From positions 57,495 to 121,494 of the forward strand of contig JAZQOV010000003.1 of the NCBI GenBank assembly GCA_045628045.1: a stretch of DNA of 64,000 nucleotides, in the 5' to 3' direction. Under the pieces are notes generated by a model. It ran no database searches and was not told the origin of the DNA. It saw only the letters and a program-made list of their open reading frames with translations. Below are positions 1 through 64,000 of this stretch, one piece after another. Source of the DNA: Bacilli bacterium. Lineage in GTDB: Bacteria > Bacillota_I > Bacilli_A > RFN20 > CAG-826. Position 1 is the first letter of the stretch. Each line of letters starts with the position of its first letter. A program made the translations under genes and the position numbers.

Positions 1-1856
1 GGTTGAAGACCAGCAGTTTTAGCAAATTTATTAAAACCAACAATATCTCTAACTTTGTTATCCTTAAATAGGTTATAACGTCTTTCCATTTCTGAAACGA
101 GTTTGTTAAAGGCAACAAGCACCTTTTTCATATCAGAAATGACTGGACATAAAAGATGTGGAATATCATCATAATAATTCATTTCAACCTTCTTTGGGTC
201 AACCATGATGAACTTAAGTTCATCTGGTCTATTTCTCATAAGAAGAGTAATGATGACTGAGTGAACAAATATTGATTTACCTGAACCAGTAGTACCAGCG
301 ATAAGCATGTGTGGGAAATCAACTAACTTAGCATGCTGTAAATCGCCCGAAATGTCTTTGCCAAAAGGAATTTCAAGTCTATTTTCTTCACCTTTTGGAA
401 GTTCTTCCACAACTTCACGAAGGTAAACATTAGTTCTTATTTCGTTTGTAACTTCAAGACCAGAGGTAGATTTACCTGTAACAATAGGAACAAAACGTAC
501 TGCAGCACCATTTAATCTTAATGATATATCAGTGATATATTTTTGAATTACAGTAACTGTCGAGTTAGCATTTGTTTCAACATCAAATCTTGTAACAGAA
601 GGTCCAACAACGTAAGAAACAACTTCGGCACCAATGCCTAAATTTCTAAATGTTGTGTTTATTGTTTCAACTCTTTGCTTACAAGATTCATCGATTGATG
701 CTTGATCAACATTTGATTCATTAAGGTCTAATAAATCAATACTTGGATAAATATAGTTCTTAAGAATATTAGCTTTTGGTTGAGGTCTATTCTCGTAAGG
801 AATGCTTTCAAGCGGATCTTTTTCAATAACAGGAGGTTCATCTTCTTTTATTGGTTCTGAAATTTCTGGTTGTACTTCTACCCTTTCCATTTCTGGTTCA
901 TGATAGACTTCTTCAGAAGTATTTTCTTCACTTATAATACTTTCAGTATTATTAATAGGTTCTTTTTCCTCAATAATTTCTTCTTCAAAATCAGGTTTTG
1001 TAAACGAATTTTCATTTGTCTCTTCAGAAGTATTTTCTTCTCCTTTTAAAACAAAGTGAGCCTTCTTTAAATCGTATTCATTATTAATTGGCGCGCTGGT
1101 GTGGAAGGACTCGAAAATAGGACGATTATCATACACAGGAGTTTCTTCTTTTTCTTCAACTACAGGAGCAGGAGTTTCCTCAACTGCAGCTTGAGGCTGA
1201 GCTTCCATGGTTTCAATTTTTACTTCTTTGAAAACATCGTCATCACCATCTCGTTTTTTCTTGAAAAGTTTCCCAATATGGAAAACTTGAGCATTAAACA
1301 CCATAACCATCCCACCAAGAAAGAACAACCAACACACAATGTTGAGTCCAACAGGTGAAATCGCACTATTAAGTGCGCCAGCAAAAAGAAAGCCAACTTT
1401 ACCACCACCAAGTTTAATGCTTGGACCAAAGCTTGCATTTGTTTCTTTAGCAACAATATCAAACACTTCCATTGAGTTGGAGAATGTTAAATATTTAGCA
1501 GTCCCTTCTTCTGTTGTGCCTTTTCCAACAATTTCCAAACCATTAATGGTTGTTCCTATTGAGGACCAATGCGAACATAAGATAAGTAAACACAAAATTA
1601 TTATGACAAGTCCCCACATGGTAACGCCCATTTTTAATTTAATTAAGCGTTTTCGGAAAATTAAGTAAAAACCTATAATTACAAAGTAAGGCATTATTAC
1701 CCAGAATCCAACAAAACCAAATGAGTGTGTTATTGCAGTCATAAGGAAACTAAATGGAGTTCCATTTGAGAATAAAACAACAAGCGGGAAAAGGATGGAA
1801 CAAATTCCACCAATGAATGATATTGAATTTTTCGTAATTCTGTATTTCTCGTTCAT
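1..1856 (-). CDS. ftsK: DNA translocase FtsK/SpoIIIE (partial; C-terminal motor domain continues past the window edge)
   Basis: Minus-strand translation from ATG at 1856 gives an N-terminal TM region, an acidic Pro/Glu-rich linker, and a motor domain with Walker A GTTGSGKS. The ORF runs off position 1. Confidence 0.9.
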   Translation of the reverse strand, partial: MNEKYRITKNSISFIGGICSILFPLVVLFSNGTPFSFLMTAITHSFGFVGFWVIMPYFVIIGFYLIFRKRLIKLKMGVTMWGLVIIILCLLILCSHWSSIGTTINGLEIVGKGTTEEGTAKYLTFSNSMEVFDIVAKETNASFGPSIKLGGGKVGFLFAGALNSAISPVGLNIVCWLFFLGGMVMVFNAQVFHIGKLFKKKRDGDDDVFKEVKIETMEAQPQAAVEETPAPVVEEKEETPVYDNRPIFESFHTSAPINNEYDLKKAHFVLKGEENTSEETNENSFTKPDFEEEIIEEKEPINNTESIISEENTSEEVYHEPEMERVEVQPEISEPIKEDEPPVIEKDPLESIPYENRPQPKANILKNYIYPSIDLLDLNESNVDQASIDESCKQRVETINTTFRNLGIGAEVVSYVVGPSVTRFDVETNANSTVTVIQKYITDISLRLNGAAVRFVPIVTGKSTSGLEVTNEIRTNVYLREVVEELPKGEENRLEIPFGKDISGDLQHAKLVDFPHMLIAGTTGSGKSIFVHSVIITLLMRNRPDELKFIMVDPKKVEMNYYDDIPHLLCPVISDMKKVLVAFNKLVSEMERRYNLFKDNKVRDIVGFNKFAKTAGLQ

Positions 1857-1897
1857 ATTTTTGTTATTTTATCATAATAAATAAATTAATACAAGTG

Positions 1898-3568
1898 TTA
1901 ATTTATTTCTACAATTATTGGAATAATTACTGGAGACTTATTAATAGCTCTTTTAATTGCCTTGAAACAAATGTCTTTTGTGGTTTGTTCCATATAAGCA
2001 ATTGAGTAATTCTCTTTAGCGAGTTCGTTGTTTATAGATGTGACAAATAAACGTGTGATTTCACGAATAAGTCCTTCGTTATCCTTAAGGAAAACAAGGC
2101 CTCGTGCTTGAACATCTGGTCCAGCAACGATTTCGTGCTTGCTTTTCGAAATGGTCAAACCTAAAACAACAACGCCTTCGTCAGATAGTTTATTTCTTTC
2201 TTCCAAAACTTCGGACCTAACATCACCAATACCTTTGCCATCAACAAAAACATCTCCGGCAACAACTTTATTAGGTAAAAGTTTTCCAAATCCTGCTTCA
2301 AATTCGATAATATTACCATTATCAACAATGAATACATTGTTGTGATTAAGGCCAATATTCATATTAAGTGCAACCATAGCACAAGCCAAGAGCTTAACAA
2401 ATTGAGCTGTAACCGGAACTAAATATTTAGGCTTAAACATTGCGATTAAATATTTAATATCTTCTTCGCAAGCATGCATTCTGGAATATTGTTTTCCTGG
2501 CTTAATAATGTTACATCCGGTTTTATATAATTCGTTGATTGTGTCTGTAGCAATAGTCTCAATTTCTTGAGTTATATGGCTTCCATAAATAAATGTGTCA
2601 GAGTCTTTAATAAAGACAATCTTTTCATCATTTTTTCTACTTGCTAAAAGTGAAATCTTTAGATTTAACTTTTTAGCGAATCCTGTCATAAAAATCAAAA
2701 CTTCTCTTGGTCTTAAACGATTTACATCTTCGATTGTTGCTAAAGAGTCATTTTTAATATTTAAAAATCCTTCAGAGTTTAATGTATTTACAAGTTCAGA
2801 TGAATTTTCATCATAACAAATAATTTTTCTCCCATTTTCAACTGCAGTATTTAAACATTGGATAACGTTAAATAAATTTAATTGGTCTACTGCAAGGAAA
2901 ATGCGGCCTTCTTTTTCAAAGACATCAGGATTTAGAATTTTAAGTAATGAATAGTTTGGAGAACAATATCCAGTCTTATCAGCATTTAATGCATCAAGTA
3001 ATAAGACTAGAGTCTTCTTTTCACAAACTTTTGCGATTTTTTGCTTATCGAAAACGAATCCTTTTTCAAAGTCGTTATGCGCAACAGCGTTTGAAATATA
3101 AACAATATTTCCTTGATCAGTATCAATTGAAATTCCAACTGACTCAGCGAAATTAGAAGTAACTCCAAAGAAAGAAATTTTTCTATTTGCTAAAAGCAAA
3201 TCTTCATCAGTTTTAACAATTGTAATTGGTAATTTTTCATAATTAAGTTTGTTATGAACACAAAATCCTTTTAAAAAGTCATTCGTTACTCTTGTGCAAT
3301 AAATTGGAGCCGGAACCTTTTCATAAATGAAAGGAAGTGCACCAAAGACTGAATCAAAACCATGAGTGAGAAAATAACCTTTAACTTTTTCCTTGTTTGC
3401 TAAAAGATAATCATAACGAGGAATGATAAAATCAATTCCTGGATTTGTTTTATCAGGAGTTTTAAAACCAGCACCGATAACAAAAATATCGTTGTTGATT
3501 TCAATGGCGCACATATTTTTGTAAAGTTCATCTTGTCCGCCTAGAAAAATAAGTTTAATTTTATCCAT
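1898..3568 (-). CDS. rnjB: RNase J family metallo-beta-lactamase/beta-CASP protein with degenerate catalytic motifs (RNase J2-like paralog)
   Basis: The 556-aa protein aligns along its length with B. subtilis RNase J1. The HGHEDH motif reads THGFDS, and further His ligands are substituted (TTHS to TSNF). It lies upstream of ftsK, as rnjB does upstream of spoIIIE in Bacillus. Confidence 0.75.
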   Translation of the reverse strand: MDKIKLIFLGGQDELYKNMCAIEINNDIFVIGAGFKTPDKTNPGIDFIIPRYDYLLANKEKVKGYFLTHGFDSVFGALPFIYEKVPAPIYCTRVTNDFLKGFCVHNKLNYEKLPITIVKTDEDLLLANRKISFFGVTSNFAESVGISIDTDQGNIVYISNAVAHNDFEKGFVFDKQKIAKVCEKKTLVLLLDALNADKTGYCSPNYSLLKILNPDVFEKEGRIFLAVDQLNLFNVIQCLNTAVENGRKIICYDENSSELVNTLNSEGFLNIKNDSLATIEDVNRLRPREVLIFMTGFAKKLNLKISLLASRKNDEKIVFIKDSDTFIYGSHITQEIETIATDTINELYKTGCNIIKPGKQYSRMHACEEDIKYLIAMFKPKYLVPVTAQFVKLLACAMVALNMNIGLNHNNVFIVDNGNIIEFEAGFGKLLPNKVVAGDVFVDGKGIGDVRSEVLEERNKLSDEGVVVLGLTISKSKHEIVAGPDVQARGLVFLKDNEGLIREITRLFVTSINNELAKENYSIAYMEQTTKDICFKAIKRAINKSPVIIPIIVEIN

Positions 3569-3573
3569 ATTTT

Positions 3574-3921
3574 CTACCTATCTACATTCTTTGTTGAAAT
3601 AATGTTTACATTAGTTCCTAGAATGTTCTTAATTATAATATCACCAATCTTGATTGGTGAACTAACTTCTATTTTCTTAATTTCTTCCATTGCTTTAGAA
3701 ATTAATTCCTTTGGAATAGGACCACTAGTTTTAACAGGAAGTCTAGTTTCAACTTTTGATTTAATTCTGACAGTCGAGGTGAGCATTCTTACAGGGTGTG
3801 TTACTTCTGCTTTTGCATACATTTCGCCTCTAGGACACGTATTTCCTGTAACGACTAAATTCTCATCAATTACCAAATGACATCCACGTGGACAAGTTAT
3901 ACAAATGAGTTCTTTTTTCAT
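3574..3921 (-). CDS. DUF1667-like small CxxC protein, third member of the GlpA-like oxidoreductase trio
   Basis: 115 aa with CITCPRGC...CPRGE motifs. It is translationally coupled to the upstream oxidoreductase (4-nt overlap). Confidence 0.55.
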   Translation of the reverse strand: MKKELICITCPRGCHLVIDENLVVTGNTCPRGEMYAKAEVTHPVRMLTSTVRIKSKVETRLPVKTSGPIPKELISKAMEEIKKIEVSSPIKIGDIIIKNILGTNVNIISTKNVDR

Positions 3922-5174
3922 TTTCTTTCCTCCACGTAAACTTTAATTTCGTTACCATTTTTTATAAAAAGATCTTTTGAAACGTTAACAATTTCCATCT
4001 CACTAGGAACGATTGCTGGTTTAAAGATTTTCTTAATAATATTATTGCTTTTAGCAATAATTATATTAATATCTTTCATTGGTTTAGCGACTCTAAACTT
4101 GAAAGAACAACTGTCTTTAACATCATCAATAAATAATTTTTGAGGAACAACATAGTTAATTCCTAATCCGGGATTAACATCATAAACGTGACCTGTGTGC
4201 TTGAGTTCGCCTTTGAGGTAACTAATCGCACCAACAGCCGCTTCTCTAGCTTCTTCTACTACGTAGTCGACTAAATCATGCACATGCAAAACGTTTCCGG
4301 CAGAGAAAATACCAGGAATATCTGTTTCCATTGCTTGATTAACTTTTGCTCCTCTAGTTTTTGAAAAACTAAGTGGTAATTTGTTAAATAAATCAACATT
4401 CGGAAGTAAACCAACTGACAAAAGTAAAGCATCACATTCAAATTCTATTTCGGTTCCTGGAATAAAATTCATTTTGTCATCTACTTTTGCGATAACAACC
4501 TTTTCAAGGTGAGAGTCTCCAATAACCTTCTTAACAGTGTGACTTAAATATAAAGGAATATTGAAGTCTTGAAGACATTGGACGATGTTTCTATTTAATC
4601 CTGCTGAATAAGGCATTAGCTCAGCTACACCAAGAACTTTTGCACCTTCAAGTGTCATTCTTCGTGCCATAATTAAGCCAATATCGCCTGATCCAAGTAT
4701 GAATACTTTTTTACCTACTAGATAACCATAACAATTGGCATAAAGTTGAGCTTGCCCAGCTGTATAAATACCAGATGGTCTATCACCTGGAATTTGAATA
4801 GCTCCAGCGTTTCTTTCATAACATCCAGTGGTAAGAATAATAGCGTCTGCTTTAACTTCCACTAAACCTTCTTCTCTATTAGAATAAGTAACGACTTTGT
4901 CGTCACTTATTGATAAGACATTTGATTCAAGTTTGTATTCAATTTTTAACTCTTTTACTTTGTCCGAAAACCTGGTCATAAACTCAGGTCCTGTGAGTTC
5001 TTCTTTGAATTCATGTAGGCCAAAACCATTATGAATACATTGATTTAAGATTCCACCAAGGTAAGCGTTTTTCTCAATAATTAAAATATCTCGTTCACCG
5101 AGTTCATAAGCCTTTATGGCTGCTGCCATTCCTGCGGAGCCACCACCGATAATAACTAAACGTTTATTTATCAT
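3918..5174 (-). CDS. NAD(P)/FAD-dependent pyridine nucleotide-disulfide family oxidoreductase
   Basis: N-terminal GGGSAG dinucleotide fold and a second GSGDIG Rossmann motif; 418 aa. Confidence 0.7.
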   Translation of the reverse strand: MINKRLVIIGGGSAGMAAAIKAYELGERDILIIEKNAYLGGILNQCIHNGFGLHEFKEELTGPEFMTRFSDKVKELKIEYKLESNVLSISDDKVVTYSNREEGLVEVKADAIILTTGCYERNAGAIQIPGDRPSGIYTAGQAQLYANCYGYLVGKKVFILGSGDIGLIMARRMTLEGAKVLGVAELMPYSAGLNRNIVQCLQDFNIPLYLSHTVKKVIGDSHLEKVVIAKVDDKMNFIPGTEIEFECDALLLSVGLLPNVDLFNKLPLSFSKTRGAKVNQAMETDIPGIFSAGNVLHVHDLVDYVVEEAREAAVGAISYLKGELKHTGHVYDVNPGLGINYVVPQKLFIDDVKDSCSFKFRVAKPMKDINIIIAKSNNIIKKIFKPAIVPSEMEIVNVSKDLFIKNGNEIKVYVEERK

Positions 5175-6612
5175 CGTGTTCTCCTTTTATTTCATAAGGC
5201 ATAACGAATGAACCAGTTTTTTGAAACATAACTTTGTTAAGTGGAATATTAAATTTCTCTGAAATTATTTTTGCAACAAGAGGTTGGCAGAATCCACCTT
5301 GGCATTTGCCAAATCCTGCTCTTGTACGTTTTTTAATAGCTTTAATTGTCTTTGGAGGAACACTAGTGTTCATCTCAAAAAGAATTTCACCTAAAGAAAT
5401 CTTTTCACAATTGCAAATTATTTGGCCATAATCAGGATTTGCTTTAATAAAAGCATTTCTTTTCTTTAAACTCATTTCGTGAATATTTGGACGTTTTTTA
5501 ACGTATGGATTGAAGTATGGATTTTCTTTTAAATCTATAACTTTTGATACAAATTCATCAACAACGTATTCTGCTATAGCAGGAGAGGAAACTAAACCTG
5601 GAGATTCAATTCCAGAAAGGTTAATGAAATGGTTATCGCTTTTAGCGAATCCAATAATAAAATCATGAGTACTTGGAGTTGGTCTAGTTCCAGCGAAAGT
5701 ACGAATAACTTGATTAAATGGTATCTGTGGTACCATTTCTAATGCTTGTCTCTTGATTGTATCAAGAGTAGGTTTATCTGTTGAAACATCATCTTTAGAT
5801 GGCATGGCTTCAGCAGATGGACCCACAAGATAAGTTCCTCCAATGCTTGGAGAAACCAAAATTCCTTTCCCTTTTTCACTTGGAAGAGGGAATATTGTGT
5901 GTTTCACAAGATCATCTGTGTAATGATCCAAAATGAAATATTCGCCTTTTCTAGGCGATAAAGAATAATCAATAGGCTCCACCATTTTGTGGATTTCATC
6001 TGAATAAATACCTGCTGCATTAATAATAATTTTTGTTTCGTAAGTATTTCCAGACTCACAAATAATGTTATAGAAACCGTTGTTTTTCTTAATAAAAACA
6101 ACCTTCTCTTCTAAGAAGAGCTTAACTCCATTATCAACAGCGTTTTCTATAGCATGAACCGATAAAGTGAAGGGATTCACAATTCCTGCACTAGGTGCGA
6201 AAAGTGATCCCTTCACATTAGGATTTAAATGTGGTTCAGTTTTTAAAGTTTCTGCGGCATTAAGTATTTTTACTTCAACACCGTTTTTAGCACTTCTTTC
6301 TGCTAATTCCTTTAGTAAAGGAAGTTGTTCATCATAAAGTGCTACAGTCAAAGAACCAATACGTTTCATTTCAACATCAAGTTCTTCACAAAGCTTGTCC
6401 ATCATTTTATTTCCTAAAACATTAAATTTTGCTTTAAGCGTTCCAGGAACAGGATCATAACCTGAGTGAATAATGGCAGAATTTGCCATAGTAGTGACGT
6501 TTCCAACGTCAGGTTCTTTTTCTAAGACTGCTATTCGTAATTGGTAGCGTGAAAGTTTGCGCGCTACAAGCGAGCCAACAATGCCAGCCCCAATTACGAT
6601 AACATCAAACAT
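5164..6612 (-). CDS. FAD-dependent glycerol-3-phosphate dehydrogenase/oxidase-like protein with C-terminal BFD-like [2Fe-2S] domain
   Basis: N-terminal VIVIGAGIVGS FAD fold and a C-terminal CNCEK...CQGGFC cysteine pattern. Its stop overlaps the next gene's start. Confidence 0.7.
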   Translation of the reverse strand: MFDVIVIGAGIVGSLVARKLSRYQLRIAVLEKEPDVGNVTTMANSAIIHSGYDPVPGTLKAKFNVLGNKMMDKLCEELDVEMKRIGSLTVALYDEQLPLLKELAERSAKNGVEVKILNAAETLKTEPHLNPNVKGSLFAPSAGIVNPFTLSVHAIENAVDNGVKLFLEEKVVFIKKNNGFYNIICESGNTYETKIIINAAGIYSDEIHKMVEPIDYSLSPRKGEYFILDHYTDDLVKHTIFPLPSEKGKGILVSPSIGGTYLVGPSAEAMPSKDDVSTDKPTLDTIKRQALEMVPQIPFNQVIRTFAGTRPTPSTHDFIIGFAKSDNHFINLSGIESPGLVSSPAIAEYVVDEFVSKVIDLKENPYFNPYVKKRPNIHEMSLKKRNAFIKANPDYGQIICNCEKISLGEILFEMNTSVPPKTIKAIKKRTRAGFGKCQGGFCQPLVAKIISEKFNIPLNKVMFQKTGSFVMPYEIKGEHDDK

Positions 6613-6628
6613 AAATGTTTAAATTAAA

Positions 6629-8794
6629 TTATTTTCTATGACCTTTTTTTGCAGGTTTCTTATTTTCGATTGGTTTTTCAATAAATCCTGCTGGTTTTTC
6701 AATGAATTCTCTATGAGAAACTTTGACTTTACCATGGTCGTCAATTTCGCAGACGCGAACTTTTAAGACATCACCAACTTTGACTTTGTCACTTGCTTTT
6801 GCAACGTAACCCCAGTCAAGTCTTGAGACGTGACATAAACCTTCACAGCTACCAAATAATTTTACGAATGCACCATAGTCTTCGACTCTGGTGACTTCAC
6901 CTTCGTAAACTTCACCAACTTTTGCTTCACGAACGATATTTTCAATCATTGATTTAGCTTTGTTGATCATTTCACGGTTCATGTGATAAATGACAACGTG
7001 TCCATCATCATCGATATCGATTTGGACATTGTCACATTGAGCAATAATGTCATTAATGACTTTTCCGCCAGTACCAATAACTTCACGAATCTTGTCTACT
7101 GGAACTTGCATCTTATCAAGTTTTGGTGCAAACTCAGAAACATCTGCTCTTGGTTCAGCAATGGCTTTTGCCATAACTTCACGGATTTGAGCACGTGCTT
7201 TATTAGCTTGTTCTAATGCTTCAGCTAAAACTTCTCTTGTAACACCAGCGATTTTGATATCCATTTGAAGTGCGGTAATACCTTTTGCAGTACCTGCAAC
7301 TTTGAAGTCCATATCACCGAAGTGGTCTTCAAGACCTTGAATATCGGTAAGGATTGTGTATGGATTCTTTCTTAAATCGCCATCAGAAATAAGACCCATA
7401 GCAATACCAGAAACAATTCCTTTAATTGGAACGCCTGCTGCCATAAGTGACATACAACCTGCGCAAATTGATGCTTGTGATGATGAACCGTTTGATTCAA
7501 CAACTTCAGCAACTGTACGAATTGTGTATGGGAATTCTTCTTCACTTGGAATAACTTGAGCTAATGCTCTTTCAACAAGAGCACCGTGACCAACTTCACG
7601 ACGTGCTAAGACACCAATTTTTCCGGTTCCACCAACACACCATTGTGGGAAGTTATAGTGATGAATAAAGCGTTTTTCTGTTTCAGCTGTTAATTCATCT
7701 AAGACTTGTTTGTCGCTTAAAGGACCAAGTGTTGTAGCAGAAATGACTTGTGTTTGACCACGAGTGAACATGGCTGAACCATGGACTCTACGACCTAAAA
7801 GGTCGACTTGTGCATCAAGTGGACGAACTTCGTCTGTCTTACGGCCATCTGGTCTGACTTTATCTTCGATAATAAGTCTTCTGACTTCTTTATGAACAAG
7901 GTCTTCTTGAATGTTATGAACTTGTTGAACAGTTTTTGCGTCTGCACCGTTTGCAACATATTCTTCTTCAATAGCCTTTTCAACTTTTTCAATATTTGCT
8001 TCTCTTTCGAGTTTGTCTTTTGTTGAGACAGCTTTGCGTAAATCTTTGTCTGCCTTTGCTTGGACTTCTTTGTATAAGTCTTCTGGCATGACTTTAAATT
8101 CAATGTTTTTGTTCTTTTCAACACCAATAGCTTTGATAATCTTCTTTTGGAATTTGCAAAGTTTCTTGACTGCTTCGTGACCAAACATTAAGGCATCAAG
8201 CATATCTTCTTCGCTAACTTCGTGAGCACCAGCTTCAACCATGTTGATAGCATCTTCGGTACCAGCGACACAAAGATCAATATCTGAAACTTTCTTTTGT
8301 TCTACTGTTGGGTTAATAACAAATTTACCATTAACTCTACCAACGTAGACACCTGCAATAGGACCATTAAATGGAACGTCTGAGATACATACACAAAGTG
8401 ATGAACCTAACATTGCAGTAATCTCTGGAGAATTATCGTAATCAGCAGCCATTACTTGTGAAACGACTTGAACTTCATTACGGAATCCTTCAGGGAAAAG
8501 TGGACGCATTGTACGGTCGGTAATTCTACTTGCAAGAATTGCATGGTAGCTTGGGCGACCTTCACGTCTTAAGAATCCGCCAGGAATTTTTCCTGCAGCG
8601 TACATTCTTTCTTGGTATTCAACTGAGAGTGGGAAGAAGTCCCAATCAACAGTGTGTTGTGACATTGTGACGTTACTTAAAACAACAGTGTCACCATAAC
8701 GAACCAAGACTGCCGCTTTTGTTTGTTTACCGATTTCACCGGCTTCAACAACAATCTTACGGCCTTCGAAATTTAATTCGAATACATTTTTCAT
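6629..8794 (-). CDS. pnp: Polyribonucleotide nucleotidyltransferase (PNPase)
   Basis: RNase PH domains, KH and S1 domains, about 722 aa. The start is set at ATG 8794 (MKNVFELNFEGRK), which has an AAAGGAG RBS. The longer ORF in the track (to 8905) would read through the upstream hairpin. Confidence 0.9.
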   Translation of the reverse strand: MKNVFELNFEGRKIVVEAGEIGKQTKAAVLVRYGDTVVLSNVTMSQHTVDWDFFPLSVEYQERMYAAGKIPGGFLRREGRPSYHAILASRITDRTMRPLFPEGFRNEVQVVSQVMAADYDNSPEITAMLGSSLCVCISDVPFNGPIAGVYVGRVNGKFVINPTVEQKKVSDIDLCVAGTEDAINMVEAGAHEVSEEDMLDALMFGHEAVKKLCKFQKKIIKAIGVEKNKNIEFKVMPEDLYKEVQAKADKDLRKAVSTKDKLEREANIEKVEKAIEEEYVANGADAKTVQQVHNIQEDLVHKEVRRLIIEDKVRPDGRKTDEVRPLDAQVDLLGRRVHGSAMFTRGQTQVISATTLGPLSDKQVLDELTAETEKRFIHHYNFPQWCVGGTGKIGVLARREVGHGALVERALAQVIPSEEEFPYTIRTVAEVVESNGSSSQASICAGCMSLMAAGVPIKGIVSGIAMGLISDGDLRKNPYTILTDIQGLEDHFGDMDFKVAGTAKGITALQMDIKIAGVTREVLAEALEQANKARAQIREVMAKAIAEPRADVSEFAPKLDKMQVPVDKIREVIGTGGKVINDIIAQCDNVQIDIDDDGHVVIYHMNREMINKAKSMIENIVREAKVGEVYEGEVTRVEDYGAFVKLFGSCEGLCHVSRLDWGYVAKASDKVKVGDVLKVRVCEIDDHGKVKVSHREFIEKPAGFIEKPIENKKPAKKGHRK

Positions 8795-8860
8795 TATGTT
8801 CTTTTTCTCCTTTAAATAAACTATAAGTATTTTATCATATAATGATAGGTTAGGTATAAT

Positions 8861-8903
8861 ACTTTTAAAGGTAAAAGAAAGGACCATTACATAGTAATGG
8901 TCC
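8861..8903 (-). terminator. rpsO-pnp intergenic stem-loop (attenuator, terminator or processing hairpin)
   Basis: Perfect 10-bp stem GGACCATTAC/GTAATGGTCC with a 3-nt loop. On the minus strand it is followed by a T-rich stretch, and it lies between the rpsO stop and the pnp start. Confidence 0.6.
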
Positions 8904-8922
8904 ATCTTTATAAGTTAATAAC

Positions 8923-9189
8923 TTATTTACGGATTTTTAATTCACTTAAGAGTTTGACGTATGCATCTCTATCTTTCTTTGAAAGGTAGTTTAAGAATGC
9001 TTTACGTTGTCCAACTAAGATGAATAATCCACGTCTGCCAGAAGCATCTTTTTTGTTGTGTTTAAGATGTTCGCTAAGATCATTAATTTGTGCTGTAAGA
9101 AGAGCGATTTGGACTTGGGCTGAACCTGTGTCTTTTTCGTTCTTGCCATACTTCTTAACAATTTCGGCAGTTCTTTCTTTGGATAACAT
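8923..9189 (-). CDS. rpsO: 30S ribosomal protein S15
   Basis: 88-aa protein with typical S15 sequence (GSAQVQIALLT...HLKHNKKD...RRGL). Confidence 0.95.
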   Translation of the reverse strand: MLSKERTAEIVKKYGKNEKDTGSAQVQIALLTAQINDLSEHLKHNKKDASGRRGLFILVGQRKAFLNYLSKKDRDAYVKLLSELKIRK

Positions 9190-9272
9190 ATTTATCCCTC
9201 CTATAATTAACTTCGCTTAATCCAGGTATAACGTCGGAGTGCTCGTTAAACTTAGAATAAGTTGCGAGTAAT

Positions 9273-9301
9273 ATTATAATGATTTCTTAAATCATTCGCA
9301 A
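9273..9301 (-). promoter_or_regulatory. Putative sigma-A promoter of rpsO (TTGCGA-17-TATAAT) with a palindrome in the spacer
   Basis: The minus-strand sequence reads TTGCGAATGATTTAAGAAATCATTATAAT. The spacer contains an AATGATTT/AAATCATT inverted repeat. The leader downstream ends in a GGAGGG RBS. Confidence 0.4.
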
Positions 9302-9304
9302 TAT

Positions 9305-9343
9305 CAAAAATTGCGAAAGAAAAAGATGGACAATGTCCATCTT
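9305..9343 (-). terminator. Rho-independent terminator after the membrane-protein gene
   Basis: Hairpin AGATGGACA-ATG-TCCATCT followed on the minus strand by TTTTTCTTTCG. Confidence 0.65.
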
Positions 9344-9851
9344 ATTTTTTAACAACAATTTCTGGCATATAGAATTCACAATTGATAAATGGGAATAAAT
9401 ATAAGCCACAACCAATCGCTGATAAGATTCCGATTGGTGAAATTAGAATAATGCCGATTTTTGTGTTTGGAACGACCTCATCGAATGCGAGGAGAAACAT
9501 AAATATAACTAATGCAATTTCAATAACACCACTCGCAAATCCGGTAACAAGAAGACCTTTTCTTGGAGTAAGTCTTTCTTTGTTCATTATGAATGGGAAC
9601 ATTGAATAAACAATGAAGATTGACATAATGAGAACTGCAAGTGCACAGAAGAATAATGCCATTCCAAGGAATGGTTTTTCTTGGAATCCAACAATTCTTA
9701 CAAGTCCTTTAGACATTGGATCTGGATCACCAGCAAAGTGATAAAGGAAGATTGAAACAAGTGCATAAATTGCGGCAACTAATGAAACGATTGATGCTGC
9801 AATTGCTGTAGTTCTGAAATTACTTAGTTTTTTGATTAGTTTATTTAGCAT
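9342..9851 (-). CDS. Hypothetical polytopic membrane protein
   Basis: 169 aa with about 4-5 hydrophobic segments. No recognisable motif. Confidence 0.45.
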   Translation of the reverse strand: MLNKLIKKLSNFRTTAIAASIVSLVAAIYALVSIFLYHFAGDPDPMSKGLVRIVGFQEKPFLGMALFFCALAVLIMSIFIVYSMFPFIMNKERLTPRKGLLVTGFASGVIEIALVIFMFLLAFDEVVPNTKIGIILISPIGILSAIGCGLYLFPFINCEFYMPEIVVKK

Positions 9852-9927
9852 ATTTTTTCTCGATTCTTTTCGTGATTTACATTATATATTAAATTTTAAA
9901 AAATTCAATAAATCCACTAATAAAAAT

Positions 9928-10809
9928 TTACAATGTTTTGATGTCCTTCTCAATTTGAGCTTTTAATTCATCAAGAGAACTGAATTTTTTCTCTTCTCGA
10001 ATGAATTTTAGAAATTCAAGATTTATGACGTCAGCTTTAACTTCTCCAACATGATTTAGCAAGTGAATTTCGACAGTCGGTTCTTTTGATCCAACAGTTG
10101 GTTTTATTCCAACATTCGTGATTGAAACATGAGGAATATTATCGATATAGCAAATCGTTTTATAAACACCAAATTTTGGCAAAACATAATCATCTGTTAA
10201 TTTAAGATTTATTGTCGGAAATCCAATGGTTCTTCCTATTTGTTTTCCACTTGTCATTGTTCCAACAAGTGTGTAATTATGACCTAAAAGGTCATTTGCA
10301 TATTCTATTTCACCATCTTGTATTTTTTCTGCAAGCTTTTGGGCAGAGATTTTCTCACCATTAAAATTCTCAATATCCACCACTTTTACATCAAAATAAT
10401 CTTGAAGCGAATAAAGGGTTCCTGAAGCATTTTTTCCGTACCTAAAATCTTTCCCAACAAACACTTCTTTAACATTCATCTTCTTGAGCATTTCGATAAA
10501 ATCCATGTCACTCAAAGATGTAAATTCTTTGTCAATTTTTAAAACAAAATAGTAATCTACACCGAGTTTAGAAATGATTTTAAAACGGTCATCAAGAGAA
10601 GTTAAAACTTCTTTCTTTTTACCATTATTTATTAATGTAGAAATTGGTTTATCAAAAGTTAATAAACCTAAAGTGTGTTTAGCGTTTTTTCTCGCATATT
10701 TGATAAGTTTTTGATGCCCAAGATGAACACCATCAAAATAACCGAGACAAATTGATAATGATTCAAACCTACTACAAGGTTTCTTATAATCCATCAAAAT
10801 TGTTTTCAT
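9928..10809 (-). CDS. ribF: Bifunctional riboflavin kinase/FMN adenylyltransferase
   Basis: N-terminal nucleotidyltransferase region (GYFDGVHLGHQ) and a C-terminal riboflavin kinase region. It overlaps truB by 4 nt. Confidence 0.85.
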   Translation of the reverse strand: MKTILMDYKKPCSRFESLSICLGYFDGVHLGHQKLIKYARKNAKHTLGLLTFDKPISTLINNGKKKEVLTSLDDRFKIISKLGVDYYFVLKIDKEFTSLSDMDFIEMLKKMNVKEVFVGKDFRYGKNASGTLYSLQDYFDVKVVDIENFNGEKISAQKLAEKIQDGEIEYANDLLGHNYTLVGTMTSGKQIGRTIGFPTINLKLTDDYVLPKFGVYKTICYIDNIPHVSITNVGIKPTVGSKEPTVEIHLLNHVGEVKADVINLEFLKFIREEKKFSSLDELKAQIEKDIKTL

Positions 10810-11651
10810 CTTAACCCTCTAACGCAAGAGTATACACCATTATCTTCTCTTTTATAAAGAGCTATGATGCCATCTTTGTCTTTTAACAAAATTTCTTTGT
10901 CTTCAATTGGAAGTCTAAAATGCATTCCGTTCTTTGCTTTTTTAGCGAGTTCACCTTCGACTTCAAAAGATTTTAAATGAGCTAACATTTTTGAGATTGG
11001 AATTAAATCTTTTTCACTTACTTCTGAACTACGTTTTGCATTTTCTAATGAGTAAGGTCCAACCTCAAGTCGAGTTAACTTTGTAAGATGACCAACTGTA
11101 CCTAATTTTTCAGCGATATCTTCACCTAAAGTTCTAATGTAAGTCCCTTTAGAAACTTTTGCAATAAAAGTGATTTCATCTTTCTCAAAATTCACTAAAT
11201 CAATATTATAAATATTGATATGTCTTTCTTTTCTTTCAATTTCTTTGCCTTCTCTAGCGTATTTATAAAGCTCTTTTCCATTCACTTTTAACGCTGAAAA
11301 CATTGGAGGTATTTGAACTTGTTCTCCCAGAAAAGTTTTTAAAGTTTTAACGATATTTTCTTTTGTTAAAACTGGTATTTCTTTTGACTCAATTACTTTA
11401 CCAGTTAAATCACCAGTATCAGTTTTCTCACCAAGTTTTAATGTAGCGAGATATTTTTTGTCCATAACTTCTAAAAATGGAGCAATCTTTGTAGAGGAAC
11501 CAAGTAGAACCACTAAAAGTCCATCTGCAAATGGATCGAGTGTCCCAATATGGCCTGCTTTCTTTTCGTTAAGTCTACGTGAAACATTATTAACCTCTTG
11601 TCTAGAAGTTAACCCTACTTCTTTATTAATTAATAAACTACCGCTAATCAT
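10806..11651 (-). CDS. truB: tRNA pseudouridine(55) synthase
   Basis: GLTSRQ...HIGTLDPFADGLL motif with the catalytic Asp; 281 aa. Confidence 0.9.
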   Translation of the reverse strand: MISGSLLINKEVGLTSRQEVNNVSRRLNEKKAGHIGTLDPFADGLLVVLLGSSTKIAPFLEVMDKKYLATLKLGEKTDTGDLTGKVIESKEIPVLTKENIVKTLKTFLGEQVQIPPMFSALKVNGKELYKYAREGKEIERKERHINIYNIDLVNFEKDEITFIAKVSKGTYIRTLGEDIAEKLGTVGHLTKLTRLEVGPYSLENAKRSSEVSEKDLIPISKMLAHLKSFEVEGELAKKAKNGMHFRLPIEDKEILLKDKDGIIALYKREDNGVYSCVRGLR

Positions 11652-11675
11652 TAACTTATATTATAATATAACTCA

Positions 11676-12707
11676 ATGAAATCTTTACGAACAATTTTAG
11701 GATTAATAAGAAAAGCTGATCAAAAATATGATTTTTTCCACGAAAATGACAATGTTTTAATTGGTATTTCAGGTGGAAAAGATTCTATGGTGCTTTTAAA
11801 GGCACTTTCTCAATATCAGCATTTCGATTGTGTTAATTTTAAAATTGTTCCAGTAATTTTAGATCTAGGTTTTGAAGGTTTTGACTCAAAACCAATTAAA
11901 GATTATGTTAAATCTCTTGGTTTAGAGTTAAAAGTAGTTGATTCAAAAGAAGTTTATCAAATACTTAAAACTCAACAAAAAGATGCGCCACATCTTCCAT
12001 GTTCAATTTGCTCAAGAATGAAAAAAGCCGCTATAAATAAAGCAGCTAAAGAACTAGGATGCAACAAAGTTGCATTTGCTCACCATGGTGATGACGCAGT
12101 CGAAACCTTAATGATGAATGAAATCTTTGGCGGTCGTATTGCATCTTTCCAACCAAAGATGCATCTAGACAGAGCCGATATTGAATTCATCCGCCCACTT
12201 ATTTTGGTTCACGAAGAAGAAATCATTCGTTGCCAAAAAGAAGAAAAAATTCCTTCATTTCCATCACATTGTCCAAACGACGGAAACACTATGCGCGCAG
12301 AAATGAAATCTTTATTAAAAGGAATATACAAAAAATATCCATCCGCTAAAGATAATTTCTTCTCAATGCTTGATAATTATGATAAAGAAATTCTTTTTTA
12401 CAACGATATTTTCTATAAAATAGAAAGAAAAGATATTTCATTCAAACCTGTCATTTCCGCAAGCGATTCTAGAGTTGAAACAAGCTTAAGACTCTCTCTT
12501 AAATGTATGAACCTTAAAGATGATGTTTTACGATACGTTATTTATAAATTAGATAAGCCAATTGGAGTTATTTCATTTATTAAAGAAGAAGTTCCTTACA
12601 TTAATGATCTTTATTTAATAAAAGAACACAAAAAAGAAAAAGAAGTAATTGAATCATTTATTGCAAATAACATCAAATACTTCGATTCTCCGTTTTATCC
12701 AAATTAA
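11676..12707 (+). CDS. ttcA: PP-loop ATPase, tRNA 2-thiocytidine synthetase TtcA-like
   Basis: SGGKDS PP-loop, a CSIC pair and a third Cys (SHCPND) consistent with TtcA Fe-S ligands. There is an extra C-terminal region of about 80 aa. Confidence 0.65.
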   Translation: MKSLRTILGLIRKADQKYDFFHENDNVLIGISGGKDSMVLLKALSQYQHFDCVNFKIVPVILDLGFEGFDSKPIKDYVKSLGLELKVVDSKEVYQILKTQQKDAPHLPCSICSRMKKAAINKAAKELGCNKVAFAHHGDDAVETLMMNEIFGGRIASFQPKMHLDRADIEFIRPLILVHEEEIIRCQKEEKIPSFPSHCPNDGNTMRAEMKSLLKGIYKKYPSAKDNFFSMLDNYDKEILFYNDIFYKIERKDISFKPVISASDSRVETSLRLSLKCMNLKDDVLRYVIYKLDKPIGVISFIKEEVPYINDLYLIKEHKKEKEVIESFIANNIKYFDSPFYPN

Positions 12708-12736
12708 TTATTTTTATATTAAATACTTATTCGATT

Positions 12737-13876
12737 TTAAAATGATCTTGGACCGTATTTACGAATATCAATTTTAACTACATTCTCTTTACCATAGAAA
12801 TTTGCCATTTTTTTAATGAATTTTCTTACTAATGATTTTGGCACAGCACAAATAATGGAACCAGCGAATCCGCCTCCATTAATCTTACATGCCCCTTTAT
12901 CATTTAAAATTTCCATTGCTCTATCACAAGCTTCAAGAGGAGATCCATGATAATGTCCTTCAACCATCATATTTTTAAGATAAGTTGTTGAGGAAATTCT
13001 TGAATTATTAATTTGCTCCAAAAAAGTTTTCTTGTCATTCACTTTGAGAGCTTTTATTGCTTTTAGAACTCTTTCATTTTCAGAATAAAAATGAATCGAT
13101 CGTTCTTTTTCAATTTGAGTTAAACCCGGAGTTTGTTCTAATTTTTCCAAATTTGACTCCCTTAAAAAACTAACACCCATTTTCTTTGCTGCAGACTTCA
13201 TATCAACAGGAATTTGAGAATATAATTTATTCATTGAAGAATGATCACCGCCAGTATTTACCCCGACAAAGCATAAGTCCATGAATGGAAAATCAATATT
13301 TTCAACCTTTGGATTTTCAATATTTTCAAAATCAATTCTAACAACATTGCCAAAAGCAACACCAATTTGGTCCAAAAGACCACTCGCTTTTCCGTAATAA
13401 TTATTTTCAGAATATTGACCAGCTTTTGCTAAAATAATTTTATCAATTTCCCCATTATTAAATAATTCATTAAAAATTTGACCTATTAGTAATTCAAATG
13501 CTGCAGATGAACTAACTCCTGCTCCTGGAAAAATTGTAGATGAAAGAATGGCGTTAAAACCACCAATTTTCAATCCATTATCAACAAAAAATTTAGCAAC
13601 GCCTTTAATCATTGCAGCGGATTTATCATCTTTCGGATTATAATCTAAAGTTGATAAATCAACTTTAAACTCTGAGAATCCAATTGATTTTACATTAATA
13701 AAATTATCTTCTCTTTTAGAAAGTGCACAAGTGATAGCAAGACTTGCTGTCGCCGCTAAGCACAAACCATGATTATGATCTGTATGATTTCCTAAAATTT
13801 CAAATCTTCCACCACAATCAAAATTAAACTCTGGCTTACTATTAAAAGTTTGTTTGAAAATTCTATTAAGATTCAT
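12737..13876 (-). CDS. galK: GHMP kinase, galactokinase-like
   Basis: GGRFEILGNHTDHNHG matches the galactokinase signature. PGAGVSSSAAFELL matches the GHMP ATP-binding motif. 379 aa. Confidence 0.6.
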   Translation of the reverse strand: MNLNRIFKQTFNSKPEFNFDCGGRFEILGNHTDHNHGLCLAATASLAITCALSKREDNFINVKSIGFSEFKVDLSTLDYNPKDDKSAAMIKGVAKFFVDNGLKIGGFNAILSSTIFPGAGVSSSAAFELLIGQIFNELFNNGEIDKIILAKAGQYSENNYYGKASGLLDQIGVAFGNVVRIDFENIENPKVENIDFPFMDLCFVGVNTGGDHSSMNKLYSQIPVDMKSAAKKMGVSFLRESNLEKLEQTPGLTQIEKERSIHFYSENERVLKAIKALKVNDKKTFLEQINNSRISSTTYLKNMMVEGHYHGSPLEACDRAMEILNDKGACKINGGGFAGSIICAVPKSLVRKFIKKMANFYGKENVVKIDIRKYGPRSF

Positions 13877-13877
13877 A

Positions 13878-14237
13878 TTATTTATTCTTCATTAAATTAA
13901 TTTGTTCTTGCTCTTTCCTTAAAATTTCGTCCAATCGATTTACTTTTTCATAAGTCTCATCTAGATAAAAAGTAATCTCAGGAGTTTTTCTTATATCAAT
14001 TTTCTTAGCAAGTGAGCTTCTAACGTAACCTTTACATTTATTAAGTTCCTCAAGGTTTTGTTTTGGAAACTTGCTTCCTAAAAAAGTTACATAAACTTTA
14101 GCATAGCTAAAATCTGTGCTAACAGAGACTTCACTCACTGTGCAGAAACCAATTTTTGGATTTCTAAGTTCAAATTGAATAATCTCAGAAATATTCTTTC
14201 CAATGATTGATTGAATTCTTTGGGTGCGATCCGCCAT
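13878..14237 (-). CDS. rbfA: Ribosome-binding factor A
   Basis: 119 aa with an RbfA-like KH fold sequence. Position is directly downstream of infB. Confidence 0.85.
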   Translation of the reverse strand: MADRTQRIQSIIGKNISEIIQFELRNPKIGFCTVSEVSVSTDFSYAKVYVTFLGSKFPKQNLEELNKCKGYVRSSLAKKIDIRKTPEITFYLDETYEKVNRLDEILRKEQEQINLMKNK

Positions 14238-16069
14238 TATTCTTTTTCAACCATTTCGTATGCTTCGATAACATCTAATTCCTTCAAATCATTGAAGTTT
14301 TCAATTGTAAGTCCGCATTCGAATCCTTCTTTAACTTCTTTGGCATCATCTTTGAATCTCTTTAGAGATCCAAGTTTGCCTTCATAAACAATAACACCAT
14401 CTCTTAAAACACGAACGAGAGCTGCTGCTTTTATGCATCCAGAAGTAACGTATGAACCTGCGACAGTACCAACTTTAGAAATCTTAATCAAACTTCTAAC
14501 TTCAGCTTGTCCAAGAATAGATTCAACCTTTTCCTTCTTATACATACCTTTTATCGCAGCTTCCATTTCTTCAATTAAAGCGTAGATAATACGGTGTAAT
14601 CTAATTTCAACTCCTGCTTCTTCAGCTTTAGCTGAAACCATTGCAGTAGGACGGACATTAAAGCCATAAATAATAGCTCCTGATGCGCTTGCAAGCATAA
14701 CGTCGTTATTTGTAATTGCACCCGCTGAAGAGTGAATAACATTAATATGAACTTGGTCATTTGAAAGTTTATCAAGGGAAGCTTTAACTGCTTCTGCTGA
14801 ACCTGTTGTATCAGCTTTTAAGACAATGTTAACGTCTTGAACTTCACCATTACTTTCAGTAATTCTTGAATAAATCTTTTCAAGAGAGGCTGCTGCCTGA
14901 GCACTTTGATCTTCGGCTTTCTTAGCCATTGCACGCTTTTCAGCAATTTCTTTAGCTTGTTTTTCAGTTGGGAATGCCATGAATTTATCACCAGCATTTG
15001 GAACTTCGCTTAAACCAATAACAGAAACTGGAGTAGAAGGTTTTGCTTCTTTAACAATTTTCTTGTATTCGTTAGTCATTCTACGGATTTTTCCATAAGC
15101 AGTTCCAACAACAACATAGTCTTGGAAAGTTAGAGTTCCGTTTTCAACTAAAAGAGTTGCTTTTGGGCCTTCACCTTTATCAAGATTTGCTTCAATAACT
15201 GTACCGATAGCGTATCTATTTGGGTTAGCTTTAAGTTCTTGCATATCTGCCACTAAAATAATGGCTTCAAGAAGTTCTTTAATGCCTTTATTTTGTTTTG
15301 CAGAGATTTCACAAACGATGTTTTCTCCACCGTATTCTTCAGCAATAATGTCATAAGACATTAATTCCGTCTTAACTCTACTAGGATCAGCTCCTTCTTT
15401 ATCCATTTTGTTGATTGCAACAATAATTGGAACGCCTGCTGCTTTTGCGTGGTCAATAGCTTCAATTGTTTGAGGCATAACACCATCATCTGCAGCGACA
15501 ACAAGAACAACAATATCAGTAACTGCTGCACCACGTTGTCTCATAGCAGTAAATGCTTCATGGCCCGGAGTGTCTAAGAATGTGATCTTTTGGCCATTAA
15601 TTTCTTTTTGGTAAGCGCCAATTGCTTGAGAAATACCGCCAACTTCACTATCAGTTAAGTGAGAAGATCTGATTGCGTCAATAAGGGTTGTTTTACCATG
15701 GTCAACGTGACCCATAATTGTGACAATCGGAGCCCTTGGGAGTAAATCTTCAGGTTTATCAACGATTTCAACTTCTTCGAAGTTTTCTTCGCTAACAATT
15801 TTCTCTTTCTTAAAATCGTAGCCAAATTGTAAACAAATTAGCCCGATCATTTCATCATCGAGAGTTTGGTTAATTGTGACCATCATTTTCTTTTCTATGA
15901 AAAGAAATTTAATGATATCATTAACTTGAATATTAAGTTCCTTAGCAAGTTCACCAACAGTCATGTTACGAGTGAAAACGAATACACCGTTGTTCACTTT
16001 GTTTGTAGCATCTTTTTTGGCTCCACCTGCAGGAATGTTTGCTTTTCTTTGGTCTTGATATTTTGCCAT
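14237..16069 (-). CDS. infB: Translation initiation factor IF-2 (short form)
   Basis: GTP-binding motifs [13 protein letters not shown] and NKMD, plus C-terminal IF2 domains; 610 aa. Confidence 0.95.
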
Positions 16070-16119
16070 AACTTTTACCTCACTTTCTTTAATTAATATC
16101 TAGAGAAAATAACTAAAAG

Positions 16120-17781
16120 TTATTTATCATCATCATCGTAGTATTGATCGTATTCGTCGTAATCGATTTCCTCTTCGGATTCATCGAAATCTTCGTCCTC
16201 GTAATACTCTTCTTCCTCTTTTGCGAGTTCAGCAAGTTCTTCATCAGTGTAAATTGCCATTTGAGGTTTGACTTCATCAGTCTTAATTTCTTCATGTGCA
16301 ACTTCTTCTTCTTCGATCTTGCGTGGACGTTTAGAAGTCTTTTGTGTAGCTTTGAAGTTTTCTTTTTCTTTCTCACTATCAAGAGCAGCTTCTAGAGCAT
16401 CAATTGAGGTTGTTGTCTTAACAACAGTTGTTTTAACAACTGGTTTTTCTTCTGGAACTTCAACTGGTTTAACTTCTTCAACTGGAGTTTCAACTGGTTT
16501 AACTTCTTCAACCACTGGTTTAACTTCTTCATCAGTAATAACTTGTGGTTTATTCTTTTCAACACCGGCTTCTGTCTTAGTTGAAACAGCACGTTCTGAT
16601 TTGATTTGTGAAAGATACTTCTCGTATTTTTCTTTTTGAATACGAAGTTTTTCTTCTTCTTGAATTGTTTCGATTGATTTAAGTTCAATTTCAACTTCGT
16701 CAGACATGCTAACTTCTTTAATATCAATATGACAATCAGTTAACTTAGAAGCAACACGAACGTTTGCACCTTTTCTTCCGATTGCAAGTGATAATTGTCC
16801 ATCTGGAACAATGGCAATTGCGTTCTTTTTGCCATTTTCATCGGTGTAGACACCGATTTTAAGAATTGTTGCTGGTCTTAATGCATCAATAATGAAAAGT
16901 GCATCATTTGGAGAATATTGAATGATATCAATCTTTTCTTTATCTTTTGCGTTGCCAAGTTGAGCAACAATTTTTTGAATAGCAGAACCATTTGCACCAA
17001 TACAGCATGAAACTGGATCAACGTTCATATCATTGCTGTAAACAGCAAGTTTTGAACGAATACCTGCTTCACGAGCAAGGTTTTTAATAATTACAGTGCC
17101 ATCATAAATTTCACGAACTTCTTCTTCAAAAAGTCTACGTAAAAATCCTGCATCGGCACGTGAAACACGAACCATTGGTGATTTTCCTGTTTCTGAACCT
17201 GTAACACTGCTAACGTATAATCTAACTGGTTTTCCGGATTCCAACATTTCATCACCGATTAAGTCACGACGTGTTAAATAAAGTGAAGAACGACCAATGT
17301 TAACAACTGCGCCTCTGTCATCACATTTTTCACAAATACCTGTAATCATTTCGCCAATTTTATCTTTGTATACTTCGTATAAAGACATCTTTTCGGCTTC
17401 TGCAAGTTTTTGTCTTAAAACTGATTTGACTGTTAAAGCAGTTAATCTAGCCATGTCATCTGGTGAAGTTTCTACAATGTATTCGTCACCAACAACATAC
17501 TTTTTGCCTTTCTTTCCTTTGTTTGCGTCTTCAAGTGAGATTTCTAAAATATCATCTTCGACTTCTTCGACGATCTTACGAACATATTCCATTCTGATTT
17601 CAGCTGGTTGTTCAGTAATTGAAACTCTAATATCGACGCCTTCAACGATATAGCCATCACAGATTTGCTTTTCTAAAGCTTTTCTAAGAGCTTCTTTTAA
17701 GGCCTCAATAATTGCTTCTTTGCTAATTCCTTTTGCAGCAGCAATTTCATCAAGAGCTTCTAAGAATTTTGTTGCATCCAT
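16120..17781 (-). CDS. nusA: Transcription termination/antitermination factor NusA with a long acidic low-complexity C-terminal extension
   Basis: N-terminal, S1 and two KH domains, then about 170 aa of repeats (EEVKPVE units) and a poly-acidic tail (DEYDQYYDDDDK). Confidence 0.9.
   Translation of the reverse strand: MDATKFLEALDEIAAAKGISKEAIIEALKEALRKALEKQICDGYIVEGVDIRVSITEQPAEIRMEYVRKIVEEVEDDILEISLEDANKGKKGKKYVVGDEYIVETSPDDMARLTALTVKSVLRQKLAEAEKMSLYEVYKDKIGEMITGICEKCDDRGAVVNIGRSSLYLTRRDLIGDEMLESGKPVRLYVSSVTGSETGKSPMVRVSRADAGFLRRLFEEEVREIYDGTVIIKNLAREAGIRSKLAVYSNDMNVDPVSCCIGANGSAIQKIVAQLGNAKDKEKIDIIQYSPNDALFIIDALRPATILKIGVYTDENGKKNAIAIVPDGQLSLAIGRKGANVRVASKLTDCHIDIKEVSMSDEVEIELKSIETIQEEEKLRIQKEKYEKYLSQIKSERAVSTKTEAGVEKNKPQVITDEEVKPVVEEVKPVETPVEEVKPVEVPEEKPVVKTTVVKTTTSIDALEAALDSEKEKENFKATQKTSKRPRKIEEEEVAHEEIKTDEVKPQMAIYTDEELAELAKEEEEYYEDEDFDESEEEIDYDEYDQYYDDDDK
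16430..16530 (-). repeat. In-frame tandem nucleotide repeat within the nusA 3' region (encodes EEVKPVE-type repeats)
   Basis: Repeated AACTGGTTTAACTTCTTCAAC-like units are visible on the plus strand. Confidence 0.6.
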
Positions 17782-17795
17782 ATTTTTATTCTCCT

Positions 17796-18260
17796 TTAAA
17801 ATTTGATTGCAAGACGTGCTTTATCAATAACTTTTCTTTCAATTTCGCATTTGATAAGACGTGTTTTTTCTTTATAAGAAATGATGATTTTGTCATCATT
17901 AACACTTTCAAGAGTACCTTCAATAATATTTAATCCTTTATAAGGATTTGTGAGATGAATGTTAACATACTTATTAACATATTTCTCAAGACGAGCGACA
18001 TCTATTTTCTTTTCTGCACCAAATGTTGTGACATCAAGAACATAATTTGTCTTAATTAAATCAGCTTCATCAAGTATTGGGGAAATAAGATCATTGACCT
18101 TCATGATTTTATCAAGATCAATTGGCTCATCATCCTTATCTACCATTACTCTAAGGTAATTTGTGCCAAATTCATTAACGTATTTGACATCAATTTCAGA
18201 GTAGCCTAAAGCCTTTAAAGGCTTTTCAATAAGGTTTTTGACTGTACTTTCAAGTGTCAT
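17796..18260 (-). CDS. rimP: Ribosome maturation factor RimP
   Basis: 154-aa RimP-like sequence in the expected position as first gene of the nusA-infB operon. It is preceded by an AAGGAG RBS. Confidence 0.85.
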   Translation of the reverse strand: MTLESTVKNLIEKPLKALGYSEIDVKYVNEFGTNYLRVMVDKDDEPIDLDKIMKVNDLISPILDEADLIKTNYVLDVTTFGAEKKIDVARLEKYVNKYVNIHLTNPYKGLNIIEGTLESVNDDKIIISYKEKTRLIKCEIERKVIDKARLAIKF

Positions 18261-18281
18261 TTAAGTCTCCTTAATAAACTA

Positions 18282-18302
18282 AAGAGTGGCAACCTGCCAC
18301 TC
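18282..18302 (-). promoter_or_regulatory. Leader stem-loop upstream of rimP-nusA-infB
   Basis: Perfect 9-bp stem AGAGTGGCA-ACC-TGCCACTCT. On the minus strand it is followed by TTAGTTTATT, just 5' of the rimP RBS. Confidence 0.4.
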
Positions 18303-18462
18303 TTAATCTTAAGAGTTACTCAGCAAACTGAGCATAATTAATATACATTAATAGATTTTGTGTTGCAACTATTTTATTGTAAAAGACCACAAAAATTGCG
18401 ATAAAAATTGCTCTTATTTATCAAAATATTTAAAAATTTTGATGGAAAAAGTTTATATTAAC

Positions 18463-18491
18463 TTGCATAAATTAGAATATTTATTTATAAT
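18463..18491 (+). promoter_or_regulatory. Putative promoter TTGCAT-17-TATAAT for the 18524 gene
   Basis: Consensus-like -35 and -10 elements with 17-nt spacing, about 30 nt upstream of the RBS AAAGGAG. Confidence 0.45.
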
Positions 18492-18523
18492 TTATCTCGC
18501 TTTTATTAAAGGAGATTAACAAA

Positions 18524-18973
18524 ATGCGTAAATTCTTATTACCAATTATTAACTTAGTTAATGTTATTCTTGTATCAATTACATTTGGTCTTGCAAATAA
18601 TCCAGGCGCAACTGATCCAGCAATGCATGATGCTGCACTTCCAAACTTCTATAACTTAGTTTGGGGTCACCAAGAAGTCACAAACATCTATGGTATTGTT
18701 GCATTCTTCTTATTTGTTGTTGCAGTTGCATTAACAGTTATTTGCTTCATTCCAGGTAAAGCACGTAAAGTTCTCGTTGCATTAACTGGACTTATGTACA
18801 TTGGAGCAGGTGTCTTATTCTTACTCACCCCAGCACATTATTGCTATGGAAACGCTGAAACAGTTCTTGAACTCTCAGGTTCATTAATTGCAATGGCAGT
18901 CTTAGTATTTGTTGCTGGCGCATTAAGCTTATTAATGTGTGTTGTTGAATCAACAGAAAAGAAAGCTAAATAA
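18524..18973 (+). CDS. Hypothetical membrane protein
   Basis: 149 aa with 4 hydrophobic segments. Strong RBS AAAGGAGATTAACAAAATG. Confidence 0.5.
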   Translation: MRKFLLPIINLVNVILVSITFGLANNPGATDPAMHDAALPNFYNLVWGHQEVTNIYGIVAFFLFVVAVALTVICFIPGKARKVLVALTGLMYIGAGVLFLLTPAHYCYGNAETVLELSGSLIAMAVLVFVAGALSLLMCVVESTEKKAK

Positions 18974-18984
18974 TTTATTATTTA

Positions 18985-19022
18985 AAAATAGAAAAGCTTC
19001 TCACTCGAGAAGCTTTTTTCTT
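18985..19022. terminator. Bidirectional rho-independent terminator between convergent genes
   Basis: Hairpin GAAAAGCTTCTC-ACTC-GAGAAGCTTTT, flanked by A-runs on the left and T-runs on the right. Confidence 0.75.
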
Positions 19023-19275
19023 ATTTACTAGCGTTGTGCGCTTCGCGTACAGCGCACGCTAACTGATCTGCACACGAAGTATTCTTGTAACCGCATGTAT
19101 TTCCTTTTAATATAGACTCTATTTTATCAACGCTCATTCCCTCAACAAGTTTAGAGATAGCTTTAAGGTTTCCATTGCATCCTCCAAGGAAACTAACATT
19201 TGTGATGATGTCATTTTCAATATCAAATTCTATTTGTTGAGAACAAGTGCCTTGGCAACGATATTTATAATGCAT
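19021..19275 (-). CDS. Small cysteine-rich TSCPD-domain-like protein
   Basis: 84 aa with conserved Cys positions and a TSCAD motif resembling TSCPD (TIGR03905-like). Confidence 0.4.
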   Translation of the reverse strand: MHYKYRCQGTCSQQIEFDIENDIITNVSFLGGCNGNLKAISKLVEGMSVDKIESILKGNTCGYKNTSCADQLACAVREAHNASK

Positions 19276-19852
19276 GTTTATTACTCCTTGTCATTACCTT
19301 TCTTAATTTGTCTATTGTTGGAGTTAAAAACGCAGTAATAGAAAACTCAAAAACAAAGTTCCAACCAATAACAAATAAAAATATAAATTTCATTATTTCA
19401 ACAGAATTTTCATTTAATGCTTTTATAGCATCTATCATTACAGTAAAAGCTCCAAGCGCAAATAAAGCAGTATTAATAACTGGAACAATGATAGATGCAA
19501 CAATTGAAGCAATAAAAGTATTCTTTTTTGAGATTGCCTTATAACAATATCCTGCAACTAAACCAGCAATACTTGTTTTTAATAAACAAGTCAATAATGT
19601 ACCTAAAGGTGCATTTGCAAAGAAAATAGATTGAGTTGAAGGAGATAACAAAACAACAAATCCGTTTGCAAAACCTAGAATTAAACCAGCAAATGGTCCG
19701 TATACAATCGCGCCCAAAGCAATCGGAATCAATGATAGGTTAATATTTACTCCACCAGGAAAACTAATCAAATTTCCAACTACTTGAAGAATGATTTCAA
19801 TTGCCATTAATATGGCAATGCCAGTTATTTTTCTTACATCAGTGTTCTTCAT
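19265..19852 (-). CDS. ECF transporter S-component-like membrane protein (substrate unknown)
   Basis: 195 aa, 5-6 TM segments, Gly-rich helices typical of ECF S components. Confidence 0.4.
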   Translation of the reverse strand: MKNTDVRKITGIAILMAIEIILQVVGNLISFPGGVNINLSLIPIALGAIVYGPFAGLILGFANGFVVLLSPSTQSIFFANAPLGTLLTCLLKTSIAGLVAGYCYKAISKKNTFIASIVASIIVPVINTALFALGAFTVMIDAIKALNENSVEIMKFIFLFVIGWNFVFEFSITAFLTPTIDKLRKVMTRSNKHAL

Positions 19853-20889
19853 TAATCTTCATCATTCTCGTCGTGAATTTCTCCAACGAGTTCCTCTAAA
19901 ATATCTTCCATTGTAACAATGCCAACGACTTTATTCTCATCTTTAACAATTGCTAAATGTTGATGACTACTCTGTAGTTTCTTAAAAAGTCTTGAAATTT
20001 TATGACCTGGTTTAGTGATAACAATATCGGTCATAATTATTTTGCTAAGATCTTTTTCACCTTTAACCATAAATTCAAAAAGATCTTTTTGGTGAACAAT
20101 TCCATATGCTGAGTCTAATTTGTTTGTTTTACAAACAACCATACGAGATCTATTAGTCTCTACAAATATTCTACATAATTGTTCTGGAGTTATATTTCCT
20201 TTAACATGATCAACGTTTTTCGCACTAATCATAATGTCTTCAACTTTTGTATCACCATATTCTATGGTGTTTTGAATAATATCTTCTTCAATATCGTTTA
20301 AAACACGAGCTTCGTTCATGTCTTCAACAAGCATTGAGAATTCTTCTTCAGTATAAGGAACATCATCCTTCTCAACATGAACAATTTTCTTAATGATCTT
20401 TTGTGCTCCTGCAAGAATCATGACAATTGGGAAGAAAATGTAGTAGAAAAAATAAAGTAAATGAACATTAAGTTTAGCGAAAAATTCTGGTTGTTGTTTA
20501 CCTAAAGATTTCGGGGTTACTTCTCCTAAAATAAGAACAACTATTGTAATAACAATAGTAGCGAGAAGAGGACCCATTTCATCATAATATTTCACAAACA
20601 CTACAGTAGCTAAAGAAGATGCTGCAATGTTAACTAAGTTATTACCAATTAAAATTGTTGAAATTAAGCGGTCATAATTCTCGCTTATTTTCATAACAAG
20701 TCTTGCTCTTTTATTTGTCTTCGCATGGTTTTCAATTCTAATTTTATTTAAGGAAGTAAATGCAGTTTCACTTAAAGAAAAGAATGCAGAAAGAGCAAGT
20801 AAGAATAATAAGATGATTATGGCTATCCAAATAAAGAACGGTTTATCACTAAGTGAAGAATAAACTAAATAACAGGGATGAGTGTTCAT
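19852..20889 (-). CDS. DUF21/CBS-domain (CNNM/TlyC/CorC family) membrane protein
   Basis: N-terminal DUF21 TM region, a CBS pair and a C-terminal CorC_HlyC-like region. The true start is probably an internal Met. Confidence 0.8.
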   Translation of the reverse strand: MNTHPCYLVYSSLSDKPFFIWIAIIILLFLLALSAFFSLSETAFTSLNKIRIENHAKTNKRARLVMKISENYDRLISTILIGNNLVNIAASSLATVVFVKYYDEMGPLLATIVITIVVLILGEVTPKSLGKQQPEFFAKLNVHLLYFFYYIFFPIVMILAGAQKIIKKIVHVEKDDVPYTEEEFSMLVEDMNEARVLNDIEEDIIQNTIEYGDTKVEDIMISAKNVDHVKGNITPEQLCRIFVETNRSRMVVCKTNKLDSAYGIVHQKDLFEFMVKGEKDLSKIIMTDIVITKPGHKISRLFKKLQSSHQHLAIVKDENKVVGIVTMEDILEELVGEIHDENDED

Positions 20890-20959
20890 ATTCTGTGATT
20901 ATTTTAAATGATTTTTGTTATATTTTGTAGTGATTTTTTTAATAATCACTAATTTAAAT

Positions 20960-21002
20960 GTAAAAAAAGAGATTCTGCTTATTTCATTATAAGTAGAATC
21001 CC
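20960..21002 (-). terminator. Rho-independent terminator after the small acidic ORF
   Basis: Hairpin GATTCTACTTA/TAAGCAGAATC (one G-U pair) followed on the minus strand by TCTCTTTTTTT. Confidence 0.55.
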
Positions 21003-21045
21003 TATTTGAGATTGTAATTCATTTTAATTTCCTTTTTCTCTTCAA

Positions 21046-21180
21046 TTAGAAGAATAATAATGCTTCATCAAAACCGGCATCAACGTTGTTAACATCTGTG
21101 ACAAATTCATCAGAGTTAATATTTTCAATTAAGTTTTCTTTACGAATCTCAAATTCTTCATCGTCATAGAATTTGAACAT
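21046..21180 (-). CDS. Candidate small acidic protein (44 aa), absent from the ORF track (<60 aa)
   Basis: ATG at 21180 preceded by AAAGGAGAAATTCAA. It encodes MFKFYDDEEFEIRKENLIENINSDEFVTDVNNVDAGFDEALLFF and has its own terminator. Confidence 0.3.
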   Translation of the reverse strand: MFKFYDDEEFEIRKENLIENINSDEFVTDVNNVDAGFDEALLFF

Positions 21181-21342
21181 TTTGAATTTCTCCTTTCTTT
21201 TTTATAAAAAATCCCACAATTTAGGGGAGGGCCGGGGTTTAATTCCTTATCGGGTTTATAAGAAATTTTGAGGTATAGTTTATGCTTTGGAAAAATTATT
21301 GCAAGAAAAAAATGTAAAAATTTTCTGAAAGCAGTTCCAAAA

Positions 21343-21378
21343 TATAAAAAAACCGTACAAATGTACGGTTTAATTTTA
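21343..21378. terminator. Rho-independent terminator after the enoate-reductase gene
   Basis: AAACCGTACA-AAT-GTACGGTTT hairpin flanked by an A-run and a T-run. Confidence 0.75.
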
Positions 21379-21390
21379 GAAAATTTTTAA

Positions 21391-23460
21391 TTAAATTTTC
21401 ATTGCGACATCCCATGCGCGCCAGATAACTGTACGTAAATTACCTACTGAATTACAGTCACCAACGAGATGGACGTGTCTACCTTTTTCAAATGCTGGGG
21501 TTGGTTTATAACCAATTGAAGCAACGACAGCACTTCCTTTAATCTTAAATTCTTTGCCATCTTTACCAACTGCGATAACTCCATCATCCAAAACTTCTTT
21601 AACACCAGTTTCAAGATAAACTGGAGTCTTCTTAAATTCGAAATAATCTCTTAAGAAGGATGAGTTTGCCAAGCAAACGCCACGAACAGCAATTAAATCA
21701 TTCTTCATTTCAATAATTGTTGGATGTTTACCTGCAAGTTCAAGATCATAAGCAATTTCACAACCAGTTAAGCCACCACCAATAATAATTGGGTTATCGC
21801 CAACTTTGTTGTTGCCATTGAGGTAATCAACAGCACCAATTACCTTTTCTCCGCCTTTAACTCTGAGAGTATTTGCAAGAGCACCAGTTGCAACAACAAT
21901 TTCGTCAAATTTGCCTTCTTTTGCTACGCAACCTGGGCATTTAATTTCTTTACCAAAGACGACTTTAATTGCATCGTATTTCTTAATTTCACGTTTGTAC
22001 CATTCAATTAATCTACGATCGCTTTCTTTGAAAGTAGGAGCTGCTGCTGCAATAAAGACACCACCAAGTTCCTTACCTTTTTCAAAGATTGTTACTTTGT
22101 GCCCACGTTTTGCAAGAACTAAAGCAGTTTCCATACCACCAATACCGCCGCCAACTACAGCAACATTCTTTGCTTTTTTGGTTGGAGTAATGTGATATTT
22201 ACCACTTTGCATTGTTTCTGGATTTAAAGCACATCTTGCCATGTGAATTGCATCACCAAGAGCTTGATCATTTGCAACGCCTTTGTAGTGACACATATTA
22301 AAACAGCCGTTATGACATTGAATACATGGCTTAATATCTTCTGGTTTACCCTTCATTAACTTAGTTACCCATTCTGGGTCAACAAGGAATTGACGAGCAA
22401 CGCCCATACCATCAAGTTTGCCTGCTTTAATTGAATCTGCAGCAACATCTGCATCCATGTTACCAGCACAAACTACTGGAATATCAACGAATTTCTTGAT
22501 GTGTTCAACATCTTTAAGGTTAACGTTACGTCCGATGTATCCTGGTGGGTGAGCCCAATACCAAGCATCATAAGTTCCGTTATCACAGTTGAGCATGTCA
22601 TAGCCTGCATCTTGAAGGTATTTTGCAGCCTTTTCAGATTCAGCCATATCACGACCAACTTCAACATAATCTTCACCTGGAACAGCGCCTTTTCCGAAAC
22701 CTTTGGTTTTGGAAACTACTGAATAACGAAGTGAAACTGGGAAGTCTTCACCACAAGCTTTTTTAATAGCCTTAACAATTTCAACTGGGAAACGATATCT
22801 ATTTTCAAAGCTACCACCCCATTTATCTTTTCTGAGGTTTGAATACTTCATTGTGAATTGGTCAAGAAGGTAGCCTTCATGAACAGCGTGAACTTCAACA
22901 CCATCAACGCCAGCATCTTTACAAAGTTTTGCAGTCTTAGCAAATCCTTCGATAAGTTGTTCAATTTGTTTTTCGGTTAATGGTTTTGTTGTAACGTCTT
23001 CAGCCCATCTATTTGGAGTTGCTGAAGGAGCTGCGTTAATCCAATTCATGTTAAAAATTGGTTTCATAACTGCACCTAAAACTTTGTTTGTGCAGCATTT
23101 TGCCATAAGTGAATTAAGTGCCATTGAACGGCCAAATCCACCAGTTAATTGAACGAACAATTTTGCACCTGTTTTGTGAACTTCGTCCATAAAGACCTTA
23201 AGGTCTTTGTACATCTTCTTATTTGAATATAACCAACCACCCATCATTGGGTTTTTAATTGGAGCAATACCTGGGAGAATTAATCCAACGTTGTTTTTAC
23301 ATCTCTCTAAAATGAATTTTGCAGCTTCCTTATCAAAGTGAGCTGGTTCCATCCATCCAAAAAGTGATGTTCCACCCATGGAAGTCATAACAATTCTATT
23401 ACGAATTTCAACATCACGAATCTTCCAAGGAGTAAATAATGGTTCTAATTTCTTTTCCAT
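21391..23460 (-). CDS. Old-yellow-enzyme-like FMN oxidoreductase fused to an FAD/NAD(P)-binding domain (2,4-dienoyl-CoA reductase/enoate reductase family)
   Basis: N-terminal OYE TIM-barrel region, a CIQCHNGCFNMCH 4Fe-4S motif, and C-terminal GGGIGG and GGGLTG dinucleotide folds; 689 aa. Confidence 0.8.
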   Translation of the reverse strand: MEKKLEPLFTPWKIRDVEIRNRIVMTSMGGTSLFGWMEPAHFDKEAAKFILERCKNNVGLILPGIAPIKNPMMGGWLYSNKKMYKDLKVFMDEVHKTGAKLFVQLTGGFGRSMALNSLMAKCCTNKVLGAVMKPIFNMNWINAAPSATPNRWAEDVTTKPLTEKQIEQLIEGFAKTAKLCKDAGVDGVEVHAVHEGYLLDQFTMKYSNLRKDKWGGSFENRYRFPVEIVKAIKKACGEDFPVSLRYSVVSKTKGFGKGAVPGEDYVEVGRDMAESEKAAKYLQDAGYDMLNCDNGTYDAWYWAHPPGYIGRNVNLKDVEHIKKFVDIPVVCAGNMDADVAADSIKAGKLDGMGVARQFLVDPEWVTKLMKGKPEDIKPCIQCHNGCFNMCHYKGVANDQALGDAIHMARCALNPETMQSGKYHITPTKKAKNVAVVGGGIGGMETALVLAKRGHKVTIFEKGKELGGVFIAAAAPTFKESDRRLIEWYKREIKKYDAIKVVFGKEIKCPGCVAKEGKFDEIVVATGALANTLRVKGGEKVIGAVDYLNGNNKVGDNPIIIGGGLTGCEIAYDLELAGKHPTIIEMKNDLIAVRGVCLANSSFLRDYFEFKKTPVYLETGVKEVLDDGVIAVGKDGKEFKIKGSAVVASIGYKPTPAFEKGRHVHLVGDCNSVGNLRTVIWRAWDVAMKI

Positions 23461-23477
23461 TTAGAAATCTCCTTTAA

Positions 23478-23918
23478 TTAATAAACGATAACAGTTCCGT
23501 CTTCTTTAACTTCAACTTGTCCACCTGTTTTTGCGGCTTCTAAAATTTCTTTGCCAAGACGGTCAATGACAATAATGTCACTGCCTTCCCAAACAGTTGA
23601 TAAGACAGCACCTGCTGCTGCAAGTGAATCTATAGATTCACTAAATAACATACATGCTGGGTTAATCTTCATTGAACAAATAACTTGAAGAACCATTCCA
23701 CCTGTAGTTGAACCAATTGTTTGAGGAAGTATTAAGGCAATACCTGTAATGTTTTTGCCATATAAATCTGGGTTATTTTGGTCACCAGCGATAACATGCT
23801 TTGCATGTTTAATTGCAGAGCCTTGGAATGTTGCGAGTGTATTTAAACCACCATGGCTAACAACACATTCGCCTTTATAATGTCCGCCTGCTAAGACACG
23901 ACCTTTGAATTCTTTCAT
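23478..23918 (-). CDS. AcnX small subunit (DUF126 swivel domain)
   Basis: 146 aa, Gly-rich (GST..GG, GAVLS..). It lies directly downstream of the DUF521-like gene. Confidence 0.5.
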   Translation of the reverse strand: MKEFKGRVLAGGHYKGECVVSHGGLNTLATFQGSAIKHAKHVIAGDQNNPDLYGKNITGIALILPQTIGSTTGGMVLQVICSMKINPACMLFSESIDSLAAAGAVLSTVWEGSDIIVIDRLGKEILEAAKTGGQVEVKEDGTVIVY

Positions 23919-23931
23919 CTTGTGTGTCCTC

Positions 23932-25221
23932 CTATTTTGTACCTACAATCTTTTCAACAAGTTGATCAGTTGTGTAATATCTTGCTAAAGTGTAGGTTCT
24001 AAGTTTATTAGAAGCAGTCATAATTCTGCGTTTCTTTGTAAGTGGGTTATTTGAGTACATTAAAGGACAAATACATGTGAGTTTTGCGCCTGTTAACATA
24101 AGTTTTTGATAATTTTCAGTCTTCATGAATGCTTCTTTGACTGCTGGAGCTGTACAAAGAATTGTACGAACTGCAACTTTCTTTTTACCAGCTTTTGCTA
24201 AAGCAGTAACAAGTCTTTCGGTCCATTCATTAAGTTGTTTAAGTGAAAGGTGTGGACATCCGATGAAGGCAAGATTTCCTTCTTTATCTTTGTCTTTCCA
24301 CATAATTGGATAGTTTTTATAAACTCTTTCAAGTTCAGCATCATCAATGACGTATTCTTTATAGCCTTTGGCTAAAAGTTTTTCGCCTTGTTCTTTTGCT
24401 TCTGGTGTTACCTTATCAATATGATAAAGTCCAACAGCACCGTTTGATGCAGTTGCAGCACCAAAATCTTTTAAGAATCCTGTTGCGTCATCATTGAGTT
24501 CTGTGCCAATCCATTTATCAAGACCAACAACATAAGGAACTTCTTCCATAACTTTCATACCAATGGCAGAGCCAAGCACTTGAGCTTCTGGCATTTTTGT
24601 AAGTTTAAGTGTTATTTTCCAAGTTGCCTTACGTCCTTCATCTGTAAGTAAACCGAATTTTGGAACAAATCCAATAATTGATCCGAAGATATCAATCATG
24701 CCTGAGTTACGGTTACATCTTGCGCCTAAAACTGAGTTGGCGTAGTTAACCGCACTTGATTCAGCCCATGAAAGGACGTCACCTTTCGTTGGGATATTTC
24801 CTATTTCTTTGAAATAGCAAGCACATGAGAATGGATCATTTTGAAGCATTCCTAACTTGGTTAATCTTTCTTCATATTGTTTTTGTTTGCCATACATGAC
24901 AATATCAAATACAGCTTTTTCAAGTAAATTACATTTAACGTTTTTGTAATCTACAGGACGTGGATCCATAGTGAATCCATCTTTGACTTTAAGTCCAGCA
25001 TCAATCATTTCATCACAAATTCTGAAAACTGGTTTCAATAGACCCATTCCGAATGATGTGACTAAGTGTCCACAGCCGTGTGTGACAGGGACAAGTTCAG
25101 GTGCGTCAAAAATGTCGCCATAGCGAACTAATGTTTCCATTATTTTTGCTTTGGTTTCACCTTGCTCACCTTTGAGGATACTAAGTTGTTCCTCGGTTAG
25201 CTTCATTTTTGGTGTGTACAT
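23932..25221 (-). CDS. AcnX large subunit (DUF521, aconitase-X catalytic domain)
   Basis: 429 aa with conserved Cys/His clusters (HGCGHL, CACY, CNRNSG) as in the split type IIa AcnX. RBS AGGGAG. Confidence 0.5.
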   Translation of the reverse strand: MYTPKMKLTEEQLSILKGEQGETKAKIMETLVRYGDIFDAPELVPVTHGCGHLVTSFGMGLLKPVFRICDEMIDAGLKVKDGFTMDPRPVDYKNVKCNLLEKAVFDIVMYGKQKQYEERLTKLGMLQNDPFSCACYFKEIGNIPTKGDVLSWAESSAVNYANSVLGARCNRNSGMIDIFGSIIGFVPKFGLLTDEGRKATWKITLKLTKMPEAQVLGSAIGMKVMEEVPYVVGLDKWIGTELNDDATGFLKDFGAATASNGAVGLYHIDKVTPEAKEQGEKLLAKGYKEYVIDDAELERVYKNYPIMWKDKDKEGNLAFIGCPHLSLKQLNEWTERLVTALAKAGKKKVAVRTILCTAPAVKEAFMKTENYQKLMLTGAKLTCICPLMYSNNPLTKKRRIMTASNKLRTYTLARYYTTDQLVEKIVGTK

Positions 25222-25292
25222 ATAATTCTCCCTTGCGATATATGTAAGTTGTTTATATTATACACTTTATTCTATTTAATAGAATTAAAATG

Positions 25293-25325
25293 TATGAAAA
25301 AAGGTGCTTATTTCTTGCACCTTAT
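25293..25325 (-). terminator. Rho-independent terminator after the ABC-F gene
   Basis: AAGGTGC-TTATTTCT-TGCACCTT hairpin with a T-run on the minus strand. Confidence 0.6.
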
Positions 25326-25329
25326 TTCT

Positions 25330-26865
25330 TTAATCTAATTTAATTATATAATCCACCAAATCTTCATAGAAATCAGTTTCGTGTGAAACAAGAATAACCA
25401 CGCCAGGATAAGCATCTATCGCTTCTTTTAGTGATTTCTTTGCAATTTTATCCAAGTGATTTGTAGGTTCATCAAGCACAAGAATATTTGATTTCTCTAA
25501 TGTTAATTTACAAAGTCTAGTTTTTGCTTCTTCTCCACCACTAAGTTCATTTAATGGACGAAGAGCAAGTTCAGCTTTAATTCCGCATCTTGCGAGTAAA
25601 TTTCTAACTTCTGTGTTTGTGAAGTTATCTCTAAGTGATTGAATAAAATTCATTGGAGTTATGCTTAAATCATCCATTTCTGTTTGAGAAAAATAAGAAA
25701 TTTTTGCTTTTGAATTAAAGCTGAAAGATCCGCCTAAAGAAGGGATGATTCCAAGCAATGTTTTAATAAGAGTTGATTTACCAACTCCGTTTTTACCAAT
25801 GATTGCAATCTTTTCACCTTTTAATAAATTAAAAGAAATCGGATTAAGTAAAGGCTTTTCGTAACCAATAACAAGATTCTCTACACTTAAAATGTCTTTC
25901 CCAATATCACCTGAATAAGGGAAATTAAAATACACCAAATTTGTGTCGTTTTTAGGTGCTTCAAGTCTTTCAACGTGCGCGAGTCTTGCACGTCTTGATT
26001 TTGCAGCTCTAGAAGAGGTAGCTCGAACAATGTGTGCTGCAATAAATTCCTCTTCTTTTTTGATGAACTTTTGTTGAGCAGCGTAATCTTTTTCGTATTG
26101 TTCTTTTCTAACAACACTTTGTGTTTTGTAATATTCATAATCGCCTTTATAACGATTAATAACTCTATTTTCTAATGCTAAAACAACATTCGCAATACTT
26201 GATAAAAATGGTTCATCATGTGAGATTACAAGGAATGCTTTTGGATAATTTTGAAGGTAACCGCTCAGCCATTTTACGTGTTCTGCATCTAAGTAGTTTG
26301 TAGGTTCATCTAAAAGAAGAACATCATTCTTCTCAAGAAGCATTTTTGCAAGATAAACTTTCTCCCTTTGACCACTTGAGAGAATTTTTAATTCTCTATC
26401 CTTGAAATCTTTTGGAATTCCAAGACCAACTAACACTTTATCAATCTCTTCTTTAATTGAGTAAAAATCTAAAGCGATAAGTTCATCATTAATCTTTGAG
26501 GCTCTCTCTAAATATTTTTCGTAATTTGGATCATCAATATTACTTCCTTTAAGAAAAAGCTCATTCATTTCAGCTTCTTTATCGAACAACGATTTATAGA
26601 TTTGCTCTAAATACTCTTTAATTGTGAAATCATCATTTACTTTGTAATGTTGATCTAAATATGAATAAGTTATTCCTGGAATCCACTCAACTTTTCCTTT
26701 ATCTGGAATTATTTTCTTAGTGATTAAATCAAAAATTGTAGTTTTGCCAGCGCCATTTTGACCCACTAAGACAGCATGTTCACCAGGATTAAGTTGAAAA
26801 TTAAGACCATTAAAAAGCTCTTTGTCTCCATAGTTAAACATTAAGTCAGTTACTTTAAAAAGCAT
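25330..26865 (-). CDS. ABC-F family ATPase (two tandem NBDs, no TMD; translation-factor or resistance type)
   Basis: Two Walker A motifs (GQNGAGKT, GKNGVGKS), two LSGGQ/LSGGE signatures and an interdomain linker; 511 aa. Confidence 0.85.
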   Translation of the reverse strand: MLFKVTDLMFNYGDKELFNGLNFQLNPGEHAVLVGQNGAGKTTIFDLITKKIIPDKGKVEWIPGITYSYLDQHYKVNDDFTIKEYLEQIYKSLFDKEAEMNELFLKGSNIDDPNYEKYLERASKINDELIALDFYSIKEEIDKVLVGLGIPKDFKDRELKILSSGQREKVYLAKMLLEKNDVLLLDEPTNYLDAEHVKWLSGYLQNYPKAFLVISHDEPFLSSIANVVLALENRVINRYKGDYEYYKTQSVVRKEQYEKDYAAQQKFIKKEEEFIAAHIVRATSSRAAKSRRARLAHVERLEAPKNDTNLVYFNFPYSGDIGKDILSVENLVIGYEKPLLNPISFNLLKGEKIAIIGKNGVGKSTLIKTLLGIIPSLGGSFSFNSKAKISYFSQTEMDDLSITPMNFIQSLRDNFTNTEVRNLLARCGIKAELALRPLNELSGGEEAKTRLCKLTLEKSNILVLDEPTNHLDKIAKKSLKEAIDAYPGVVILVSHETDFYEDLVDYIIKLD

Positions 26866-26886
26866 AACAAAGTTATGATTTCTATT

Positions 26887-27981
26887 TTAATAAGTGGTTC
26901 CGCCCCACTCGACAACGCTAAAACCTGAGCGATTAACGGTTTCTAATTCTTGTGGAATTATCTCTTTAGGAGAATCGACTTTTTTAATATGAATAATTGT
27001 TCTTAAAATTGTATCTGGAGTAACACTAAAAGAAAGAGGACATTCTTTGTTTCTTTCAGCTGTTTGTTCAAAATAGACTAAAGAATTTTCATTTTCCTCT
27101 AAAATTGGAAGCCAAAACATAATAAATTCATCAGCTTCTCTTTGAGTAAATCCAAGTGTATCAAGTGATGTTTCTAAAAACTCTATAGCATTGTCTTTTG
27201 AAACATTAAATCCATATTCAAATGATGCTTCAAAGTTTCTATATTCATCATAGAAAATAGCGTAATATTCTCTTTGAGAATTATTGACATTTAATGTTCC
27301 GTTTTCGTTAATGTGAACTCTCCAACCATCTTCATATTCTGGATAGGTTGTTTTAAGTCTAAAATCATTAACGTATGTAACCTCAACATCAAGTTCTTCC
27401 TCGTTATATAGATAAAGAACAGGTTTATAAACTCCAAAAGGATTGTAGTGTTTGTCAACATCGATTTTGGTTTGAAAATCCAAACCTTTTTCAGCCACAA
27501 CATAAACAAACCCATATGAACTTGGTGAAGTGGCAGGAAAATAAATATCCTGATTTATTTTTTGAGTAACTGCATTACCTTTTTTATAAATTTCTTTAAT
27601 GCTGAATGTAGTTATGTCGTGGCTATCAATTACTGGAGTAACGTATACGTTATTAGTTTCAAAATCAACTTCCTTTGTTAGCTTTTCACCTTCGGTTTCA
27701 ATGTGGCTAGAATATTCTTTAATCTCATCTCTTATTTGGTCAGCAATGTGATCAAGTAAGGCATTAAAAGAATTCAAAGCTTCTACACTGGAAATTACCT
27801 TAGTTTCTTCATTTTTAATGTCTAGATAATTTTCAATATCATGAAGTTCTAATTCACCACGTATTTGAAAAACGGTATAGTTTTCAATTTTTTCCTTCTT
27901 TTCGAAAATATTTTTAATATCGCAAGAGCAACAAATTAATGTGCTTATAATTGAAAGAAAAATTATTTTAAATTTTTTCAT
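26887..27981 (-). CDS. Hypothetical lipoprotein
   Basis: Signal peptide with lipobox ...LICCSC; 364 aa; no recognised domain. Confidence 0.45.
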   Translation of the reverse strand: MKKFKIIFLSIISTLICCSCDIKNIFEKKEKIENYTVFQIRGELELHDIENYLDIKNEETKVISSVEALNSFNALLDHIADQIRDEIKEYSSHIETEGEKLTKEVDFETNNVYVTPVIDSHDITTFSIKEIYKKGNAVTQKINQDIYFPATSPSSYGFVYVVAEKGLDFQTKIDVDKHYNPFGVYKPVLYLYNEEELDVEVTYVNDFRLKTTYPEYEDGWRVHINENGTLNVNNSQREYYAIFYDEYRNFEASFEYGFNVSKDNAIEFLETSLDTLGFTQREADEFIMFWLPILEENENSLVYFEQTAERNKECPLSFSVTPDTILRTIIHIKKVDSPKEIIPQELETVNRSGFSVVEWGGTTY

Positions 27982-28020
27982 ACTAATATATTAGCATTAT
28001 ACACAACACGTTTCAATTTT

Positions 28021-28536
28021 CTATTGGATGTCGATTGTAATTCCCGTTTTATTTTTTACCTCGATTTTAGTTCCTTCTTTTCTATAACCAAGAATTGCAG
28101 AACCCACAATCATATTTTCATTTGGGATTCCAAGTTTTTTACGAAGTTTCTTTCCTTCATCACTTGAAAGCAATGCATCAAATTGATTGATCCAGCAAGA
28201 ATCAATCTTCAAAGATGCTGCTGCAATGAAAATATTTTCTAAGACACAAGAACAATCTTGAATACAAAATCTATCATCTCTTGGAGCATGTACTAAAACT
28301 ATAGTTTTAGCACCGTACATAACATCTCTTTTTTCTAAAGTTTTTCCGAGTTCTCTCAAAGCCTCTATTTTAGACGCTCTTCTTACCGCTGTAATTTTAG
28401 CAATTTGTCTATTCATTGCGCTTGGAGCGCTTTGACCTGCGAGTAAAATCTCATTTAATTTTTTAGGAGAAACTTTCTTATCACTATATTCTCTACAAGA
28501 AACTCTTCCCTTAATAACATCAATAACTTTTGCCAT
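28021..28536 (-). CDS. Nitroreductase family protein
   Basis: 171 aa with a typical N-terminal nitroreductase motif (RVSCREYSDKKV...). Confidence 0.7.
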   Translation of the reverse strand: MAKVIDVIKGRVSCREYSDKKVSPKKLNEILLAGQSAPSAMNRQIAKITAVRRASKIEALRELGKTLEKRDVMYGAKTIVLVHAPRDDRFCIQDCSCVLENIFIAAASLKIDSCWINQFDALLSSDEGKKLRKKLGIPNENMIVGSAILGYRKEGTKIEVKNKTGITIDIQ

Positions 28537-28569
28537 AAATAATTCTCCACTATTAATTTTTTCTACAAT

Positions 28570-29424
28570 TTATTCAATCTCCTCATAATAATATGAAGTA
28601 TCGATTCCTTTCATAAATAATTCTCTATCATCGATTTGATCAGTTAATGCATTTTTAAGAAGGAATTTAATTTTATTATCTTTTATTTGGCTTTCTTTCA
28701 TAGCATCGAAATAATCTGCTTTTTCTATCTTAGACCAATCTACACACTTTTTAAGATTTTTAATAAAAATTAAATCTAGCCAAATACGCGTCGATCTTCC
28801 ATTACCTTCCATAAAAGGATGTGCAATATTCATTTCAACATACTTTTCTACAATGTGATCAAATGTGTCTTCAGGCATTTTATCTATTGTTGGAAGAATC
28901 TGAGGTAAAAAATCACCATTCGCAAAAACAAAACCACCTTTAGAAATTGTTTTTGATCTTATCTGACCGGCGAAAGGATATAATCCTTCAAATAAATAAG
29001 CATGTATTTTTTGAAGACAAACAGTTGTCCCAATTTCATCGCTATAAATAAGTTCTGTTTTGTAAAATTGATAAGCTTTTCTTTTACTTTGCTCATCAAT
29101 TGGATCAAGCATTCCTTTTATCCAATCGCTGATTTCTTTTTTATATTTTGAAGGAATTATTGTAATTAAAAGTCTAACCCCTTCTTCATTAATAACTTCA
29201 GAAAGATATTTTTTACCATCGTCAGCATACAATTTCAGTTGTCCACAAAATGAAGACAACTCAGGATTTCTCACTTTAACATTATTCCAATACCTACGCG
29301 GAGAATTAGGGTCTACTAAAACTGCGATAAAATCAACTGCTGAATACCACCAGATTGACTTTTCATTATCCCAAACAGCTTGTATTTGTTTATTGTTAAA
29401 ATATCTGATTGGATGTTTTATCAT
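28570..29424 (-). CDS. Fic-family protein with an N-terminal Bro-N-like domain
   Basis: Canonical Fic motif HPFMEGNGRSTR. The N-terminus (IRYFNNKQIQAVWDNEKSIWWYSAVDFIAVL) is Bro-N/KilA-N-like. The start is taken as ATG 29424; the track extension to a TTG at 29463 lacks an RBS. Confidence 0.65.
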   Translation of the reverse strand: MIKHPIRYFNNKQIQAVWDNEKSIWWYSAVDFIAVLVDPNSPRRYWNNVKVRNPELSSFCGQLKLYADDGKKYLSEVINEEGVRLLITIIPSKYKKEISDWIKGMLDPIDEQSKRKAYQFYKTELIYSDEIGTTVCLQKIHAYLFEGLYPFAGQIRSKTISKGGFVFANGDFLPQILPTIDKMPEDTFDHIVEKYVEMNIAHPFMEGNGRSTRIWLDLIFIKNLKKCVDWSKIEKADYFDAMKESQIKDNKIKFLLKNALTDQIDDRELFMKGIDTSYYYEEIE

Positions 29425-29451
29425 ATTATATATGATAACATAACATAATTC

Positions 29452-29475
29452 AGTTGTCCACAAAATTGGACAACT
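29452..29475. promoter_or_regulatory. Palindromic operator-like site overlapping the putative -35 of the BroN-Fic gene
   Basis: AGTTGTCCA-CAAAAT-TGGACAACT perfect 9-bp inverted repeat. TGGACA-17-TATCAT lies immediately upstream of the ATG, which suggests a leaderless mRNA. Confidence 0.45.
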
Positions 29476-29491
29476 TAAAAGACCACAAAAC

Positions 29492-31609
29492 TTATTTAGT
29501 GATTGTTATTTTTGTTGAACTATCACTATAAACATAGACAGTACCGTGACTATATTTGGTCTCTGTTTGTAATGCAGATCCATCAGGAAGTGTAATGGTA
29601 AAAACGCCAGAACCCGAAATGCTTAAAGTATATGAATTAATTCCGGAACCTTTTGTTGGTGTTTTCTCAGTTTTTCCAAAAGCAATAAAGGTACCACCAT
29701 TAATTGTCGCAGCTCCATCTGTGTCTAAACCTGTGGACATTCCACCGTTTGCACCTTTAGTGATAACAGTCCCACCAGTTTGTAAGAATGAACCATTTGA
29801 ATCAATGCCATCAACGTCTTGTCCATTTACTGTGACATCAAGAATTCCACCAGTTACTCTAATTTGTGGAGTTTGATTAATTTTCTCTGATGCATTTATT
29901 CCGTCATCTGTTGCATACACTTTAGTGTATCCACCATCAATATTAATGAAGTTTGCTTCTAAACCTTCATAGGCGTTTTTAACGTCTATAGTTCCATCGC
30001 TTATTGTTAAAGTGTTATCAGCATGAATGGCATCATCTGATGAATAAATTTCATATGTGCCACCACTAATTTTTATGTTGCCTACTCCAGTTGAACCATT
30101 TTCAAGAGCGGTTCCGTTATTTGCGTGAATTCCATCATCATAAGATTTAATGAAATATTTCCCTGCACTTAAGATAATTTCATTTTCAGCTTTAATTCCT
30201 TTTGCAGAGTAATCGGCTTTATCATTGTTCCCTTCACTCATTCCACCTGGGCCACCACCTGGACCACCTCCAGGTCCACCTTGTTGAGATGATTGATAAT
30301 TTGACCAGCCAGATGTTGTAATACTTGATGTAGAAGCTGAAACATTAACTGTGTCATACGAAGTGCTTAAAGTAGCAAAATTGCCCATCTTGCTTGTAGC
30401 ATTTTCTTCAGTCAAATCTGTCACACTGTTAGCGAATAAGCACAGCTTAAATGATGTGGCACCACTTGGTCTAGTAGCTTGATAATAGTAGTTTCTAGAG
30501 AAACCGCCTTGGCCACTAGTGACTGCGGTAGCTTTAGTCCAATATGTTTCATAATTAGAATTCAAATACTCAACTCCAAAGAAATAATTTCCAATATTGG
30601 AACTAGTTTTAATATAAAGTTTTGAATCGCTGGATTCGATAATATCGCTAGTATATTCAGAATATTTTGAAGTATAGATGTTAATAATTGGATCATCTCC
30701 ACCTTCTACTTTGCTAATTTCGATATTATATGACGCCTCAATTGCGTCTTTTGCGCTATATATGTCTAATTGTCCACCAGTGATTGAAATGGTTCCTCTT
30801 TGTTTGCCTTTTGAAGATACATCTGTGTTCTCTGTTTTCACTGCGTTTCCACCAGTAGAAATTAAAACCATATTTCCACTTTCAATTTCAATTGAGTCAT
30901 TTCCTTTTAAACAGTTATTGACTGCTTTGATTTGAACTGATGAATTGTTATTTACTTCTGGTTTAATTTTTAAATCATCTTTGGTGTGAATTCCGTTGTT
31001 GTAATTTCCAATCACAGCAAGAGATCCTTTACCGCTTAATTTTAAGTCACAATCACTAGTGATTGCACCATTACCTTGTGCGTCATTATCTTCGGTTTTA
31101 ATAGATCTAGTGTCATAAACAAAATTTTCAGTTCCTTTTTTAATTGAAACTTGTAATTCACTAGCATTTACACATTTTATTGGAGAATCAGTGTTTGATT
31201 TAATTGTAAAACCTTCTAATGAAATTTTTACTTCATCATCGTCTCCAGCATTGACTAATATGTTTCCTTCAAATTGTCCTTTGAATGAAAATTCTCCAGC
31301 GGCAGAAATAATAAAAACTTTATTAGTACTATCATAAGATATTCCGTCTTTTATTGTTGTGATTTCACCAATTTCAGAATCGGTAATCTCTACATCATCT
31401 ACATCATCATCAATTTTAATTTCAATTTCTGTGTCGCTTGTTTCGCTACCTATTCCTTGATCTTGATGAAATGATTCTTCATTGTTACCAAAATGACTTG
31501 AAAACCATTGATCAATCTTGGAAAACGGATTTAATGGGCTTTCATCTTTTAGACCACACGCTGTCAAAAGAAAAACTGGCATTAATAATAAAAATTTCTT
31601 TTTCCTCAT
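29492..31609 (-). CDS. Large surface lipoprotein with beta-helix-like repeats and a GGPGGGPGGGPGG linker
   Basis: Lipobox LLTACG. Repeated DDGIHA/DDAIHAD/DDGINAS and GG-T segments typical of parallel beta-helix surface proteins; 705 aa. Confidence 0.5.
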   Translation of the reverse strand: MRKKKFLLLMPVFLLTACGLKDESPLNPFSKIDQWFSSHFGNNEESFHQDQGIGSETSDTEIEIKIDDDVDDVEITDSEIGEITTIKDGISYDSTNKVFIISAAGEFSFKGQFEGNILVNAGDDDEVKISLEGFTIKSNTDSPIKCVNASELQVSIKKGTENFVYDTRSIKTEDNDAQGNGAITSDCDLKLSGKGSLAVIGNYNNGIHTKDDLKIKPEVNNNSSVQIKAVNNCLKGNDSIEIESGNMVLISTGGNAVKTENTDVSSKGKQRGTISITGGQLDIYSAKDAIEASYNIEISKVEGGDDPIINIYTSKYSEYTSDIIESSDSKLYIKTSSNIGNYFFGVEYLNSNYETYWTKATAVTSGQGGFSRNYYYQATRPSGATSFKLCLFANSVTDLTEENATSKMGNFATLSTSYDTVNVSASTSSITTSGWSNYQSSQQGGPGGGPGGGPGGMSEGNNDKADYSAKGIKAENEIILSAGKYFIKSYDDGIHANNGTALENGSTGVGNIKISGGTYEIYSSDDAIHADNTLTISDGTIDVKNAYEGLEANFINIDGGYTKVYATDDGINASEKINQTPQIRVTGGILDVTVNGQDVDGIDSNGSFLQTGGTVITKGANGGMSTGLDTDGAATINGGTFIAFGKTEKTPTKGSGINSYTLSISGSGVFTITLPDGSALQTETKYSHGTVYVYSDSSTKITITK

Positions 31610-32055
31610 TTTTTAATTCTCCCTATATTTTCTACAAGATACTCTATATATCTTTTCAAGAATGAAATAGATATATCTATTTCTTCTTTTTGAAATCGTT
31701 TAATATCCTCTTCCTCAAGCTTAATGATGTTGTCGTATTTCTCATCCCACACCTTAAGACCTAGTTCGGTTAATTCAATTCTTTTAACTCGTTTATCTTC
31801 TGGATCAACATTGAGTTTAATTAATCCTTGTTTTTTAAATTTTAGAACAACATTATGAACAACTTGTTTTACTTCGTTTGTAAATATGACTAATTGTTTT
31901 TGAGTAAGCTCACCATGTCCTAAGAAAATAAGGTGCATTACTTTAAACTCAAAAGGATTCACTCCAAAAATCTTTGCTGCTTCAGTGTATACAGCATTTA
32001 GTGAATAGTAGGTTTTCTTTAATTCAATTAGTTCTTTTTTCATAAAATTAGTCAA
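31606..32055 (-). CDS. MarR-family transcriptional regulator
   Basis: 149 aa with a winged HTH (LTQKQLVIFTNEV...DPEDKRVKRIELTELG). Confidence 0.65.
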   Translation of the reverse strand: MTNFMKKELIELKKTYYSLNAVYTEAAKIFGVNPFEFKVMHLIFLGHGELTQKQLVIFTNEVKQVVHNVVLKFKKQGLIKLNVDPEDKRVKRIELTELGLKVWDEKYDNIIKLEEEDIKRFQKEEIDISISFLKRYIEYLVENIGRIKK

Positions 32056-32204
32056 TATTCTTTACTAATTTAGAATATACAAAATCTAATTTTTTGCAAT
32101 TATTTATTTAAATTTTGTTTATATATATCAATTAAATTGATATAAAATAATTATCAAATACCAAACCTAATGCAATTATAAACTGCATTGATTTCACATT
32201 AAAT

Positions 32205-32897
32205 TTACCTTTTCTGTTTATTTCTTCTTTTTCTAAGAAACACGAATAAGAAAGCACCACAAGTTACAACGGCTACACCACTTACTACACTTATAATAAT
32301 GATTGAACCATCACTAATAAATGCCCCTACATTATTTGATTTATCACCGTAATAACGGATTGTAATTGATTTAATACATTTATCAAAACCACCATTGCCA
32401 AATACTACAAAGCAAGGATTACTAATAGATGCATTTTCATCCTCTACAAAGTTTTGATTAGGATCATTAAAAAACAGGACTCCAGACTTGTCATTTAAAG
32501 TATAAGAAATGGTTACATATGAATCGTTAAATCTCTCAGCATAAATAGAATAAATATTGTTCAAAGTTAAATTTAAGCTATAACCCCAATCTGTTTCATT
32601 TGCAAAAGAAATATATTCTGGCGTTGTTGCAATTAAACAACTAGAAGTGCACTTAAACGGAATTTTTTGGCCTACATCATCAAAAATAAATCCTTTATAA
32701 ATAGGTTTTTCATTCGGGAAATGATTATGCTCATAGTCGAAAATAATAGTCCTTAATTTGCTCTCATCAATTTTTCCGTCAGCCGAAGCTGGTAAAGGTT
32801 TTAAATTTCCTAAAAATGCTAGACCACCCACTAATGCTAGTGACGCAAAACATATTGCTAATTTTTTGAATATATTTTTCATTTTCATGCCTCGCAT
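32205..32897 (-). CDS. Secreted/surface protein with a C-terminal TM anchor and basic tail
   Basis: N-terminal signal peptide, and a C-terminal IIIISVVSGVAVVTCGAFLFVFL + RKRRNKQKR. Confidence 0.4.
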   Translation of the reverse strand: MRGMKMKNIFKKLAICFASLALVGGLAFLGNLKPLPASADGKIDESKLRTIIFDYEHNHFPNEKPIYKGFIFDDVGQKIPFKCTSSCLIATTPEYISFANETDWGYSLNLTLNNIYSIYAERFNDSYVTISYTLNDKSGVLFFNDPNQNFVEDENASISNPCFVVFGNGGFDKCIKSITIRYYGDKSNNVGAFISDGSIIIISVVSGVAVVTCGAFLFVFLRKRRNKQKR

Positions 32898-33535
32898 TTA
32901 GCATTATTATCGTTTTTACATATTCTTTTTATTAAGAACATGAATGGAACAAACACTAATGAAGGTAATAAGAAAGCAATAACATAGTGATTGCACACTG
33001 CAAAGTAGTTATAAATTGAATGATATATTATAGCGACAGCCACAAGACCAACAGAGCCCGAAACAAAAAGTTTCTTTCTGTTTAAGATGAATGATAAGCC
33101 AAAACCAACCGCCAGAGTGGTAATAACATGCATCATTCCTGAACCGAACGCTCTTAATATTGCGGTAATTACATCAATTTGTTCAGCACGAGATGCAATA
33201 ACAAATGCGTTTTCTAATATTGCAAAACCAACACCGATTGCAATTGATCGCTCAATTAAATCTTGTCTTGAAGGATGCATAACGAATGTACAAATAAAAA
33301 TAGGTATAATTTTAAGTATTTCCTCAATTATTGGAGAAAATGTTGTGACATATGTTGCTTGTGAATATTTTGTATTCTTAAAAATAATTCCATTAATTTC
33401 ACCACATAATAATGCAACAGTTAATCCAATAATAACAAAGCAAACGAGTGATTTTGTCTTACTCTTGGTCATTATAAGTACAATAAGTAAAGGGACTGTA
33501 ATACTTAAATACAAAAACAGATTTAAAAATTCCAT
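32885..33535 (-). CDS. PrsW/CPBP-like intramembrane protease family membrane protein
   Basis: EExxK (IIEEILK) and FAILEN motifs, conserved His in TM helices. The start is taken at an internal Met (MEFLNL...) to avoid overlapping the upstream gene. Confidence 0.45.
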   Translation of the reverse strand: MEFLNLFLYLSITVPLLIVLIMTKSKTKSLVCFVIIGLTVALLCGEINGIIFKNTKYSQATYVTTFSPIIEEILKIIPIFICTFVMHPSRQDLIERSIAIGVGFAILENAFVIASRAEQIDVITAILRAFGSGMMHVITTLAVGFGLSFILNRKKLFVSGSVGLVAVAIIYHSIYNYFAVCNHYVIAFLLPSLVFVPFMFLIKRICKNDNNAKCEA

Positions 33536-34167
33536 TTTTTTGCTCCCTTTGCGCTTGTATAAGATAGACCTAAAATTATAAGTGCGATTAGTAAATCGCC
33601 CACACCAGATAAGATTCCAGTCTTTAACCAACTTAAAATATCTAAATTAACAAAAACACAATAAAGTAAAATGAAAATATCATTCAACAATAAACCATTT
33701 TTTAGGCCAAGTTCATCATTTTGAGACAATAAGCGTTTAACAACAAAATATACTACAAAAGCTAGTGGAATTTGAATCGCAACAAAAAGATAAAATACAA
33801 AATTTGTAGGCTTAAAACAAAAGAAACCAACAACAAAAGAAATGCCGAATTGAAGTAAACCAGATATTGCACTAATTATGATGTATTTAGTTTTTGGCTT
33901 ATCAAATAACTTCTCTAAAGCGCCCCTATTTGCGCAAAATAAGAAAATGTTGCAACCAAGCAATCCAAAGAAACTTGTATTGAAATAAATCTCATTAATA
34001 TTGCAACAAGACATTACGATACCTGTTAAATAAAAAAGTAAAAAACATCCAATTGCACAAACAATAATTTGAAAATACAGAGGCTTTCCTTTTCTCCAAA
34101 GTGTTATGACACCAAAAATAAAGGAGATTAATAATATTGAAAGTGTAGCAATCTTAAAACCAATCAT
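33523..34167 (-). CDS. Hypothetical polytopic membrane protein
   Basis: 214 aa with 6 hydrophobic segments. Confidence 0.4.
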   Translation of the reverse strand: MIGFKIATLSILLISFIFGVITLWRKGKPLYFQIIVCAIGCFLLFYLTGIVMSCCNINEIYFNTSFFGLLGCNIFLFCANRGALEKLFDKPKTKYIIISAISGLLQFGISFVVGFFCFKPTNFVFYLFVAIQIPLAFVVYFVVKRLLSQNDELGLKNGLLLNDIFILLYCVFVNLDILSWLKTGILSGVGDLLIALIILGLSYTSAKGAKKWNF

Positions 34168-34187
34168 TTTTAATGTCAGAACTAAGA

Positions 34188-35615
34188 TTAATTCTCAGCT
34201 CGATTACTAGCTCCTTTTCTTTTCTTAAAATATAAAATCATAAATCCAACCGTTGTTACAAGGAATACTCCTGCAGTGACGGAGAGCAAAATAATAAGCG
34301 AACCGCTTGACATAAGGGTTCCGTTTCCGTCAGAAGGCGTATTATTGTAAAAGGTACAATCTTTTGTAAATGTAAAATCATCACTTGAAGCATAGACAAG
34401 ATAGTATGCGCCGCCTTCTTTTGATGCTTTGCAATCATGTATTTCTAAACACCATAAAGATTGATTTCTATCATTTCCATATACGCCACCGCCGTATTCT
34501 GCAGAACAATTAAATATTGTTATGTGGTCTAAATCGTTATTAAATCCAGAAGCGTAAATGCCACCACCATATCTACCAGCTTCACAACCCGAGATTTCTA
34601 AAAATGAAGACAAACTTCCATACAAACTTCCTTGCTCACAATCGCTATAAATAGCACCACCATCAAATTTGGCAGTACAATCCTTAATTGATGTTTTGTC
34701 AAAAGAGCATCTTTGAAATGCATATTGACTTCTTTGATAATCGTAAGCCAAGTTATCTTCTATATAAATAGCACCACCATAATATGCTGAACAACCTTCA
34801 AAAGTTGATCCTTTTACAGTAAGAATTGGATTGTTACCACCATGAATGATATCTTCAAGATAAACCGCGCCACCATAATATGATTGACAATCATTAAATG
34901 TGCACCCAGTTAAAGATATGGTGTTGATTTTTTCCATGCAAATTGCACCACCATATCCTGTCGAACAACAATTTTCGAATTTACAATTTACAAAACTTGC
35001 ATCATGACAACCGTCACCCATTGCAAATATTGGGTAAGATAAATTAGTTTTGAAACCAAGAATTGTGGTGTTATACACGTCTAATCTACCGGTATCAACC
35101 CAAATTGAACAATTGTATTCATCGCCTGAACGTGAAGTTTTAATTGTTCCACCGTCGCCATTAATGGTAAGACTATAATCTAATTTCCAATAGTCGCCGT
35201 GATTTATTTCTAAGGTTTTTCCGTGTAAATTGATTGTTATCGGCATAGGTAAATTATTACAAAGTTTCAAACTTCTGATGACATAGTCTTTTTCAAGATC
35301 AATAATACACTTTAACGAGGTTTTTTCACTCCAATAACTATAATAATTTGAATGCATTTCTTGAAAGGTATAATCCATGTTTTTATCTTTGAGTTCATAA
35401 ATCATGTCTTCACCTTCATATACTCTAACTACTAATCCACTAACATCTAAGTGTGGAATATCTTTAGAAATCCCAATTGTTCTAACTGGCATTTCAGATT
35501 CAGTGTCAGCATGTACAGGAGCTATTTTATTAGAACTTCTTATGCATAAATTTGTGCCAACAACCATAAACGTGCAAAATAAACCAACTAAAATTGTTTT
35601 TGTTATTTTTCTCAT
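34188..35615 (-). CDS. Surface protein with chlamydial Pmp-like repeats (GGAIY/FxxC) and a C-terminal TM anchor
   Basis: Signal peptide, 6 or more repeats of C...YGGAIY and FxxC/FxxN, then a C-terminal TM followed by KKRKGASNRAEN. RBS GAGGT. Confidence 0.55.
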   Translation of the reverse strand: MRKITKTILVGLFCTFMVVGTNLCIRSSNKIAPVHADTESEMPVRTIGISKDIPHLDVSGLVVRVYEGEDMIYELKDKNMDYTFQEMHSNYYSYWSEKTSLKCIIDLEKDYVIRSLKLCNNLPMPITINLHGKTLEINHGDYWKLDYSLTINGDGGTIKTSRSGDEYNCSIWVDTGRLDVYNTTILGFKTNLSYPIFAMGDGCHDASFVNCKFENCCSTGYGGAICMEKINTISLTGCTFNDCQSYYGGAVYLEDIIHGGNNPILTVKGSTFEGCSAYYGGAIYIEDNLAYDYQRSQYAFQRCSFDKTSIKDCTAKFDGGAIYSDCEQGSLYGSLSSFLEISGCEAGRYGGGIYASGFNNDLDHITIFNCSAEYGGGVYGNDRNQSLWCLEIHDCKASKEGGAYYLVYASSDDFTFTKDCTFYNNTPSDGNGTLMSSGSLIILLSVTAGVFLVTTVGFMILYFKKRKGASNRAEN

Positions 35616-35823
35616 TTTAAATTTAACCTCGAAATTTACGTTATTTTATTTTATAGTATTTTATACTAAAAGTACAATAGATTTGTAACCCTCATGCTCG
35701 TTATATCGTAAAAGAAATTAAACGTCAAAAATCTATAGAAAAATAGAATTTTCTTGGCCAAATTTCAGAGAAGACATCGAGTATATTTCTTCTCGTTACG
35801 ACGGTTAACCATCAGTTCTTCCT

Positions 35824-35968
35824 GGAGGTTCGCTAGGTTCAAGCCTCTAAACCAAACAAAAAGACACCAAAAGGTGTCTGTTATTGTCTTGTCTTGCTGC
35901 AACAAAGTTAATATTTTTTATAACAAGTGCAACGAAGTTAATAGATTGAACGCGACGAAGTTAATATA
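35824..35968. repeat. Intergenic module copy A: tRNA-3'-half-like segment, terminator hairpin, CTTGTCTTG, then triple direct repeat GCAAC(G/A)AAGTTAATA at spacings 30 and 24
   Basis: About 85% identical over roughly 90 nt to copy B at 38563. The hairpin GACACC-AAAA-GGTGTC carries compensatory changes relative to B. Repeats lie at 35899, 35929 and 35954. Confidence 0.6.
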
Positions 35969-36473
35969 TTCTTTCCAATATTGGAGTAACTTCAATTATA
36001 TTTTTACTTTTATCAAGATGGTTTTTGTCCAAAACTGTCTTTGGTCTAACGCAGTATTTAGCATCAATAAAACCAATAGTACATTCTCCATTAGTAGTTG
36101 CAATAGTACATGAGACTTTGCCTTTTTCAAATTTTTCTTGGAATAATAATTTTTGTTCAAATACTGAATCAAAATTAACAAGATGTTTGAGCTTTTGCCT
36201 AACAAAACCTTTTATTTCTTTTGATGAATCACAATCAAAATCGTCTTCCGCAATAGACTCATTAACACATCTATCAAAAAACTCTTCAGCACTTAAATTA
36301 GTTTTTACACCAGTTAGATGTAGAAAATTAGTCTTATAAAATCTCAAAATATATTTGTCAGAAACAACAAAAAGATTTGAAGAAACAGTTATTTTTACAT
36401 TTAATAATTTTGAATAACTTTTTGCTGCATCAACTAGTTGATTTCTTGTTCTTGTTTTAAATGAGATCTGCAT
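35961..36473 (-). CDS. Hypothetical protein (170 aa from ATG 36473)
   Basis: ORF with no recognised motif (contains FLHLTGV). It is flanked by the repeat modules. The upstream track Met would read through the GC-rich element. Confidence 0.35.
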   Translation of the reverse strand: MQISFKTRTRNQLVDAAKSYSKLLNVKITVSSNLFVVSDKYILRFYKTNFLHLTGVKTNLSAEEFFDRCVNESIAEDDFDCDSSKEIKGFVRQKLKHLVNFDSVFEQKLLFQEKFEKGKVSCTIATTNGECTIGFIDAKYCVRPKTVLDKNHLDKSKNIIEVTPILERIY

Positions 36474-36603
36474 AAGTAATAAAAAAAGCGTTTTAAGGTG
36501 CGCCACCACGACTTGGACAGGTTTAAGGTCTCTGGCCCGACGAATTGGGTGGTCTTTTTATGTCTCCCATCCCTCTTGACACTTAGATTATAACAAAGTA
36601 ATA

Positions 36604-36714
36604 AAAAAGATGCAATTAAATGCATCTCAAATTTTCTTGTCTTATTGCAACGAAGTTAATATTTCAAATCTTCACTGCAACGAAGTTAATAGTCGCTAGC
36701 AACGAAGTTAACAT
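36604..36714. repeat. Intergenic module copy M: hairpin GATGCA-ATTAAA-TGCATC, then triple direct repeat GCAACGAAGTTAA(T/C)A at spacings 30 and 22
   Basis: Same three-repeat architecture as copies A and B, with repeats at 36647, 36677 and 36699, but no tRNA-like segment. Confidence 0.55.
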
Positions 36715-36962
36715 ATGTTTTTCGCGCTTTTCGACACTAAAATGATAACTTTTATAATTTAATGTTTCAACAACCAATTATCATAATTTCATTGTATTAA
36801 TATGTCTTGTTGTAACAAAATTAACACAATCAATTTAAATTTTTAAAAAAATAAAACTGTTATGATTACTTGTCTCATCTTTATCGCAATAATGATTTTT
36901 TAACCAAAACGAACGGACATGATAACTTTATCTGAACAACAATCTTATATCACAGATTTTCA

Positions 36963-36992
36963 ATAAAAAAGCAGGACTATAAGTCCTGCTAA
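36963..36992 (-). terminator. Rho-independent terminator after the antiporter gene
   Basis: AGCAGGACT-ATA-AGTCCTGCT hairpin with TTTTTT on the minus strand. Confidence 0.7.
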
Positions 36993-37016
36993 ATACATCA
37001 AACATCTATTGTGATA

Positions 37017-38276
37017 TTAAACACCATTATCAACGTTTGATATGCATGGATTAAGCAGCCTCTTGTAGCTCAAATTCATAACAAGAGAACTTAATGGCGC
37101 AGTTATTAAAATAGATAAAGCAGAAACAGAAAGCACTATAATACCTGCAGCAATAACAGCTTCTGCTCTAGAATTACCATTAGCAAGCATTTGATTTCCT
37201 AAATCTAATAGTCCACCACCAATCGAGGCTTGAACTGTGGCTTTTGGCAAATAAGAAATAGTGACAAAAGACCTCTCTTTAAAGTTTAAATCAGTTTTAA
37301 TTAAGCATCCTTGAACCATTAGTGATCTTGCGGTTAATGAGATTGCTAAGATTACTAGAGCCGGCAAAATGTAAGTTGGAACGTATTCTAATCTAATTGA
37401 AGCTCCAACTAAGAAAAATAGGAACATCTCAGCAGGAATCCATACTTTAGAAGCTTTAGCACTTAATGCTGTAGCCTTTTCTTTTCTAAACATTCTAATT
37501 ACGATACACATAGAGATTGTTGCAAGTAAAGATGAGAAGCCTACATAAGGACTAATTACTTCTTCTAAAGCTACAAAGCCTATACCTATAGCGATTATTA
37601 AGAGTAATTTCATTGAATCTCTCATGTGCACCTTTCCAAAAATAAGCTTTAATAAGAAGCCAAAACCTACACCAATTGCAACACCAATAACGATAGATAA
37701 CAAAATGTTTACAAAAGCCATGGCGTTTACATTACCGCCAGCTTCAATACTTATAAAAGTCTGATAAAAGACAATCATTACGATGTCATCAATGCTACTA
37801 CCAGCTAAAACTAATTGAGGAATACCCTTCTTAGTTCCAACTTTTTCATCCATTAGTCTTGTCATCATTGGAATTACTACTGCAGGAGACACTGCACCAA
37901 GTACTGAACCAAGTAAAAAGGACTCAACATATGTTAAATCAAAGAATAAAGGGGCAACTAAGCCTACAACAATCATTTCAACTACTGCAGGCATAAAAGA
38001 CATCATAATAGCAGGCCTTCCTACTTTCTTTAAGTCTGCTATATCAAGCGATAAACCAGCTTTAACTAAAATAATAATTAAAGCAATTTTCCTTAAGTAA
38101 GGTGAAATTGCAGCAAGATTAGGATCAAATGCTCCTATTGCATTAATCAAAATGCCTAATAAAAGGTAACCAATTAATGCTGGAACCTTAATCTTATTAA
38201 GTAATAGGAAAATTATTGCTCCACCACCTAGAATGATTAATAAGTCTAGAAAGAATAACATTTTGATACCTCCCAA
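37017..38276 (-). CDS. Cation:proton antiporter (Na+/H+ exchanger family)
   Basis: 419 aa, about 11-12 TM segments, CPA-type conserved segments. GGGAGG RBS 7 nt upstream. Confidence 0.75.
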   Translation of the reverse strand: MGGIKMLFFLDLLIILGGGAIIFLLLNKIKVPALIGYLLLGILINAIGAFDPNLAAISPYLRKIALIIILVKAGLSLDIADLKKVGRPAIMMSFMPAVVEMIVVGLVAPLFFDLTYVESFLLGSVLGAVSPAVVIPMMTRLMDEKVGTKKGIPQLVLAGSSIDDIVMIVFYQTFISIEAGGNVNAMAFVNILLSIVIGVAIGVGFGFLLKLIFGKVHMRDSMKLLLIIAIGIGFVALEEVISPYVGFSSLLATISMCIVIRMFRKEKATALSAKASKVWIPAEMFLFFLVGASIRLEYVPTYILPALVILAISLTARSLMVQGCLIKTDLNFKERSFVTISYLPKATVQASIGGGLLDLGNQMLANGNSRAEAVIAAGIIVLSVSALSILITAPLSSLVMNLSYKRLLNPCISNVDNGV

Positions 38277-38562
38277 AGTAAATAAAAACTGATGTATCTA
38301 AAACAATGTCTAGATATCATCAGCATCAAATGCGGTTTGATTTAATCAGGGAGATATCATTCCCGAGATGTATGTATCATAACAAATTTATTTTAAAAAA
38401 CAAGAACTTGTCTCTCTTCCTGAACTTGTTTCTCTTCCTTGCCTATTGAAATTCAATAGCTTTACTTTTCAGAATTCCGTACAATAAAAGCCGGCTCATT
38501 AACTAGTGATTGCTTCTACTTTGTTACGAATCAATTGGGATTAGTTAATGAGTTTTTATTAT

Positions 38563-38704
38563 GGAAGGTCGCTAGTTCAGCCTCTAAGCCAAACAAAAAG
38601 GACACATAGTGTCCTGTTATTGTCTTGTCTTGCTGCAACAAAGTTGATAGTTTTTAAAGTCATCGCAACGAAATTGATAGTTACAAAAGCAACAAAGTTG
38701 ATAG
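38563..38704. repeat. Intergenic module copy B: tRNA-3'-half-like segment, terminator hairpin GGACAC-ATAGT-GTCC, CTTGTCTTG, then triple direct repeat GCAAC(A/G)AA(G/A)TTGATAG at spacings 30 and 24
   Basis: Homologous to copy A, with repeats at 38635, 38665 and 38689. It lies about 80 bp from the tRNA-3' direct repeat R2. Confidence 0.6.
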
Positions 38705-38786
38705 TCATGTTTTTGTAACTTTTTATTTTATATATAAGATATTGAATTTTTACAATAAAATTCGTCTATCCTGCCCTCATCAAAGG

Positions 38787-38810
38787 GTGCGGAGGTAGGA
38801 TTTGAATTTC
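38787..38810 (-). repeat. Direct repeat R2 of the tRNA(CAU) 3' end (att-like core copy)
   Basis: The minus strand reads TTCAAATCCTACCTCCGCAC. That matches the T-loop and acceptor 3' strand of the tRNA at 42930-43007 with a single G to A difference. Confidence 0.6.
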
Positions 38811-38815
38811 TTCAT

Positions 38816-39475
38816 TTATACGGCTTTTGACTGGTACTTATACCAAATTAGGCCATCCAACTTCTTAACTGTTAAGTGAGGATACTCTGCTTTTAGAACA
38901 TTAACTGCATCCTTCATTAAACTCTGGCATTCAGCATTTGAAATGTCATACCCAATAGCATCTCTTATACAATGGTGAATATGAACGTCTGGTTTACATC
39001 TATCATCTGTGCCAGCCAGCATAAATAAATAATCAGCACCAGCATCGCCCATTCCTTTAACTGAATGAATAACAACCTCAAGCAACTCAGGATGCTTAAA
39101 GTTTTTAAAGTCATCCATGGTATTAATGCCTAAATCTAATAGATACTCTGCTAATTTATAAATAACAGCAGATTTTCTGTTATGCCCAATAACCTGCATG
39201 TTCTTTAAAATATTCTGAGCAAATTTTTCTGTGCCACCTGCTTCATCAATGTGGTTAATAAGTTGTTTTAAATCATCACCTGTAGCATATTTATCACCAT
39301 TCATGTATGTTTTTGCATATCTATCAACAATTGGAACAGTAACTGCAAAATATTTAGCCCTTAAAGAATAAACACAATCAATTAAACAAACAGACATTGA
39401 TGAATATCCATTCGCGTAGTGCTTTTGATTTAAATCAAAATTAGTTTTACAAAATTGAACAAATTCTTCAATCAT
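38816..39475 (-). CDS. HhH-GPD superfamily DNA glycosylase-like protein (likely monofunctional; no Fe-S cluster)
   Basis: LLEVVIHSVKGMGDAGADYLFMLAG (helix-hairpin-helix) followed by KPDVHIHH, which aligns with the EndoIII VDTHIFRV Asp loop. The EndoIII Lys-120 position is Ala. Confidence 0.45.
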   Translation of the reverse strand: MIEEFVQFCKTNFDLNQKHYANGYSSMSVCLIDCVYSLRAKYFAVTVPIVDRYAKTYMNGDKYATGDDLKQLINHIDEAGGTEKFAQNILKNMQVIGHNRKSAVIYKLAEYLLDLGINTMDDFKNFKHPELLEVVIHSVKGMGDAGADYLFMLAGTDDRCKPDVHIHHCIRDAIGYDISNAECQSLMKDAVNVLKAEYPHLTVKKLDGLIWYKYQSKAV

Positions 39476-39479
39476 AGTA

Positions 39480-40568
39480 TTAATTTTTATAAAGTTTAAA
39501 ATCTCCTATTTCCTTAGTTCTTGAGTTAATAGTTTTTAAAGAAATTTCAGATGCATCCATACCAACCCAAGTCCTTGAACGTAATTTTGATGCCCACAAT
39601 GTTGTTCCGCTACCGGCAAAGCAATCCATAACAATACTATTTTCAGAAGAAGATTCATCAATAATTCTGAGAATCATATCAAGATTTTTTTCTGTTGGAT
39701 ATCTTGGATATTGAGGATCTTTAAATGTCCAGACATCTTGTATTTTTTTACCTTTATGTTCATCAGCATATTTTTTAATTCTAGGGTTTCCTGTTTTTGA
39801 CCATTCAATTAATCCTTTGGAATCCAATTCATCAAAAACTGCAGGATCGGTTCTCCAATGTCTACCTTCAGGAGGCATCATACCGCGCCATTCCTTCCCT
39901 GTAACGCCATTCGTCTCTCCTGGAGCATGTAACGGTATAGTTGTATAGCGCCTTCCATTTTCATCAATTTTAGGAAACAATTTCGCCAGCTCTTCATCGG
40001 AAGCTTTTTCCTTAATTTCATTCCATAATTGGTTTTTACCGTTTTTACAATAAAAGAAAATGACATCTTTTTCGTTTCCGTATGCTTTTCTATCAAAATT
40101 TTTTGGATTAGATTTAATTCTTGTAATATCATTTCGATAATTTTCTTCTCCAAAAATTTCATCCATTAATATTTTTACATAATGACCAATTTTGTAATCT
40201 ATATGTAGATAAATGCTGCCTCTATCAGTTAAAAGCTCTCTTATAATGATTAATCGTTCTCTTAAGAATTCTAAAAATTCACCTTTAGTCATTTCGTCAG
40301 AATATGCAACCTGTCCTTTTTTTGATCTGCTAATTGTGCTGCACCTTCCTTCTGATACAGCAAATGATTGATTTGTATTAAAAGGTGGATCTATATATAC
40401 CAAATCAATACAAGGGCCGCATGTATTTAATAGTTTAGAGAGTCCTTCAAAATTATCTCCAAATATAAAATTATTTTGGTTTAAATCTAAATCTTCAAAC
40501 TTATCAAAATTTCTTGATTGTTTGAGAATTTCACTCTCACTTAATTTTTCATCGAATTTTAATTGCAT
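39480..40568 (-). CDS. Beta-class amino DNA methyltransferase (N6-adenine or N4-cytosine; N6_N4_Mtase family)
   Basis: Motif IV DPPF near the N-terminus and motif I FAGSGTT near the C-terminus, a beta-class permutation as in DpnA/M.PvuII; 362 aa. Confidence 0.8.
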   Translation of the reverse strand: MQLKFDEKLSESEILKQSRNFDKFEDLDLNQNNFIFGDNFEGLSKLLNTCGPCIDLVYIDPPFNTNQSFAVSEGRCSTISRSKKGQVAYSDEMTKGEFLEFLRERLIIIRELLTDRGSIYLHIDYKIGHYVKILMDEIFGEENYRNDITRIKSNPKNFDRKAYGNEKDVIFFYCKNGKNQLWNEIKEKASDEELAKLFPKIDENGRRYTTIPLHAPGETNGVTGKEWRGMMPPEGRHWRTDPAVFDELDSKGLIEWSKTGNPRIKKYADEHKGKKIQDVWTFKDPQYPRYPTEKNLDMILRIIDESSSENSIVMDCFAGSGTTLWASKLRSRTWVGMDASEISLKTINSRTKEIGDFKLYKN

Positions 40569-40570
40569 AA

Positions 40571-41416
40571 TTATAACGAATATAAAAAGTCTCTTAATAC
40601 TAAAGCAGAAACAATAATGTCATCAGGATTATTTTCTAGGTACTTATGCATTTTATTTTTGCCTTTTATATATAAAACACCGTCCATAATAGCTATTTTT
40701 ACAACTTTAACATCCTTTGCTTTTCCGCCTTCTAAAATAGAGTGTGTGGTTGAAATAGCATCATCAAATTGAGCGTCTTGGTGACCACCAAAATCAGTTA
40801 AGAATTTAGCCTCACCAATTACATATGTATTGTTGAAACGAGCAATAAAGTCAAGTCCTTTATCTCTATTAAAACCAAAGTACTCCTTTGCAAAATTTTT
40901 CATTTCTGCATCGCTAATATTAAGAATCGCGTTTCCTTTGGATAATAAAAATTCCGGTACATTTTTATAGACTGGGGCTCCTAAACATCCTTTGTCTATC
41001 CAATTCTTAAACATTGGACCAATTTGTCTATTCGTTTCTTTTGGTTCTGTACAATTATCATAAATTTCATCAAGCCCCATTTCGTAGAGCATTCCACTAA
41101 TACGATCGATTGTATTAGGATTTCTTTCAATAGCTGTTCTATCTCTTTTCAAGTAAGCAATATAAGAATCCTTAATTGGGAAAATATCAAAATCGCACAA
41201 AGCTTTAATTAAATCTATATTATTTTTGTGTTCAAAATTATATTTAACAGTATTCCATTCTTTATCCCCAATTTCTCTCCTTGCATTAGCAGACATTGGG
41301 TATACTTTGTAAAGTAAATCTAAATAATTCTTTTGGTTCGCTAAATCAACACTTTGTTTTGTCCAGAAGTTCATAAAAGCCTCCTTATTTATATATCTTT
41401 GTGCTAAATAAGTCAC
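40571..41416 (-). CDS. Putative type II restriction endonuclease (PD-(D/E)xK)
   Basis: 281 aa with D...EAK (LDFIARF...YVIGEAKF). Its stop is 3 nt from the MTase start, giving an REase-MTase operon. Confidence 0.45.
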   Translation of the reverse strand: MTYLAQRYINKEAFMNFWTKQSVDLANQKNYLDLLYKVYPMSANARREIGDKEWNTVKYNFEHKNNIDLIKALCDFDIFPIKDSYIAYLKRDRTAIERNPNTIDRISGMLYEMGLDEIYDNCTEPKETNRQIGPMFKNWIDKGCLGAPVYKNVPEFLLSKGNAILNISDAEMKNFAKEYFGFNRDKGLDFIARFNNTYVIGEAKFLTDFGGHQDAQFDDAISTTHSILEGGKAKDVKVVKIAIMDGVLYIKGKNKMHKYLENNPDDIIVSALVLRDFLYSL

Positions 41417-41476
41417 AAAGAAATAAAGTATGGCAATATTATACTCCTCGTTTATACTTTTTTAAATTATTTTGAC

Positions 41477-42031
41477 TTATAACAATGACATATTAATAAT
41501 TTCATCTATCGAAACTTTGAAAATAATAGAAAATTTATAAATTAGCTCGAGTGAAGGCAATCTATGACCTTCTGTGATTGCTACTATAGTAGATCTGTCA
41601 ACGCCGATCATACTAGCGAATTCCGTCTTGCTTGAATAGCTTTCTTTAATAAGAAGTTCAATCTCCTTACCCAAAAGAATCGGATTGATTTGTTTATAAA
41701 TTGTGTTGTTTTTATTAAAAAATATCATCAGCCACTTGTCGTATGCCGATGATATTGATTGATAATAGAATTTAGGTTCTTCTTCATCCTTATGATGCCA
41801 TTCAAGATAATCTATAGCATCCTTTTCATATTGAGTGAGAAGATTATCGTATTCTTTATATAATAAAGTGTATTTAGTTTTTTCTATTTTATCTTCAAAT
41901 GTATCTGGTTCACTTTGATTAAGAAATCTGTATCTTTTTGAATCAGATCTAAAGTCTCTAATGTATTCCTTAATAAATTTCTTAAATCCGTTTTTACTTT
42001 TTGCAAACACATAAGCGCAACTTATCTTCAT
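41477..42031 (-). CDS. Protein with C-terminal XRE-type HTH domain
   Basis: 184 aa. The C-terminal KTEFASMIGVDRSTIVAITEGHRLPSLELIYK is an HTH_XRE domain. It overlaps the upstream gene by 38 nt. Confidence 0.5.
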   Translation of the reverse strand: MKISCAYVFAKSKNGFKKFIKEYIRDFRSDSKRYRFLNQSEPDTFEDKIEKTKYTLLYKEYDNLLTQYEKDAIDYLEWHHKDEEEPKFYYQSISSAYDKWLMIFFNKNNTIYKQINPILLGKEIELLIKESYSSKTEFASMIGVDRSTIVAITEGHRLPSLELIYKFSIIFKVSIDEIINMSLL

Positions 42032-42671
42032 AAATATCCATCACCCTATTAGATATATTCAATAAGTCTAGATACTCTGCAAGTAAAATATAAACTTTTC
42101 GCGGATATCTGATTTCTCTAATGCATTTTTCAAAGACATGATCACTATAGTGTTTCATCAATAAAGTGCCAATAACAGCTCTATAAGCGAGTTTATCACT
42201 TTCTGGCATCTCATCTCTTAAATAGATTAATTCCATCGCTTCCATGATGAATTGAATATCAATAAGATAAAAATCATTTTTCGTTTCGTATAATTGAATA
42301 TTTAATTGTTCAATCAATTTATTTCCATCGGTATAACTCGTTATTATTTCAGCAAGTGATGGTTCATCATAAATAAGTTCGTGTTCATACAAAAGAGATC
42401 TACCACATTTTAGGCCTCTATAATTTTTTGTGTAAAATTCAATAACTCTATCCCTATCGCTTAAATCTGAATCGCCAATTAAATAAATGCCTTTTGAAAT
42501 TTTCCTTAATATGCCTTCTTTAGAAATTCTAGAAATATATTTTCTTAGATTATCAATGGAAATGTCAGGAAATACATGCGTTGATACATAGCTAAAATCT
42601 AAAACACCACCCAAGTGGTTTCTCAAGTAAAGTCTTATTTGTTCAGTATCTGTTAGTCTTGCCATACTCAT
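41994..42671 (-). CDS. Hypothetical protein, possibly AbiEi-like (antitoxin-type wHTH N-domain)
   Basis: 225 aa. The ISRISKEGILRKISKGIYLIGDS segment resembles the AbiEi N-terminal pattern. No AbiEii nucleotidyltransferase partner is present. Confidence 0.3.
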   Translation of the reverse strand: MSMARLTDTEQIRLYLRNHLGGVLDFSYVSTHVFPDISIDNLRKYISRISKEGILRKISKGIYLIGDSDLSDRDRVIEFYTKNYRGLKCGRSLLYEHELIYDEPSLAEIITSYTDGNKLIEQLNIQLYETKNDFYLIDIQFIMEAMELIYLRDEMPESDKLAYRAVIGTLLMKHYSDHVFEKCIREIRYPRKVYILLAEYLDLLNISNRVMDIYEDKLRLCVCKK

Positions 42672-42733
42672 ATTCTAACATAAGAGTGAATTTAATTCAC
42701 TCTTTTTTTGAAAAAGTTCACTTAACTCATAAC

Positions 42734-42756
42734 CTGCGGAGGTAGGATTTGAAACC
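42734..42756 (-). repeat. Direct repeat R1 of the tRNA(CAU) 3' end
   Basis: The minus strand reads GGTTTCAAATCCTACCTCCGCAG, identical to R2 over 19 nt. Confidence 0.6.
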
Positions 42757-42929
42757 TTTCCCACATCCTGCCGAGGTAATTTTTAAGAATGAAGCAATTT
42801 TATCACAAATTTAAAAAACGAGACATTGTCCTGTTTTTGGCTATAAATAATTATGTAATATTATATACATAGTATATAAGCATGAAAAAAGACAACCTCA
42901 CTGATGTAAGATCGTCTCGTTTTCTCGAA

Positions 42930-43007
42930 TGGTTGCGGAGGCAGGATTTGAACGCTGCGACCTCAAGGTTATGGGCCTTGCGAGCTACCAGGCTGCTCCA
43001 CTCCGCG
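42930..43007 (-). tRNA. tRNA-Met (CAU), initiator-like
   Basis: CGCGGAGTGGAGCAGCCTGGTAGCTCG...CCCATAA...GTTCAAATCC...CCGCAACCA. The D-arm is identical to E. coli tRNA-fMet, with a C1:A72 mismatch, CAU anticodon and encoded CCA. The T-stem has one irregular pair. Confidence 0.75.
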
Positions 43008-43126
43008 ATGTGGTTTATATAATAATATAATTAAAAGTTCTTTTCAAGTTATAGATTTTTTTACAAAACTATTTTTACTTATTTTAAGAAATATATATAA
43101 TATATAAGCACTTTAGAGGAAGAAAT

Positions 43127-44011
43127 ATGGATAAACATTCATTAATTAATCTTGTAAAAGAGCTTATTGCTTTAGAAGATTTATCAACAAGAGGTGAGGA
43201 TCTCCTTTTTATTAAAAAAGAATATAGATACTTACTAAATAAAGAAGAAGAATCATTTTATGAATCAAGTCTTACAAATGAATTCATGTCTTTGTATGAT
43301 GAACTCGCTAAAAAGGCACCAAAACTTAATCAAACATCTTTAGATGAAAAGAAAGAAATCATCGAACTTACCAAGAAACTTCTTGAAAGAAAAGACATTG
43401 TAAAAGCTGGTAAAGACTTAGAAGCTTATTCAGAAGCTTTTAGAAAAGCTGGTAAATGCACTCAAGAACAAGATGATGCATTATGGGCAGAATTTAAAGT
43501 TTTAAAAGATAAATATTACGAAAATAGAAGAGCACACTTCGAAGCAATTGATAAATCAAATGCAGAAAAGAAAGCTCAAAAAGAAGCAATTATTGAGCAA
43601 GCAAAAGAACTTCTCGTAATTAAAAACATTAAAGAATCCAATGAAAAAATGGATGCATTAATGAATTCTTGGAAAGAAGTCGGTTTCTCTGGAAAAGATA
43701 ACGACGAAGAACTTTGGCAAAAATTCAGTGAAGTTCGTAAAGAATTTAACTTAAAGAAGAAAGAACATTACGAAGAAATGCAAAAAATCTTTGAAGAAAG
43801 AGCAGCCAAAAAAGAAGAAATGATTAAAGTTGCTAAAAAGATTCTTGCAGACAGTGATTTCTCTAAAGAAGAAGTTCAAAAAATTAAAGATCTTAGAAGC
43901 GAATTTAATGCAATCGGATTTACTGGAAAAGATAAAGACGATGACTTATATGAACGTTTCAACGAAGTAATTAAAAAATACTTCGATGACATGAAGTTCT
44001 ACACATTCTAA
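43127..44011 (+). CDS. DUF349 repeat protein
   Basis: Repeated [DE]LWxxFxxxxxx[YF] units (DDALWAEFKVLKDKYY, EELWQKFSEVRKEF, DDLYERFNEVIKKYF); 294 aa. Confidence 0.7.
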   Translation: MDKHSLINLVKELIALEDLSTRGEDLLFIKKEYRYLLNKEEESFYESSLTNEFMSLYDELAKKAPKLNQTSLDEKKEIIELTKKLLERKDIVKAGKDLEAYSEAFRKAGKCTQEQDDALWAEFKVLKDKYYENRRAHFEAIDKSNAEKKAQKEAIIEQAKELLVIKNIKESNEKMDALMNSWKEVGFSGKDNDEELWQKFSEVRKEFNLKKKEHYEEMQKIFEERAAKKEEMIKVAKKILADSDFSKEEVQKIKDLRSEFNAIGFTGKDKDDDLYERFNEVIKKYFDDMKFYTF

Positions 44012-44042
44012 AAAGAAAAGGGCTTAAGCCCTTTTTATTTTA
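44011..44042. terminator. Bidirectional terminator
   Basis: AAAGGGCTTAAGCCCTTT hairpin with flanking A-run and T-run between convergent genes. Confidence 0.75.
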
Positions 44043-44892
44043 ATAATTTTCTAGCCTCTACAGCATTCTCTAGGAAGTGATGAGCAACTGCCAAGAAATC
44101 AAATCCATGCACCGCTCCTTCTCCACGGTAATGCTTAATAATAGCAACTAAATACCATTGAAGAGAAATGTCGATTCTCCATAATGCATAACGTTTTAAA
44201 CCATCTTTAAGAGGAACAAGTTTTTCATATTCTTCAAGAAGTTTTTTACCTTCAAGAACATCGCCATTTCCGAATGTTCCAATGTCATAAACCGGATCAT
44301 TATTTGCAGCGAACTCAAAGTCAATAAACATGTAATTATCATCGTTTGTTTTTACAATATTGCTTCTTTGAGCATCGTTATGTGCAAGTGTTAATTCTTG
44401 AGAAAGTAGGAACTCTTTATTGTTTTGAATTAACTCATAGAGTTCATAGAACTCTTTATCAAATTCTTTAACGTGAGTTTCTGCTTCTTTTTTAAAGTTC
44501 GCTAGACGAGTTAAAGGATCATAATAAACACTTGCTTTCTTTTTCGAAGAATGAAGCTTGACCATTAACTTTGCGACTTTTTTGTAATCAAATTCATCAA
44601 CAAGATTAATAGATTTTCCATCAATAAAACGATTAATCTTTACTCCTTTTTCAAGGTCAAAATAAATGTTTTCAGAAGTTATTCCTAAATCAAACGCAAT
44701 ATTTTGAGTTTCTTTTTCTAACTTTCTGTCCACCATTTCGTTTGCTTGAGCAGTTGAAATGTAATAAACAAATTTTCCTTTGCTAGATTTAACAATGTAG
44801 GCTTCGTTCATCATTCCACCTACAAGTTCAGAAACAATTTCAGCATCATTTCCAATAATGCTTTTTAATAAATTAAAATTTTCTTCTTTCAT
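44035..44892 (-). CDS. Phosphotransferase family protein (APH/choline-kinase fold)
   Basis: Brenner motif LAHNDAQRSNIV and a downstream DFE; 285 aa. Confidence 0.6.
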   Translation of the reverse strand: MKEENFNLLKSIIGNDAEIVSELVGGMMNEAYIVKSSKGKFVYYISTAQANEMVDRKLEKETQNIAFDLGITSENIYFDLEKGVKINRFIDGKSINLVDEFDYKKVAKLMVKLHSSKKKASVYYDPLTRLANFKKEAETHVKEFDKEFYELYELIQNNKEFLLSQELTLAHNDAQRSNIVKTNDDNYMFIDFEFAANNDPVYDIGTFGNGDVLEGKKLLEEYEKLVPLKDGLKRYALWRIDISLQWYLVAIIKHYRGEGAVHGFDFLAVAHHFLENAVEARKLLK

Positions 44893-44896
44893 AAAA

Positions 44897-45922
44897 TTAC
44901 CATTTATTAGTTACTTTTTCCGCAAAACCTAACATGTTTTCGAAATAGTATTCCTTTCCATCAACCAAAACATAACCTGAGAATTTTCCAAACACTTGAT
45001 TTTGAAGCGATTGAATTACTCCAGCATTCATATTCGCATGTCTATTTAGAATTGGCGTAAACGTAATGTTAATGTCGCCTGAAATACTTCTAAATTTCCA
45101 TGGTTCTAAGAATGAATCACCGCCGCTTTTACTAATTGGAATATCAAAGTGAACATCTTCAAGTTTCCAGGACTTATCTTCATAAAAGAAGATATTTTCA
45201 GAATGTGTCGCGTTATTTCCGAATCCATAACCTAAGTTAAATCCGATTCGTTTTCCTTCAAATTCTCCTGACATGCTGGACCAATACCAAGTATTCTTGT
45301 ATGTCCAGACTCCACGCCCCCAATCTAAAACACCATAAGTTTTTTCATTAAAATCAATAATTTCATCGCCAACTTTAACATAACCATTAGCTTTTAGAAG
45401 GTTGATCTTTTGGTTGTAATAGAAATGCTTGTCTTTATTAAATGGGGTGGCAACCACCATTGAATCTTTGTTTGTTTCCTCAAGATATAAATCAAGTCTT
45501 AAATCTTTTTTGTCTTTGGTAAATTTTTTCCAAAAACACTCAAGATGTCTTTTACCATTTTCATGCTTAAATGTCATGAAAACAGTTTTATCGTGATAAA
45601 TCACATCTCCTTCTTTTGAGGAAGATGGTAAATTAGTTTTACCAAAGGTAAAAAATTTCATTACTGACTTAGTAATGTCGTAAGGTTTTTCAAAATCAAG
45701 AAAAGATAAGGAACATAAAGACATGTAAGAATTATCTGCAATTGTAAGTGCGATTCCATACTTAGAATTACCAACATAATAGTAATCCCATTCCTTAATT
45801 CTCCACTTCTTTGCTTTAATATCTAAACGGTTATATTCCTTCACTAATGAATTAGCATAGCCAGCCTCAAAAAGGTTGCCTTCTTCATTAAGTAGTTTTC
45901 CTGGTTCTAATTTAATCTGCAT
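44897..45922 (-). CDS. Hypothetical protein, DUF2804-like
   Basis: 341 aa. Motifs LLNEEGNLFEAGYA and RIKEWDYYYV...GIALTIADNSYM resemble DUF2804 family members as remembered; not verifiable here. Confidence 0.35.
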   Translation of the reverse strand: MQIKLEPGKLLNEEGNLFEAGYANSLVKEYNRLDIKAKKWRIKEWDYYYVGNSKYGIALTIADNSYMSLCSLSFLDFEKPYDITKSVMKFFTFGKTNLPSSSKEGDVIYHDKTVFMTFKHENGKRHLECFWKKFTKDKKDLRLDLYLEETNKDSMVVATPFNKDKHFYYNQKINLLKANGYVKVGDEIIDFNEKTYGVLDWGRGVWTYKNTWYWSSMSGEFEGKRIGFNLGYGFGNNATHSENIFFYEDKSWKLEDVHFDIPISKSGGDSFLEPWKFRSISGDINITFTPILNRHANMNAGVIQSLQNQVFGKFSGYVLVDGKEYYFENMLGFAEKVTNKW

Positions 45923-46066
45923 ATACTTCTCTTTATACGTTTAAGTATTACTTATAAGCGTAAATAAAATTATAGCACTCGCACAATATAAACAAAAATT
46001 ATTTATTGAAAATAATCTTTAAGTGCTAAAATGAAATTGCAAGTTACTCAAAAGGAGAAACTAATT

Positions 46067-47512
46067 ATGAAAAATAAAAGGGTATTACTTTTAGTGCCAG
46101 CACTTATCTCGCTTGGACTTGGAGGATGCAAAAACGAAGAGAAAAAAGAATGCTACTCCAAAGCAAATCTAAGTGAAATTTTACCAAACAGTAGAATTTT
46201 TGAAGTTAACTACGACAAAGTTGATTACGAAGCTGGAGATGAATTCTGGGCAGTAAATAATGACAACTGGGCAGGCGGATGCTCTGCAGTCACTAAAAAT
46301 ATTGATGGCCATCGTATTGTCGGACGTAACATGGACCTCAATTATTCAAACAAAGCCGCCTACATTTTACGTACGGGGGCAAACGAAAAAGGATACAAGA
46401 CCATAGGTCTTGCATATACATTCCGTGACTATGCAATGGATTATTCTGTTGTTAAAGAAAAAGGTCTCACAAATGAATTTAGAGACATTCTTCCATTCCT
46501 TTGTGATGATGTTATGAATGACCAAGGACTTCATATTGAAGTCAACATGAGACACGCTGAAGTTGATTTCTCAGGGTTTGATCAATTCTCACTTGAAGGC
46601 ACAAATCCAGGTAAACATAGAATTCATATGTTTGAACTTCCTCGTTACATTGCAGAAAATTGTAAAACCGTTGAAGAAGCAAAAAATCTAGTAAATAACG
46701 AATTAGATATTTACTCAAAGAATGGATATTGGGACTATTGTTTCGTTATTTCTGATTCAAATGAAGATGGCTCTGTTCAACATTCTTCCCTTCTTGAATT
46801 CTCCGCAATTGGAGATCTCGGTTATATTTATAACTCACTTCCAGAAGAAGCAAAAAGACCTGGTATTAGCGAAGTTAAAGCAGTCAACTGGATTGATGAA
46901 GAAGATATCGACAAAGTCGATTGGTTAAGAACTGGTCCAACCGGAAATGAAACCTTCTACAAGATGAACGCTTTAGCACAAACAAACTTCTACATTAACT
47001 GGTGGGCATTTGAAAGACAAGATGTCAAATCAGGTGAAGGTAGATTTATCACCATGCAAAAACTTATTCCAAGTGTAAATTCTAAAGAAGATATGTACAA
47101 TCTTATGAGAAGAATTTCTTATTCATCATTTTATGATGAATATGATATTGTTAACGATTATCACTTTGATCCAAGAAGTGAAAACTTAGGTGAAGGACAA
47201 GGTTTAACTTATGATTTCCTCTTCTCTGATGAGTATTTTCCAATTGTTAAAGAACTTCTTAATGCTTCAATTGCACCACAAAAAGAATATGGTTTTGAAG
47301 AAAGAATTGAAAATCATATGTGGGAATCAACATTTACAGAAGTTGTAGATGTAACTGAAAGAAATATTGAAGTTAGATTCTTTGAAAACGAAGACTTTAG
47401 ATTCAAAGTAGATTTCGAAGGAACTACTAAATTAGAGAAGTTAGATGCTGTTGATTGGACTCAATTTACAAAAGTAAGTGAGATTCCGCTACCAGCGCTT
47501 GATAAGGAATAA
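46067..47512 (+). CDS. Linear amide C-N hydrolase lipoprotein (choloylglycine hydrolase/Ntn-hydrolase family) with pro-region
   Basis: Lipobox LGLGGC. The internal GGCSAV...GRNMDLNYSNK matches the Cys-nucleophile and RNMD motif of the CBAH family. RBS AAAAGGAG. The earlier track start lacks an RBS. Confidence 0.55.
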   Translation: MKNKRVLLLVPALISLGLGGCKNEEKKECYSKANLSEILPNSRIFEVNYDKVDYEAGDEFWAVNNDNWAGGCSAVTKNIDGHRIVGRNMDLNYSNKAAYILRTGANEKGYKTIGLAYTFRDYAMDYSVVKEKGLTNEFRDILPFLCDDVMNDQGLHIEVNMRHAEVDFSGFDQFSLEGTNPGKHRIHMFELPRYIAENCKTVEEAKNLVNNELDIYSKNGYWDYCFVISDSNEDGSVQHSSLLEFSAIGDLGYIYNSLPEEAKRPGISEVKAVNWIDEEDIDKVDWLRTGPTGNETFYKMNALAQTNFYINWWAFERQDVKSGEGRFITMQKLIPSVNSKEDMYNLMRRISYSSFYDEYDIVNDYHFDPRSENLGEGQGLTYDFLFSDEYFPIVKELLNASIAPQKEYGFEERIENHMWESTFTEVVDVTERNIEVRFFENEDFRFKVDFEGTTKLEKLDAVDWTQFTKVSEIPLPALDKE

Positions 47513-47524
47513 TTCAAACTTTAA

Positions 47525-47557
47525 GAAAAAATCGGCTATAAGCCGATTTTCTTTTTG
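47525..47557 (+). terminator. Rho-independent terminator
   Basis: AAATCGGCT-ATA-AGCCGATTT followed by TCTTTTT. Confidence 0.75.
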
Positions 47558-47590
47558 ACTAATGTCTTTAGTGGACTGAAATAATACATT

Positions 47591-47626
47591 TTAATTGCAT
47601 ATTTTTCACGAATTTTATGCAATTAA
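47591..47626. repeat. 36-bp palindromic element (IR-L) TTAATTGCAT-N16-ATGCAATTAA overlapping the Fic 3' end
   Basis: Perfect 10-bp inverted arms, nearly identical (one substitution) to the copy at 48701-48736. Confidence 0.6.
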
Positions 47627-48663
47627 ATTTTGTAATATTTAGCGTATTTGCCACTCTGAATCATTTGAATTTTTAATGAATCAGTTAACTCTTTTAATGA
47701 TTTTTCAATTGTGGTTCTAGATAAATTAATTAAAACTTCCTCAATTTCAGCTTTTGTTATAGGTAGTTTTGAATCATTAATAACTTTAAGCACCTTATCG
47801 TTTGCAACACCACTCATGTTGTTGGTTTCAATAATATATGCGAGTTTTTCATAACCTTCCTTGAGACATTTGAGCATAAAATGGGTAAAGAATGCATAAT
47901 CATTTTTGTCTTCATGCCAACCTATTGATGATTTTTCTAAGGTTTCATAGTATTCATTCACGTTGCTTAAAATAACATACGACAAAGAATAATATTGATC
48001 TAATTCATAACCATACTTTAGCAAAAGGAATGTTGTTAATAATCTAGAAATGCGGCCATTGCCATCATAAAAAGGGTGAATACATAAAAAATCAGTAATA
48101 AAGACAAAGATTGTTAATAATTTGTTACAATCTGGATCTTTCATGCATTCGTTAAATTGATAGACAAGGTTTCCCATTAAATCATCAACCTCTTCTGGTT
48201 TTGAAGGGATAAAGACTGTTCTAACCAAATTTCCTTTTGAATCAAACTCTCTAATATAGTTTTGTTCAACCTTGTATTTACCGCCAAATTCTGGAGTAAT
48301 TGATTGATATAAAAAGTAATGTAAATCCTTAATGTAAGACTCAGAAAGAGATTGATATTTGTAAACTTGAAATACATTCTCTAATGCATTGTTGTAGCCT
48401 AGCAAGAAATATTCTTCTTTGGTTTCAGGGTCCATATGTTTTAGCAAAATATCATTTTCTCTATATTTTTCAACTTTAATGCCCTCAATTTCATTTGAAC
48501 TAGTTACACTTCTTCTTTTATTTAAATCATGTAAACGGTTCAATTTAATCTTTGACGGTAAATTAAAAGTTTTGCCTCTATTAACCTCAACTGATTGGAT
48601 CATTGAAATTATCAGCGGATCATTTAGTTTTAACACTTGTTCTTTAAGATTTATGAATTTCAT
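47623..48663 (-). CDS. Fic-family protein (AMPylation-type motif)
   Basis: HPFYDGNGRISRLL canonical Fic motif; 346 aa from ATG 48663. TTGACT-17-TATTAT lies directly upstream of the ATG, suggesting a leaderless transcript. Confidence 0.75.
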   Translation of the reverse strand: MKFINLKEQVLKLNDPLIISMIQSVEVNRGKTFNLPSKIKLNRLHDLNKRRSVTSSNEIEGIKVEKYRENDILLKHMDPETKEEYFLLGYNNALENVFQVYKYQSLSESYIKDLHYFLYQSITPEFGGKYKVEQNYIREFDSKGNLVRTVFIPSKPEEVDDLMGNLVYQFNECMKDPDCNKLLTIFVFITDFLCIHPFYDGNGRISRLLTTFLLLKYGYELDQYYSLSYVILSNVNEYYETLEKSSIGWHEDKNDYAFFTHFMLKCLKEGYEKLAYIIETNNMSGVANDKVLKVINDSKLPITKAEIEEVLINLSRTTIEKSLKELTDSLKIQMIQSGKYAKYYKI

Positions 48664-48669
48664 GTCTAT

Positions 48670-48736
48670 ATAATAATATAGCCAAAAATCTGAGTCAAGT
48701 TTAATTGCATATTTTTCGCGAATTTTATGCAATTAA
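48670..48736 (-). promoter_or_regulatory. Leaderless-type promoter (TTGACT-17-TATTAT) plus upstream palindromic IR-R operator-like element for the Fic gene
   Basis: The -10 ends 6 nt before the ATG. The 36-bp palindrome at 48701-48736 sits just upstream of the -35. Confidence 0.45.
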
Positions 48737-48943
48737 AAATTTTAAATAAAATAAAATCCCTCCTTCTTTTGCCTCAATCTTAGGCAAAATTTTGGGGGAG
48801 GAGTTTCAATTGCGATGGCAAAGGTGAATAGAAATGATACAATGATACCTCTTCCCAGGAGAAAAACGCGACATAATCCTGAATTCAGCCAGTTTAGTAC
48901 CCTGTTCTACCTTACGAATCGGTAAAACATACGCTTCCTCCAA

Positions 48944-49543
48944 TCAGTCCAACGTAGGCAGAACACGGAACCTGAACACGCATGGTTTCCGCCCCTCGGT
49001 ATCGTGGGGAGAAGATACGATTTCCATCAGTTCAAGCTTCACATTCAACATGATCTCATAGTGAAACTTGAAATGCCCTCCACAGCAATAGCAGTATTCG
49101 CGAGGAATGGCATATTCCAGCTTCACCTTGCTGACCGTTGGGCAAACGCATTGATACTTTCCATCCGCGTAAACGCTCGCGCCCGTGACGATGATATCGC
49201 CGTTTTCGTCAAGATGTGCCTGCCCCATGTAAAGCTCAGGTTTTTTGCTGATAAGTGCAAGCTTTTCTTCCAATGTAAGATCTGCATTTTCTTTTGCGAA
49301 GGATTTCGACGCTTTTTCTCTGGTACCGCACTTGCAGCAGGCATTGGCTTCGAAAATTTTCTGTACACGCTCCCGAGGAAGCCTTTCATTCATCACATCA
49401 AGTGCCCGCTTAAAAAAGGCGGATTTGATTTTCTTGTTCGTCTTGGAAACAATCCCGTCAAAGCCCTGATATATTTCATCAATAATATCCTGACTGACCC
49501 TAAAATCGTCTAAAGTTTTTCTGAATTTTTCCGGTGATGCCAT
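48944..49543 (-). CDS. Cysteine-rich hypothetical protein encoded in a GC-rich (horizontally acquired) segment
   Basis: 199 aa with Cys clusters CCKCG, CVCP and CYCCGGH. Local GC is about 48-50%. Upstream near-palindrome GGTAACCT-N9-AGGTTATC. Confidence 0.4.
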   Translation of the reverse strand: MASPEKFRKTLDDFRVSQDIIDEIYQGFDGIVSKTNKKIKSAFFKRALDVMNERLPRERVQKIFEANACCKCGTREKASKSFAKENADLTLEEKLALISKKPELYMGQAHLDENGDIIVTGASVYADGKYQCVCPTVSKVKLEYAIPREYCYCCGGHFKFHYEIMLNVKLELMEIVSSPHDTEGRKPCVFRFRVLPTLD

Positions 49544-50000
49544 ACTGTTATTCCTCCTGACTATGATAGAGTTAAAAATACAAGGTAACCTCTAATAATT
49601 AGGTTATCAATTAAATTTTATCGGTTTTCGTGTTTTTTGAACAGCAAATTCCAAAACCGAGATCATTGAGTGTTAATATTATTAATAAGCGCTAATAGTC
49701 CAAGTGAGCGCTATTAAGATTTAACTGATTTTCAGTTGTTTAAAATAAACGACTAAATGCTAGTCTCAATTGCGAAAAACCTATAAAAAATTCAATTAAA
49801 TAAAGAAAAAGGCTGATTTTATCGTTTCCGATTGTATCAACCTTATTCTACTTTGATGTCTTTCGTGGACTGAAATAATACGGATTCCCAACATTGGACT
49901 GAAATAATACAAATTTTCGCCATTTTTGTGTGTTTACAAATATTTTTTTAATTTTATTTTTAGATAATCTATTAGGGTTCGAACTCTAATAGTTAAGCAA

Positions 50001-50936
50001 TTACAACGAGAAAAATGCTTTTTTAAGTAAAAAGTCTTTTACCTTATTATTTTTTGATTCATAGAATTCTACTAATAACAATTTGTATTCTTTATCTAAA
50101 TTATCTGGAACTGAGATATATCCAAGACCATGACTAATTAAATAGGTATTTGCAAATATAAGAGCAGTTCTTTTATTACCGTTACTAAAAACTTTAGTTT
50201 TTACAAGATAACAAAGCAAATCAATTGCTTTTGCAACGTCATCATTTTTACTATTTAAAATTTGATTAATATTTTGAATAACTCTTTCTTTTGTAGGAAT
50301 TTCAGGTCTATACGAGCAGCCTCCAATAATTACATTGGTTGTTCTAATTTGATCTGGATAAGAAATTTGTCGATCATTAACATATCCTGCAATCGTGCAA
50401 AGTACATCAAAGGTTGTTCCTCTCCTAACTGTGTCTTCATCAAGAACGTATTGCCAAGCATTTTTTAAATTTAAAATTGTTAATGTATCATCAAAACTAA
50501 CATTTTTAGAAGAACCCTTTTCCAAGATTTCTTCTGTATCTAAAAACGTAGCACTTACCCCTTCAACTATTGCTTGACCGTAAATTATCGTATTTAAGTT
50601 ATTTCTTACAAAATCTAAATTTATTAAAACTTTAGAATCAAGATCATTTATGTTTACACCAAGTTTAGCTAGTTTTGTTTTAACACTGCGTAATTTGAAA
50701 TTTAATTCTTTTACACTTTTTGTTAATTCTTTTAAATCATTATAGAAAGATTCAGTGTAAACTCCAGCATATTTAGAAGATAAACGATCATATTTCTTAT
50801 ATCTAAGATATATATATTTCTTTCCGCTAATTTCTTTTACTTCTGGATAACCTTTAAAATTAATTTCTTTTAATTGAAATTCTAGATCTTTCTTTTGAGT
50901 AAGAAGTTCATTAACTAAATCATTACTATTTCTCAT
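50001..50936 (-). CDS. Fic/Doc-family protein with a degenerate Doc-like motif (KVFSNGNKRTA; catalytic His absent)
   Basis: The C-terminal NGNKRTALIFAN resembles Doc HxFx(D/N)GNKR, but the His is Lys; 311 aa. Confidence 0.5.
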   Translation of the reverse strand: MRNSNDLVNELLTQKKDLEFQLKEINFKGYPEVKEISGKKYIYLRYKKYDRLSSKYAGVYTESFYNDLKELTKSVKELNFKLRSVKTKLAKLGVNINDLDSKVLINLDFVRNNLNTIIYGQAIVEGVSATFLDTEEILEKGSSKNVSFDDTLTILNLKNAWQYVLDEDTVRRGTTFDVLCTIAGYVNDRQISYPDQIRTTNVIIGGCSYRPEIPTKERVIQNINQILNSKNDDVAKAIDLLCYLVKTKVFSNGNKRTALIFANTYLISHGLGYISVPDNLDKEYKLLLVEFYESKNNKVKDFLLKKAFFSL

Positions 50937-50937
50937 T

Positions 50938-51055
50938 TAGGGTGATTTCTCCTTACTTATATTATACTATTTTCTCCCTAAAAGTAAAGAACTATTTAGG
51001 GTGATTTTCATCATTTCTAATTCTATCATTTTCTCCCTAAAAATCAATCTTTTGA
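50938..51055. repeat. Two imperfect tandem repeats of about 58 bp upstream of the Doc-like gene
   Basis: TAGGGTGATTT...TTTTCTCCCTAAAAGT appears twice (50938 and 50996). Confidence 0.5.
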
Positions 51056-51141
51056 CGTTTTATAAGAAATAAAAAAATCAGCATAATACCGATTTCTTTA
51101 AGTTTATGTTTAACTCGTCTAATTTGGACGGGGCAACATTC

Positions 51142-51230
51142 TGGCGGAGAGATAGGGATTCGAACCCTAGGTAGGCAAGGCCTACAACGGTTTTCAAGAC
51201 CGCCGCTTTCGACCGCTCAGCCATCTCTCC
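51142..51230 (-). tRNA. tRNA-Ser (UGA)
   Basis: GGAGAGATGGCTGAGCGGTCGAAAGC...CTTGAAA...long variable arm...GGTTCGAATCC...CTCTCCGCCA. Confidence 0.8.
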
Positions 51231-51236
51231 ATTATT

Positions 51237-51311
51237 TGGTGGACCCAGTAGATCCTGACACTACAACATATCGGTTATGGGCCGAGTGCTCTTCCTTTGA
51301 GCTATGGGTCC
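51237..51311 (-). tRNA. tRNA with CAU anticodon (Ile2/lysidine-type by similarity) and a non-canonical T-loop
   Basis: GGACCCATAGCTCAAAGGAAGAGCACTCGGCCCATAACCGAT...GTAG-TGTCAGGAT-CTAC-TGGGTCCACCA. Acceptor and anticodon arms are fine. The T-loop lacks TTC, so this may be a pseudo-tRNA or a variant. Confidence 0.5.
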
Positions 51312-51392
51312 AGATGGTCCGGCAATAAGAATAACACAATTTTACTTAATTAGTTAGTAAATTTTTATTTTATTGCCGGAATTTTAATTTAA

Positions 51393-54300
51393 TTAATCAC
51401 CAAATAAACTTCTGAAGAAATCTGCAATTGCATCAAAAATCTTTTTAAAGAATGCGACAATTGCGTTTTCTTCCTTCTTTTCTGGTTCTGGATCTGGTGT
51501 TGGATCAGGAGTTGGACCAGCATTATCTTTTACAGTAATTGTTGCAGTAGCAGTTTTTGCTCCATCAACAGTTGTCACTGTGACTGTTGCTTCACCTGCA
51601 CCAACAGCAGTAACAACACCATTATTTACAGTTACAACACTTTCATTACTTGATGCCCAAGTAACTGCATTATTAGTTGCATTATTTGGAGTAACTGTTG
51701 CAATAAGAGTGTAAGTTTCACCTTTATTCAAAGTAACACTTGTGTTACTTAAACTAACTGAAGTTACAGGAACGTCTGTTGAAGTTGCATTAACTGTAAT
51801 TGAACATGTTGCAGTTAATCCACCATCAGCTGCTGTTACGGTAATAACACAATCACCACTAGCGATTGCTGTTACATTACCATTTTGATCAACTGTTGCA
51901 ACACCTACATTACTTGATGAATAGGAAACATTTTTAATTGTTGCATCATTTGGAGCAATTGTTGGAGTTAATTTAAATGTGTCATTAACTTCAAGTTCCT
52001 TTGAGGTAATATCAAGAGTGATTCCAGTAACATGAACAACTGGAGCCTCTTTAACTGTTACAACACATGTATCGAAATTATCTTCTGGTTTATTTTGTGC
52101 TGCGCAAGTGATTGTAGCAGTTCCTGGTTTAATACCAGTAACAACACCTTTATCATCAACAATTGCAACCGATTCATCACTTGAAGTATAGGTTACTTTA
52201 GTGTTTGATGCATTAGCTGGAAGTACAGTTGCTGTTAATGCATGTGTGCAACCAGCGTTTACTTCAAATGAATGTTCACTTAATGTTACTGATTCAACTT
52301 GAAGATAAATCCTAATATGTTCAAAATCACTATAAGTGCCATCAAAAGATGTAGCAATGACATCAACATAACCTGGAGCAAGTCCAGTTACATTTCCGTT
52401 TTGATCAATTGATGCAAGAGTTGGATCTGAAACTGACCAAACAAGAGGTTCTCCTTCTGGAACTTCGTAATGATCATTTAGATGTGCTTGGTAAGTTTCT
52501 CCAACAAGAATTGGATCTTTACAAACAACATCAAATGCTTGAGTTTTTCCTTTTACAAAAATGGAGAATTCTTTAATGATTTGATGTCCGTTTTGACCAT
52601 AACCAATCTTTCCAACTGCAGTTCCGATCTTTGAAGTATCTGGCATTTCAATTATTGAATAGCCACCAACAGGAACAATTTTTGAAGCTCCGCCAGAGTA
52701 GTTAGCTTTAACAATTAATGCTGAAGTCCATGGGAATTGTTCACCGACAGTAACTTCATCCATTCCTTCATAGAAGGAAACTGATAATGATTGAACTTCA
52801 CTTTGTAATGGTTTTTCGTTGTTTCTAAAAAGCATAATTGGAGTATAGCTGCTTCCTTTTGCATAGAAACCAAATTTACCATCCTTATTAAAGTAAAGTT
52901 GTTTATCTTGATGAGGTTTGCTTGAAACAACCCATTCTTCATAATCTTCATCATAAGATAATGTAAATAAGCATTCATCTGGTAATGTTGAAGAAGTTTC
53001 AAGTGCGTATTGGAAAACGTCATTTGTAAATGACCAATAAGCAACTTTAACTTCTGCAGTTGTTGTTCCTGCATAACCATCTGCTGCTGTATAAAGTGTG
53101 AATGTAAATTTATTATTTTCTAAATCTGAAATACCAACAATGTAGTCAGTGTAACCACTAATATAATCCATTGAACTAAAGACATTAGCATAGCTAAAGT
53201 CTGGACTTGTTGATGTTTTCATAGTGACAACGTAGCTTGATCCACCAATTGTAACTGGCATGTTAAATTCATAGTGACCATCGCCAGCATCATAAATTGA
53301 TTTTGTGTCTGGTTTATTAAAGCCAAGTGTTGAATTGTCACCTTTTAAGAAATAACCTGTGTCCTTGTCTTTAAGTGTGTAATAACTACCTTCTTTTCCG
53401 ACTTCTAAAACCACATCACCTTTTGGCATATAACCAAAGTTAGAATAGACAAATCTTGTATCATCATAAGAAAGCTCAGTTCCACCAGTGATTTCGTATG
53501 GATTATAACCAAGAGTTCCAATAACAATCTCATCACCTACGCCAACATAGTTAGCAGCAACATAAGGACTTTCTTTAACTTCTATTGATTTTTCGTAGTA
53601 AACAGTAGGATCTTTTGCTAAAGCAATTCTTACTTTAGTTGTGGTTTCTTCGATTCTTTCTGGAGTTACTACATAATCATCTTTTGTAAGAGTTTTTGGA
53701 ATGTCTTCTTCACCAGGAAGTTTGTATGTAATTTGAACTGATAAATAATTTTTATTTATCTTTTCACCAACAGCGTATGTATCTGTTAATCCACTAATAA
53801 CAAATGTTGAGGCATCACCTTTATAAACTTGGATACCATTCATTTCAATATTTCTTAGAGAACCACCAATTTCGACTGTTCCATAAGCTTTTGTACCAGC
53901 CACTAATGTGCTCCAAGTGATTCTATTAGTTATGTCAACCTTTGCACCGTTATCAAATAAAGCATTAACTTTTGAATTAAGTGGATTTAATGTATCTCCA
54001 ACAAAGTATTGTTTCTTTGTAGGTAATTTTTCAATTTCAAAACCAGTGTAAGCACCAACTTTCATTAATTTAATGTGATCTTGAGTTCCTGTTGCTCCAC
54101 TATAAGCAAACCAAGTTCCTGTGGATGCACCTGGATTACATGAAAGGGTGTTTCCGGTTACGCTATAAGCGAACGTAAATGAGTCATCATCATTCTTTGT
54201 AACAATCCAATATTTTGAACTATCACTTGATAAATCAAGTGAAGAGTTCTTAATTGATGGATTGTGGAATAAATAATTTGAACCATTGCTAATTGAATAG

Positions 54301-55910
54301 GTGTCTCCGTCAGCTCCAGTATTTGTGATTGTCCACATCTTTGTTGTATCAGTGTAATCTGGGGTTGAAACATCTTCCAAATCAACATTTAAAACATGCG
54401 ATCCGCTAAAGTCAGTAATAAAATATTCACCATTTTCAATAAGAGCATCTTTTTTAGCAATTACTGTAACAACGCAAGTAGCAACTAAATCATCGTTTCC
54501 ATTTGCTTTTACAGTGACGGTTGTTGAACCAGCTTTTAATCCTTTAACAACTACGCTTGAACCGATCGCACTTCCTTCAATAGAAAGAACTTGAGAATCT
54601 CCAACAGCCCATAAATAAGAAGTAGCTGTAAATCCTTTAGTTTCACTTATAAGTGAAATTGAAGAACCTTCTATAACTGAGGCGGTTGCTGGAACGCTAA
54701 TCTTTTCAGCGCCACTTGAGTACTTATAAATTGATGTTTCTGAAACACCTGATGATGCTTTGTAAGCTCTAAATGTATTTACGTTATAACGTAAATAAAC
54801 ATAAGAATCATAAGCTTGGTTTGCAATATTTGATTTGATATTTAATGAAGCAGCTCCAAGGTCCACTGTCCATGAAGACGCAGCGTCCTTTGTATCAACA
54901 AATTTTAAGCCATCTTTATCAATTGCATATGTTGATAAATATTTGCCCGATGCATTTTTAAATGCATAGGTTCCATTAATTGAACCGGCTTCAACTGTAT
55001 AAACACCAACTTCATCAGTCGATAAAACATTAACTTGATTATTTGAAATTGAGACACTTGTTGTATCTAGATAGTGTTTATATGCAACATCTGCAGTTGT
55101 TAATGTTGCTTTTGCTGCCTTAGATGCGCTGTCATTTACAAACAAAATTTGATCACCAACTTCAATTGATGATGCTTTTGTATAAACTGTTGGCTTTTCA
55201 CCTTGAGTTACAGACACTGTAAATGTTGTCGTAACATCTTCACCACTAGTGGTGGTTGGAGTGTTACTCGCTTTATAAGTAACTGTAACAACTTGTGGTC
55301 CAACTGTATTTAAAATGGTTCCTTCTGCAGGTGAAAATTCGCATTTTGATGCAACATTATACGTTTCTTCATTGCTTAATGTTGCGATAACTTTGACACC
55401 ACTATAAGAAATTGCAGTTCCGGTTTGCACAGCCTTTGGAGCTGATTCGACTGCTAAAGAAGATACGGTTCCATCAGAAACAGCAAATGTCACAGTAATC
55501 GAATTAAATCTCACTTGTTTTGACATCGTGTGTGACCAAGTAAAATCATTAACTCCACTTACACCATTTACTAAAGAGGATTCAGAATAGGAAGAATTCA
55601 TGTCAAAGGCAATGCTGCCAATCTTGTAGTTCTTTGAACTAATAGTGAGTTTTTTGCCACTATAAACACGTAAAACACCATTTGTGGCATAGCCACCAGT
55701 AGTTGAAACTGTTACATCATTGCTAGTGTAAGAAAATGACGATCCACTTCCACCATTCGATGAACCTTTATCTGCAAAAGAATTAAAGGTAACAGAATTA
55801 GAATCTTCAGCTTTAACTTCGCAAACTGTTTTATTAACGAAAACACTTGGAACTGCGAGCAATCCACCAAGTAATGCTAATGCAAATAATTTGATTTTAT
55901 TTCTTTTCAT
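51393..55910 (-). CDS. Very large secreted surface protein with multiple bacterial Ig-like (Big_2) domains
   Basis: Signal peptide, then 1505 aa. The C-terminal third contains tandem Big_2-like units (VTGIKPGTATITC, GDCVITVTAADGG...), followed by a PTPDPTPDPEPE linker and a short hydrophobic tail. Confidence 0.7.
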   Translation of the reverse strand: MKRNKIKLFALALLGGLLAVPSVFVNKTVCEVKAEDSNSVTFNSFADKGSSNGGSGSSFSYTSNDVTVSTTGGYATNGVLRVYSGKKLTISSKNYKIGSIAFDMNSSYSESSLVNGVSGVNDFTWSHTMSKQVRFNSITVTFAVSDGTVSSLAVESAPKAVQTGTAISYSGVKVIATLSNEETYNVASKCEFSPAEGTILNTVGPQVVTVTYKASNTPTTTSGEDVTTTFTVSVTQGEKPTVYTKASSIEVGDQILFVNDSASKAAKATLTTADVAYKHYLDTTSVSISNNQVNVLSTDEVGVYTVEAGSINGTYAFKNASGKYLSTYAIDKDGLKFVDTKDAASSWTVDLGAASLNIKSNIANQAYDSYVYLRYNVNTFRAYKASSGVSETSIYKYSSGAEKISVPATASVIEGSSISLISETKGFTATSYLWAVGDSQVLSIEGSAIGSSVVVKGLKAGSTTVTVKANGNDDLVATCVVTVIAKKDALIENGEYFITDFSGSHVLNVDLEDVSTPDYTDTTKMWTITNTGADGDTYSISNGSNYLFHNPSIKNSSLDLSSDSSKYWIVTKNDDDSFTFAYSVTGNTLSCNPGASTGTWFAYSGATGTQDHIKLMKVGAYTGFEIEKLPTKKQYFVGDTLNPLNSKVNALFDNGAKVDITNRITWSTLVAGTKAYGTVEIGGSLRNIEMNGIQVYKGDASTFVISGLTDTYAVGEKINKNYLSVQITYKLPGEEDIPKTLTKDDYVVTPERIEETTTKVRIALAKDPTVYYEKSIEVKESPYVAANYVGVGDEIVIGTLGYNPYEITGGTELSYDDTRFVYSNFGYMPKGDVVLEVGKEGSYYTLKDKDTGYFLKGDNSTLGFNKPDTKSIYDAGDGHYEFNMPVTIGGSSYVVTMKTSTSPDFSYANVFSSMDYISGYTDYIVGISDLENNKFTFTLYTAADGYAGTTTAEVKVAYWSFTNDVFQYALETSSTLPDECLFTLSYDEDYEEWVVSSKPHQDKQLYFNKDGKFGFYAKGSSYTPIMLFRNNEKPLQSEVQSLSVSFYEGMDEVTVGEQFPWTSALIVKANYSGGASKIVPVGGYSIIEMPDTSKIGTAVGKIGYGQNGHQIIKEFSIFVKGKTQAFDVVCKDPILVGETYQAHLNDHYEVPEGEPLVWSVSDPTLASIDQNGNVTGLAPGYVDVIATSFDGTYSDFEHIRIYLQVESVTLSEHSFEVNAGCTHALTATVLPANASNTKVTYTSSDESVAIVDDKGVVTGIKPGTATITCAAQNKPEDNFDTCVVTVKEAPVVHVTGITLDITSKELEVNDTFKLTPTIAPNDATIKNVSYSSSNVGVATVDQNGNVTAIASGDCVITVTAADGGLTATCSITVNATSTDVPVTSVSLSNTSVTLNKGETYTLIATVTPNNATNNAVTWASSNESVVTVNNGVVTAVGAGEATVTVTTVDGAKTATATITVKDNAGPTPDPTPDPEPEKKEENAIVAFFKKIFDAIADFFRSLFGD

Positions 55911-56031
55911 AACGAATACCTCGATAAATAATAAAAAAATGCGATTAGTCCTTTGGATTAATCACATTCTTACGTATTTCATATTTTTATTATACACGTA
56001 AAGCACAAAGTAACCAACTTAAAATAAAATT

Positions 56032-56646
56032 TTATCTATTCTGATGCTCTCTTATTTTATTAACGACAGCGTCTTTAACTTCCACTTCATCTGCGTCCCC
56101 AATAAAAGGTGAGAAAATTTTACCAGATGTATTTGGATGTTCTTTAGCGTCCATAATCATTGCATTTTTTAACAACTTCCATTTTGAAGAAAAAATATCA
56201 ACGCAAATCTCAAGAACAACTTTTAAAATGAACATTAATAACGACAAAGTCGTTAAAACAATAGAAAACGGTTTTATTGCATCACCAGCAGTTGCTGAAT
56301 AAAGAGTGTAAAAAGAGCTCACTAAAGCAGCAGCATTTAATAAAATTCTAATCCATGCATAGATGAATCTAAGTTTCTTATTTGGGTCAGGTTTTTTAAG
56401 TTTTTTGAAAATTGCATCTAAGACTGCGTAAATAATTAGAACACATATCAAAATAATATTGATTATTAAGTTACCTGTATTTGTGACCAAATTATAAATA
56501 ACGGTTCCTAATGAGAAAACTAAAAATATCCACTTAATTACCACTAGATAACGTTTAAAATCCTCAACAATAAGTTCAATAGCTGTCTTCGTGTTTGAGA
56601 CTCTTTCTTTTACAAATGAGCCTGCTAATTTTGAAAAAATTCCCAT
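56032..56646 (-). CDS. Hypothetical membrane protein
   Basis: 204 aa with 4 TM segments. Confidence 0.4.
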   Translation of the reverse strand: MGIFSKLAGSFVKERVSNTKTAIELIVEDFKRYLVVIKWIFLVFSLGTVIYNLVTNTGNLIINIILICVLIIYAVLDAIFKKLKKPDPNKKLRFIYAWIRILLNAAALVSSFYTLYSATAGDAIKPFSIVLTTLSLLMFILKVVLEICVDIFSSKWKLLKNAMIMDAKEHPNTSGKIFSPFIGDADEVEVKDAVVNKIREHQNR

Positions 56647-56666
56647 TTTTGTACCTTCTTTAAATA

Positions 56667-58424
56667 TTATTTAAACTGTAACTCGTAGAGTTTGTAGTAA
56701 TAATTTTTGTTTTTTAACAATTCTTCATGAGTTCCGCTTTCGACAATTCGTCCATGTTGCAAACAGATAATTTTATCTGCATGTTGAATTGTTGAAAGTC
56801 TATGCGCAACAACAAGCATTGTGCCAAGCGTGGACATTTTGTTAAGTGAATCTTGAATTAAAACTTCAGTTTCTGTATCAATGTTTGCTGTTGCCTCGTC
56901 AAGAAGTAAAATCTCTGGTTTATGAAGTATAGTTCTTGCGAACGAAAGGAGTTGCTTTTGACCTTGTGAAAAGTTGTCACCACGTTCCACCACATCTTCT
57001 TCTAAACCATTATCAAGTTTTTTAATAAAATGATTTGCATTAACATATTCACAAGCTTGATTAATTTCTTCATGAGTAAATTTGTCCTCGAAAAGTGTAA
57101 TATTAGCTTTAATATCTCCAGAGAAAAGGAAAACGTCTTGAAGCATTTGTCCAATGCCTTTTCTTAAAGATGATATTTTAATATCATTTATATCAACATC
57201 ATCGATTAAGATTTGTCCTTTTTGTGGAACATAAGCCTTAGTTAAAAGCGAGAAAATTGTTGTCTTTCCAGCGCCTGTTGCACCTACAAATGCACACGTT
57301 TCTCCCTTCTTAACAACAAAGCTAACATCCTTCAAAACCCAGTTACGATTGTCATAAGAAAACCAGACATTTTTGAATTCGATTTTTCCTTTAAAGTGAG
57401 GAACGTCTTTAGCATCAACCTTATCCACTACTTTTGGAGGAACATCAAGTAAAGAGAATAATCTTTCACATGATGTTAAGGCTCTTTCAATGTGAACATA
57501 TTGATGAGAAATTTCTTCAATTGGATTAAAGAATTTCGAAATATAAAGATAGAATGCAACAACTGCACCAGCGCTTAAACCAACATTTGCAGAGAATAAA
57601 AAGACAACAGCAATGCAAAGATAAAGTAAGAAATTAATAAATGGTTTATAAATAGAGAATGAAATCATCATTGAGTAACGAGTATCTCTCATCCTTTTAT
57701 TTTTCAAATAAAATTCATCTTTCATTTTATTTTCTTGATTGAAAATTTGAATGATTTTCATACCTTGAATATCTTCACTTAATGCAGTGTTTAAATCAGA
57801 AATATAACCTTTTTCTAATCTAAATAATTTTGATGTTCTTCTTCTAAAGAAAATTGAAACAATAAGAACGATTATTGCAAACCCTAAAACAATTAATGAA
57901 AGTTTGACCGAAATCGAAAGCATAATCGCGTATATTCCAACAACTGTCACTAAATTACGAATTAAGTTAACGATTTGACTTGTGAAAAGATCACTTAATT
58001 GAGATGTGTAAGAACAAACTCTAGTAACTAATGAGCCTGTTGGCATCATGCCAAATTGATCAAGGGACATACCTTGAATATGTTCAAATGTTTCAACACG
58101 AAGGTTGTATACTACCTTATTGCCGGCTTTTTGCAATAACCAAGTCTCTAAAAATCTAAATGCTTGGTTAATAAGAGAAATTCCAAAATATGAAATAGCG
58201 ATAGATATAATAATCTTCAATTGAATATTAACTGGATCTTGTAAATTATCAACAACTTGCTCGATAAATAATGGAAGTATAATATCTAAACCAACATTAA
58301 TAAAGACGACTAAAAGGGCTAATATGATTAGCCAACGAACCGCTTTGAAATACTTGTAGCATTTCTTTAAAAGTTCCTTAAAAGGGTACTTACGATCGCC
58401 AACAAGCTTTTCTTTGTCGTCCAT
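56667..58424 (-). CDS. ABC transporter ATP-binding/permease protein (exporter half, heterodimer partner)
   Basis: TMD plus NBD (GATGAGKTT, LSQGQKQ, LLLDEATA); 585 aa. Confidence 0.85.
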   Translation of the reverse strand: MDDKEKLVGDRKYPFKELLKKCYKYFKAVRWLIILALLVVFINVGLDIILPLFIEQVVDNLQDPVNIQLKIIISIAISYFGISLINQAFRFLETWLLQKAGNKVVYNLRVETFEHIQGMSLDQFGMMPTGSLVTRVCSYTSQLSDLFTSQIVNLIRNLVTVVGIYAIMLSISVKLSLIVLGFAIIVLIVSIFFRRRTSKLFRLEKGYISDLNTALSEDIQGMKIIQIFNQENKMKDEFYLKNKRMRDTRYSMMISFSIYKPFINFLLYLCIAVVFLFSANVGLSAGAVVAFYLYISKFFNPIEEISHQYVHIERALTSCERLFSLLDVPPKVVDKVDAKDVPHFKGKIEFKNVWFSYDNRNWVLKDVSFVVKKGETCAFVGATGAGKTTIFSLLTKAYVPQKGQILIDDVDINDIKISSLRKGIGQMLQDVFLFSGDIKANITLFEDKFTHEEINQACEYVNANHFIKKLDNGLEEDVVERGDNFSQGQKQLLSFARTILHKPEILLLDEATANIDTETEVLIQDSLNKMSTLGTMLVVAHRLSTIQHADKIICLQHGRIVESGTHEELLKNKNYYYKLYELQFK

Positions 58425-60220
58425 TATTTGCCCTCCTTTAATTCATCTTCAAGTTTTTGAAGGTACACCATTTTCTTATATGTTGGAGAAATTTTTAATA
58501 AATTTGCAGGTGTATCAAATGCCTCAACTTTTCCTTCATCTAATACTAGAATTTTATCCATTTTATTAACTGTAGATATTCTAGATGCAATGACGATTGT
58601 GGTTTTTCCTTTGCGTAATAACGCAATATTTTCCAAAATTTCTTCTTCTGTTTTAATATCAACAGCACTAACTGAGTCATCTAAAATCATAATTGGAGCA
58701 CGTTTAACATAGGCTCTTGCGATTGCAATTCTTTGTTTTTGACCACCAGAAAGAGAAATACCTCTTTCTCCAGTTAATGTTTGGAATTTGTTCTCAAATC
58801 CATCAATATCTTTTTTAATTTCAGAAAATTCTGCACCAGCTTCGATAAGAGGGAAAGCTGTATCTTTATTACCAAACCTAATATTGTTTTCAATCGTGTC
58901 TGAGAATAAATAGTTTTCTTGAGGAACTACTGCAATCGCCTGACGCACAGATTTTGTAGTACATTTCATAATATCTTTATCATCGATAAAGATTGTGCCT
59001 TCTGAAACGTTATATAGACGCGACAAAAGATTAAGAATTGTGGTTTTACCTGAGCCAATTCTTCCAACAATACCAACTGTTTCTCCAGCGTTTATTTTAA
59101 AAGAAATATCTGACAAATAATTTTTACTCTTACCAGGATAAGTGAAATAAAGATGCTTAAATTCAACATTCCCTTTAACATTTTCGAGTTCTTTTGCATT
59201 CTTGCAATCAGAAATTGTTTCTGGAGCAAACAAGAAATTTTCAATTCTATTTAAAGATGTTTTTGCTCTTGAATGCATTGTGATAACTTGTCCAAGTGCG
59301 ATAAGTGGCCAAACAAGATTTGCGAAATATGAAAAGAAAACAACCAAAGTTGCAGCATCTAATTTAACAACATGCCCAAATAAAGAAAATCCGCCATCTT
59401 TAACTGTTTTAAAAACAAAAAATCCACCAAAACCAAGGATCATAGAGATAACTGCGGCTATGATAATTTCAATACAAATATCAAAACCAACACCATACAT
59501 ACCCAAGGTGATATCAGCTTTTTCGTTCTTTCTTGCAATTTTGGAGAATCTAATAAGTTGATGGTTTTCCTTTAAGAAAGCTTTAATAACTCTAATTCCA
59601 GAAAATCCTTCGTCTGTAAAATCATATAGTTCATCAAGCGCTTTTTGTCTACTTAAGTACTTTTCAGACATGATTTTTTCAACATATAAACCCCAGAAAA
59701 CAATTAAAATAACTGGTATAAAAATTATGAGTGAAATAACCCAATCAAGAAGAAGCATCTTAATAATACAAAGTATTGTTAAGAAAATGCCATCAACAAG
59801 CATGACTGTGCCCCATCCAAAGTATTCTTGTATTTCTTCTGTATCTTGCGTAATCCAAGACATTAAAGTTCCGGTCTTAACGTTATGATAATATTCAACA
59901 TCTAAACGCTCAGCTTTCTCAAACATTTCTTGTCTAAGGCCAAACGCTACACCAGTGGAAACTCTAAATAAGGCTGTTCTAAATAAAATACGCCCAACAA
60001 ACATCATGGCGGAAATTACAACTATCTGAATACAAATCTTAGAAACATCGTTGAAAATCTCACTTGCAACATAGTTTTCATCAAAAAGACTAACAATGTC
60101 TCCAAGTAATTCAGGAATATATAAAGAAAGCCAATCAACGCCAATAAGGAAAAGAACACTTACTAATAATAGTAAAATATAGTGTTTATAATACTTTTTT
60201 AGTGATTTCCCTAATAACAT
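58424..60220 (-). CDS. ABC transporter ATP-binding/permease protein (exporter half)
   Basis: TMD plus NBD (GRIGSGKTT, LSGGQKQR, ILDDSVSAVD); 598 aa. Overlapping start/stop with its partner. Confidence 0.85.
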   Translation of the reverse strand: MLLGKSLKKYYKHYILLLLVSVLFLIGVDWLSLYIPELLGDIVSLFDENYVASEIFNDVSKICIQIVVISAMMFVGRILFRTALFRVSTGVAFGLRQEMFEKAERLDVEYYHNVKTGTLMSWITQDTEEIQEYFGWGTVMLVDGIFLTILCIIKMLLLDWVISLIIFIPVILIVFWGLYVEKIMSEKYLSRQKALDELYDFTDEGFSGIRVIKAFLKENHQLIRFSKIARKNEKADITLGMYGVGFDICIEIIIAAVISMILGFGGFFVFKTVKDGGFSLFGHVVKLDAATLVVFFSYFANLVWPLIALGQVITMHSRAKTSLNRIENFLFAPETISDCKNAKELENVKGNVEFKHLYFTYPGKSKNYLSDISFKINAGETVGIVGRIGSGKTTILNLLSRLYNVSEGTIFIDDKDIMKCTTKSVRQAIAVVPQENYLFSDTIENNIRFGNKDTAFPLIEAGAEFSEIKKDIDGFENKFQTLTGERGISLSGGQKQRIAIARAYVKRAPIMILDDSVSAVDIKTEEEILENIALLRKGKTTIVIASRISTVNKMDKILVLDEGKVEAFDTPANLLKISPTYKKMVYLQKLEDELKEGK

Positions 60221-60310
60221 ATATAATAAATTTTATTTCAACTTTAGATTTATCTAGCGAATAAATATACGATTATTGTGAATGTTTATTTACCAATTGT
60301 AAAGTTTTTA

Positions 60311-60337
60311 AATAAAAAAGACCAAATTGGTCTTATT
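60311..60337 (-). terminator. Terminator after the tRNA-Ala/tRNA-Met pair
   Basis: AAGACCAAATTGGTCTT hairpin with TTTTATTT on the minus strand. Confidence 0.6.
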
Positions 60338-60344
60338 ATTTCAT

Positions 60345-60421
60345 TGGTAGCTGAGGTCGGATTTGAACCAACGATCTTGGAGGTATGAGCTCCCTGCTCT
60401 AACCAGCTGAGCTACTCAGCC
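60345..60421 (-). tRNA. tRNA-Met (CAU), elongator-type
   Basis: GGCTGAGTAGCTCAGCTGGTTAGAGC...CTCATAC...GGTTCAAATCC...CTCAGCTACCA. Confidence 0.7.
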
Positions 60422-60430
60422 AAATAAAAA

Positions 60431-60506
60431 TGGTGGATCTGAAGAGGATCGAACTCTCTACCTCCTGAATGCAAATCAGGCGCTCTCCCAGATGAGCTAC
60501 AGACCC
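60431..60506 (-). tRNA. tRNA-Ala (UGC)
   Basis: GGGTCTGTAGCTCATCTGGGAGAGCGCCTGATTTGCATTCAGG...GTTCGATCC...CAGATCCACCA with a G3:U70 pair. Confidence 0.8.
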
Positions 60507-60577
60507 ACGAGTTATAAGCGATTTCCGCTTACAAGTTATGTATTATACATACAATATTTTCAATAAACAAGAAAAAT

Positions 60578-61543
60578 CTACTTTTTAACTCCTTGGTATT
60601 TTCTTATTGGTAAATATCTAAAAACTTGTTTTTGATAAGTCTCATATTCAACATACTTTTTAACAGAAATACCTTCCGCCATTCTTGAACTTCCCATAAA
60701 AATCATTAAAAGAAGCATCGAACCAACAATTGACCAGTTAAAAATTCCCCCGGTAGCTACACCGCTTCCAATTACAAATGTATATAATGAAACCCAAATT
60801 CCTTGTTCTCCTAAATAATTAGGATGTCTTGAACGACTCCAAAGTCCACTTGTATTAAATCCACGATTATAAGGTTCAGGAAGTTCATTAAGTTTTTTGC
60901 CTTTATTCAAATACTCATATTTCTTAACTTGGAACTTATTTTGCTCTTTGTCTGCAATAACTTCTAAAAGAAGGAAACCAAACATACAGATTGTTGCAAT
61001 AACATCAACAACTCCAAATTGTTTTGTGCTTTCCATAATCGCAAGTGCTGGAAGAGTTGTGCCTAAGACAACAATATTTTGAACACCGCTTATGAAAAAT
61101 AAGTCAAAAAATCCCCAAATAACTTTGTTATCTAAAGGTTTTTGTTTTCTTAAATAAATCCAGCGATAATCTTCTTCTCCGGTCCAAAATTTAATAGAAT
61201 AAGCACCTTTTTTAGCGAAGTTATAGGTTAATCTTACACCCCAAAGTGTCACAATAATTGCGATTATTACTAGTCTAATTTTCATCTCACCCATTGCTGC
61301 GATAACCCAAGTATATACGATTGGAAGAATGCTCCAAAGTTTATCCATTTGTGAGTTATTTCGACTTATTTCACCAACAATAAAACAATAAGCCATGCTT
61401 GAAACACAAATAATTAAAAGAATATTGAGTGTTTCTTTTTGAAGTTCTGTTAAATTAACTCCTTGGACAAACCCAAGAACAATGAAAGCTATTGCAAGAA
61501 ATAAACTGATAACTAATTTAATTGTTTTCATAGTGCTACCCAC
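60578..61543 (-). CDS. Membrane methyltransferase-like protein (ICMT/DUF1295 family)
   Basis: C-terminal SGLWSRSRHPNYLGE signature; 321 aa. Confidence 0.55.
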   Translation of the reverse strand: MGSTMKTIKLVISLFLAIAFIVLGFVQGVNLTELQKETLNILLIICVSSMAYCFIVGEISRNNSQMDKLWSILPIVYTWVIAAMGEMKIRLVIIAIIVTLWGVRLTYNFAKKGAYSIKFWTGEEDYRWIYLRKQKPLDNKVIWGFFDLFFISGVQNIVVLGTTLPALAIMESTKQFGVVDVIATICMFGFLLLEVIADKEQNKFQVKKYEYLNKGKKLNELPEPYNRGFNTSGLWSRSRHPNYLGEQGIWVSLYTFVIGSGVATGGIFNWSIVGSMLLLMIFMGSSRMAEGISVKKYVEYETYQKQVFRYLPIRKYQGVKK

Positions 61544-61570
61544 CTAACTAATTTAATTATATATTTTCAA

Positions 61571-61596
61571 ATAAAAAAACTCCAATAGGAGTTTAT
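61571..61596 (-). terminator. Terminator after the tRNA cluster
   Basis: AAACTCC-AATA-GGAGTTT with TTTTTTTATTT on the minus strand. Confidence 0.6.
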
Positions 61597-61604
61597 TTTC
61601 TAAA

Positions 61605-61681
61605 TGGTCGGGGCGACAGGATTTGAACCTGCGACCTTTTGTTCCCAAAACAAACGCGATACCAAGCTACGCTACGCCCCG
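61605..61681 (-). tRNA. tRNA-Pro (UGG)
   Basis: CGGGGCG...TTTGT-TTTGGGA-ACAAA...GGTTCAAATCC...CGCCCCGACCA. Confidence 0.8.
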
Positions 61682-61705
61682 ATAAATATTTCTGTTAGCT
61701 AGAAC

Positions 61706-61782
61706 TGGCGCGCCTGAGATGACTCGAACATCCAACCCTCAGATTCGTAGTCTGATACTCTATCCAGTTGAGCTACAGGCGC
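61706..61782 (-). tRNA. tRNA-Arg (ACG)
   Basis: GCGCCTGTAGCTCAACTGGATAGAGT...CTACGAA...GTTCGAGTC...CAGGCGCGCCA. Confidence 0.8.
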
Positions 61783-61851
61783 GTTTTTTAATTTAAGCGC
61801 TCAATTATCTTATCACTATTGATTTAATAATCAAGCGCTTATTAATCTAAA

Positions 61852-61925
61852 TGGAGGTTCCTGTCAGAGTTGAACCGACGCTCATTGAGTTGCAGTCAAT
61901 TGCCTTACCACTTGGCTAAGGAACC
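61852..61925 (-). tRNA. tRNA-Cys (GCA)
   Basis: GGTTCCTTAGCCAAGTGGTAAGGC...CTGCAAC...GGTTCAACTC...AGGAACCTCCA with a U73 discriminator. Confidence 0.75.
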
Positions 61926-61971
61926 AGCGCGATAAATTATATCACTCACATAAATATCTAACAAGTTAGAA

Positions 61972-63582
61972 TTATTTTCTTGCTTCTTCGAGTTTCTTTC
62001 TGATTATTTTCTTCGAAACGAAATATGCGATTAAAACAAGTAATGCAACGCCTTCTACGCAAAAGACAATAATTGCCCATGTTGGAAGTGCGTTTGTACG
62101 AACAGATTCCCACATATCAAGAAGTTTGGCAGTGTCCTCTTCTGGGAAATTGTTCATAATTGCGCATCTATCAAGAGTTTCCTCAAGAGGATATTGAGCA
62201 CTTAATTCTCTTCCAACATAATCTGGATCTGCGTATAAAACACAATCTTCTTCAGTGTATTCTTCTAAAGAATCTTTAAAGAAATACGATAAATCGTATT
62301 TAATATAATCTTCATCTTCTACAAGATCTTCCACTAATGTAATTTCACCAGTTTCTTCATCTTCAATTTCGGTTGCACCAACAACGCCACGAACATCGTA
62401 GCAATCATACATATAATCAAGCATTGCGTCGCCAGCAACTGCAGGTGTGTAACCAACACAATAACAGTTTTGTGCAGCAATTTCTGGAGTACACATGAAC
62501 TCAATAAATTCTTCTGCCAATGCATATTGTGCCTTTTCTTTATCGGTTTGATTGGCTTCATCTTTTGCATTTTTTGGCATGCAGAAGCAGTCAAACCATA
62601 GGTTAGAAGCACCTTTTCCATCTTCTCCTTGATAAGTTGTCGGAATGGAATAATAGAGTTCAAGATCATTATCTCTTGCTTCAGTAATTGCCCAAGTTGC
62701 ATCACCACTCCAGCACATATTTGCACCTATTTTTTGAGTGGTCATATCAGTTTTTCCGGAGTCTGTTTCAAAACCAAACGCATTGGCCTTAAGTTCGTTC
62801 ATGTCTTTCTTAACTTCTTCAAAAGTTTGATCGCTATGACGATTAAAAATATCGGTTAATTCTTCATAAGAAGAAACATTTGCAATTTCCTCGCCATAAG
62901 TATGAATTAATGAAACAGCAAAAGCATCACGAACCGAATCTTTAATTGAGAATGTTCCTTCAAGAACCTCGCCATAAAGCGAATCCCAGTCTTTCATTAA
63001 TTCATGAATTTCATCAACTGAAACACCACGATTTTCTTCGTAATATGCTGGGTTATACATAATGCCCATTGTTCCCCACATGTATGGAACAGAATAATCA
63101 GCAATTTTTGCGGTTACATTATCAACTAAATTTGTTGATTCGATCTTTCCATAAACATCATCGATAAATGGAGAAATGTTTACCCAAATGTCATCTTTCT
63201 TCACAAATTTGTGAAGCATATCATTTGCATAAAGCTTTTGAACCATGTAGTCAGAAGGAATGCAAATGTCGTAAGTTGTTTTACCAGTTTTGAGTTCATT
63301 AAACATGGTTTCGTTTGTATCGAAAGTATCATAAATTACTTCGATTTTTTCACCATATTTTTCGAAATAGTAATCAGCAAATTGGTCAATCATATCTTCT
63401 TGATAATCATGTTCACCAACAGCGTATTCCTCATCGCCTTCTTCATATTCATAAATATAGTCTTCAGAATTTAAAATTCTGAGGACTCTAGTTTCATTTT
63501 TATCATTTGAACAACCTGCTAAAAGAGTTGATGTAAGTAAAGCAAGAGGACAAAGCGAAATTAATTTTTTAAATTTAAACAT
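61972..63582 (-). CDS. Lipoprotein, PotD-like ABC substrate-binding protein with an unusual C-terminal TM anchor
   Basis: Lipobox LLAGCS, a periplasmic-binding-protein-like body, and a C-terminal WAIIVFCVEGVALLVLIAYFV + KKIIRKK. Confidence 0.5.
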   Translation of the reverse strand: MFKFKKLISLCPLALLTSTLLAGCSNDKNETRVLRILNSEDYIYEYEEGDEEYAVGEHDYQEDMIDQFADYYFEKYGEKIEVIYDTFDTNETMFNELKTGKTTYDICIPSDYMVQKLYANDMLHKFVKKDDIWVNISPFIDDVYGKIESTNLVDNVTAKIADYSVPYMWGTMGIMYNPAYYEENRGVSVDEIHELMKDWDSLYGEVLEGTFSIKDSVRDAFAVSLIHTYGEEIANVSSYEELTDIFNRHSDQTFEEVKKDMNELKANAFGFETDSGKTDMTTQKIGANMCWSGDATWAITEARDNDLELYYSIPTTYQGEDGKGASNLWFDCFCMPKNAKDEANQTDKEKAQYALAEEFIEFMCTPEIAAQNCYCVGYTPAVAGDAMLDYMYDCYDVRGVVGATEIEDEETGEITLVEDLVEDEDYIKYDLSYFFKDSLEEYTEEDCVLYADPDYVGRELSAQYPLEETLDRCAIMNNFPEEDTAKLLDMWESVRTNALPTWAIIVFCVEGVALLVLIAYFVSKKIIRKKLEEARK

Positions 63583-64000
63583 TTTCTCTCCCCTTTCTTA
63601 CCTTGGCTTTTTTATCTTGTTTGTTCTTATAGAACATAACTCCAATGGCAACAAGTAAAACGACAACAAAAATGATTAATGTTAATGGACGCATTTCTGG
63701 AGGAATTGGTCCTTTCTTTAATTTTGACTGAATTAAAGTTGATAAAGTTTCAATTGTTTTTTCTCCAGAAAGAAGTCCTGCACCACGAGTAAATGCAGTG
63801 ACAATAAAGTCATCAAGTGACAAAGTCACTGATAAAAGGAATCCAGATAAAATTCCTGGCATAATTTCAGGAATTATAACCTTATATAAACCTTGTCTTG
63901 GAGTTGCACCTAAGTCTAAAGCAGCCTCGTAAAGGAATGGATCCATTTGTTGAAGTTTTGGTTTAACTGAAAGATAAACAAATGGAAGACCTAAAATTAC
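63575..64000 (-). CDS. ABC transporter permease, PotC-like (partial; N-terminus beyond window)
   Basis: EAA-loop region (YEAALDLGATPRQ) and C-terminal TM helices. The ORF is open to the window edge. Confidence 0.65.
   Translation of the reverse strand, partial: VILGLPFVYLSVKPKLQQMDPFLYEAALDLGATPRQGLYKVIIPEIMPGILSGFLLSVTLSLDDFIVTAFTRGAGLLSGEKTIETLSTLIQSKLKKGPIPPEMRPLTLIIFVVVLLVAIGVMFYKNKQDKKAKVRKGRENV

Follow-up and report, generated by a model that had tools for sequence, protein, structure and literature searches.

Three intergenic regions of the stretch of DNA studied here (the window, 64,000 nucleotides in all) carry short direct repeats at regular spacing, which raises the question of whether these clusters serve at the DNA level, as sites for a recombinase, a replication protein or a regulator, or are the template of an RNA. 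The preliminary description of this DNA had favored a protein-binding array, for example arm-type sites of a tyrosine integrase next to a tRNA-derived core, iterons or an operator array, and had seen the clusters as possible remnants of serial island integration or possible targets of a trans-acting factor.

Repeat modules in the window

The motif GCAACRAAGTTRATA was found nine times in the window when up to two mismatches were allowed, whereas shuffled sequence contained 1.24 copies on average and never more than 5. All nine copies lie on the plus strand in three clusters, here called modules A, B and C. Read on that strand, the repeats are spaced start to start by 30 nt and then by 23 (A), 22 (B) or 24 nt (C). 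Every cluster is preceded by (C)TTGTCTT, which reads exactly CTTGTCTTG in modules A and C and CTTGTCTTA in module B, and by a terminator-like hairpin (a hairpin scan gave 8 in 3.6 kb versus 1.3 expected). With regard to the triple repeats, their spacing, the preceding box and the hairpin, the preliminary description was borne out; it went astray on which clusters share a longer segment, on the strand of the hairpin and on a tRNA-like piece considered below. It is modules A and C, rather than A and B, that have the long segment in common (35822-35966 versus 38562-38703, approximately 145 nt, approximately 82% identity), and the hairpins score better as intrinsic terminators on the minus strand, on which the stem is followed by TTTTTGTTTGG. 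The minus strand is the informative one, and all local genes lie on it. The features are the following:

35899, 35929 and 35952, plus strand: starts of GCAACRAAGTTRATA in the first cluster (module A)
36647, 36677 and 36699, plus strand: starts of GCAACRAAGTTRATA in the second cluster (module B)
38635, 38665 and 38689, plus strand: starts of GCAACRAAGTTRATA in the third cluster (module C)
35823-35854, plus strand: "tRNA-3′-half-like" segment, common only to modules A and C and outside the conserved module
38562-38591, plus strand: "tRNA-like" segment again, in a copy more degenerate than the one at 35823-35854
35995-36000, minus strand: -10 box TATAAT of module A, within the 3′ end of the PBECR4 ORF and without a good -35 box
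35899-35966, minus strand: three repeats of module A (35952-35966, 35929-35943 and 35899-35913)
35885-35895, minus strand: 3′ box of module A, AAGACAAGACA
35854-35879, minus strand: intrinsic terminator 3′ of module A, AGACACC UUUU GGUGUCU, then UUUUUGUUU
36802-36824, minus strand: decayed lone repeat with AAGACAT (UUAAUUUUGUUACAACAAGACAU), upstream of the module B promoter
36742-36770, minus strand: promoter of module B, TTGAAA (-35, 36765-36770), 17-nt spacer, TATCAT (-10, 36742-36747)
36647-36713, minus strand: three copies of UAUUAACUUCGUUGC in module B (36699-36713, 36677-36691 and 36647-36661)
36636-36643, minus strand: conserved 3′ box of module B, AAGACAAG, the final conserved bases before homology to other genomes ends
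36600-36628, minus strand: intrinsic terminator 3′ of module B, GAGAUGCAUUUAAUUGCAUCUU, then a U-run
38727-38755, minus strand: promoter of module C, TTGTAA, 17-nt spacer, TATAAA
38635-38703, minus strand: three repeats of module C in the variant motif UAUCAAYUUYGUUGC (38689-38703, 38665-38679 and 38635-38649)
38621-38631, minus strand: 3′ box of module C, AAGACAAGACA
38591-38615, minus strand: intrinsic terminator 3′ of module C, AGGACAC UAU GUGUCCU, then UUUUUGUUU

The promoter hexamers of module B and their offset were also found in the homologues at L020, L003 and L006, and its terminator overlaps the -35 box of the PBECR4 gene promoter (TTGCAT, 17-nt spacer, TGTTATAAT; 36587-36615). The stop codon of the PBECR4 gene preceding module A falls inside the first repeat in the direction of putative transcription, and homology between module A and L001 breaks off at 35890. 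Modules A and L001 are both devoid of a good -35 box, and each could be no more than the 3′ UTR of the PBECR4 gene.

Module anatomy across genomes

Confinement of the repeats and their spacing to the window had been named beforehand as the outcome that would speak against the element, and it was not observed: ten further modules, nine with three repeats and one with two, were identified in uncultured "Bacilli" genomes and metagenome contigs, and these copies keep the spacing. Together with those of the window, 13 modules were tabulated. The same architecture is present in six GTDB species representatives (L001-L006), with a single copy per genome in six species, in one metagenome contig (L020) and in L029. 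The module was not found in 72,556 plasmids or 50,697 phages by blastn, nor in viral contigs by pattern scan. A pattern scan of metagenomes gave 15 matches, of which only L020 was a true module, the remainder being coding low-complexity runs or unrelated tandem repeats.

On the minus strand, the spacing is 22–24 and then 29–30 nt in all 12 three-repeat modules, with a single 30-nt interval in the two-repeat module, i.e., the second one of L029, which has lost one repeat and kept its promoter, RAGACA box and terminator. All 13 modules have a -10 box (TATCAT, TAGAAT, TAGAGT, TATAAT, TATAAA or TATATT) ahead of the first repeat, at an almost constant offset, and 11 of them match the promoter at no fewer than 9 of 12 positions; a comparable promoter occurs at that offset at 0.5% of random window positions, although the offset is partly conserved by descent, since all examples come from a narrow clade. 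At the other end, RAGACA stands exactly 3 nt past the last repeat in every module, and a hairpin with a U-run (dG -6 to -14 kcal/mol) begins 11–21 nt past it, again in 13 of 13 (chance rate at random window positions, 2.5%). These hairpins comprise at least nine unrelated sequences, and their constant place despite such divergence upholds the earlier proposal that the hairpin is under selection.

Between these ends, 12 of the 16 positions of the motif core are invariant across 30 repeats, and the spacers diverge freely in sequence but keep their length. Apart from the terminator, no conserved secondary structure was detected in the body, either in single-sequence folds or in an alignment fold. 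By eye, a possible 5-bp hairpin between leader and repeat was noticed, for which module C appeared to have one compensatory change but the alignment fold gave no support. There is no conserved reading frame either, because the 23/30 spacing shifts the frame, and only module C is in frame. Searches against Rfam 15 returned no covariance-model match at the gathering score and only spurious ones (19–22 bits) at E ≤ 10, so that the modules are not a described RNA family; the motif string was likewise not found in a full-text literature search. Some copies are decaying, L024 with one repeat left and L025 and L026 truncated, so that at least some genomes can do without the element.

The tRNA-Met neighborhood and DNA-level readings

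The tRNA-3′-half-like piece, which the preliminary description had taken for part of the module and for a possible integration core, was present in two of the three window modules and in none of the ten elsewhere, and so does not belong to the conserved module. Its resemblance to tRNA is marginal: the best local alignment is with the tRNA-Pro and tRNA-Met of the window, in the same sense, at p of about 0.06–0.07 versus shuffles, and no tRNA covariance-model match was obtained at the segment even at E ≤ 10. Genuine repeats of the tRNA-Met 3′ end had been overlooked: a minus-strand pair of them, at 42735-42753 and 38788-38806, flanks an R-M island. These att-type direct repeats (TTCAAATCCTACCTCCGCA) differ in sequence from the module repeats and lie outside the module. 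In one respect the first idea was right, as islands have indeed been inserted serially in this neighborhood, beside tRNA-Met, and the defence and accessory genes of this hotspot include R-M systems, AbiEi and nuclease toxins.

The same downstream blocks are found behind tRNA-Met genes and behind modules. A PBECR4 block (terminator, promoter, leader and gene) follows tRNA-iMet in L022, tRNA-eMet in L027 and module B in the window, and a block of terminator, att-copy and HTH gene follows tRNA-Met (L020 and the window) or a module (L006 and L029), which indicates that the module stands where an RNA gene would otherwise be. The genes downstream of modules are otherwise unrelated (a 475-aa surface-type protein, the PBECR4 nuclease, a Na/H exchanger, a carboxylesterase and the HTH protein), and only at module B does an RNase-fold gene (PF18813) come after the terminator. 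Association with PBECR4 was not obligatory in the seven homologue contexts examined. An exact-sequence look-up of the window PBECR4 protein returned no record, and comparisons with PDB, PHROGs, Pfam and PADLOC gave nothing informative for the 219-aa protein upstream of module C. The HTH protein (RstR-like, 184–213 aa), which belongs to a tiny family, lies near modules in four loci, with one copy disrupted. In line with the preliminary description, no recombinase was found: a Pfam scan of 34 window ORFs gave no tyrosine integrase, tblastn revealed no serine recombinase in the window, and the Phage_integrase domain was also absent from the ORFs scanned at related loci. A small resolvase is encoded near modules in L005, L006 and L029, but the linkage is not consistent; its family is very large and widespread (more than 7,800 relatives at E ≤ 1e-40), and five resolvase-HTH-cargo loci (L030-L034) have no module.

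In such surroundings, the modules could be DNA-level recombination or cassette-junction sites, where the repeats would be accessory sites for a trans-acting recombinase, exchange would take place near the TGTCTT boundary and cargo would accrete between modules as in integron, CIME or SCC arrays. We regard this as unlikely, even though homology to other genomes ends sharply at TGTCTT (35890, 36638 and 38626 in the window), spacer lengths are conserved, and three intact modules and a decayed one stand in direct orientation with single cargo units (NhaP, PBECR4) between them. Moreover, the window modules fall into different sequence subgroups, and PBECR4 with module A is 95% identical to L001 with differing flanks, which suggests separate acquisition; in L029, two direct modules enclose HTH, resolvase and cargo, an order that L005 and L006 also fit. 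However, apart from the lack of a recombinase among the window ORFs scanned, the breakpoints vary (A/C homology ends within the module, that of A and L001 at AAGACA), there is no inverted partner or core duplication, the palindrome of the resolvase itself (AAGACTAATCAAGCTAATTAGTCT) is unrelated to the repeat motif, resolvase loci occur without modules, the adjacent island has true att repeats of another sequence, and the two-repeat variant is otherwise intact. The promoter at near-fixed offset and the ever-present terminator are left unexplained. The same promoter and terminator tell against a decayed DDE transposon end of the Tn7 or Mu type, which we hold to be very unlikely. The left end of Tn7 consists of a terminus followed by spaced direct repeats, and the conserved block does start with TGT(CTT) followed by three such repeats, which would be transposase-binding sites; but all copies point the same way, neither the 64 kb nor any of the loci has an inverted partner end, the only transposase gene seen (rve-family) lies 3.4 kb from the L006 module and none adjoins a module, the element is single-copy in six species, and the motif is far better conserved than a relic would be. 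A broader reading, in our estimation quite unlikely, is that the modules are junction elements of an undescribed gene-accretion system at a tRNA-Met-linked defence hotspot of uncultured gut Bacilli, in which each cargo unit would bring its own module, modules would recombine with one another or with the 3′ end of an RNA gene to build arrays without a local integrase, and the three-repeat RNA could be a guide or scaffold, or a trans-acting antidote for cargo toxins.

Several defined site types were discarded. For a tyrosine-integrase att site with arm-type repeats, an integrase gene (among the ORFs scanned) and a consistently adjacent tRNA-derived core were lacking, and the identical repeats that do bracket inserted DNA are of another sequence and lie outside the module; for an iteron replication origin, no rep gene and no plasmid or phage match was found. 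A serine-resolvase res site is at odds with the direct repeats, the unrelated resolvase-proximal palindrome, the window without resolvase and the module-free loci L030-L034. The body has no dyad symmetry or fold as in integron attC, and an integrase was likewise not found. Part of difSL is similar to the junction CAAGAAAATT, but a Xer/dif-like junction was rejected for want of a second arm and of a GC-skew switch in the window. On the whole, the preliminary interpretation holds for a non-random, conserved element with a selected hairpin at a site of serial insertion, with no integrase among the ORFs scanned, and fails for the tRNA-derived core and for the arm-site, iteron and operator readings, which do not account for an opposite-strand sigma-70 promoter and a terminator in every copy. 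A target for a trans-acting factor is possible, more likely at the RNA level.

A candidate small RNA gene and its known counterparts

The explanation that we tentatively prefer, at somewhat less than an even chance, is that the module is an independently transcribed sRNA gene on the minus strand, a multivalent sponge or decoy platform and a candidate for a new family of approximately 130 nt. It displays the generic features of sRNA genes, i.e., a promoter at consistent distance, a terminator directly after the body and no conserved frame. We infer transcription, a functional RNA and the sponge mechanism, whereas the motif, its spacing, the promoter and terminator anatomy, the conservation across genomes and the lack of a conserved ORF or fold are shown. 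A sigma-70 promoter would give rise to a minus-strand RNA of about 125–150 nt composed of approximately 20 nt of leader followed by three unstructured copies of (C)UAUUAACUUCGUUGC, the RAGACA box, a trailer of 11–21 nt and the intrinsic terminator. The three identical single-stranded motifs of 15–16 nt, separated by spacers of about 8 and 15 nt, would be the working parts, and the RNA would most likely titrate a sequence-specific trans-acting partner, an RNA-binding protein or complementary RNA encoded elsewhere. The putative sRNA gene would thus sit in a hypervariable defence and accessory hotspot downstream of tRNA-Met, structurally interchangeable with a tRNA gene as left neighbor of the same downstream blocks. 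Loss of a repeat in L029 with the rest intact is more readily understood for an RNA that tolerates changes in repeat number than for a DNA-protein complex of fixed architecture. No site complementary to the motif was present in the window or in the related loci examined, and a duplex search of the motif versus the window tRNAs and all minus-strand sequence gave nothing above shuffled controls. On the other hand, the conserved spacer lengths and the invariant motif would also suit a DNA-binding protein, and the coincidence of modules with synteny breakpoints could reflect a recombination function.

Two further readings also place the function in RNA. In every case, a gene in the same direction follows the promoter, repeats and terminator, and repeated RNA motifs with conserved spacing might be bound by a protein that modulates the terminator in the manner of TRAP, HutP or PyrR. 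Such a protein-dependent attenuator is nevertheless improbable: the downstream genes are unrelated, some have their own regulation (a fluoride riboswitch, or the TTGCAT-17-TATAAT promoter of the PBECR4 gene), and homology ends before the terminators, which are unrelated in sequence, so that no conserved antiterminator pairing is possible. Very improbable, in our view, is a type III toxin-antitoxin-like RNA antitoxin neutralizing the neighboring PBECR4 (Barnase/EndoU/colicin E5-D/RelE-like) nuclease. Module B does show the ToxI-like order of promoter, direct repeats, terminator and RNase-fold gene, module A or remnants overlap PBECR4 3′ ends in the window, L001, L024, L025 and L026, and the setting is a defence island. 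Yet the repeats are not tandem copies of constant period (22–24 versus 29–30 nt, with unrelated spacers), 9 of the 13 modules neither overlap a PBECR4 gene nor directly precede one, PBECR4 homologues occur without module in L022, L023, L027 and L028, PF18813 is not a ToxN, CptN or TenpN family, and in L024-L026 the module decays beside intact PBECR4 genes, which would be lethal in the case of a true antitoxin.

If transcribed as predicted, the modules would constitute a new sRNA family of unusual design, with three long, invariant and unstructured motifs whose spacing is fixed, from a little-studied clade of gut Bacilli; they are located where defence and accessory genes are swapped and are positionally interchangeable with tRNA-Met genes. 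Should the sRNA reading be true, they could serve to recognize such hotspots and as an entry point to the binding partner; a DNA-level function would instead imply an integrase-independent route of cassette accretion.

Among known systems, tyrosine integrase arm-type arrays (lambda P′1-P′3) share with the modules three direct repeats near a tRNA-linked insertion hotspot and, beside two copies, a weak tRNA-3′-like piece, but that piece is absent from the other modules, no integrase was found in the ORFs scanned, the island att repeats are of another sequence and lie elsewhere, and arm sites would not be expected to have such a promoter and terminator. Similarly, res sites of small serine resolvases have three protein-sized sites within about 70 bp, and direct copies bracket the resolvase segment in L029; in contrast to them, the module subsites are direct instead of inverted, the window has no resolvase and other resolvase loci lack modules. 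ToxI, CptI and TenpI antitoxin RNAs also combine promoter, direct repeats, Rho-independent terminator and downstream gene in defence islands, and one module precedes an RNase-fold gene, but their repeats are of equal period, and here the downstream gene varies, is usually no nuclease and in no case a ToxN-family toxin. The modules lack the fold and covariance-model match of tRNA genes and yet resemble them as landmarks of island integration, in that they take the same position relative to identical trailer, terminator and cargo blocks and mark the edge of variable DNA. Finally, compared with CsrB/RsmZ-type protein sponges and multi-seed sRNAs such as LhrC, to which they have no sequence or Rfam relationship, the module motif is almost invariant, far longer than the GGA or UCCC motifs and not placed in hairpin loops, and the spacer lengths are fixed; what the predicted module transcript has in common with these regulators is a short RNA with its own promoter and intrinsic terminator, and several copies of one short single-stranded motif in variable number (two or three in the modules).

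Anatomy of the triple-repeat modules

Nine copies of the 15-nt motif GCAACRAAGTTRATA with at most two mismatches were found in the window, every one on the plus strand, compared with a mean of 1.24 and a maximum of five in dinucleotide-preserving shuffles. They fall into three clusters, in which the start-to-start distances are 30 nt and then 23, 22 or 24 nt. Every gene in this region is encoded on the minus strand, and the clusters are treated here as the following minus-strand modules:

Modules of the window and the gene that comes after each on the minus strand
35899-35966, minus strand: module A (repeats at 35899, 35929 and 35952); next gene, a 475-aa protein unmatched in Pfam
36647-36713, minus strand: module B (repeats at 36647, 36677 and 36699); next gene, a PBECR4 nuclease-fold protein (Pfam)
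38635-38703, minus strand: module C (repeats at 38635, 38665 and 38689); next gene, a Na+/H+ exchanger (37017-38276) behind a fluoride-riboswitch-like element

On the plus strand, (C)TTGTCTT and a terminator-like hairpin stand before each cluster, and a hairpin scan located eight terminator-like sites in 3.6 kb, with 1.3 expected. When read on the minus strand, these hairpins run into TTTTTGTTTGG or TTTTTTATT and are therefore canonical intrinsic terminators; the parts then run from the repeats through AAGACA and the terminator to the leader of the next gene and the gene itself. The preliminary description of triple repeats with a hairpin and a tRNA-like piece was largely right, but is reinterpreted here as to strand, hairpin function and link to tRNA. 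The first and third clusters share a segment of about 145 nt with about 82% identity, and homology of the second to the others is limited to the repeat block.

Each of the 13 modules from the window and other sources has a -10 box (TATCAT, TAGAAT, TAGAGT, TATAAT, TATAAA or TATATT) whose distance upstream of the first repeat is nearly constant. In 11 of them the promoter matched in 9 or more of 12 positions, and -35 boxes such as TTGACT, TTGAAA, TTGCAA, TTGAAT and TTGTAA are separated from the -10 box by 16-18 nt. RAGACA lies exactly 3 nt past the last repeat in all 13, and a hairpin with a T-run, represented by at least nine unrelated hairpin sequences, likewise begins 11-21 nt past it; at random window positions, such a promoter occurs at a rate of 0.5% and such a terminator at 2.5%. 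The spacing of 22-24 and 29-30 nt is retained in all three-repeat modules, and 12 of the 16 positions of (C)TATTAACTTCGTTGC are invariant over 30 repeats. The spacers are nearly unrelated between sequence subgroups, with their lengths kept at about 8 and 15 nt. Folding revealed no conserved structure in the module body, nor does it hold a conserved reading frame, and one module (the second of locus L029) has lost its middle repeat and kept promoter, box and terminator. This combination is typical of a short, self-contained transcription unit of approximately 125-150 nt, the transcription of which we infer from this layout, and its functional content would be three single-stranded copies of one motif.

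Several further features were noted around the modules. Module C alone has spacings (24 and 30) divisible by three, which creates a 43-aa ORF (38577-38708, minus strand) with TINFVA three times; being unconserved in every other module, it is probably accidental. A decayed solitary repeat with AAGACAT lies at 36802-36824 (minus strand), between the terminator of the exchanger gene and the promoter of module B, and in the metagenome contig L020 an inverted perfect repeat copy (GATAACTTCGTTGCAAT, 265-281) occupies the corresponding position just upstream of the -35 box. The fluoride riboswitch-like aptamer (38304-38373, minus strand) scored 33.0 bits against an Rfam gathering score of 34 (E = 1.4e-6). 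The 475-aa product of the gene after module A (ORF 34188-35615, minus strand) contains at least four internal repeats of about 66 nt (34637-34993) and a weak POMP-repeat match, as well as a signal-like segment at the N-terminus and a hydrophobic one at the C-terminus, and is therefore probably a repetitive surface protein.

Distribution and gene neighbourhood

In a two-repeat pattern scan, six GTDB species representatives (L001-L006), all of them MAGs of uncultured "Bacilli"/Firmicutes, proved to carry the module, and no viral contig did. One of 15 matches in a metagenome scan was a genuine module (L020), and two additional modules are present in L029. No match to the element was found among Rfam families or phage or plasmid sequences, and a full-text motif search of the literature collection returned no paper.

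The modules stand at the downstream end of accessory or defence gene sets, namely restriction-modification (R-M) systems (window, L020, L002), MoxR/VWA/DUF488/DuOB genes (L004), radical-SAM and zinc-ribbon genes (L005) and FeoB (L003, L006). In blastn comparisons with other genomes, homology set in sharply at TGTCTT (window 35890, 36638 and 38626). Modules A, B and C belong to different sequence subgroups, and PBECR4 and module A together share 95% identity with L001, with differing flanks. The window copies were therefore probably acquired together with their cargo and not duplicated locally, the 3' part common to A and C being the exception.

L020 is syntenic with the window (tRNA-Met, att-like copy, HTH gene, a different R-M system, module), and its module is 86% identical to module B. 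The left neighbour of the block of terminator, promoter, leader and PBECR4 is tRNA-iMet in L022, tRNA-eMet in L027 and, in the window, module B. Similarly, a block of terminator, att-copy and HTH gene has tRNA-Met before it in L020 and the window, but a module in L006 and L029. In both comparisons homology begins directly after ...CCA or ...GACA. These two independent comparisons show that the same downstream DNA can have either a module or a tRNA gene on its left.

tRNA-derived sequences and candidate partners

The tRNA-3'-half-like segment (GGAGGTTCGCTAGGTTCAAGCCTCTAAACCA), previously taken as part of the module, was found only beside modules A and C, and was missing beside module B and each of the ten modules found outside the window. 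As many as 6-7% of shuffles aligned equally well to the window tRNAs, and no tRNA model matched the segment. It may be the remnant of a decayed tRNA, but does not belong to the conserved element. Genuine copies of the 3' end of tRNA-Met (TTCAAATCCTACCTCCGCA, 19 nt each, minus strand) lie at 42735-42753 and 38788-38806, identical to each other and one base off tRNA-Met itself. They bracket a 3.9-kb island adjoining tRNA-Met (42930-43007), which carries genes for AbiEi-like and HTH proteins, a Tsp45I-type restriction enzyme, an N4/N6 methylase and a protein of 219 aa, and none for an integrase. This arrangement marks the region as a serial-insertion hotspot, the att repeats of which are distinct from the module. 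Elsewhere in the window, Rfam called a tRNA at 51240-51311 (minus strand, 43 bits), directly beside tRNA-Ser and unreported by ARAGORN, and three separate Fic/DOC-domain proteins are encoded (28570-29463, 47623-48732 and 50001-50936).

With regard to possible partners, the module is intact or decaying beside the closest PBECR4 homologues (L001, L024-L026), and no module accompanies those in L022, L023, L027 and L028. An almost invariant element of about 95 nt (GUCAAGAGGGAUGGGAGACAUAAAAAGACCACCCAAUUCGUCGGGCCAGAGACCUUAAACCUGUCCAAGUCGUGGUGGCGCACCUUAAAACGCUUUUUUU) precedes the PBECR4 gene in the window (36478-36585, minus strand) and in L022, L023 and L024-L028, while the PBECR4 proteins are only 65-89% identical to that of the window. 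It has no Rfam match, and its alignment folds into a nested structure without compensatory changes; it could be a new cis-regulatory RNA or an RNA antidote. In L025, a different triple direct repeat (TGTAGGAAYTCGAA, 1733-1786, period 20), not found at the other loci compared, lies upstream of the PBECR4 terminator-promoter block, the place held by module B in the window.

Genes for an RstR-like HTH protein, from a tiny family, are found close to modules in the window, L020, L003/L006 and L029, the L029 copy alone being disrupted. In L029 a 196-aa serine resolvase lies between the first module and variable cargo followed by the second, an order with which L005 and L006 are compatible. This resolvase was rejected as a partner: the adjacent palindrome is unlike the repeat, the family is very widespread, and five further resolvase loci lack a module. 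The palindrome (AAGACTAATCAAGCTAATTAGTCT) is found upstream of the resolvase in L029, L006 and L005. The HTH gene and the convergent resolvase recur as a pair (L029 1541-4170; L006 5509-7204; L005 3168-3444; L034 4143-9137) beside variable, often defence-type cargo (EcoRI-type methylase, GmrSD/HNH, TIR, radical SAM, LGT), and may constitute a separate hotspot or mobile unit.

Interpretation of the module

The proposal that the triple repeats are integrase arm-type sites was not supported, as Pfam revealed no recombinase among the 34 window ORFs scanned, tblastn no serine recombinase across the window, and the att repeats of the island are a different sequence. The main rival is a site of recombination or cassette junction acting at the DNA level, which accounts for the breakpoints and the tandem arrangement; however, it leaves the conserved promoter, the terminator and the tolerated loss of one repeat unexplained, and lacks a consistent recombinase. 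Readings as an attenuator, a type III antitoxin or a transposon end each failed at least one defining test.

The element is real and conserved, and its sequence features point to a new small RNA gene family in a narrow clade as the most likely reading. In such an RNA, the three unstructured motifs would serve as a multivalent binding platform for a putative trans-acting partner, and any GCAACGAAGUUAA-like sites in 5' UTRs would be candidate targets for base pairing.

Follow-up and report, generated by a model that had tools for sequence, protein, structure and literature searches.

A strain-variable defence island at an initiator tRNA gene, with a swappable restriction-modification slot and a putative DNA glycosylase

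The analysis of the window (the whole stretch of DNA studied, 64,000 nt) revealed a strain-variable defence island that begins directly 3' of the CCA of an initiator tRNA gene, and the segment delimited in the preliminary description is its tRNA-proximal 4.1 kb. This proximal module consists of a conserved head (a spacer, a partial tRNA copy named R1, an AbiEi-like gene and an XRE-HTH gene) and a swappable slot for Type II restriction-modification (RM) systems, and it ends with the gene of a 219-aa protein with a glycosylase fold. These features are probably best explained together by an origin through integration at tRNA-fMet, an RM slot whose content can be exchanged, and a putative glycosylase that acts independently of it.

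The extent of the island was defined by comparison with a related contig, L016. Its positions 1-7333 and 7480-12149 correspond to 24812-32151 and 42930-47601 of the window, both with 98% identity, and only 146 unrelated nucleotides lie between the two blocks; the repeat core described below is present in L016 only as the tRNA's own copy. The window segment 32152-42929 is absent from this contig, and hence the real insertion measures 10.8 kb and starts right after the tRNA CCA. The earlier proposal of an insertion at the tRNA is thus confirmed by an empty site in a related sequence, but the second repeat, R2, had been taken as the outer boundary and the insertion runs well past it to 32152, the distal end given by the L016 alignment. 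No tRNA repeat was found at this distal junction, even with up to three mismatches allowed. The description of the islet as integrase-less also holds, given that no recombinase was found among all the island ORFs of at least 150 aa; a scan of ten other large ORFs in the window did not detect an integrase either. The intergenic gaps of the island do not exceed 540 nt and are filled by a riboswitch, repeats and terminators. The lack of a distal repeat and the 146 unrelated nucleotides of L016 indicate that this strain did not, in the final step, acquire the island through simple insertion by an integrase.

The tRNA gene and the elements derived from its 3' end are the following:

42930..43007, minus strand: tRNA-Met(CAU) of the initiator type, the putative attachment target (ARAGORN tRNA-Met(CAT); Infernal)
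42889..42918, minus strand: terminator-like hairpin directly 3' of the tRNA, first part of the island spacer of about 175 nt
42735..42753, minus strand: R1, 19-nt copy of the tRNA-fMet 3' end (T loop, 3' T stem and 3' acceptor strand)
38788..38806, minus strand: R2, second exact 19-nt copy of the tRNA-fMet 3' end

The tRNA scored 46.1 bits with Infernal, versus a gathering score of 29 bits, and presents a C1xA72 mismatch and a T stem with a bulged nucleotide which, judging from the T-stem covariation in three lineages, is a conserved lineage trait and not damage. The 19-nt core TTCAAATCCTACCTCCGCA is found exactly in R1 and R2 (chance expectation 0.00), and the tRNA contains it at 42934-42952 with a single mismatch (A->G); apart from this copy in the tRNA itself, there is thus one at +175 nt (R1) and another at +4.1 kb (R2). 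The two repeats had been described as partial tRNA-fMet 3' ends that differ by one base from the tRNA, and these exact and non-random copies agree with it. Their location was also right, although the spans of 23-24 nt were slightly generous, since the flanks of R1 and R2 differ and their identity is limited to 19 nt. Each repeat has an inverted partner motif, GGCAGGAT, at 42765-42772 for R1 and at 38768-38775 for R2. In IMG/VR, all seven exact matches to the core (7/7) fall within tRNA-Met genes.

Downstream of the spacer, the proximal module encodes five proteins:

41994..42671, minus strand: AbiEi-like winged-helix protein, 225 aa (PADLOC AbiEi, 4.7e-12)
41477..42031, minus strand: 184-aa protein with a C-terminal XRE-type HTH (HTH_3, 1.2e-08)
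40571..41416, minus strand: Type II REase of the Tsp45I family (PF06300, 2.5e-104, positions 1-260/260; PADLOC REase_II, 1.5e-97)
39480..40568, minus strand: beta-class N6/N4 amino DNA MTase (PF01555, N6_N4_Mtase, 3.4e-39; PADLOC MTase_II, 2.4e-152)
38816..39475, minus strand: 219-aa protein with the DNA-glycosylase fold of the HhH superfamily (MagIII-like), unannotated family

The Pfam and PADLOC matches, the motif order and the minus-strand orientation agree with what was first noted on the RM pair and the AbiEi-like/HTH pair. The MTase gene begins 2 nt downstream of the REase gene, and its translation shows DPPF (motif IV) on the N-terminal side of FAGSG (motif I), as in the beta class; its product is probably m6A. 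As in the Tsp45I Type II system, the REase matches the full length of the model and an amino-MTase adjoins it. A difference is that the upstream HTH gene, unlike a system-specific C protein, is common to unrelated RM cassettes. The sequence GTSAC, the putative specificity of a system carried by a recent island, appears 62 times in the window versus 43 expected, with no sign of avoidance. Regarding the head, the 184-aa HTH gene overlaps the AbiEi-like gene by 38 nt. The AbiEi-like protein gave weak matches in Pfam and NCBIfam, and only 21 homologues were found. In AbiE, a type IV toxin-antitoxin and abortive infection system, AbiEi is paired with the nucleotidyltransferase AbiEii, but this pairing is absent here: no AbiEii toxin partner was found, and the partner of the AbiEi-like protein is the HTH_3 protein, which has no AbiEii match. 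Both proteins are presumed to be regulators.

The head formed by tRNA, spacer, R1, AbiEi-like and HTH genes recurs in two further lineages (L017/L163 and L161), next to other tRNA-fMet genes. The spacer of about 175 nt is conserved in L017 and L161, the position of R1 is kept in both (with one and three mismatches, respectively), the R2 copy of L017 is degenerate, and the AbiEi-like/HTH gene pair is maintained across the RM swaps. In fact, L017 matches the window at 43011-41489 and again at 39488-38635, and between these two blocks it carries a gamma-class MTase and a 349-aa gene instead of the Tsp45I-type pair. L161 holds an RM system of the L017 type (74% and 69% identity) without any glycosylase. 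This otherwise ordinary integrase-less defence islet illustrates clearly the natural exchange of RM cassettes within a conserved tRNA-linked scaffold.

Several characteristics are shared with islands integrated at the 3' end of tRNA genes by tyrosine integrases: the insertion exactly at the tRNA 3' end, the direct repeats of the segment from the T loop to the acceptor, the presence that varies by strain, and the same tRNA species targeted in different genomes. The differences are that no integrase is present here, that the repeats are internal and not at the outer boundary, that the distal junction lacks a repeat, and that cassettes are replaced in the RM slot. The missing integrase and the missing distal repeat might suggest that the block is ancestral at the tRNA, that L016 lost it by deletion and that the repeats are incidental and not integration scars, and the gene order of the head, kept in three lineages, is consistent with it. 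Nevertheless, this seems quite unlikely. The 146 nt of the L016 site without a counterpart in the window do not correspond to a clean deletion, a further contig with this tRNA (L008) shows no synteny downstream of it, and the upstream flanks of the head carriers differ (DUF349 versus rpsU). Moreover, the similarity between the window and L017 is higher in the island than in the tRNA itself, with identity resuming after the 3' T stem, and the T-stem base of R1 and R2 would mispair in every resident tRNA seen.

An origin by integration would instead involve one or more elements that entered via site-specific recombination in the tRNA-fMet 3' end. A crossover 3' of the T stem could have left R1 and R2 as partial tRNA copies with a foreign T-stem variant, and the integrase would have been lost since the entry. 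At present the island may act as one of the interchangeable alleles of a hotspot, and homologous recombination between its flanks or mobilisation in trans probably accounts for its movement. On the other hand, it should be mentioned that the distance between R1 and the tRNA is conserved in the three lineages, and a reading of R1 purely as a relic leaves this unexplained.

The 219-aa protein had been described as HhH-GPD glycosylase-like. The fold was supported by the predicted structure, but the match to the Pfam sequence model was not: no Pfam, NCBIfam or PADLOC model was matched even at E<=0.1-1, HhH-GPD (PF00730) included, and a profile search against the PDB sequences did not return any glycosylase. 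The AF2 model (pLDDT 94) presents two lobes, all-helical, with a helix-hairpin-helix motif, and Foldseek gave a TM of 0.72 to MagIII, the 3-methyladenine DNA glycosylase of H. pylori (PDB 1pu6). The protein shares this predicted fold with MagIII, although the sequence identity is 16% and there is no HMM-level match; moreover, MagIII is a housekeeping repair enzyme, whereas the 219-aa family is island-borne and defence-associated. The segment VKGMGDAGADYLFMLAGTDDRCKPDVHIHH aligns with residues 110-143 of EndoIII, with D163 opposite D138 (hhalign E 0.11). A Gly/Pro-rich loop follows the HhH motif and an invariant Asp at the catalytic position is found about 20 residues downstream; in 40 family sequences D163, G141 and G143 are invariant. 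With Asp163 in the catalytic position and Ala145 in place of the lyase lysine, the glycosylase looks monofunctional. The C-terminal [4Fe-4S] loop of the EndoIII/MutY/Mig.MthI glycosylases (Cys-X6-Cys-X2-Cys-X5-Cys) is absent, given that the last 36 residues hold a single Cys (C183), and the Cys positions that are conserved (C30, C34, C160, C169, C183) do not form a cluster. The protein had also been compared with Mig.MthI. As with Mig.MthI/Vsr-type partners, a predicted base-excision enzyme is located beside an RM system on a mobile element, but the comparison is off target, since the nearest folds belong to alkylpurine glycosylases and no motif for an Fe-S cluster is present.

At 50% identity the family divides into about 1,277 clusters, and it is found mainly on metagenome contigs of the Clostridia/Bacilli type. 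Across 87 loci, the family gene usually closes a co-directional series whose preceding members are defence genes of variable type, among which Uzume, Mrr/PDC-S02, PD-T4-3, McrBC, GmrSD and Nmad3-Macro were found. In 69 of 77 cases the upstream neighbour is co-directional, the median gap being about 21 nt. With the annotation of about 20 neighbour clusters only, recognised defence or Nmad3/Macro genes appear in 45 of 84 loci, and the matches include UzuA (4.5e-63), PDC-S02, PD-T4-3 and a Mko-like helicase. The Nmad3-Macro context accounts for 18 loci, mostly near-identical gut contigs that may represent one oversampled lineage.

These neighbourhoods bear on the function of the glycosylase. In the preliminary description it was considered as either a repair accessory or a defence effector. 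As a special accessory of the RM operon, for self-protection or repair, it would remove aberrantly alkylated or mis-methylated bases (for example of the 3-methyladenine type) produced by the MTase or SAM, lowering the carriage cost. The closest solved structures, the alkylpurine glycosylases MagIII, AfAlkA and Mag1, favour this role, as does the position of the gene, which starts 4 nt past the MTase stop here and 1 nt past the neighbouring RM gene in L017. However, most of the homologues follow genes without an MTase (UzuA, Mrr-like, PD-T4-3, McrBC, GmrSD, Nmad3-Macro), the adjoining RM system is swapped in L017 for one with an MTase of an unrelated class (gamma instead of beta), and the L017-type RM system of L161 does without the glycosylase, so this function is unlikely. 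It is highly improbable that the protein is a base-excision restriction enzyme like R.PabI, acting on an unmethylated site and checked by the adjacent MTase. Restriction glycosylases exist (PMC10273834), and a predicted glycosylase fold encoded directly downstream of an MTase gene in two islets would fit this precedent, but a cognate Tsp45I-family REase is already there, the two adjoining MTases are unrelated, and the fold is HhH and not the half-pipe of R.PabI. Moreover, it is common for homologues to lack a neighbouring MTase, a situation that would be lethal with an enzyme of this type.

Since its homologues trail many different defence genes, the 219-aa protein is most likely an independent defence glycosylase similar to the Dags rather than an RM accessory. 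Dags are HhH-fold glycosylases that defend against phages with 7-deazaguanine DNA, and Dag1-Dag17 were identified in integron cassettes of Vibrio (Getz et al. 2025, bioRxiv 10.1101/2025.10.29.685425). As in the Dags, the protein is small (about 220 aa), single-domain and AT-rich, with a HhH fold missed by sequence models, and is found in a mobile or defence context and missing from close relatives; in fact, L016, a strain with 98% identity, does not carry the gene. Dag1 appears to be bifunctional with an essential Lys, whereas the 219-aa family presents an invariant Ala at the position of EndoIII K120. In the island, the RM pair would restrict unmodified incoming DNA, and the glycosylase, following the Dag model, could act on invader DNA that has escaped restriction by excising a non-canonical base, leaving abasic sites that would block replication or be cut by host AP endonucleases.

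A wider reading is proposed tentatively and is rather doubtful: the family of about 220 aa could be a very widespread clade of defence glycosylases in gut and fermenter bacteria of the Firmicutes type, which acts as a second layer 3' of varied restriction modules (Type II, Type IV, Uzume, PD-T4-3, Nmad3-Macro) on a target other than 7-deazaguanine, with the tRNA-fMet-linked head as a platform for RM exchange. The fact that it tends to close restriction operons of various kinds suggests two tiers, with restriction directed at plain DNA and base excision at modified DNA. If the family is active in defence, a large group invisible to Pfam, NCBIfam and PADLOC would join the newly recognised antiviral DNA glycosylases, and this class would reach beyond Vibrio integrons into the Firmicutes of gut and fermenter.

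Beyond R2, the distal part of the island contains the following elements:

38599..38705, minus strand: junction C, three 17-nt direct repeats followed by an intrinsic terminator
38304..38373, minus strand: fluoride-riboswitch-like leader of the Na+/H+ exchanger gene (RF01734)
37017..38276, minus strand: Na+/H+ exchanger family gene, island cargo (PF00999, 9.2e-38)
36607..36715, minus strand: junction B, three 17-nt repeats followed by a terminator
35961..36509, minus strand: gene with a PBECR4 (Barnase/EndoU/ColicinE5-D/RelE-like) nuclease domain (PF18813, 8.1e-19)
35862..35968, minus strand: junction A, three 17-nt repeats followed by a terminator
32152..35615, minus strand: distal cargo (475-aa secreted protein, 214-aa membrane protein, PrsW-family protease and 230-aa protein)

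The leader matched RF01734 with 33 bits versus a gathering score of 34 bits (E 2e-06, Rfam). The three junctions share one orientation and none is found elsewhere in the 64 kb (9 matches versus 1.1 expected), and in L017 the junction after R2 precedes a different gene, with the divergence beginning right after the third 17-mer. This arrangement could be related to a cassette platform, in which the junctions load single-gene cassettes (Na+/H+ exchanger, PBECR4, DUF3800) in a way comparable to integron attC sites, although we regard this as very unlikely. There is no recombinase in the island, the PBECR4 homologues of three other contigs (L164-L166) share the gene and its leader without the 17-mers, and the junctions were seen in two genomes only. 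Furthermore, junctions A and C are similar to the native terminator region that follows the tRNA-fMet gene in L008, the terminator of junction A resembling the native terminator itself, and this likeness suggests that they are relics of a duplicated flank.

The islet next to the tRNA-fMet gene comprises a head (spacer, a tRNA-end repeat and two regulator-like genes), a restriction-modification (RM) pair and a 219-aa gene, followed by a second tRNA-end repeat. Its features are:

42930-43007, minus strand: tRNA-Met(CAT) gene (ARAGORN; Infernal, 46.1 bits)
42735-42753, minus strand: R1, exact 19-mer TTCAAATCCTACCTCCGCA (exact match search)
41994-42671, minus strand: AbiEi-like wHTH protein (PADLOC, 4.7e-12)
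41477-42031, minus strand: protein with a C-terminal HTH_3 domain (domain match)
40571-41416, minus strand: Tsp45I-family REase (2.5e-104, full model)
39480-40568, minus strand: N6_N4 MTase (3.4e-39; DPPF before FAGSG, the beta-class order)
38816-39475, minus strand: 219-aa protein, without a match in Pfam, NCBIfam or PADLOC
38788-38806, minus strand: R2, exact 19-mer TTCAAATCCTACCTCCGCA (exact match search)

The REase and MTase genes are separated by 2 nt and the MTase and 219-aa genes by 4 nt, and no AbiEii toxin was found in the islet. GTSAC, the Tsp45I site, occurs 62 times in the whole window versus 43 expected under a maximal-order Markov model. No other 5-mer pair is as over-represented there, which is the opposite of restriction-site avoidance.

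The 219-aa protein had been described preliminarily as an HhH-GPD glycosylase-like protein. The HMM check gave no support to this proposal, and single-sequence and profile searches against PDB sequences also returned no match. Nevertheless, the guess about an HhH-type fold was right: an AlphaFold2 model built from 40 sequences is all-helical (pLDDT 94.1, pTM 0.89), and in a profile comparison with E. coli EndoIII the HhH-loop-Asp motif is the only aligned segment; in it, the invariant D163 falls opposite the catalytic D138, and the lyase lysine K120 is matched by the invariant A145. The Fe-S cluster motif is absent, and the protein resembles the monofunctional alkylpurine glycosylases more closely than the Mig.MthI-type mismatch glycosylases with which it had been compared. 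The family is large, with 498 homologues at 50-74% identity, none of them named, and a profile search of 1.84 billion representatives recovered 1,277 clusters with E<=1e-3, of which 660 reached E<=1e-10. Only three homologues were found in IMG/VR.

The neighbourhood of the family was examined at 87 loci (the window, 3 from exact look-ups, 3 viral and 80 metagenomic). Upstream neighbours are co-directional in 69 of 77 cases, and the gap has a median of about 21 nt. Nmad3 and Macro neighbours are present together at 18 loci, many of them on near-identical gut contigs, often alongside an SF1-helicase-DUF2726 protein, a vWA protein and an ADP-ribosylglycohydrolase. The GIY-YIG neighbours are full-length UzuA (4.5e-63) or PD-T4-3, and the remaining ones include Mrr-like and other PDC-S02 proteins, McrBC, GmrSD, HsdR, UvrD-PD-(D/E)xK, an RNase III-like protein and a NucS-like protein. 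Genes of these kinds are found at 45 of 84 loci. In addition, there are rare fusions, in P0147 and P0149, of the family domain with an RNase III-like domain at the N-terminus (3.7e-14) or, as a weak match, with GIY-YIG (0.0065); these fusions mirror the stand-alone neighbour genes of other loci. This neighbourhood is the signature of a defence-island gene and not of an MTase partner. The glycosylase could have been a repair accessory of the RM pair, as its place 4 nt after the MTase gene might lead one to think, or else a restriction glycosylase; both explanations are disfavoured because most homologues have no MTase neighbour at all.

In the human-gut contigs L076-L101, the string Macro, Nmad3, glycosylase homologue, vWA and ADP-ribosylglycohydrolase recurs, often with the SF1 helicase-DUF2726 protein upstream. 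It is possible that this string is an uncharacterised system tied to nucleotide or ADP-ribose modification.

Small HhH-fold glycosylases that are missed by sequence searches have been described in a 2025 preprint as Dag proteins; Vibrio integron cassettes are among the mobile contexts that encode them, and their target is phage DNA with 7-deazaguanines, which they degrade (bioRxiv 10.1101/2025.10.29.685425). The likeness of the 219-aa family to Dag is one of fold and context. Brig1/2 (UDG fold) and Brig3 are analogous to Dag, and Brig3 was rejected as the relevant fold for the 219-aa family, since it has an AAG-like fold. As far as the structural model and the gene contexts indicate, this large unannotated HhH-glycosylase family probably joins the recently recognised defence glycosylases. 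Beyond the fold, motif and context of the glycosylase, we infer a substrate and a phenotype: the RM pair would restrict unmodified DNA and the glycosylase, independently, would excise some non-canonical base from restriction-evading DNA. What the preliminary description had observed at this locus holds, and its interpretation is supported in part. The islet is otherwise an ordinary one, integrase-less, tRNA-linked and with a swappable RM slot, and the glycosylase family is its one feature worth pursuing.

Exact look-ups of the window proteins gave no match, and the contigs L016 and L017 were reached through cluster siblings instead. In another genome (contigs L017, L018 and L163), the tRNA-fMet gene comes after rpsU and differs from the window tRNA at about a dozen positions. 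L017 matches window 43011-41489 at 90%, from just 3' of the tRNA across the spacer, R1 and the AbiEi-like and HTH genes, and window 39488-38635 at 83%, from the glycosylase start to a degenerate R2 and the first cluster of 17-nt repeats. Between these blocks it carries a 339-aa gamma-class (Eco57I-like) MTase and a 349-aa protein. In a third lineage (L161 and L162), whose AbiEi-like protein has 50% identity, the order is tRNA-fMet, spacer, degenerate R1, AbiEi-like, HTH, an opposite-strand resolvase, an L017-type RM (74% and 69% identity), a lipoprotein and DUF349; the glycosylase and R2 are absent. From these two comparisons, it follows that the head is a scaffold that is conserved and has travelled between genomes, that the RM pair is a replaceable cassette and that the glycosylase is separable from it. 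The exchange point lies 3' of the T stem. The 184-aa HTH protein is unlikely to be a classical C protein, since it occurs with unrelated RM cassettes. The L161 resolvase, a small serine recombinase (1743-2339, minus strand; Resolvase, 3.4e-26) lying between the HTH gene and the RM cassette, is the only recombinase found in any version of the islet.

Concerning the tRNA, the intact gene and the direct repeats of its end were confirmed by ARAGORN, Infernal and shuffling (0.00 chance matches of TTCAAATCCTACCTCCGCA expected). The window tRNA-Met shows the C1xA72 mismatch that bacterial initiators typically have, and a bulge of one nucleotide in its T stem, and contains TTCAAATCCTACCTCCGCA with one mismatch. 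The repeat runs from the T loop through the 3' strands of the T stem and acceptor stem, ending short of the discriminator base and CCA, and all 7 exact occurrences in IMG/VR are within tRNA-Met genes; hence, R1 and R2 are genuine copies of part of the tRNA-fMet 3' end. The A that they carry in the T stem would mispair with the 5' T-stem strand of the resident tRNA, so that they derive from another tRNA allele or from the attP of an element. Among the resident tRNAs of the window, L017 and L161 lineages, the T stems covary and the bulge is kept in all cases, indicating a functional, host-specific tRNA. Across this clade, the initiator-type tRNA-Met has its additional, bulged nucleotide on the 5' strand of the T stem, as a conserved trait and not a defect, and its anticodon stem has just two G:C pairs at the base. 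Its copies are:

Window, 42930-43007
L016, 7480-7557
L017, 175-250
L161, 249-324
L008, 9790-9867

The motif GGCAGGAT, the complement of ATCCTGCC in the tRNA, has only three copies in the 64 kb:

38768-38775: downstream of R2, at 12 nt
42765-42772: upstream of R1, at 12 nt
42940-42947: in the tRNA

It is therefore an inverted partner for each of R1 and R2, on opposite sides, and it is kept after R2 in L017 as GGCAGGAC. An Rfam scan of a 22-kb stretch (window 30000-52000) at gathering threshold missed the tRNA at 42930-43007, which reached 46 bits in a 5-kb search, and reported a second tRNA at 51240-51311 that has no ARAGORN call.

The insertion at the tRNA was corroborated by an empty site in a relative, the Logan contig L016, whose DUF349 protein shares a 90% cluster with that of the window. 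L016 aligns at 98% identity with window 24812-32151 and 42930-47601, with only 146 unrelated nt between the blocks, and has a single copy of the core, within a tRNA identical to that of the window. Since both sides align in this way, the strain-specific segment is window 32152-42929 (10.8 kb), starting directly after the tRNA CCA. This island is thus longer than the segment bounded by R2 in the preliminary description, and there is no tRNA-end copy at its distal junction. Beyond the islet it contains:

38304-38373, minus strand: fluoride-riboswitch-like leader (RF01734, 33 bits versus a 34-bit gathering score, E 2e-06)
37017-38276, minus strand: Na+/H+ exchanger family gene, downstream of this leader
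Beyond R2: PBECR4 nuclease-domain gene
Beyond R2: genes for a 475-aa secreted protein, a membrane protein, a PrsW-family protease and a 230-aa protein

The proposed lack of an integrase was borne out, with no recombinase among the island genes beyond R2 or ten further large ORFs of the window. A scan of genome contigs with the DUF349 flank recovered L008 (67% aa identity) as the sole GTDB relative. It keeps synteny on the DUF349 side and has unrelated genes, without repeats, 3' of the tRNA; it was rejected as a clean empty site because synteny is lacking there.

The island also holds three clusters, each made of three 17-nt direct repeats GCAACRAAGTTRATAGT (spacing 30 and 22-24) and followed by an intrinsic terminator on the minus strand:

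35899-35968: junction A, after PBECR4
36647-36715: junction B, after the Na+/H+ gene
38635-38705: junction C, after R2

The window holds 9 matches versus 1.1 expected, none of them elsewhere. In L017 the cluster after R2 is also present, followed by a DUF3800 gene; viral contigs gave single matches only, consistent with chance, and no Rfam family was assigned to the junction regions. Over 39 nt, the junction A terminator with its flank shares 90% identity with L008 9744-9782, directly after tRNA-fMet. This points to an origin of junctions A and C as displaced copies of the sequence natively downstream of the tRNA and fits a degraded accretion array. Two other readings were discarded: junctions between cassettes are unsupported, as no 17-mers were found near PBECR4 homologues elsewhere, and a decayed opposite-strand tRNA in the A/C flank was rejected because its putative T stem does not pair. 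Successive insertions probably occurred at the tRNA-fMet 3' end, followed by integrase loss, and the island block was probably swapped between strains later. A single clean integration into this strain is disfavoured by the 146-nt alternative allele of L016 and the missing distal repeat.

Elsewhere in the window, a local GC peak at 48600-49500 (0.40-0.46 versus 0.33 for the window) holds an ORF of 199 aa and another, antisense, of 169 aa, with no Pfam match and no Rfam hit at gathering score. Three separate Fic/DOC-domain genes lie within 22 kb (28570-29463, 47623-48732 and 50001-50936), one of them with an N-terminal Bro-N domain. Moreover, a second variable region is seen at window 44035-51100 versus L008 10882-13211: in L008, tRNA-Ser directly follows DUF349, with APH-like and DUF2804 genes further on in the opposite orientation, whereas in the window about 7 kb (APH-like, DUF2804, CBAH and two Fic genes) separate DUF349 from tRNA-Ser.

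Follow-up and report, generated by a model that had tools for sequence, protein, structure and literature searches.

A strain-variable micro-island of Fic-family modules at the 3' flank of a tRNA-Ser(UGA) gene, probably built by tandem accretion of small recombinase-less units

The phd/doc operator region has two palindromes. SoFic-type class II Fic AMPylases are single-gene anti-phage defence systems, and partners of such proteins are known, since an E. coli SoFic is followed by the small antitoxin AS1 (PMC12249575). Cis-mobilizable elements (CIMEs), and the way in which integrative elements accrete in tandem at tRNA genes, are described in PMC5704250 (with Pavlovic 2004 cited there). Mobile insertion cassettes, MIC231 and others, carry passenger DNA between short terminal inverted repeats and are transposase-less (PMC4337579). 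The locus presented here, with its parts, is a variant of these already known kinds of system.

We analysed a window of 64,000 nucleotides from a Bacilli bacterium (GCA_045628045.1, JAZQOV010000003.1:57495-121494) and compared it with relatives that are all metagenome assemblies. The features below lie on the minus strand, except PAL1, PAL2 and T3, which are given without strand. The region 47.56-51.14 kb at the 3' flank of tRNA-Ser(UGA) (51142-51230, the anchor) is best read as a micro-island that arose by tandem accretion of small recombinase-less modules, a reading to which we assign a probability of roughly 60%. Next to the anchor lies a tRNA with a CAU anticodon loop (51240-51311; Rfam only). 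The island is strain-variable and is composed of two self-contained Fic-family toxin/defence modules and a recently acquired piece of Clostridial DNA; its repeats mark module ends and a conserved, probable operator. From the tRNA outward along the minus strand, the first module comprises T1, two operator-promoter units, a Doc-like gene without the catalytic His, a tRNA-like hairpin and the repeat pair A'A. Next comes a cassette of 1,037 bp with inverted repeats at its ends, which holds a 0.7-kb Clostridial patch (a Cys-rich H-NOX/V4R-fold gene and a GNAT stump), and the Fic module then runs from T* through PAL2, a probably leaderless promoter, a SoFic-type fic gene and PAL1 to A. The first-pass annotation had described a modular, mobile region with no recombinase encoded nearby, and a Pfam scan agrees, matching no integrase or transposase family in 11 neighbouring ORFs (41.4-47.5 and 51.4-61.5 kb) or in the island's three proteins. 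The sequence features listed in that annotation are all present, with small corrections only.

The fic gene (47623-48663) encodes Fic1, a predicted class II (SoFic-like) AMPylase of 346 amino acids with a C-terminal winged-helix-like tail (Pfam Fic, 2.6e-14; PADLOC SoFic, 6.7e-37, spanning residues 47-344; PDB 8UQU, 4.7e-38). Its active site, H196-P-F-Y-D-G-N-G-R-I-S-R207, fits HxFx(D/E)GNGRxxR, as expected of the canonical Fic gene reported earlier, and is invariant in a six-lineage alignment (A6) except for I/V at 205 and the variable position 199. The same chain carries an invariant N-terminal inhibitory motif, S56-N-E-I-E60-G61 [(S/T)xxxE(G/N)]. Fic1 has the length class and architecture of the SoFic type (PADLOC SoFic; PDB 8UQU; PMC12249575), with the canonical HPFxDGNGRxxR, the S-xxx-E-G inhibitory motif and the C-terminal winged-helix-like domain in common. 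However, it is only ~30% identical to solved relatives, and its score against the NCBIfam equivalog NF046030 is 39.7 bits with a cut-off of 550, so that the architecture is the same but Fic1 is not an equivalog. It has no AS1-like downstream gene in the window, and its promoter appears to be leaderless. This promoter, TTGACT-17-TATTAT (48670-48698), had been said to abut the Fic ATG; its -10 box stops 6 nt short of the ATG, which makes the mRNA probably leaderless. The earlier suggestion of a leaderless start is plausible also in view of the uniform family length of 346 amino acids and the 6-nt gap without Shine-Dalgarno, kept in six loci. The pN/pS of fic is 0.03-0.04.

Two 36-bp palindromes, TTAATTGCAT-N16-ATGCAATTAA, flank fic and differ by one substitution, as had been noticed before. 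PAL1 (47591-47626) overlaps the Fic stop codon, and PAL2 (48701-48736), the probable operator, abuts the -35 box, ending 2 nt before it. Such bracketing of the gene by two conserved palindrome copies is not described for SoFic in PMC12249575. The pair brackets fic at a distance of exactly 1110 nt in the window, in Ca. Fiminaster equi, in L090, in L093/L094 and in L101, and the palindromes accompany the Fic gene in every lineage examined. The core TGCAT-N16/17-ATGCA also recurs upstream of phage-borne homologues that are 33-37% identical: the homologues in L105/L106 and L131 have two copies of TGCAT-N17-ATGCA in the 110 nt ahead of them, and in L131 the -35 box and the Shine-Dalgarno enclose one of these, a classic operator position. 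Since palindrome and gene keep together across lineages and the core is met again ahead of distant homologues, the palindrome is probably the operator of this Fic subfamily, in line with the role first proposed for the upstream copy. The likeliest putative binder would be the C-terminal winged-helix domain of the dimeric Fic itself, in which the putative recognition helix and the wing do not vary between lineages; binding at the palindromes would hold a toxic AMPylase under tight repression.

Operator function alone does not explain why PAL1 equals PAL2 within a lineage even in the spacer, as in L093. This concerted evolution would suit palindromes that serve as recombination or mobility sites of a mobile fic cassette (attC-like hairpins, phage promoter-stem-loop shuffling sites or IS200/IS605-type ends) rather than as operators, a role that would also fit their positions exactly at both ends of a conserved block found at different loci, the 12-bp hairpin predicted for single-stranded PAL (-8.8 kcal/mol, z -4.4) and the direct repeats that bracket distant fic genes as well. 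We consider such a role unlikely, since in distant homologues both palindromes are upstream of the gene, one of them between -35 box and Shine-Dalgarno, and since an arm change in L093 is uncompensated and weakens the hairpin to -5.6 kcal/mol. The window holds no PAL copy beyond PAL1 and PAL2, a metagenome scan gave no exact PAL elsewhere, and the neighbourhood encodes neither an HUH or Y1 transposase nor IntI. An integron gene cassette was likewise rejected, on account of the missing IntI nearby, a PAL without GTTRRRY-type core and the promoter positions of PAL in distant homologues.

The Doc-like gene (50001-50936) encodes a Fic-fold protein of 311 amino acids with the motif K-V-F-S-N-G-N-K-R. 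The absence of the catalytic His, pointed out earlier, holds: at this position, which aligns with FICD His363, the other 22 family members have Gln and the window copy has Lys. With Doc (TIGR01550) and class II Fic proteins such as FICD the protein shares the Fic fold and a Doc-type F-x-N/D-G-N-K-R loop, and its alpha-inh-like Q-A-x-x-E-G aligns with T-V-A-I-E-G of FICD. Unlike Doc, it has an additional N-terminal domain of ~110 amino acids, a replaced catalytic His and no antitoxin gene in the window. A true Doc toxin was rejected as an identity, given the lack of the catalytic His, a TIGR01550 score of 26.2 bits, below the 38.65 cut-off, and the lack of an adjacent Phd gene; there is no ORF for a Phd-type antitoxin between 50936 and tRNA-Ser, and a Phd/YefM-like gene occurs only in a distant locus (L088/L089). 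The pN/pS of the gene is 0.08, and both fic and the Doc-like gene are under strong purifying selection. Upstream of it lie two operator-promoter units (50937-51055), in each of which the inverted box TTTAGGG(A/T)GA-N-TCACCCTAA encloses a -10 box, the Shine-Dalgarno being part of the proximal one; this two-palindrome arrangement resembles that of phd/doc. The first-pass annotation had called them two 58-bp tandem repeats. Two units there are, but they are ~59 nt long and diverged, and TRF makes no tandem-repeat call on them. A hairpin resembling positions 41-78 of tRNA-Ser overlaps the Doc-like stop codon (49973-50008), with a score reached by 0/1000 shuffles, and may be an old att remnant. It is situated within the first module, away from any module junction.

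The direct repeat TGTCTTT(A/C)GTGGACTGAAATAATAC is located at 47563-47587 and 49857-49881, with a third copy of 17 nt at 49894-49910, so that two 25-bp repeats and a partial one bracket the Fic and Cys-rich genes as reported. There are no further copies in the 64 kb, and three matches were obtained in 0/100 shuffles. These repeats had been taken for the ends of a cassette containing both genes. Comparison with four related loci from other genomes, of a kind that the annotation had proposed, does find the repeat there but contradicts the cassette as a unit: equi has the repeat pair beside fic without the Cys-rich gene, and in L086 and L090 the repeat terminates each successive module. The 25-bp repeats are the common distal 3' termini (A'A) of the Doc-like and Fic modules, and T is their common proximal sequence. 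At the 3' terminus of the Doc-like module the pair is present as A2 (49856-49881) and A3/A' (49885-49910), together 49856-49910, and at that of the Fic module it is collapsed into a single copy, A1 (47562-47587), with 29 nt missing relative to equi and L090. T1 (51056-51141), directly 3' of tRNA-Ser, is a candidate att core, and its sequence recurs at every module junction in L086 and L090; T1 and T2 of L086 are 92.6% identical over 68 nt. In the window T2 is absent from its expected place, displaced by the insert, and T* (48744-48818), which includes a terminator hairpin, is an old tRNA-proximal spacer whose homologues come straight after the tRNA-Ser genes of L091 and equi. On the CBAH side, the CBAH-like lipoprotein gene is followed by T3 (47528-47550), a hairpin terminator for both directions that is similar to the terminator half of T; in window and equi alike it is only a partial copy of T. 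All six module ends (6/6) have GTATTATTTC(A/T)GTCCACGAAAGACAT in common and diverge thereafter, and a block of ~190 nt, A'A-T-x, is kept between L086 and L090 despite different upstream genes.

Direct repeats of att type at a tRNA 3' end are represented by T1/T2 in L086 and by the A'A|T junctions in L086 and L090. The A'A|T junction looks like an attP-type region in which T would be the core and A' and A the flanking arm-type sites in direct repeat. The modules would act as cis-mobilizable elements using an integrase encoded elsewhere; no integrase, empty attB site or circular junction was seen. As a speculation to which we give a small chance, A'A-T-x may serve as the attP of a conserved satellite family without integrases, whose members each carry one Fic-family toxin/defence gene, hijack a tRNA-Ser-specific integrase encoded elsewhere and are stacked like a tRNA-anchored miniature integron, combined with SoFic-type self-repression through two gene-bracketing operators, possibly by looping.

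Depending on the genome, the tRNA-Ser site holds one or two Fic modules or Doc plus Fic, and the junction block is alike. The order is tRNA-Ser, spacer, PAL2, fic, PAL1, A'A, CBAH in equi (L012); tRNA-Ser, T1, operator units, Doc-like gene, A'A, T2, x, PAL2, fic in L086; and fic, PAL1, A'A, T, x, PAL2, fic, PAL1, A'A, CBAH in L090. Between window and L086, identity is 68% in tRNA-Ser, 94% in T1, 96% in the operator units and 94% in the Doc-like gene, the step from 68% to 94% being placed exactly at the tRNA 3' end. Between window and L090, Fic is 98% identical in amino acids, in contrast to 58% for the flanking CBAH protein and 70% for the DUF2804 protein. The exact step at the tRNA 3' end, together with the presence of the same modules in hosts with 58-70%-identical flanks, requires inter-lineage transfer into the same site.

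Arrays of this kind could also form without a site-specific recombinase, by duplication through unequal crossing-over, homologous recombination at T and A'A that swaps the inner gene, and illegitimate entry of foreign DNA. Unequal crossing-over with homologous replacement could produce the same arrays, and no recombinase is found nearby. The two Fic copies of L090, 97.5% identical overall and identical over a central stretch of ~770 nt, which suggests ongoing gene conversion, fit this explanation as well, as do the partial T3 and the 29-nt collapse between A' and A that left A1, a repeat-mediated deletion. Yet it does not account for the site-exact transfer between diverged hosts, and homologous modules adjoin three different tRNA genes (tRNA-Ser(GCU) in L091 and tRNA-His in L093, besides the present one). 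At rplQ, a perfect 27-nt duplication stands on the two sides of a Doc-like module, and the A'-A direct repeats beside the core resemble integrase arm-type sites. We regard a recombinase-free origin as possible but rather doubtful, and retain accretion of modules at the tRNA. Like CIMEs, the island consists of integrase-less units at a tRNA 3' end with repeated junction sequences; the number and kind of units differ among related genomes, and the units are more conserved than the host flanks. It differs from CIMEs in that each unit is very small, with a single gene in 1.1-1.3 kb, the repeated core is situated just past the tRNA and not within it, and a cognate integrase or ICE was not found.

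The 1,037-bp insert (48819-49855) resembles a mobile insertion cassette. Imperfect 25-nt inverted repeats (48819-48843 and 49831-49855) match at 19/25 positions and are located at both homology breakpoints, a match as good being seen in 0/5000 shuffles and 3/5000 real-sequence pairs. The insert is missing from the three informative relatives, equi, L086 and L090, and window positions 48744-49855 stand in place of 123 nt of L086. Inside it, a Clostridial patch of 696 bp (48848-49543), 85% identical to gut Clostridia contigs and sharply delimited at both ends, holds the Cys-rich gene (48944-49543, 199 amino acids) and a frameshifted and truncated 5' remnant of the next Clostridial gene, GNAT-like (48848-48943, within a 45-aa ORF at 48806-48943). 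An AT-rich leader with an AGGAGG Shine-Dalgarno precedes the gene (49544-49830; structure not significant, z -0.78). Nowhere in the window is GC higher than at the Cys-rich gene (0.463; mean 0.328, sd 0.034). Its GC is 45.5%, slightly below the ~50% first given, so that the figure was high but not the call of a GC-rich gene of foreign origin, and the per-gene comparison (GC3 51.5% versus 14-28% in neighbouring genes) and the 85% DNA match to Clostridia both bear out that it is foreign. An assembly chimera is highly improbable as the cause of this composition, even though the nearest DNA matches are gut metagenome assemblies: native sequence lies on both sides of the insert in one contig, the breakpoints are base-sharp with leader and Shine-Dalgarno joined at the ATG, both ends carry the inverted repeats, and the insert is just 85% identical to sampled Clostridia, not verbatim.

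The Cys-rich gene is probably an unrelated passenger and is not a Fic partner. The earlier proposal, that Fic and the Cys-rich gene were inserted together as a single cassette with the direct repeats as its ends and that the Cys-rich protein modulates or neutralises Fic, draws on the repeats, which do bracket both genes in the window, and on the precedent of AS1, but there is very little likelihood that it is right. The A'A pair stands beside fic in equi, and L086 has Doc-like gene, A'A and fic, in both cases without the Cys-rich gene, whose DNA is a separate insert with its own inverted repeats. More than 200 homologues exist in Clostridia, in the context MarR / 301-aa / X / GNAT / APH, and none adjoins Fic in the contexts examined. 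Since Fic1 has its own inhibitory helix motif in cis, there is no sign that the Cys-rich protein serves it as modulator or immunity partner. Structure prediction, also suggested earlier, gave a confident model with a fold-level match to H-NOX / V4R / Bet3, a further point against a Fic partner; no Pfam or NCBIfam model matched the protein, nor is there sequence similarity to H-NOX / V4R / Bet3. The invariant CC...C.C...C.CC...C and His cluster suggests a metal site atypical of H-NOX, and dN/dS of the gene is 0.14. The insert shares passenger DNA, short terminal inverted repeats and the lack of a transposase gene with mobile insertion cassettes; unlike them, it is single-copy without known cognate IS, no second copy of its inverted repeat being present in the window or the compared loci, and its passenger is chimeric, an AT-rich leader joined to Clostridial DNA. 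The passenger would have landed exactly at the A|T junction, where a possible 3-nt target duplication, ATG, is offset by one base.

The minus strand carries all genes of the region, and the elements are described here in that orientation. A tRNA with a CAU anticodon loop (51311-51240; Rfam match of 43 bits, ARAGORN silent) lies directly upstream of tRNA-Ser(UGA) (51230-51142); the Rfam search returned these two tRNAs and nothing further. Downstream of tRNA-Ser we found an 86-nt stretch, denoted T1 (51141-51056), two operator-promoter units of ~59 nt each (51055-50937), a Doc-like gene of 311 aa (50936-50001), a hairpin, and the direct repeats A3 (A') and A2 (49910-49856). These are followed by a GC-rich gene encoding a Cys-rich protein of 199 aa (49543-48944), a terminator-like hairpin, the palindrome PAL2 (48736-48701), the Fic promoter (TTGACT-17-TATTAT, with a gap of 6 nt to the ATG) and the Fic gene of 346 aa (fic; 48663-47623). 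A second palindrome, PAL1 (47626-47591), overlaps the Fic stop codon and precedes the repeat A1 (47587-47562). A convergent gene for a CBAH-like lipoprotein has its terminator beyond A1. The repeats, palindromes, motifs and composition anomaly reported in the first-pass annotation are thus all present, with three minor corrections: the palindromes have the coordinates listed here, GC content of the anomalous gene, put at ~50%, is 45.5% (GC3 51.5%), and what was noted as "58-bp tandem repeats" before the Doc-like gene is a pair of diverged 59-nt units on which TRF makes no call. The observation is confirmed and its interpretation was right in part. The region combines known kinds of element, namely a SoFic-type defence gene, a degenerate Doc-like gene, an accretion resembling cis-mobilizable elements (CIMEs) and an insert resembling a mobile insertion cassette. 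Exact-protein look-ups with the three island proteins and the CBAH-like protein gave no match, nor did plasmid and phage BLAST with 47.5-51.1 kb. A 28-aa ORF running through PAL1 and A1 (47536-47622, minus strand) is probably no gene; as an AS1-like antitoxin it was rejected, having no Shine-Dalgarno sequence and being unconserved (shortened to 19 aa in the nearest genome).

The 25-bp direct repeats had been taken as the limits of a cassette holding the Fic and Cys-rich genes. Related loci contradict this. In the nearest genome, the Candidatus Fiminaster equi MAG (CBAH protein 85-87% identical to that of the window), the order is tRNA-Ser, a ~65-nt spacer, PAL2, fic, PAL1, a tandem A'-A pair and CBAH. 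This locus has neither the Doc-like nor the Cys-rich gene and still carries the same tandem repeat pair; the repeats therefore cannot be scars of a joint Fic and Cys-rich insertion. A MAG contig, L086, with a Doc-like protein 96% identical to that of the window, shows tRNA-Ser, T1, operator units, Doc-like gene, hairpin, A'-A, T2, x, PAL2 and fic. In this array T2 repeats 68 nt of T1 in direct orientation (92.6% identity), and the junction element x is a Doc-type operator unit in degenerate form. Another contig, L090, contains two tandem fic genes in the order fic, PAL1, A'-A, T, x, PAL2, fic, PAL1, A'-A, CBAH. The ~190-nt block of A'-A, T and x is kept in L086 and L090 despite the different gene in front of it, and all module ends (6/6) have GTATTATTTC(A/T)GTCCACGAAAGACAT in common, with divergence beginning immediately beyond. 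In the window, A1 is a collapsed A'-A pair, reduced by a 29-nt deletion between two 16-nt repeats. The stretch from A1 to A2 accordingly amounts to a single period of a two-unit array, with an extra insert added. The window sequence following A2 was considered as a degenerate T and rejected, since 255/1000 shuffles score equally. A viral scan with a 15-mer of the A repeat gave 59 single matches and none with a second copy, which we take as chance. Repeats in a single sequence may be misread as cassette ends; set beside a few related loci, those described here read instead as the termini of modules, a junction of att-like kind and a probable operator. To our knowledge, very small one-gene modules with a common att-like junction have not been described.

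The tandem fic copies of L090 (1-354 and 357-2733) are 97.5% identical, with an identical central stretch of ~770 nt and all differences confined to the first 168 and last 100 nt, a pattern pointing to either gene conversion or an effect of assembly. The first copy is joined, right at its -10 region, to an incomplete and unrelated ORF, indicating that the locus takes up foreign DNA repeatedly.

That the region is modular and mobile, as first proposed, is borne out by these loci and by a jump in identity at the tRNA 3' end. The tRNA-Ser genes of the window and L086 are only 68% identical, whereas identity is 94-96% across T1, the operator units and the Doc-like gene, starting from the first base past the tRNA. 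Similarly, the Fic proteins of the window and L090 are 98% identical (94% at the nucleotide level), whereas identity of the flanking proteins is only 58% (CBAH) and 70% (DUF2804). Fic homologues of 75-89% identity lie beside tRNA-Ser(GCU) in L091, beside tRNA-His in L093/L094, and elsewhere in L101. At the rplQ locus of two further contigs (L088, 5532-7073, and L089), a 1.5-kb insert carries a 68%-identical Doc-like gene and a divergent Phd/YefM-like gene and is bounded by 27 nt of the rplQ terminator, duplicated without a mismatch; this Doc-like gene has the same double TTAGGGTGA...TCACCCTAA operator upstream as that of the window. As had been noted, no recombinase is encoded nearby: 11 neighbouring ORFs (41.4-47.5 and 51.4-61.5 kb) and the 3 island proteins gave no match to integrase or transposase families.

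Tandem accretion of decayed integrative elements at the tRNA gene fits these data best. Such accreted elements are named cis-mobilizable elements (PMC5704250), and like them the island units have no integrase, lie at a tRNA 3' flank, share a repeated junction, vary in number and kind, and are better conserved than the host DNA. By analogy, T would serve as the core site and the A'-A direct repeats as arm-type sites. A serious rival is that the arrays arose by unequal crossing-over and homologous replacement; we found no helper integrase, empty site or circular junction. A stretch over the Doc-like stop codon resembles tRNA-Ser positions 41-78 (0/1000 shuffles equal its score) and may be an old att remnant, whose location inside the module is unexplained. 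Under accretion, stacked integrase-less one-gene modules at tRNA-Ser would offer a route for the spread of defence and toxin genes among uncultured gut Bacilli that otherwise have little in common. Beside the tRNAs, a 1505-aa Big_2-repeat surface protein (51393-55910, minus strand) shares no detectable similarity with its positional counterpart in equi, a protein of 1547 aa (L012, 2965-7608); on the other side of the island, the CBAH proteins of the two genomes are 87% identical.

The GC-rich gene is foreign, as its composition had suggested. Window 48744-49855 replaces 123 nt of L086. The left border of window-specific DNA, as judged by alignment with L091 and equi, is at 48818/48819; the right border, as judged by comparison of the module ends, is at 49855/49856. 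Both borders fall at the outer ends of an imperfect 25-nt inverted repeat of the pattern CAAAG..GAATA....TGATACAAT (19/25 matches; equalled by 0/5000 shuffles and 3/5000 random pairs of real sequence). With its terminal inverted repeats the insert resembles a mobile insertion cassette (PMC4337579); the repeat is single-copy, target duplication is doubtful, and no cognate IS was found. Within the insert only 48848-49543 matches gut Clostridia contigs (85% identity), with sharp breakpoints, one at the ATG and the other after ~33 codons of the following gene, which is a GNAT stump with a frameshift. For the AT-rich leader of 287 nt there was no match, and its structure is not unusual. Nothing links the Cys-rich protein to Fic, for which it had been suggested as a modulator or partner. 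Compared with its closest Clostridial homologue (L002), this protein shows by eye ~28 differences in the first 100 residues and 4 in the last 100, which may reflect a mosaic donor or uneven constraint.

The Fic protein, denoted Fic1, has the canonical H196-PFYDGNGRISR motif and a cis inhibitory S56-xxx-E60-G motif. It matches the PADLOC SoFic model (6.7e-37) and PDB 8UQU (4.7e-38), scores far under the NCBIfam SoFic equivalog cut-off, and is under strong purifying selection (pN/pS 0.03-0.04). Distant SoFic-like genes in viral contigs L105 (2090-3586), L114 (678-2028) and L115 (2325-3675) have direct repeats on both sides, of 70 nt in L114 and L115; in L105, the ORF of 533 aa that precedes fic has 163 nt of its 3' end repeated (87%) on the far side of fic. 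Fic genes seem to occur repeatedly as separate insertions whose target ends are duplicated.

The Doc-like protein is a member of a gut Bacilli family, ~310 aa in length, that has Gln at the catalytic His position; Lys occurs in the window copy only, its 96%-identical relative having Gln. The loop is of the Doc type (G-N-K-R), and an invariant Q-A-x-x-E-G aligns with the inhibitory T-V-A-I-E-G of FICD. Although the protein falls under the Doc model cut-off and no antitoxin gene was found among the ORFs beside it in the window, pN/pS is 0.08. The protein is conserved and probably has no Doc-type kinase action, and this His-less family under strong purifying selection is a candidate pseudo-enzyme worth characterising.

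The two palindromes lie exactly 1110 nt apart, start to start, around fic in the window, equi, L090, L093/L094 and L101; L091 keeps its upstream palindrome intact and has a half-decayed downstream copy. Within L093/L094 the two palindromes match each other fully but differ from those of the window at 9/35 positions, including an uncompensated arm change, indicating that the copies evolve in concert. Phage-borne Fic homologues that are only 33-37% identical (L105/L106 and L131) each have two TGCAT-N17-ATGCA palindromes at most 110 nt upstream of the ATG (L105, 2254-2355; L131, 2268-2356), where we estimate a chance expectation of ~0.002 sites. The TGCAT-N16/17-ATGCA core, as read from these sequences, predates the Fic clade of the window. 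In L131, one palindrome lies between the -35 box TTGACA and the Shine-Dalgarno sequence. Fic is the sole protein that always accompanies the site, its C-terminal winged-helix-like segment being invariant across lineages; an integron-type reading of the palindromes was rejected, since no IntI is encoded nearby, a GTTRRRY-type core is absent from them, and their places in the distant homologues are those of promoter elements. The best reading, in agreement with the operator first proposed, is a predicted operator for Fic autorepression. We know of no earlier description of a conserved predicted operator bracketing a SoFic-type gene. The conserved core offers a testable hypothesis for the silencing of toxic SoFic-type defence enzymes and suggests a role for their C-terminal winged-helix domain. 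Autorepression makes sense since wild-type SoFic is toxic (PMC12249575). The palindrome spacers are identical within a lineage, which the operator reading does not explain.

A leaderless fic mRNA, also suggested earlier, is probable: the family is uniformly 346 aa long, and the 6-nt gap from the -10 box to the ATG, without a Shine-Dalgarno sequence, is conserved in six loci.

A metagenome scan with the palindrome arms gave 14 palindromes, all unrelated and with different spacers, and recovered no locus of the Fiminaster type. Contigs L076, L084, L085 and L078 carry unrelated TTAATTGCATCA...TGATGCAATTAA palindromes, with extra ATGATGCA(A/T)TTAA half-sites nearby in the first three; these may represent another operator family with the same arm.
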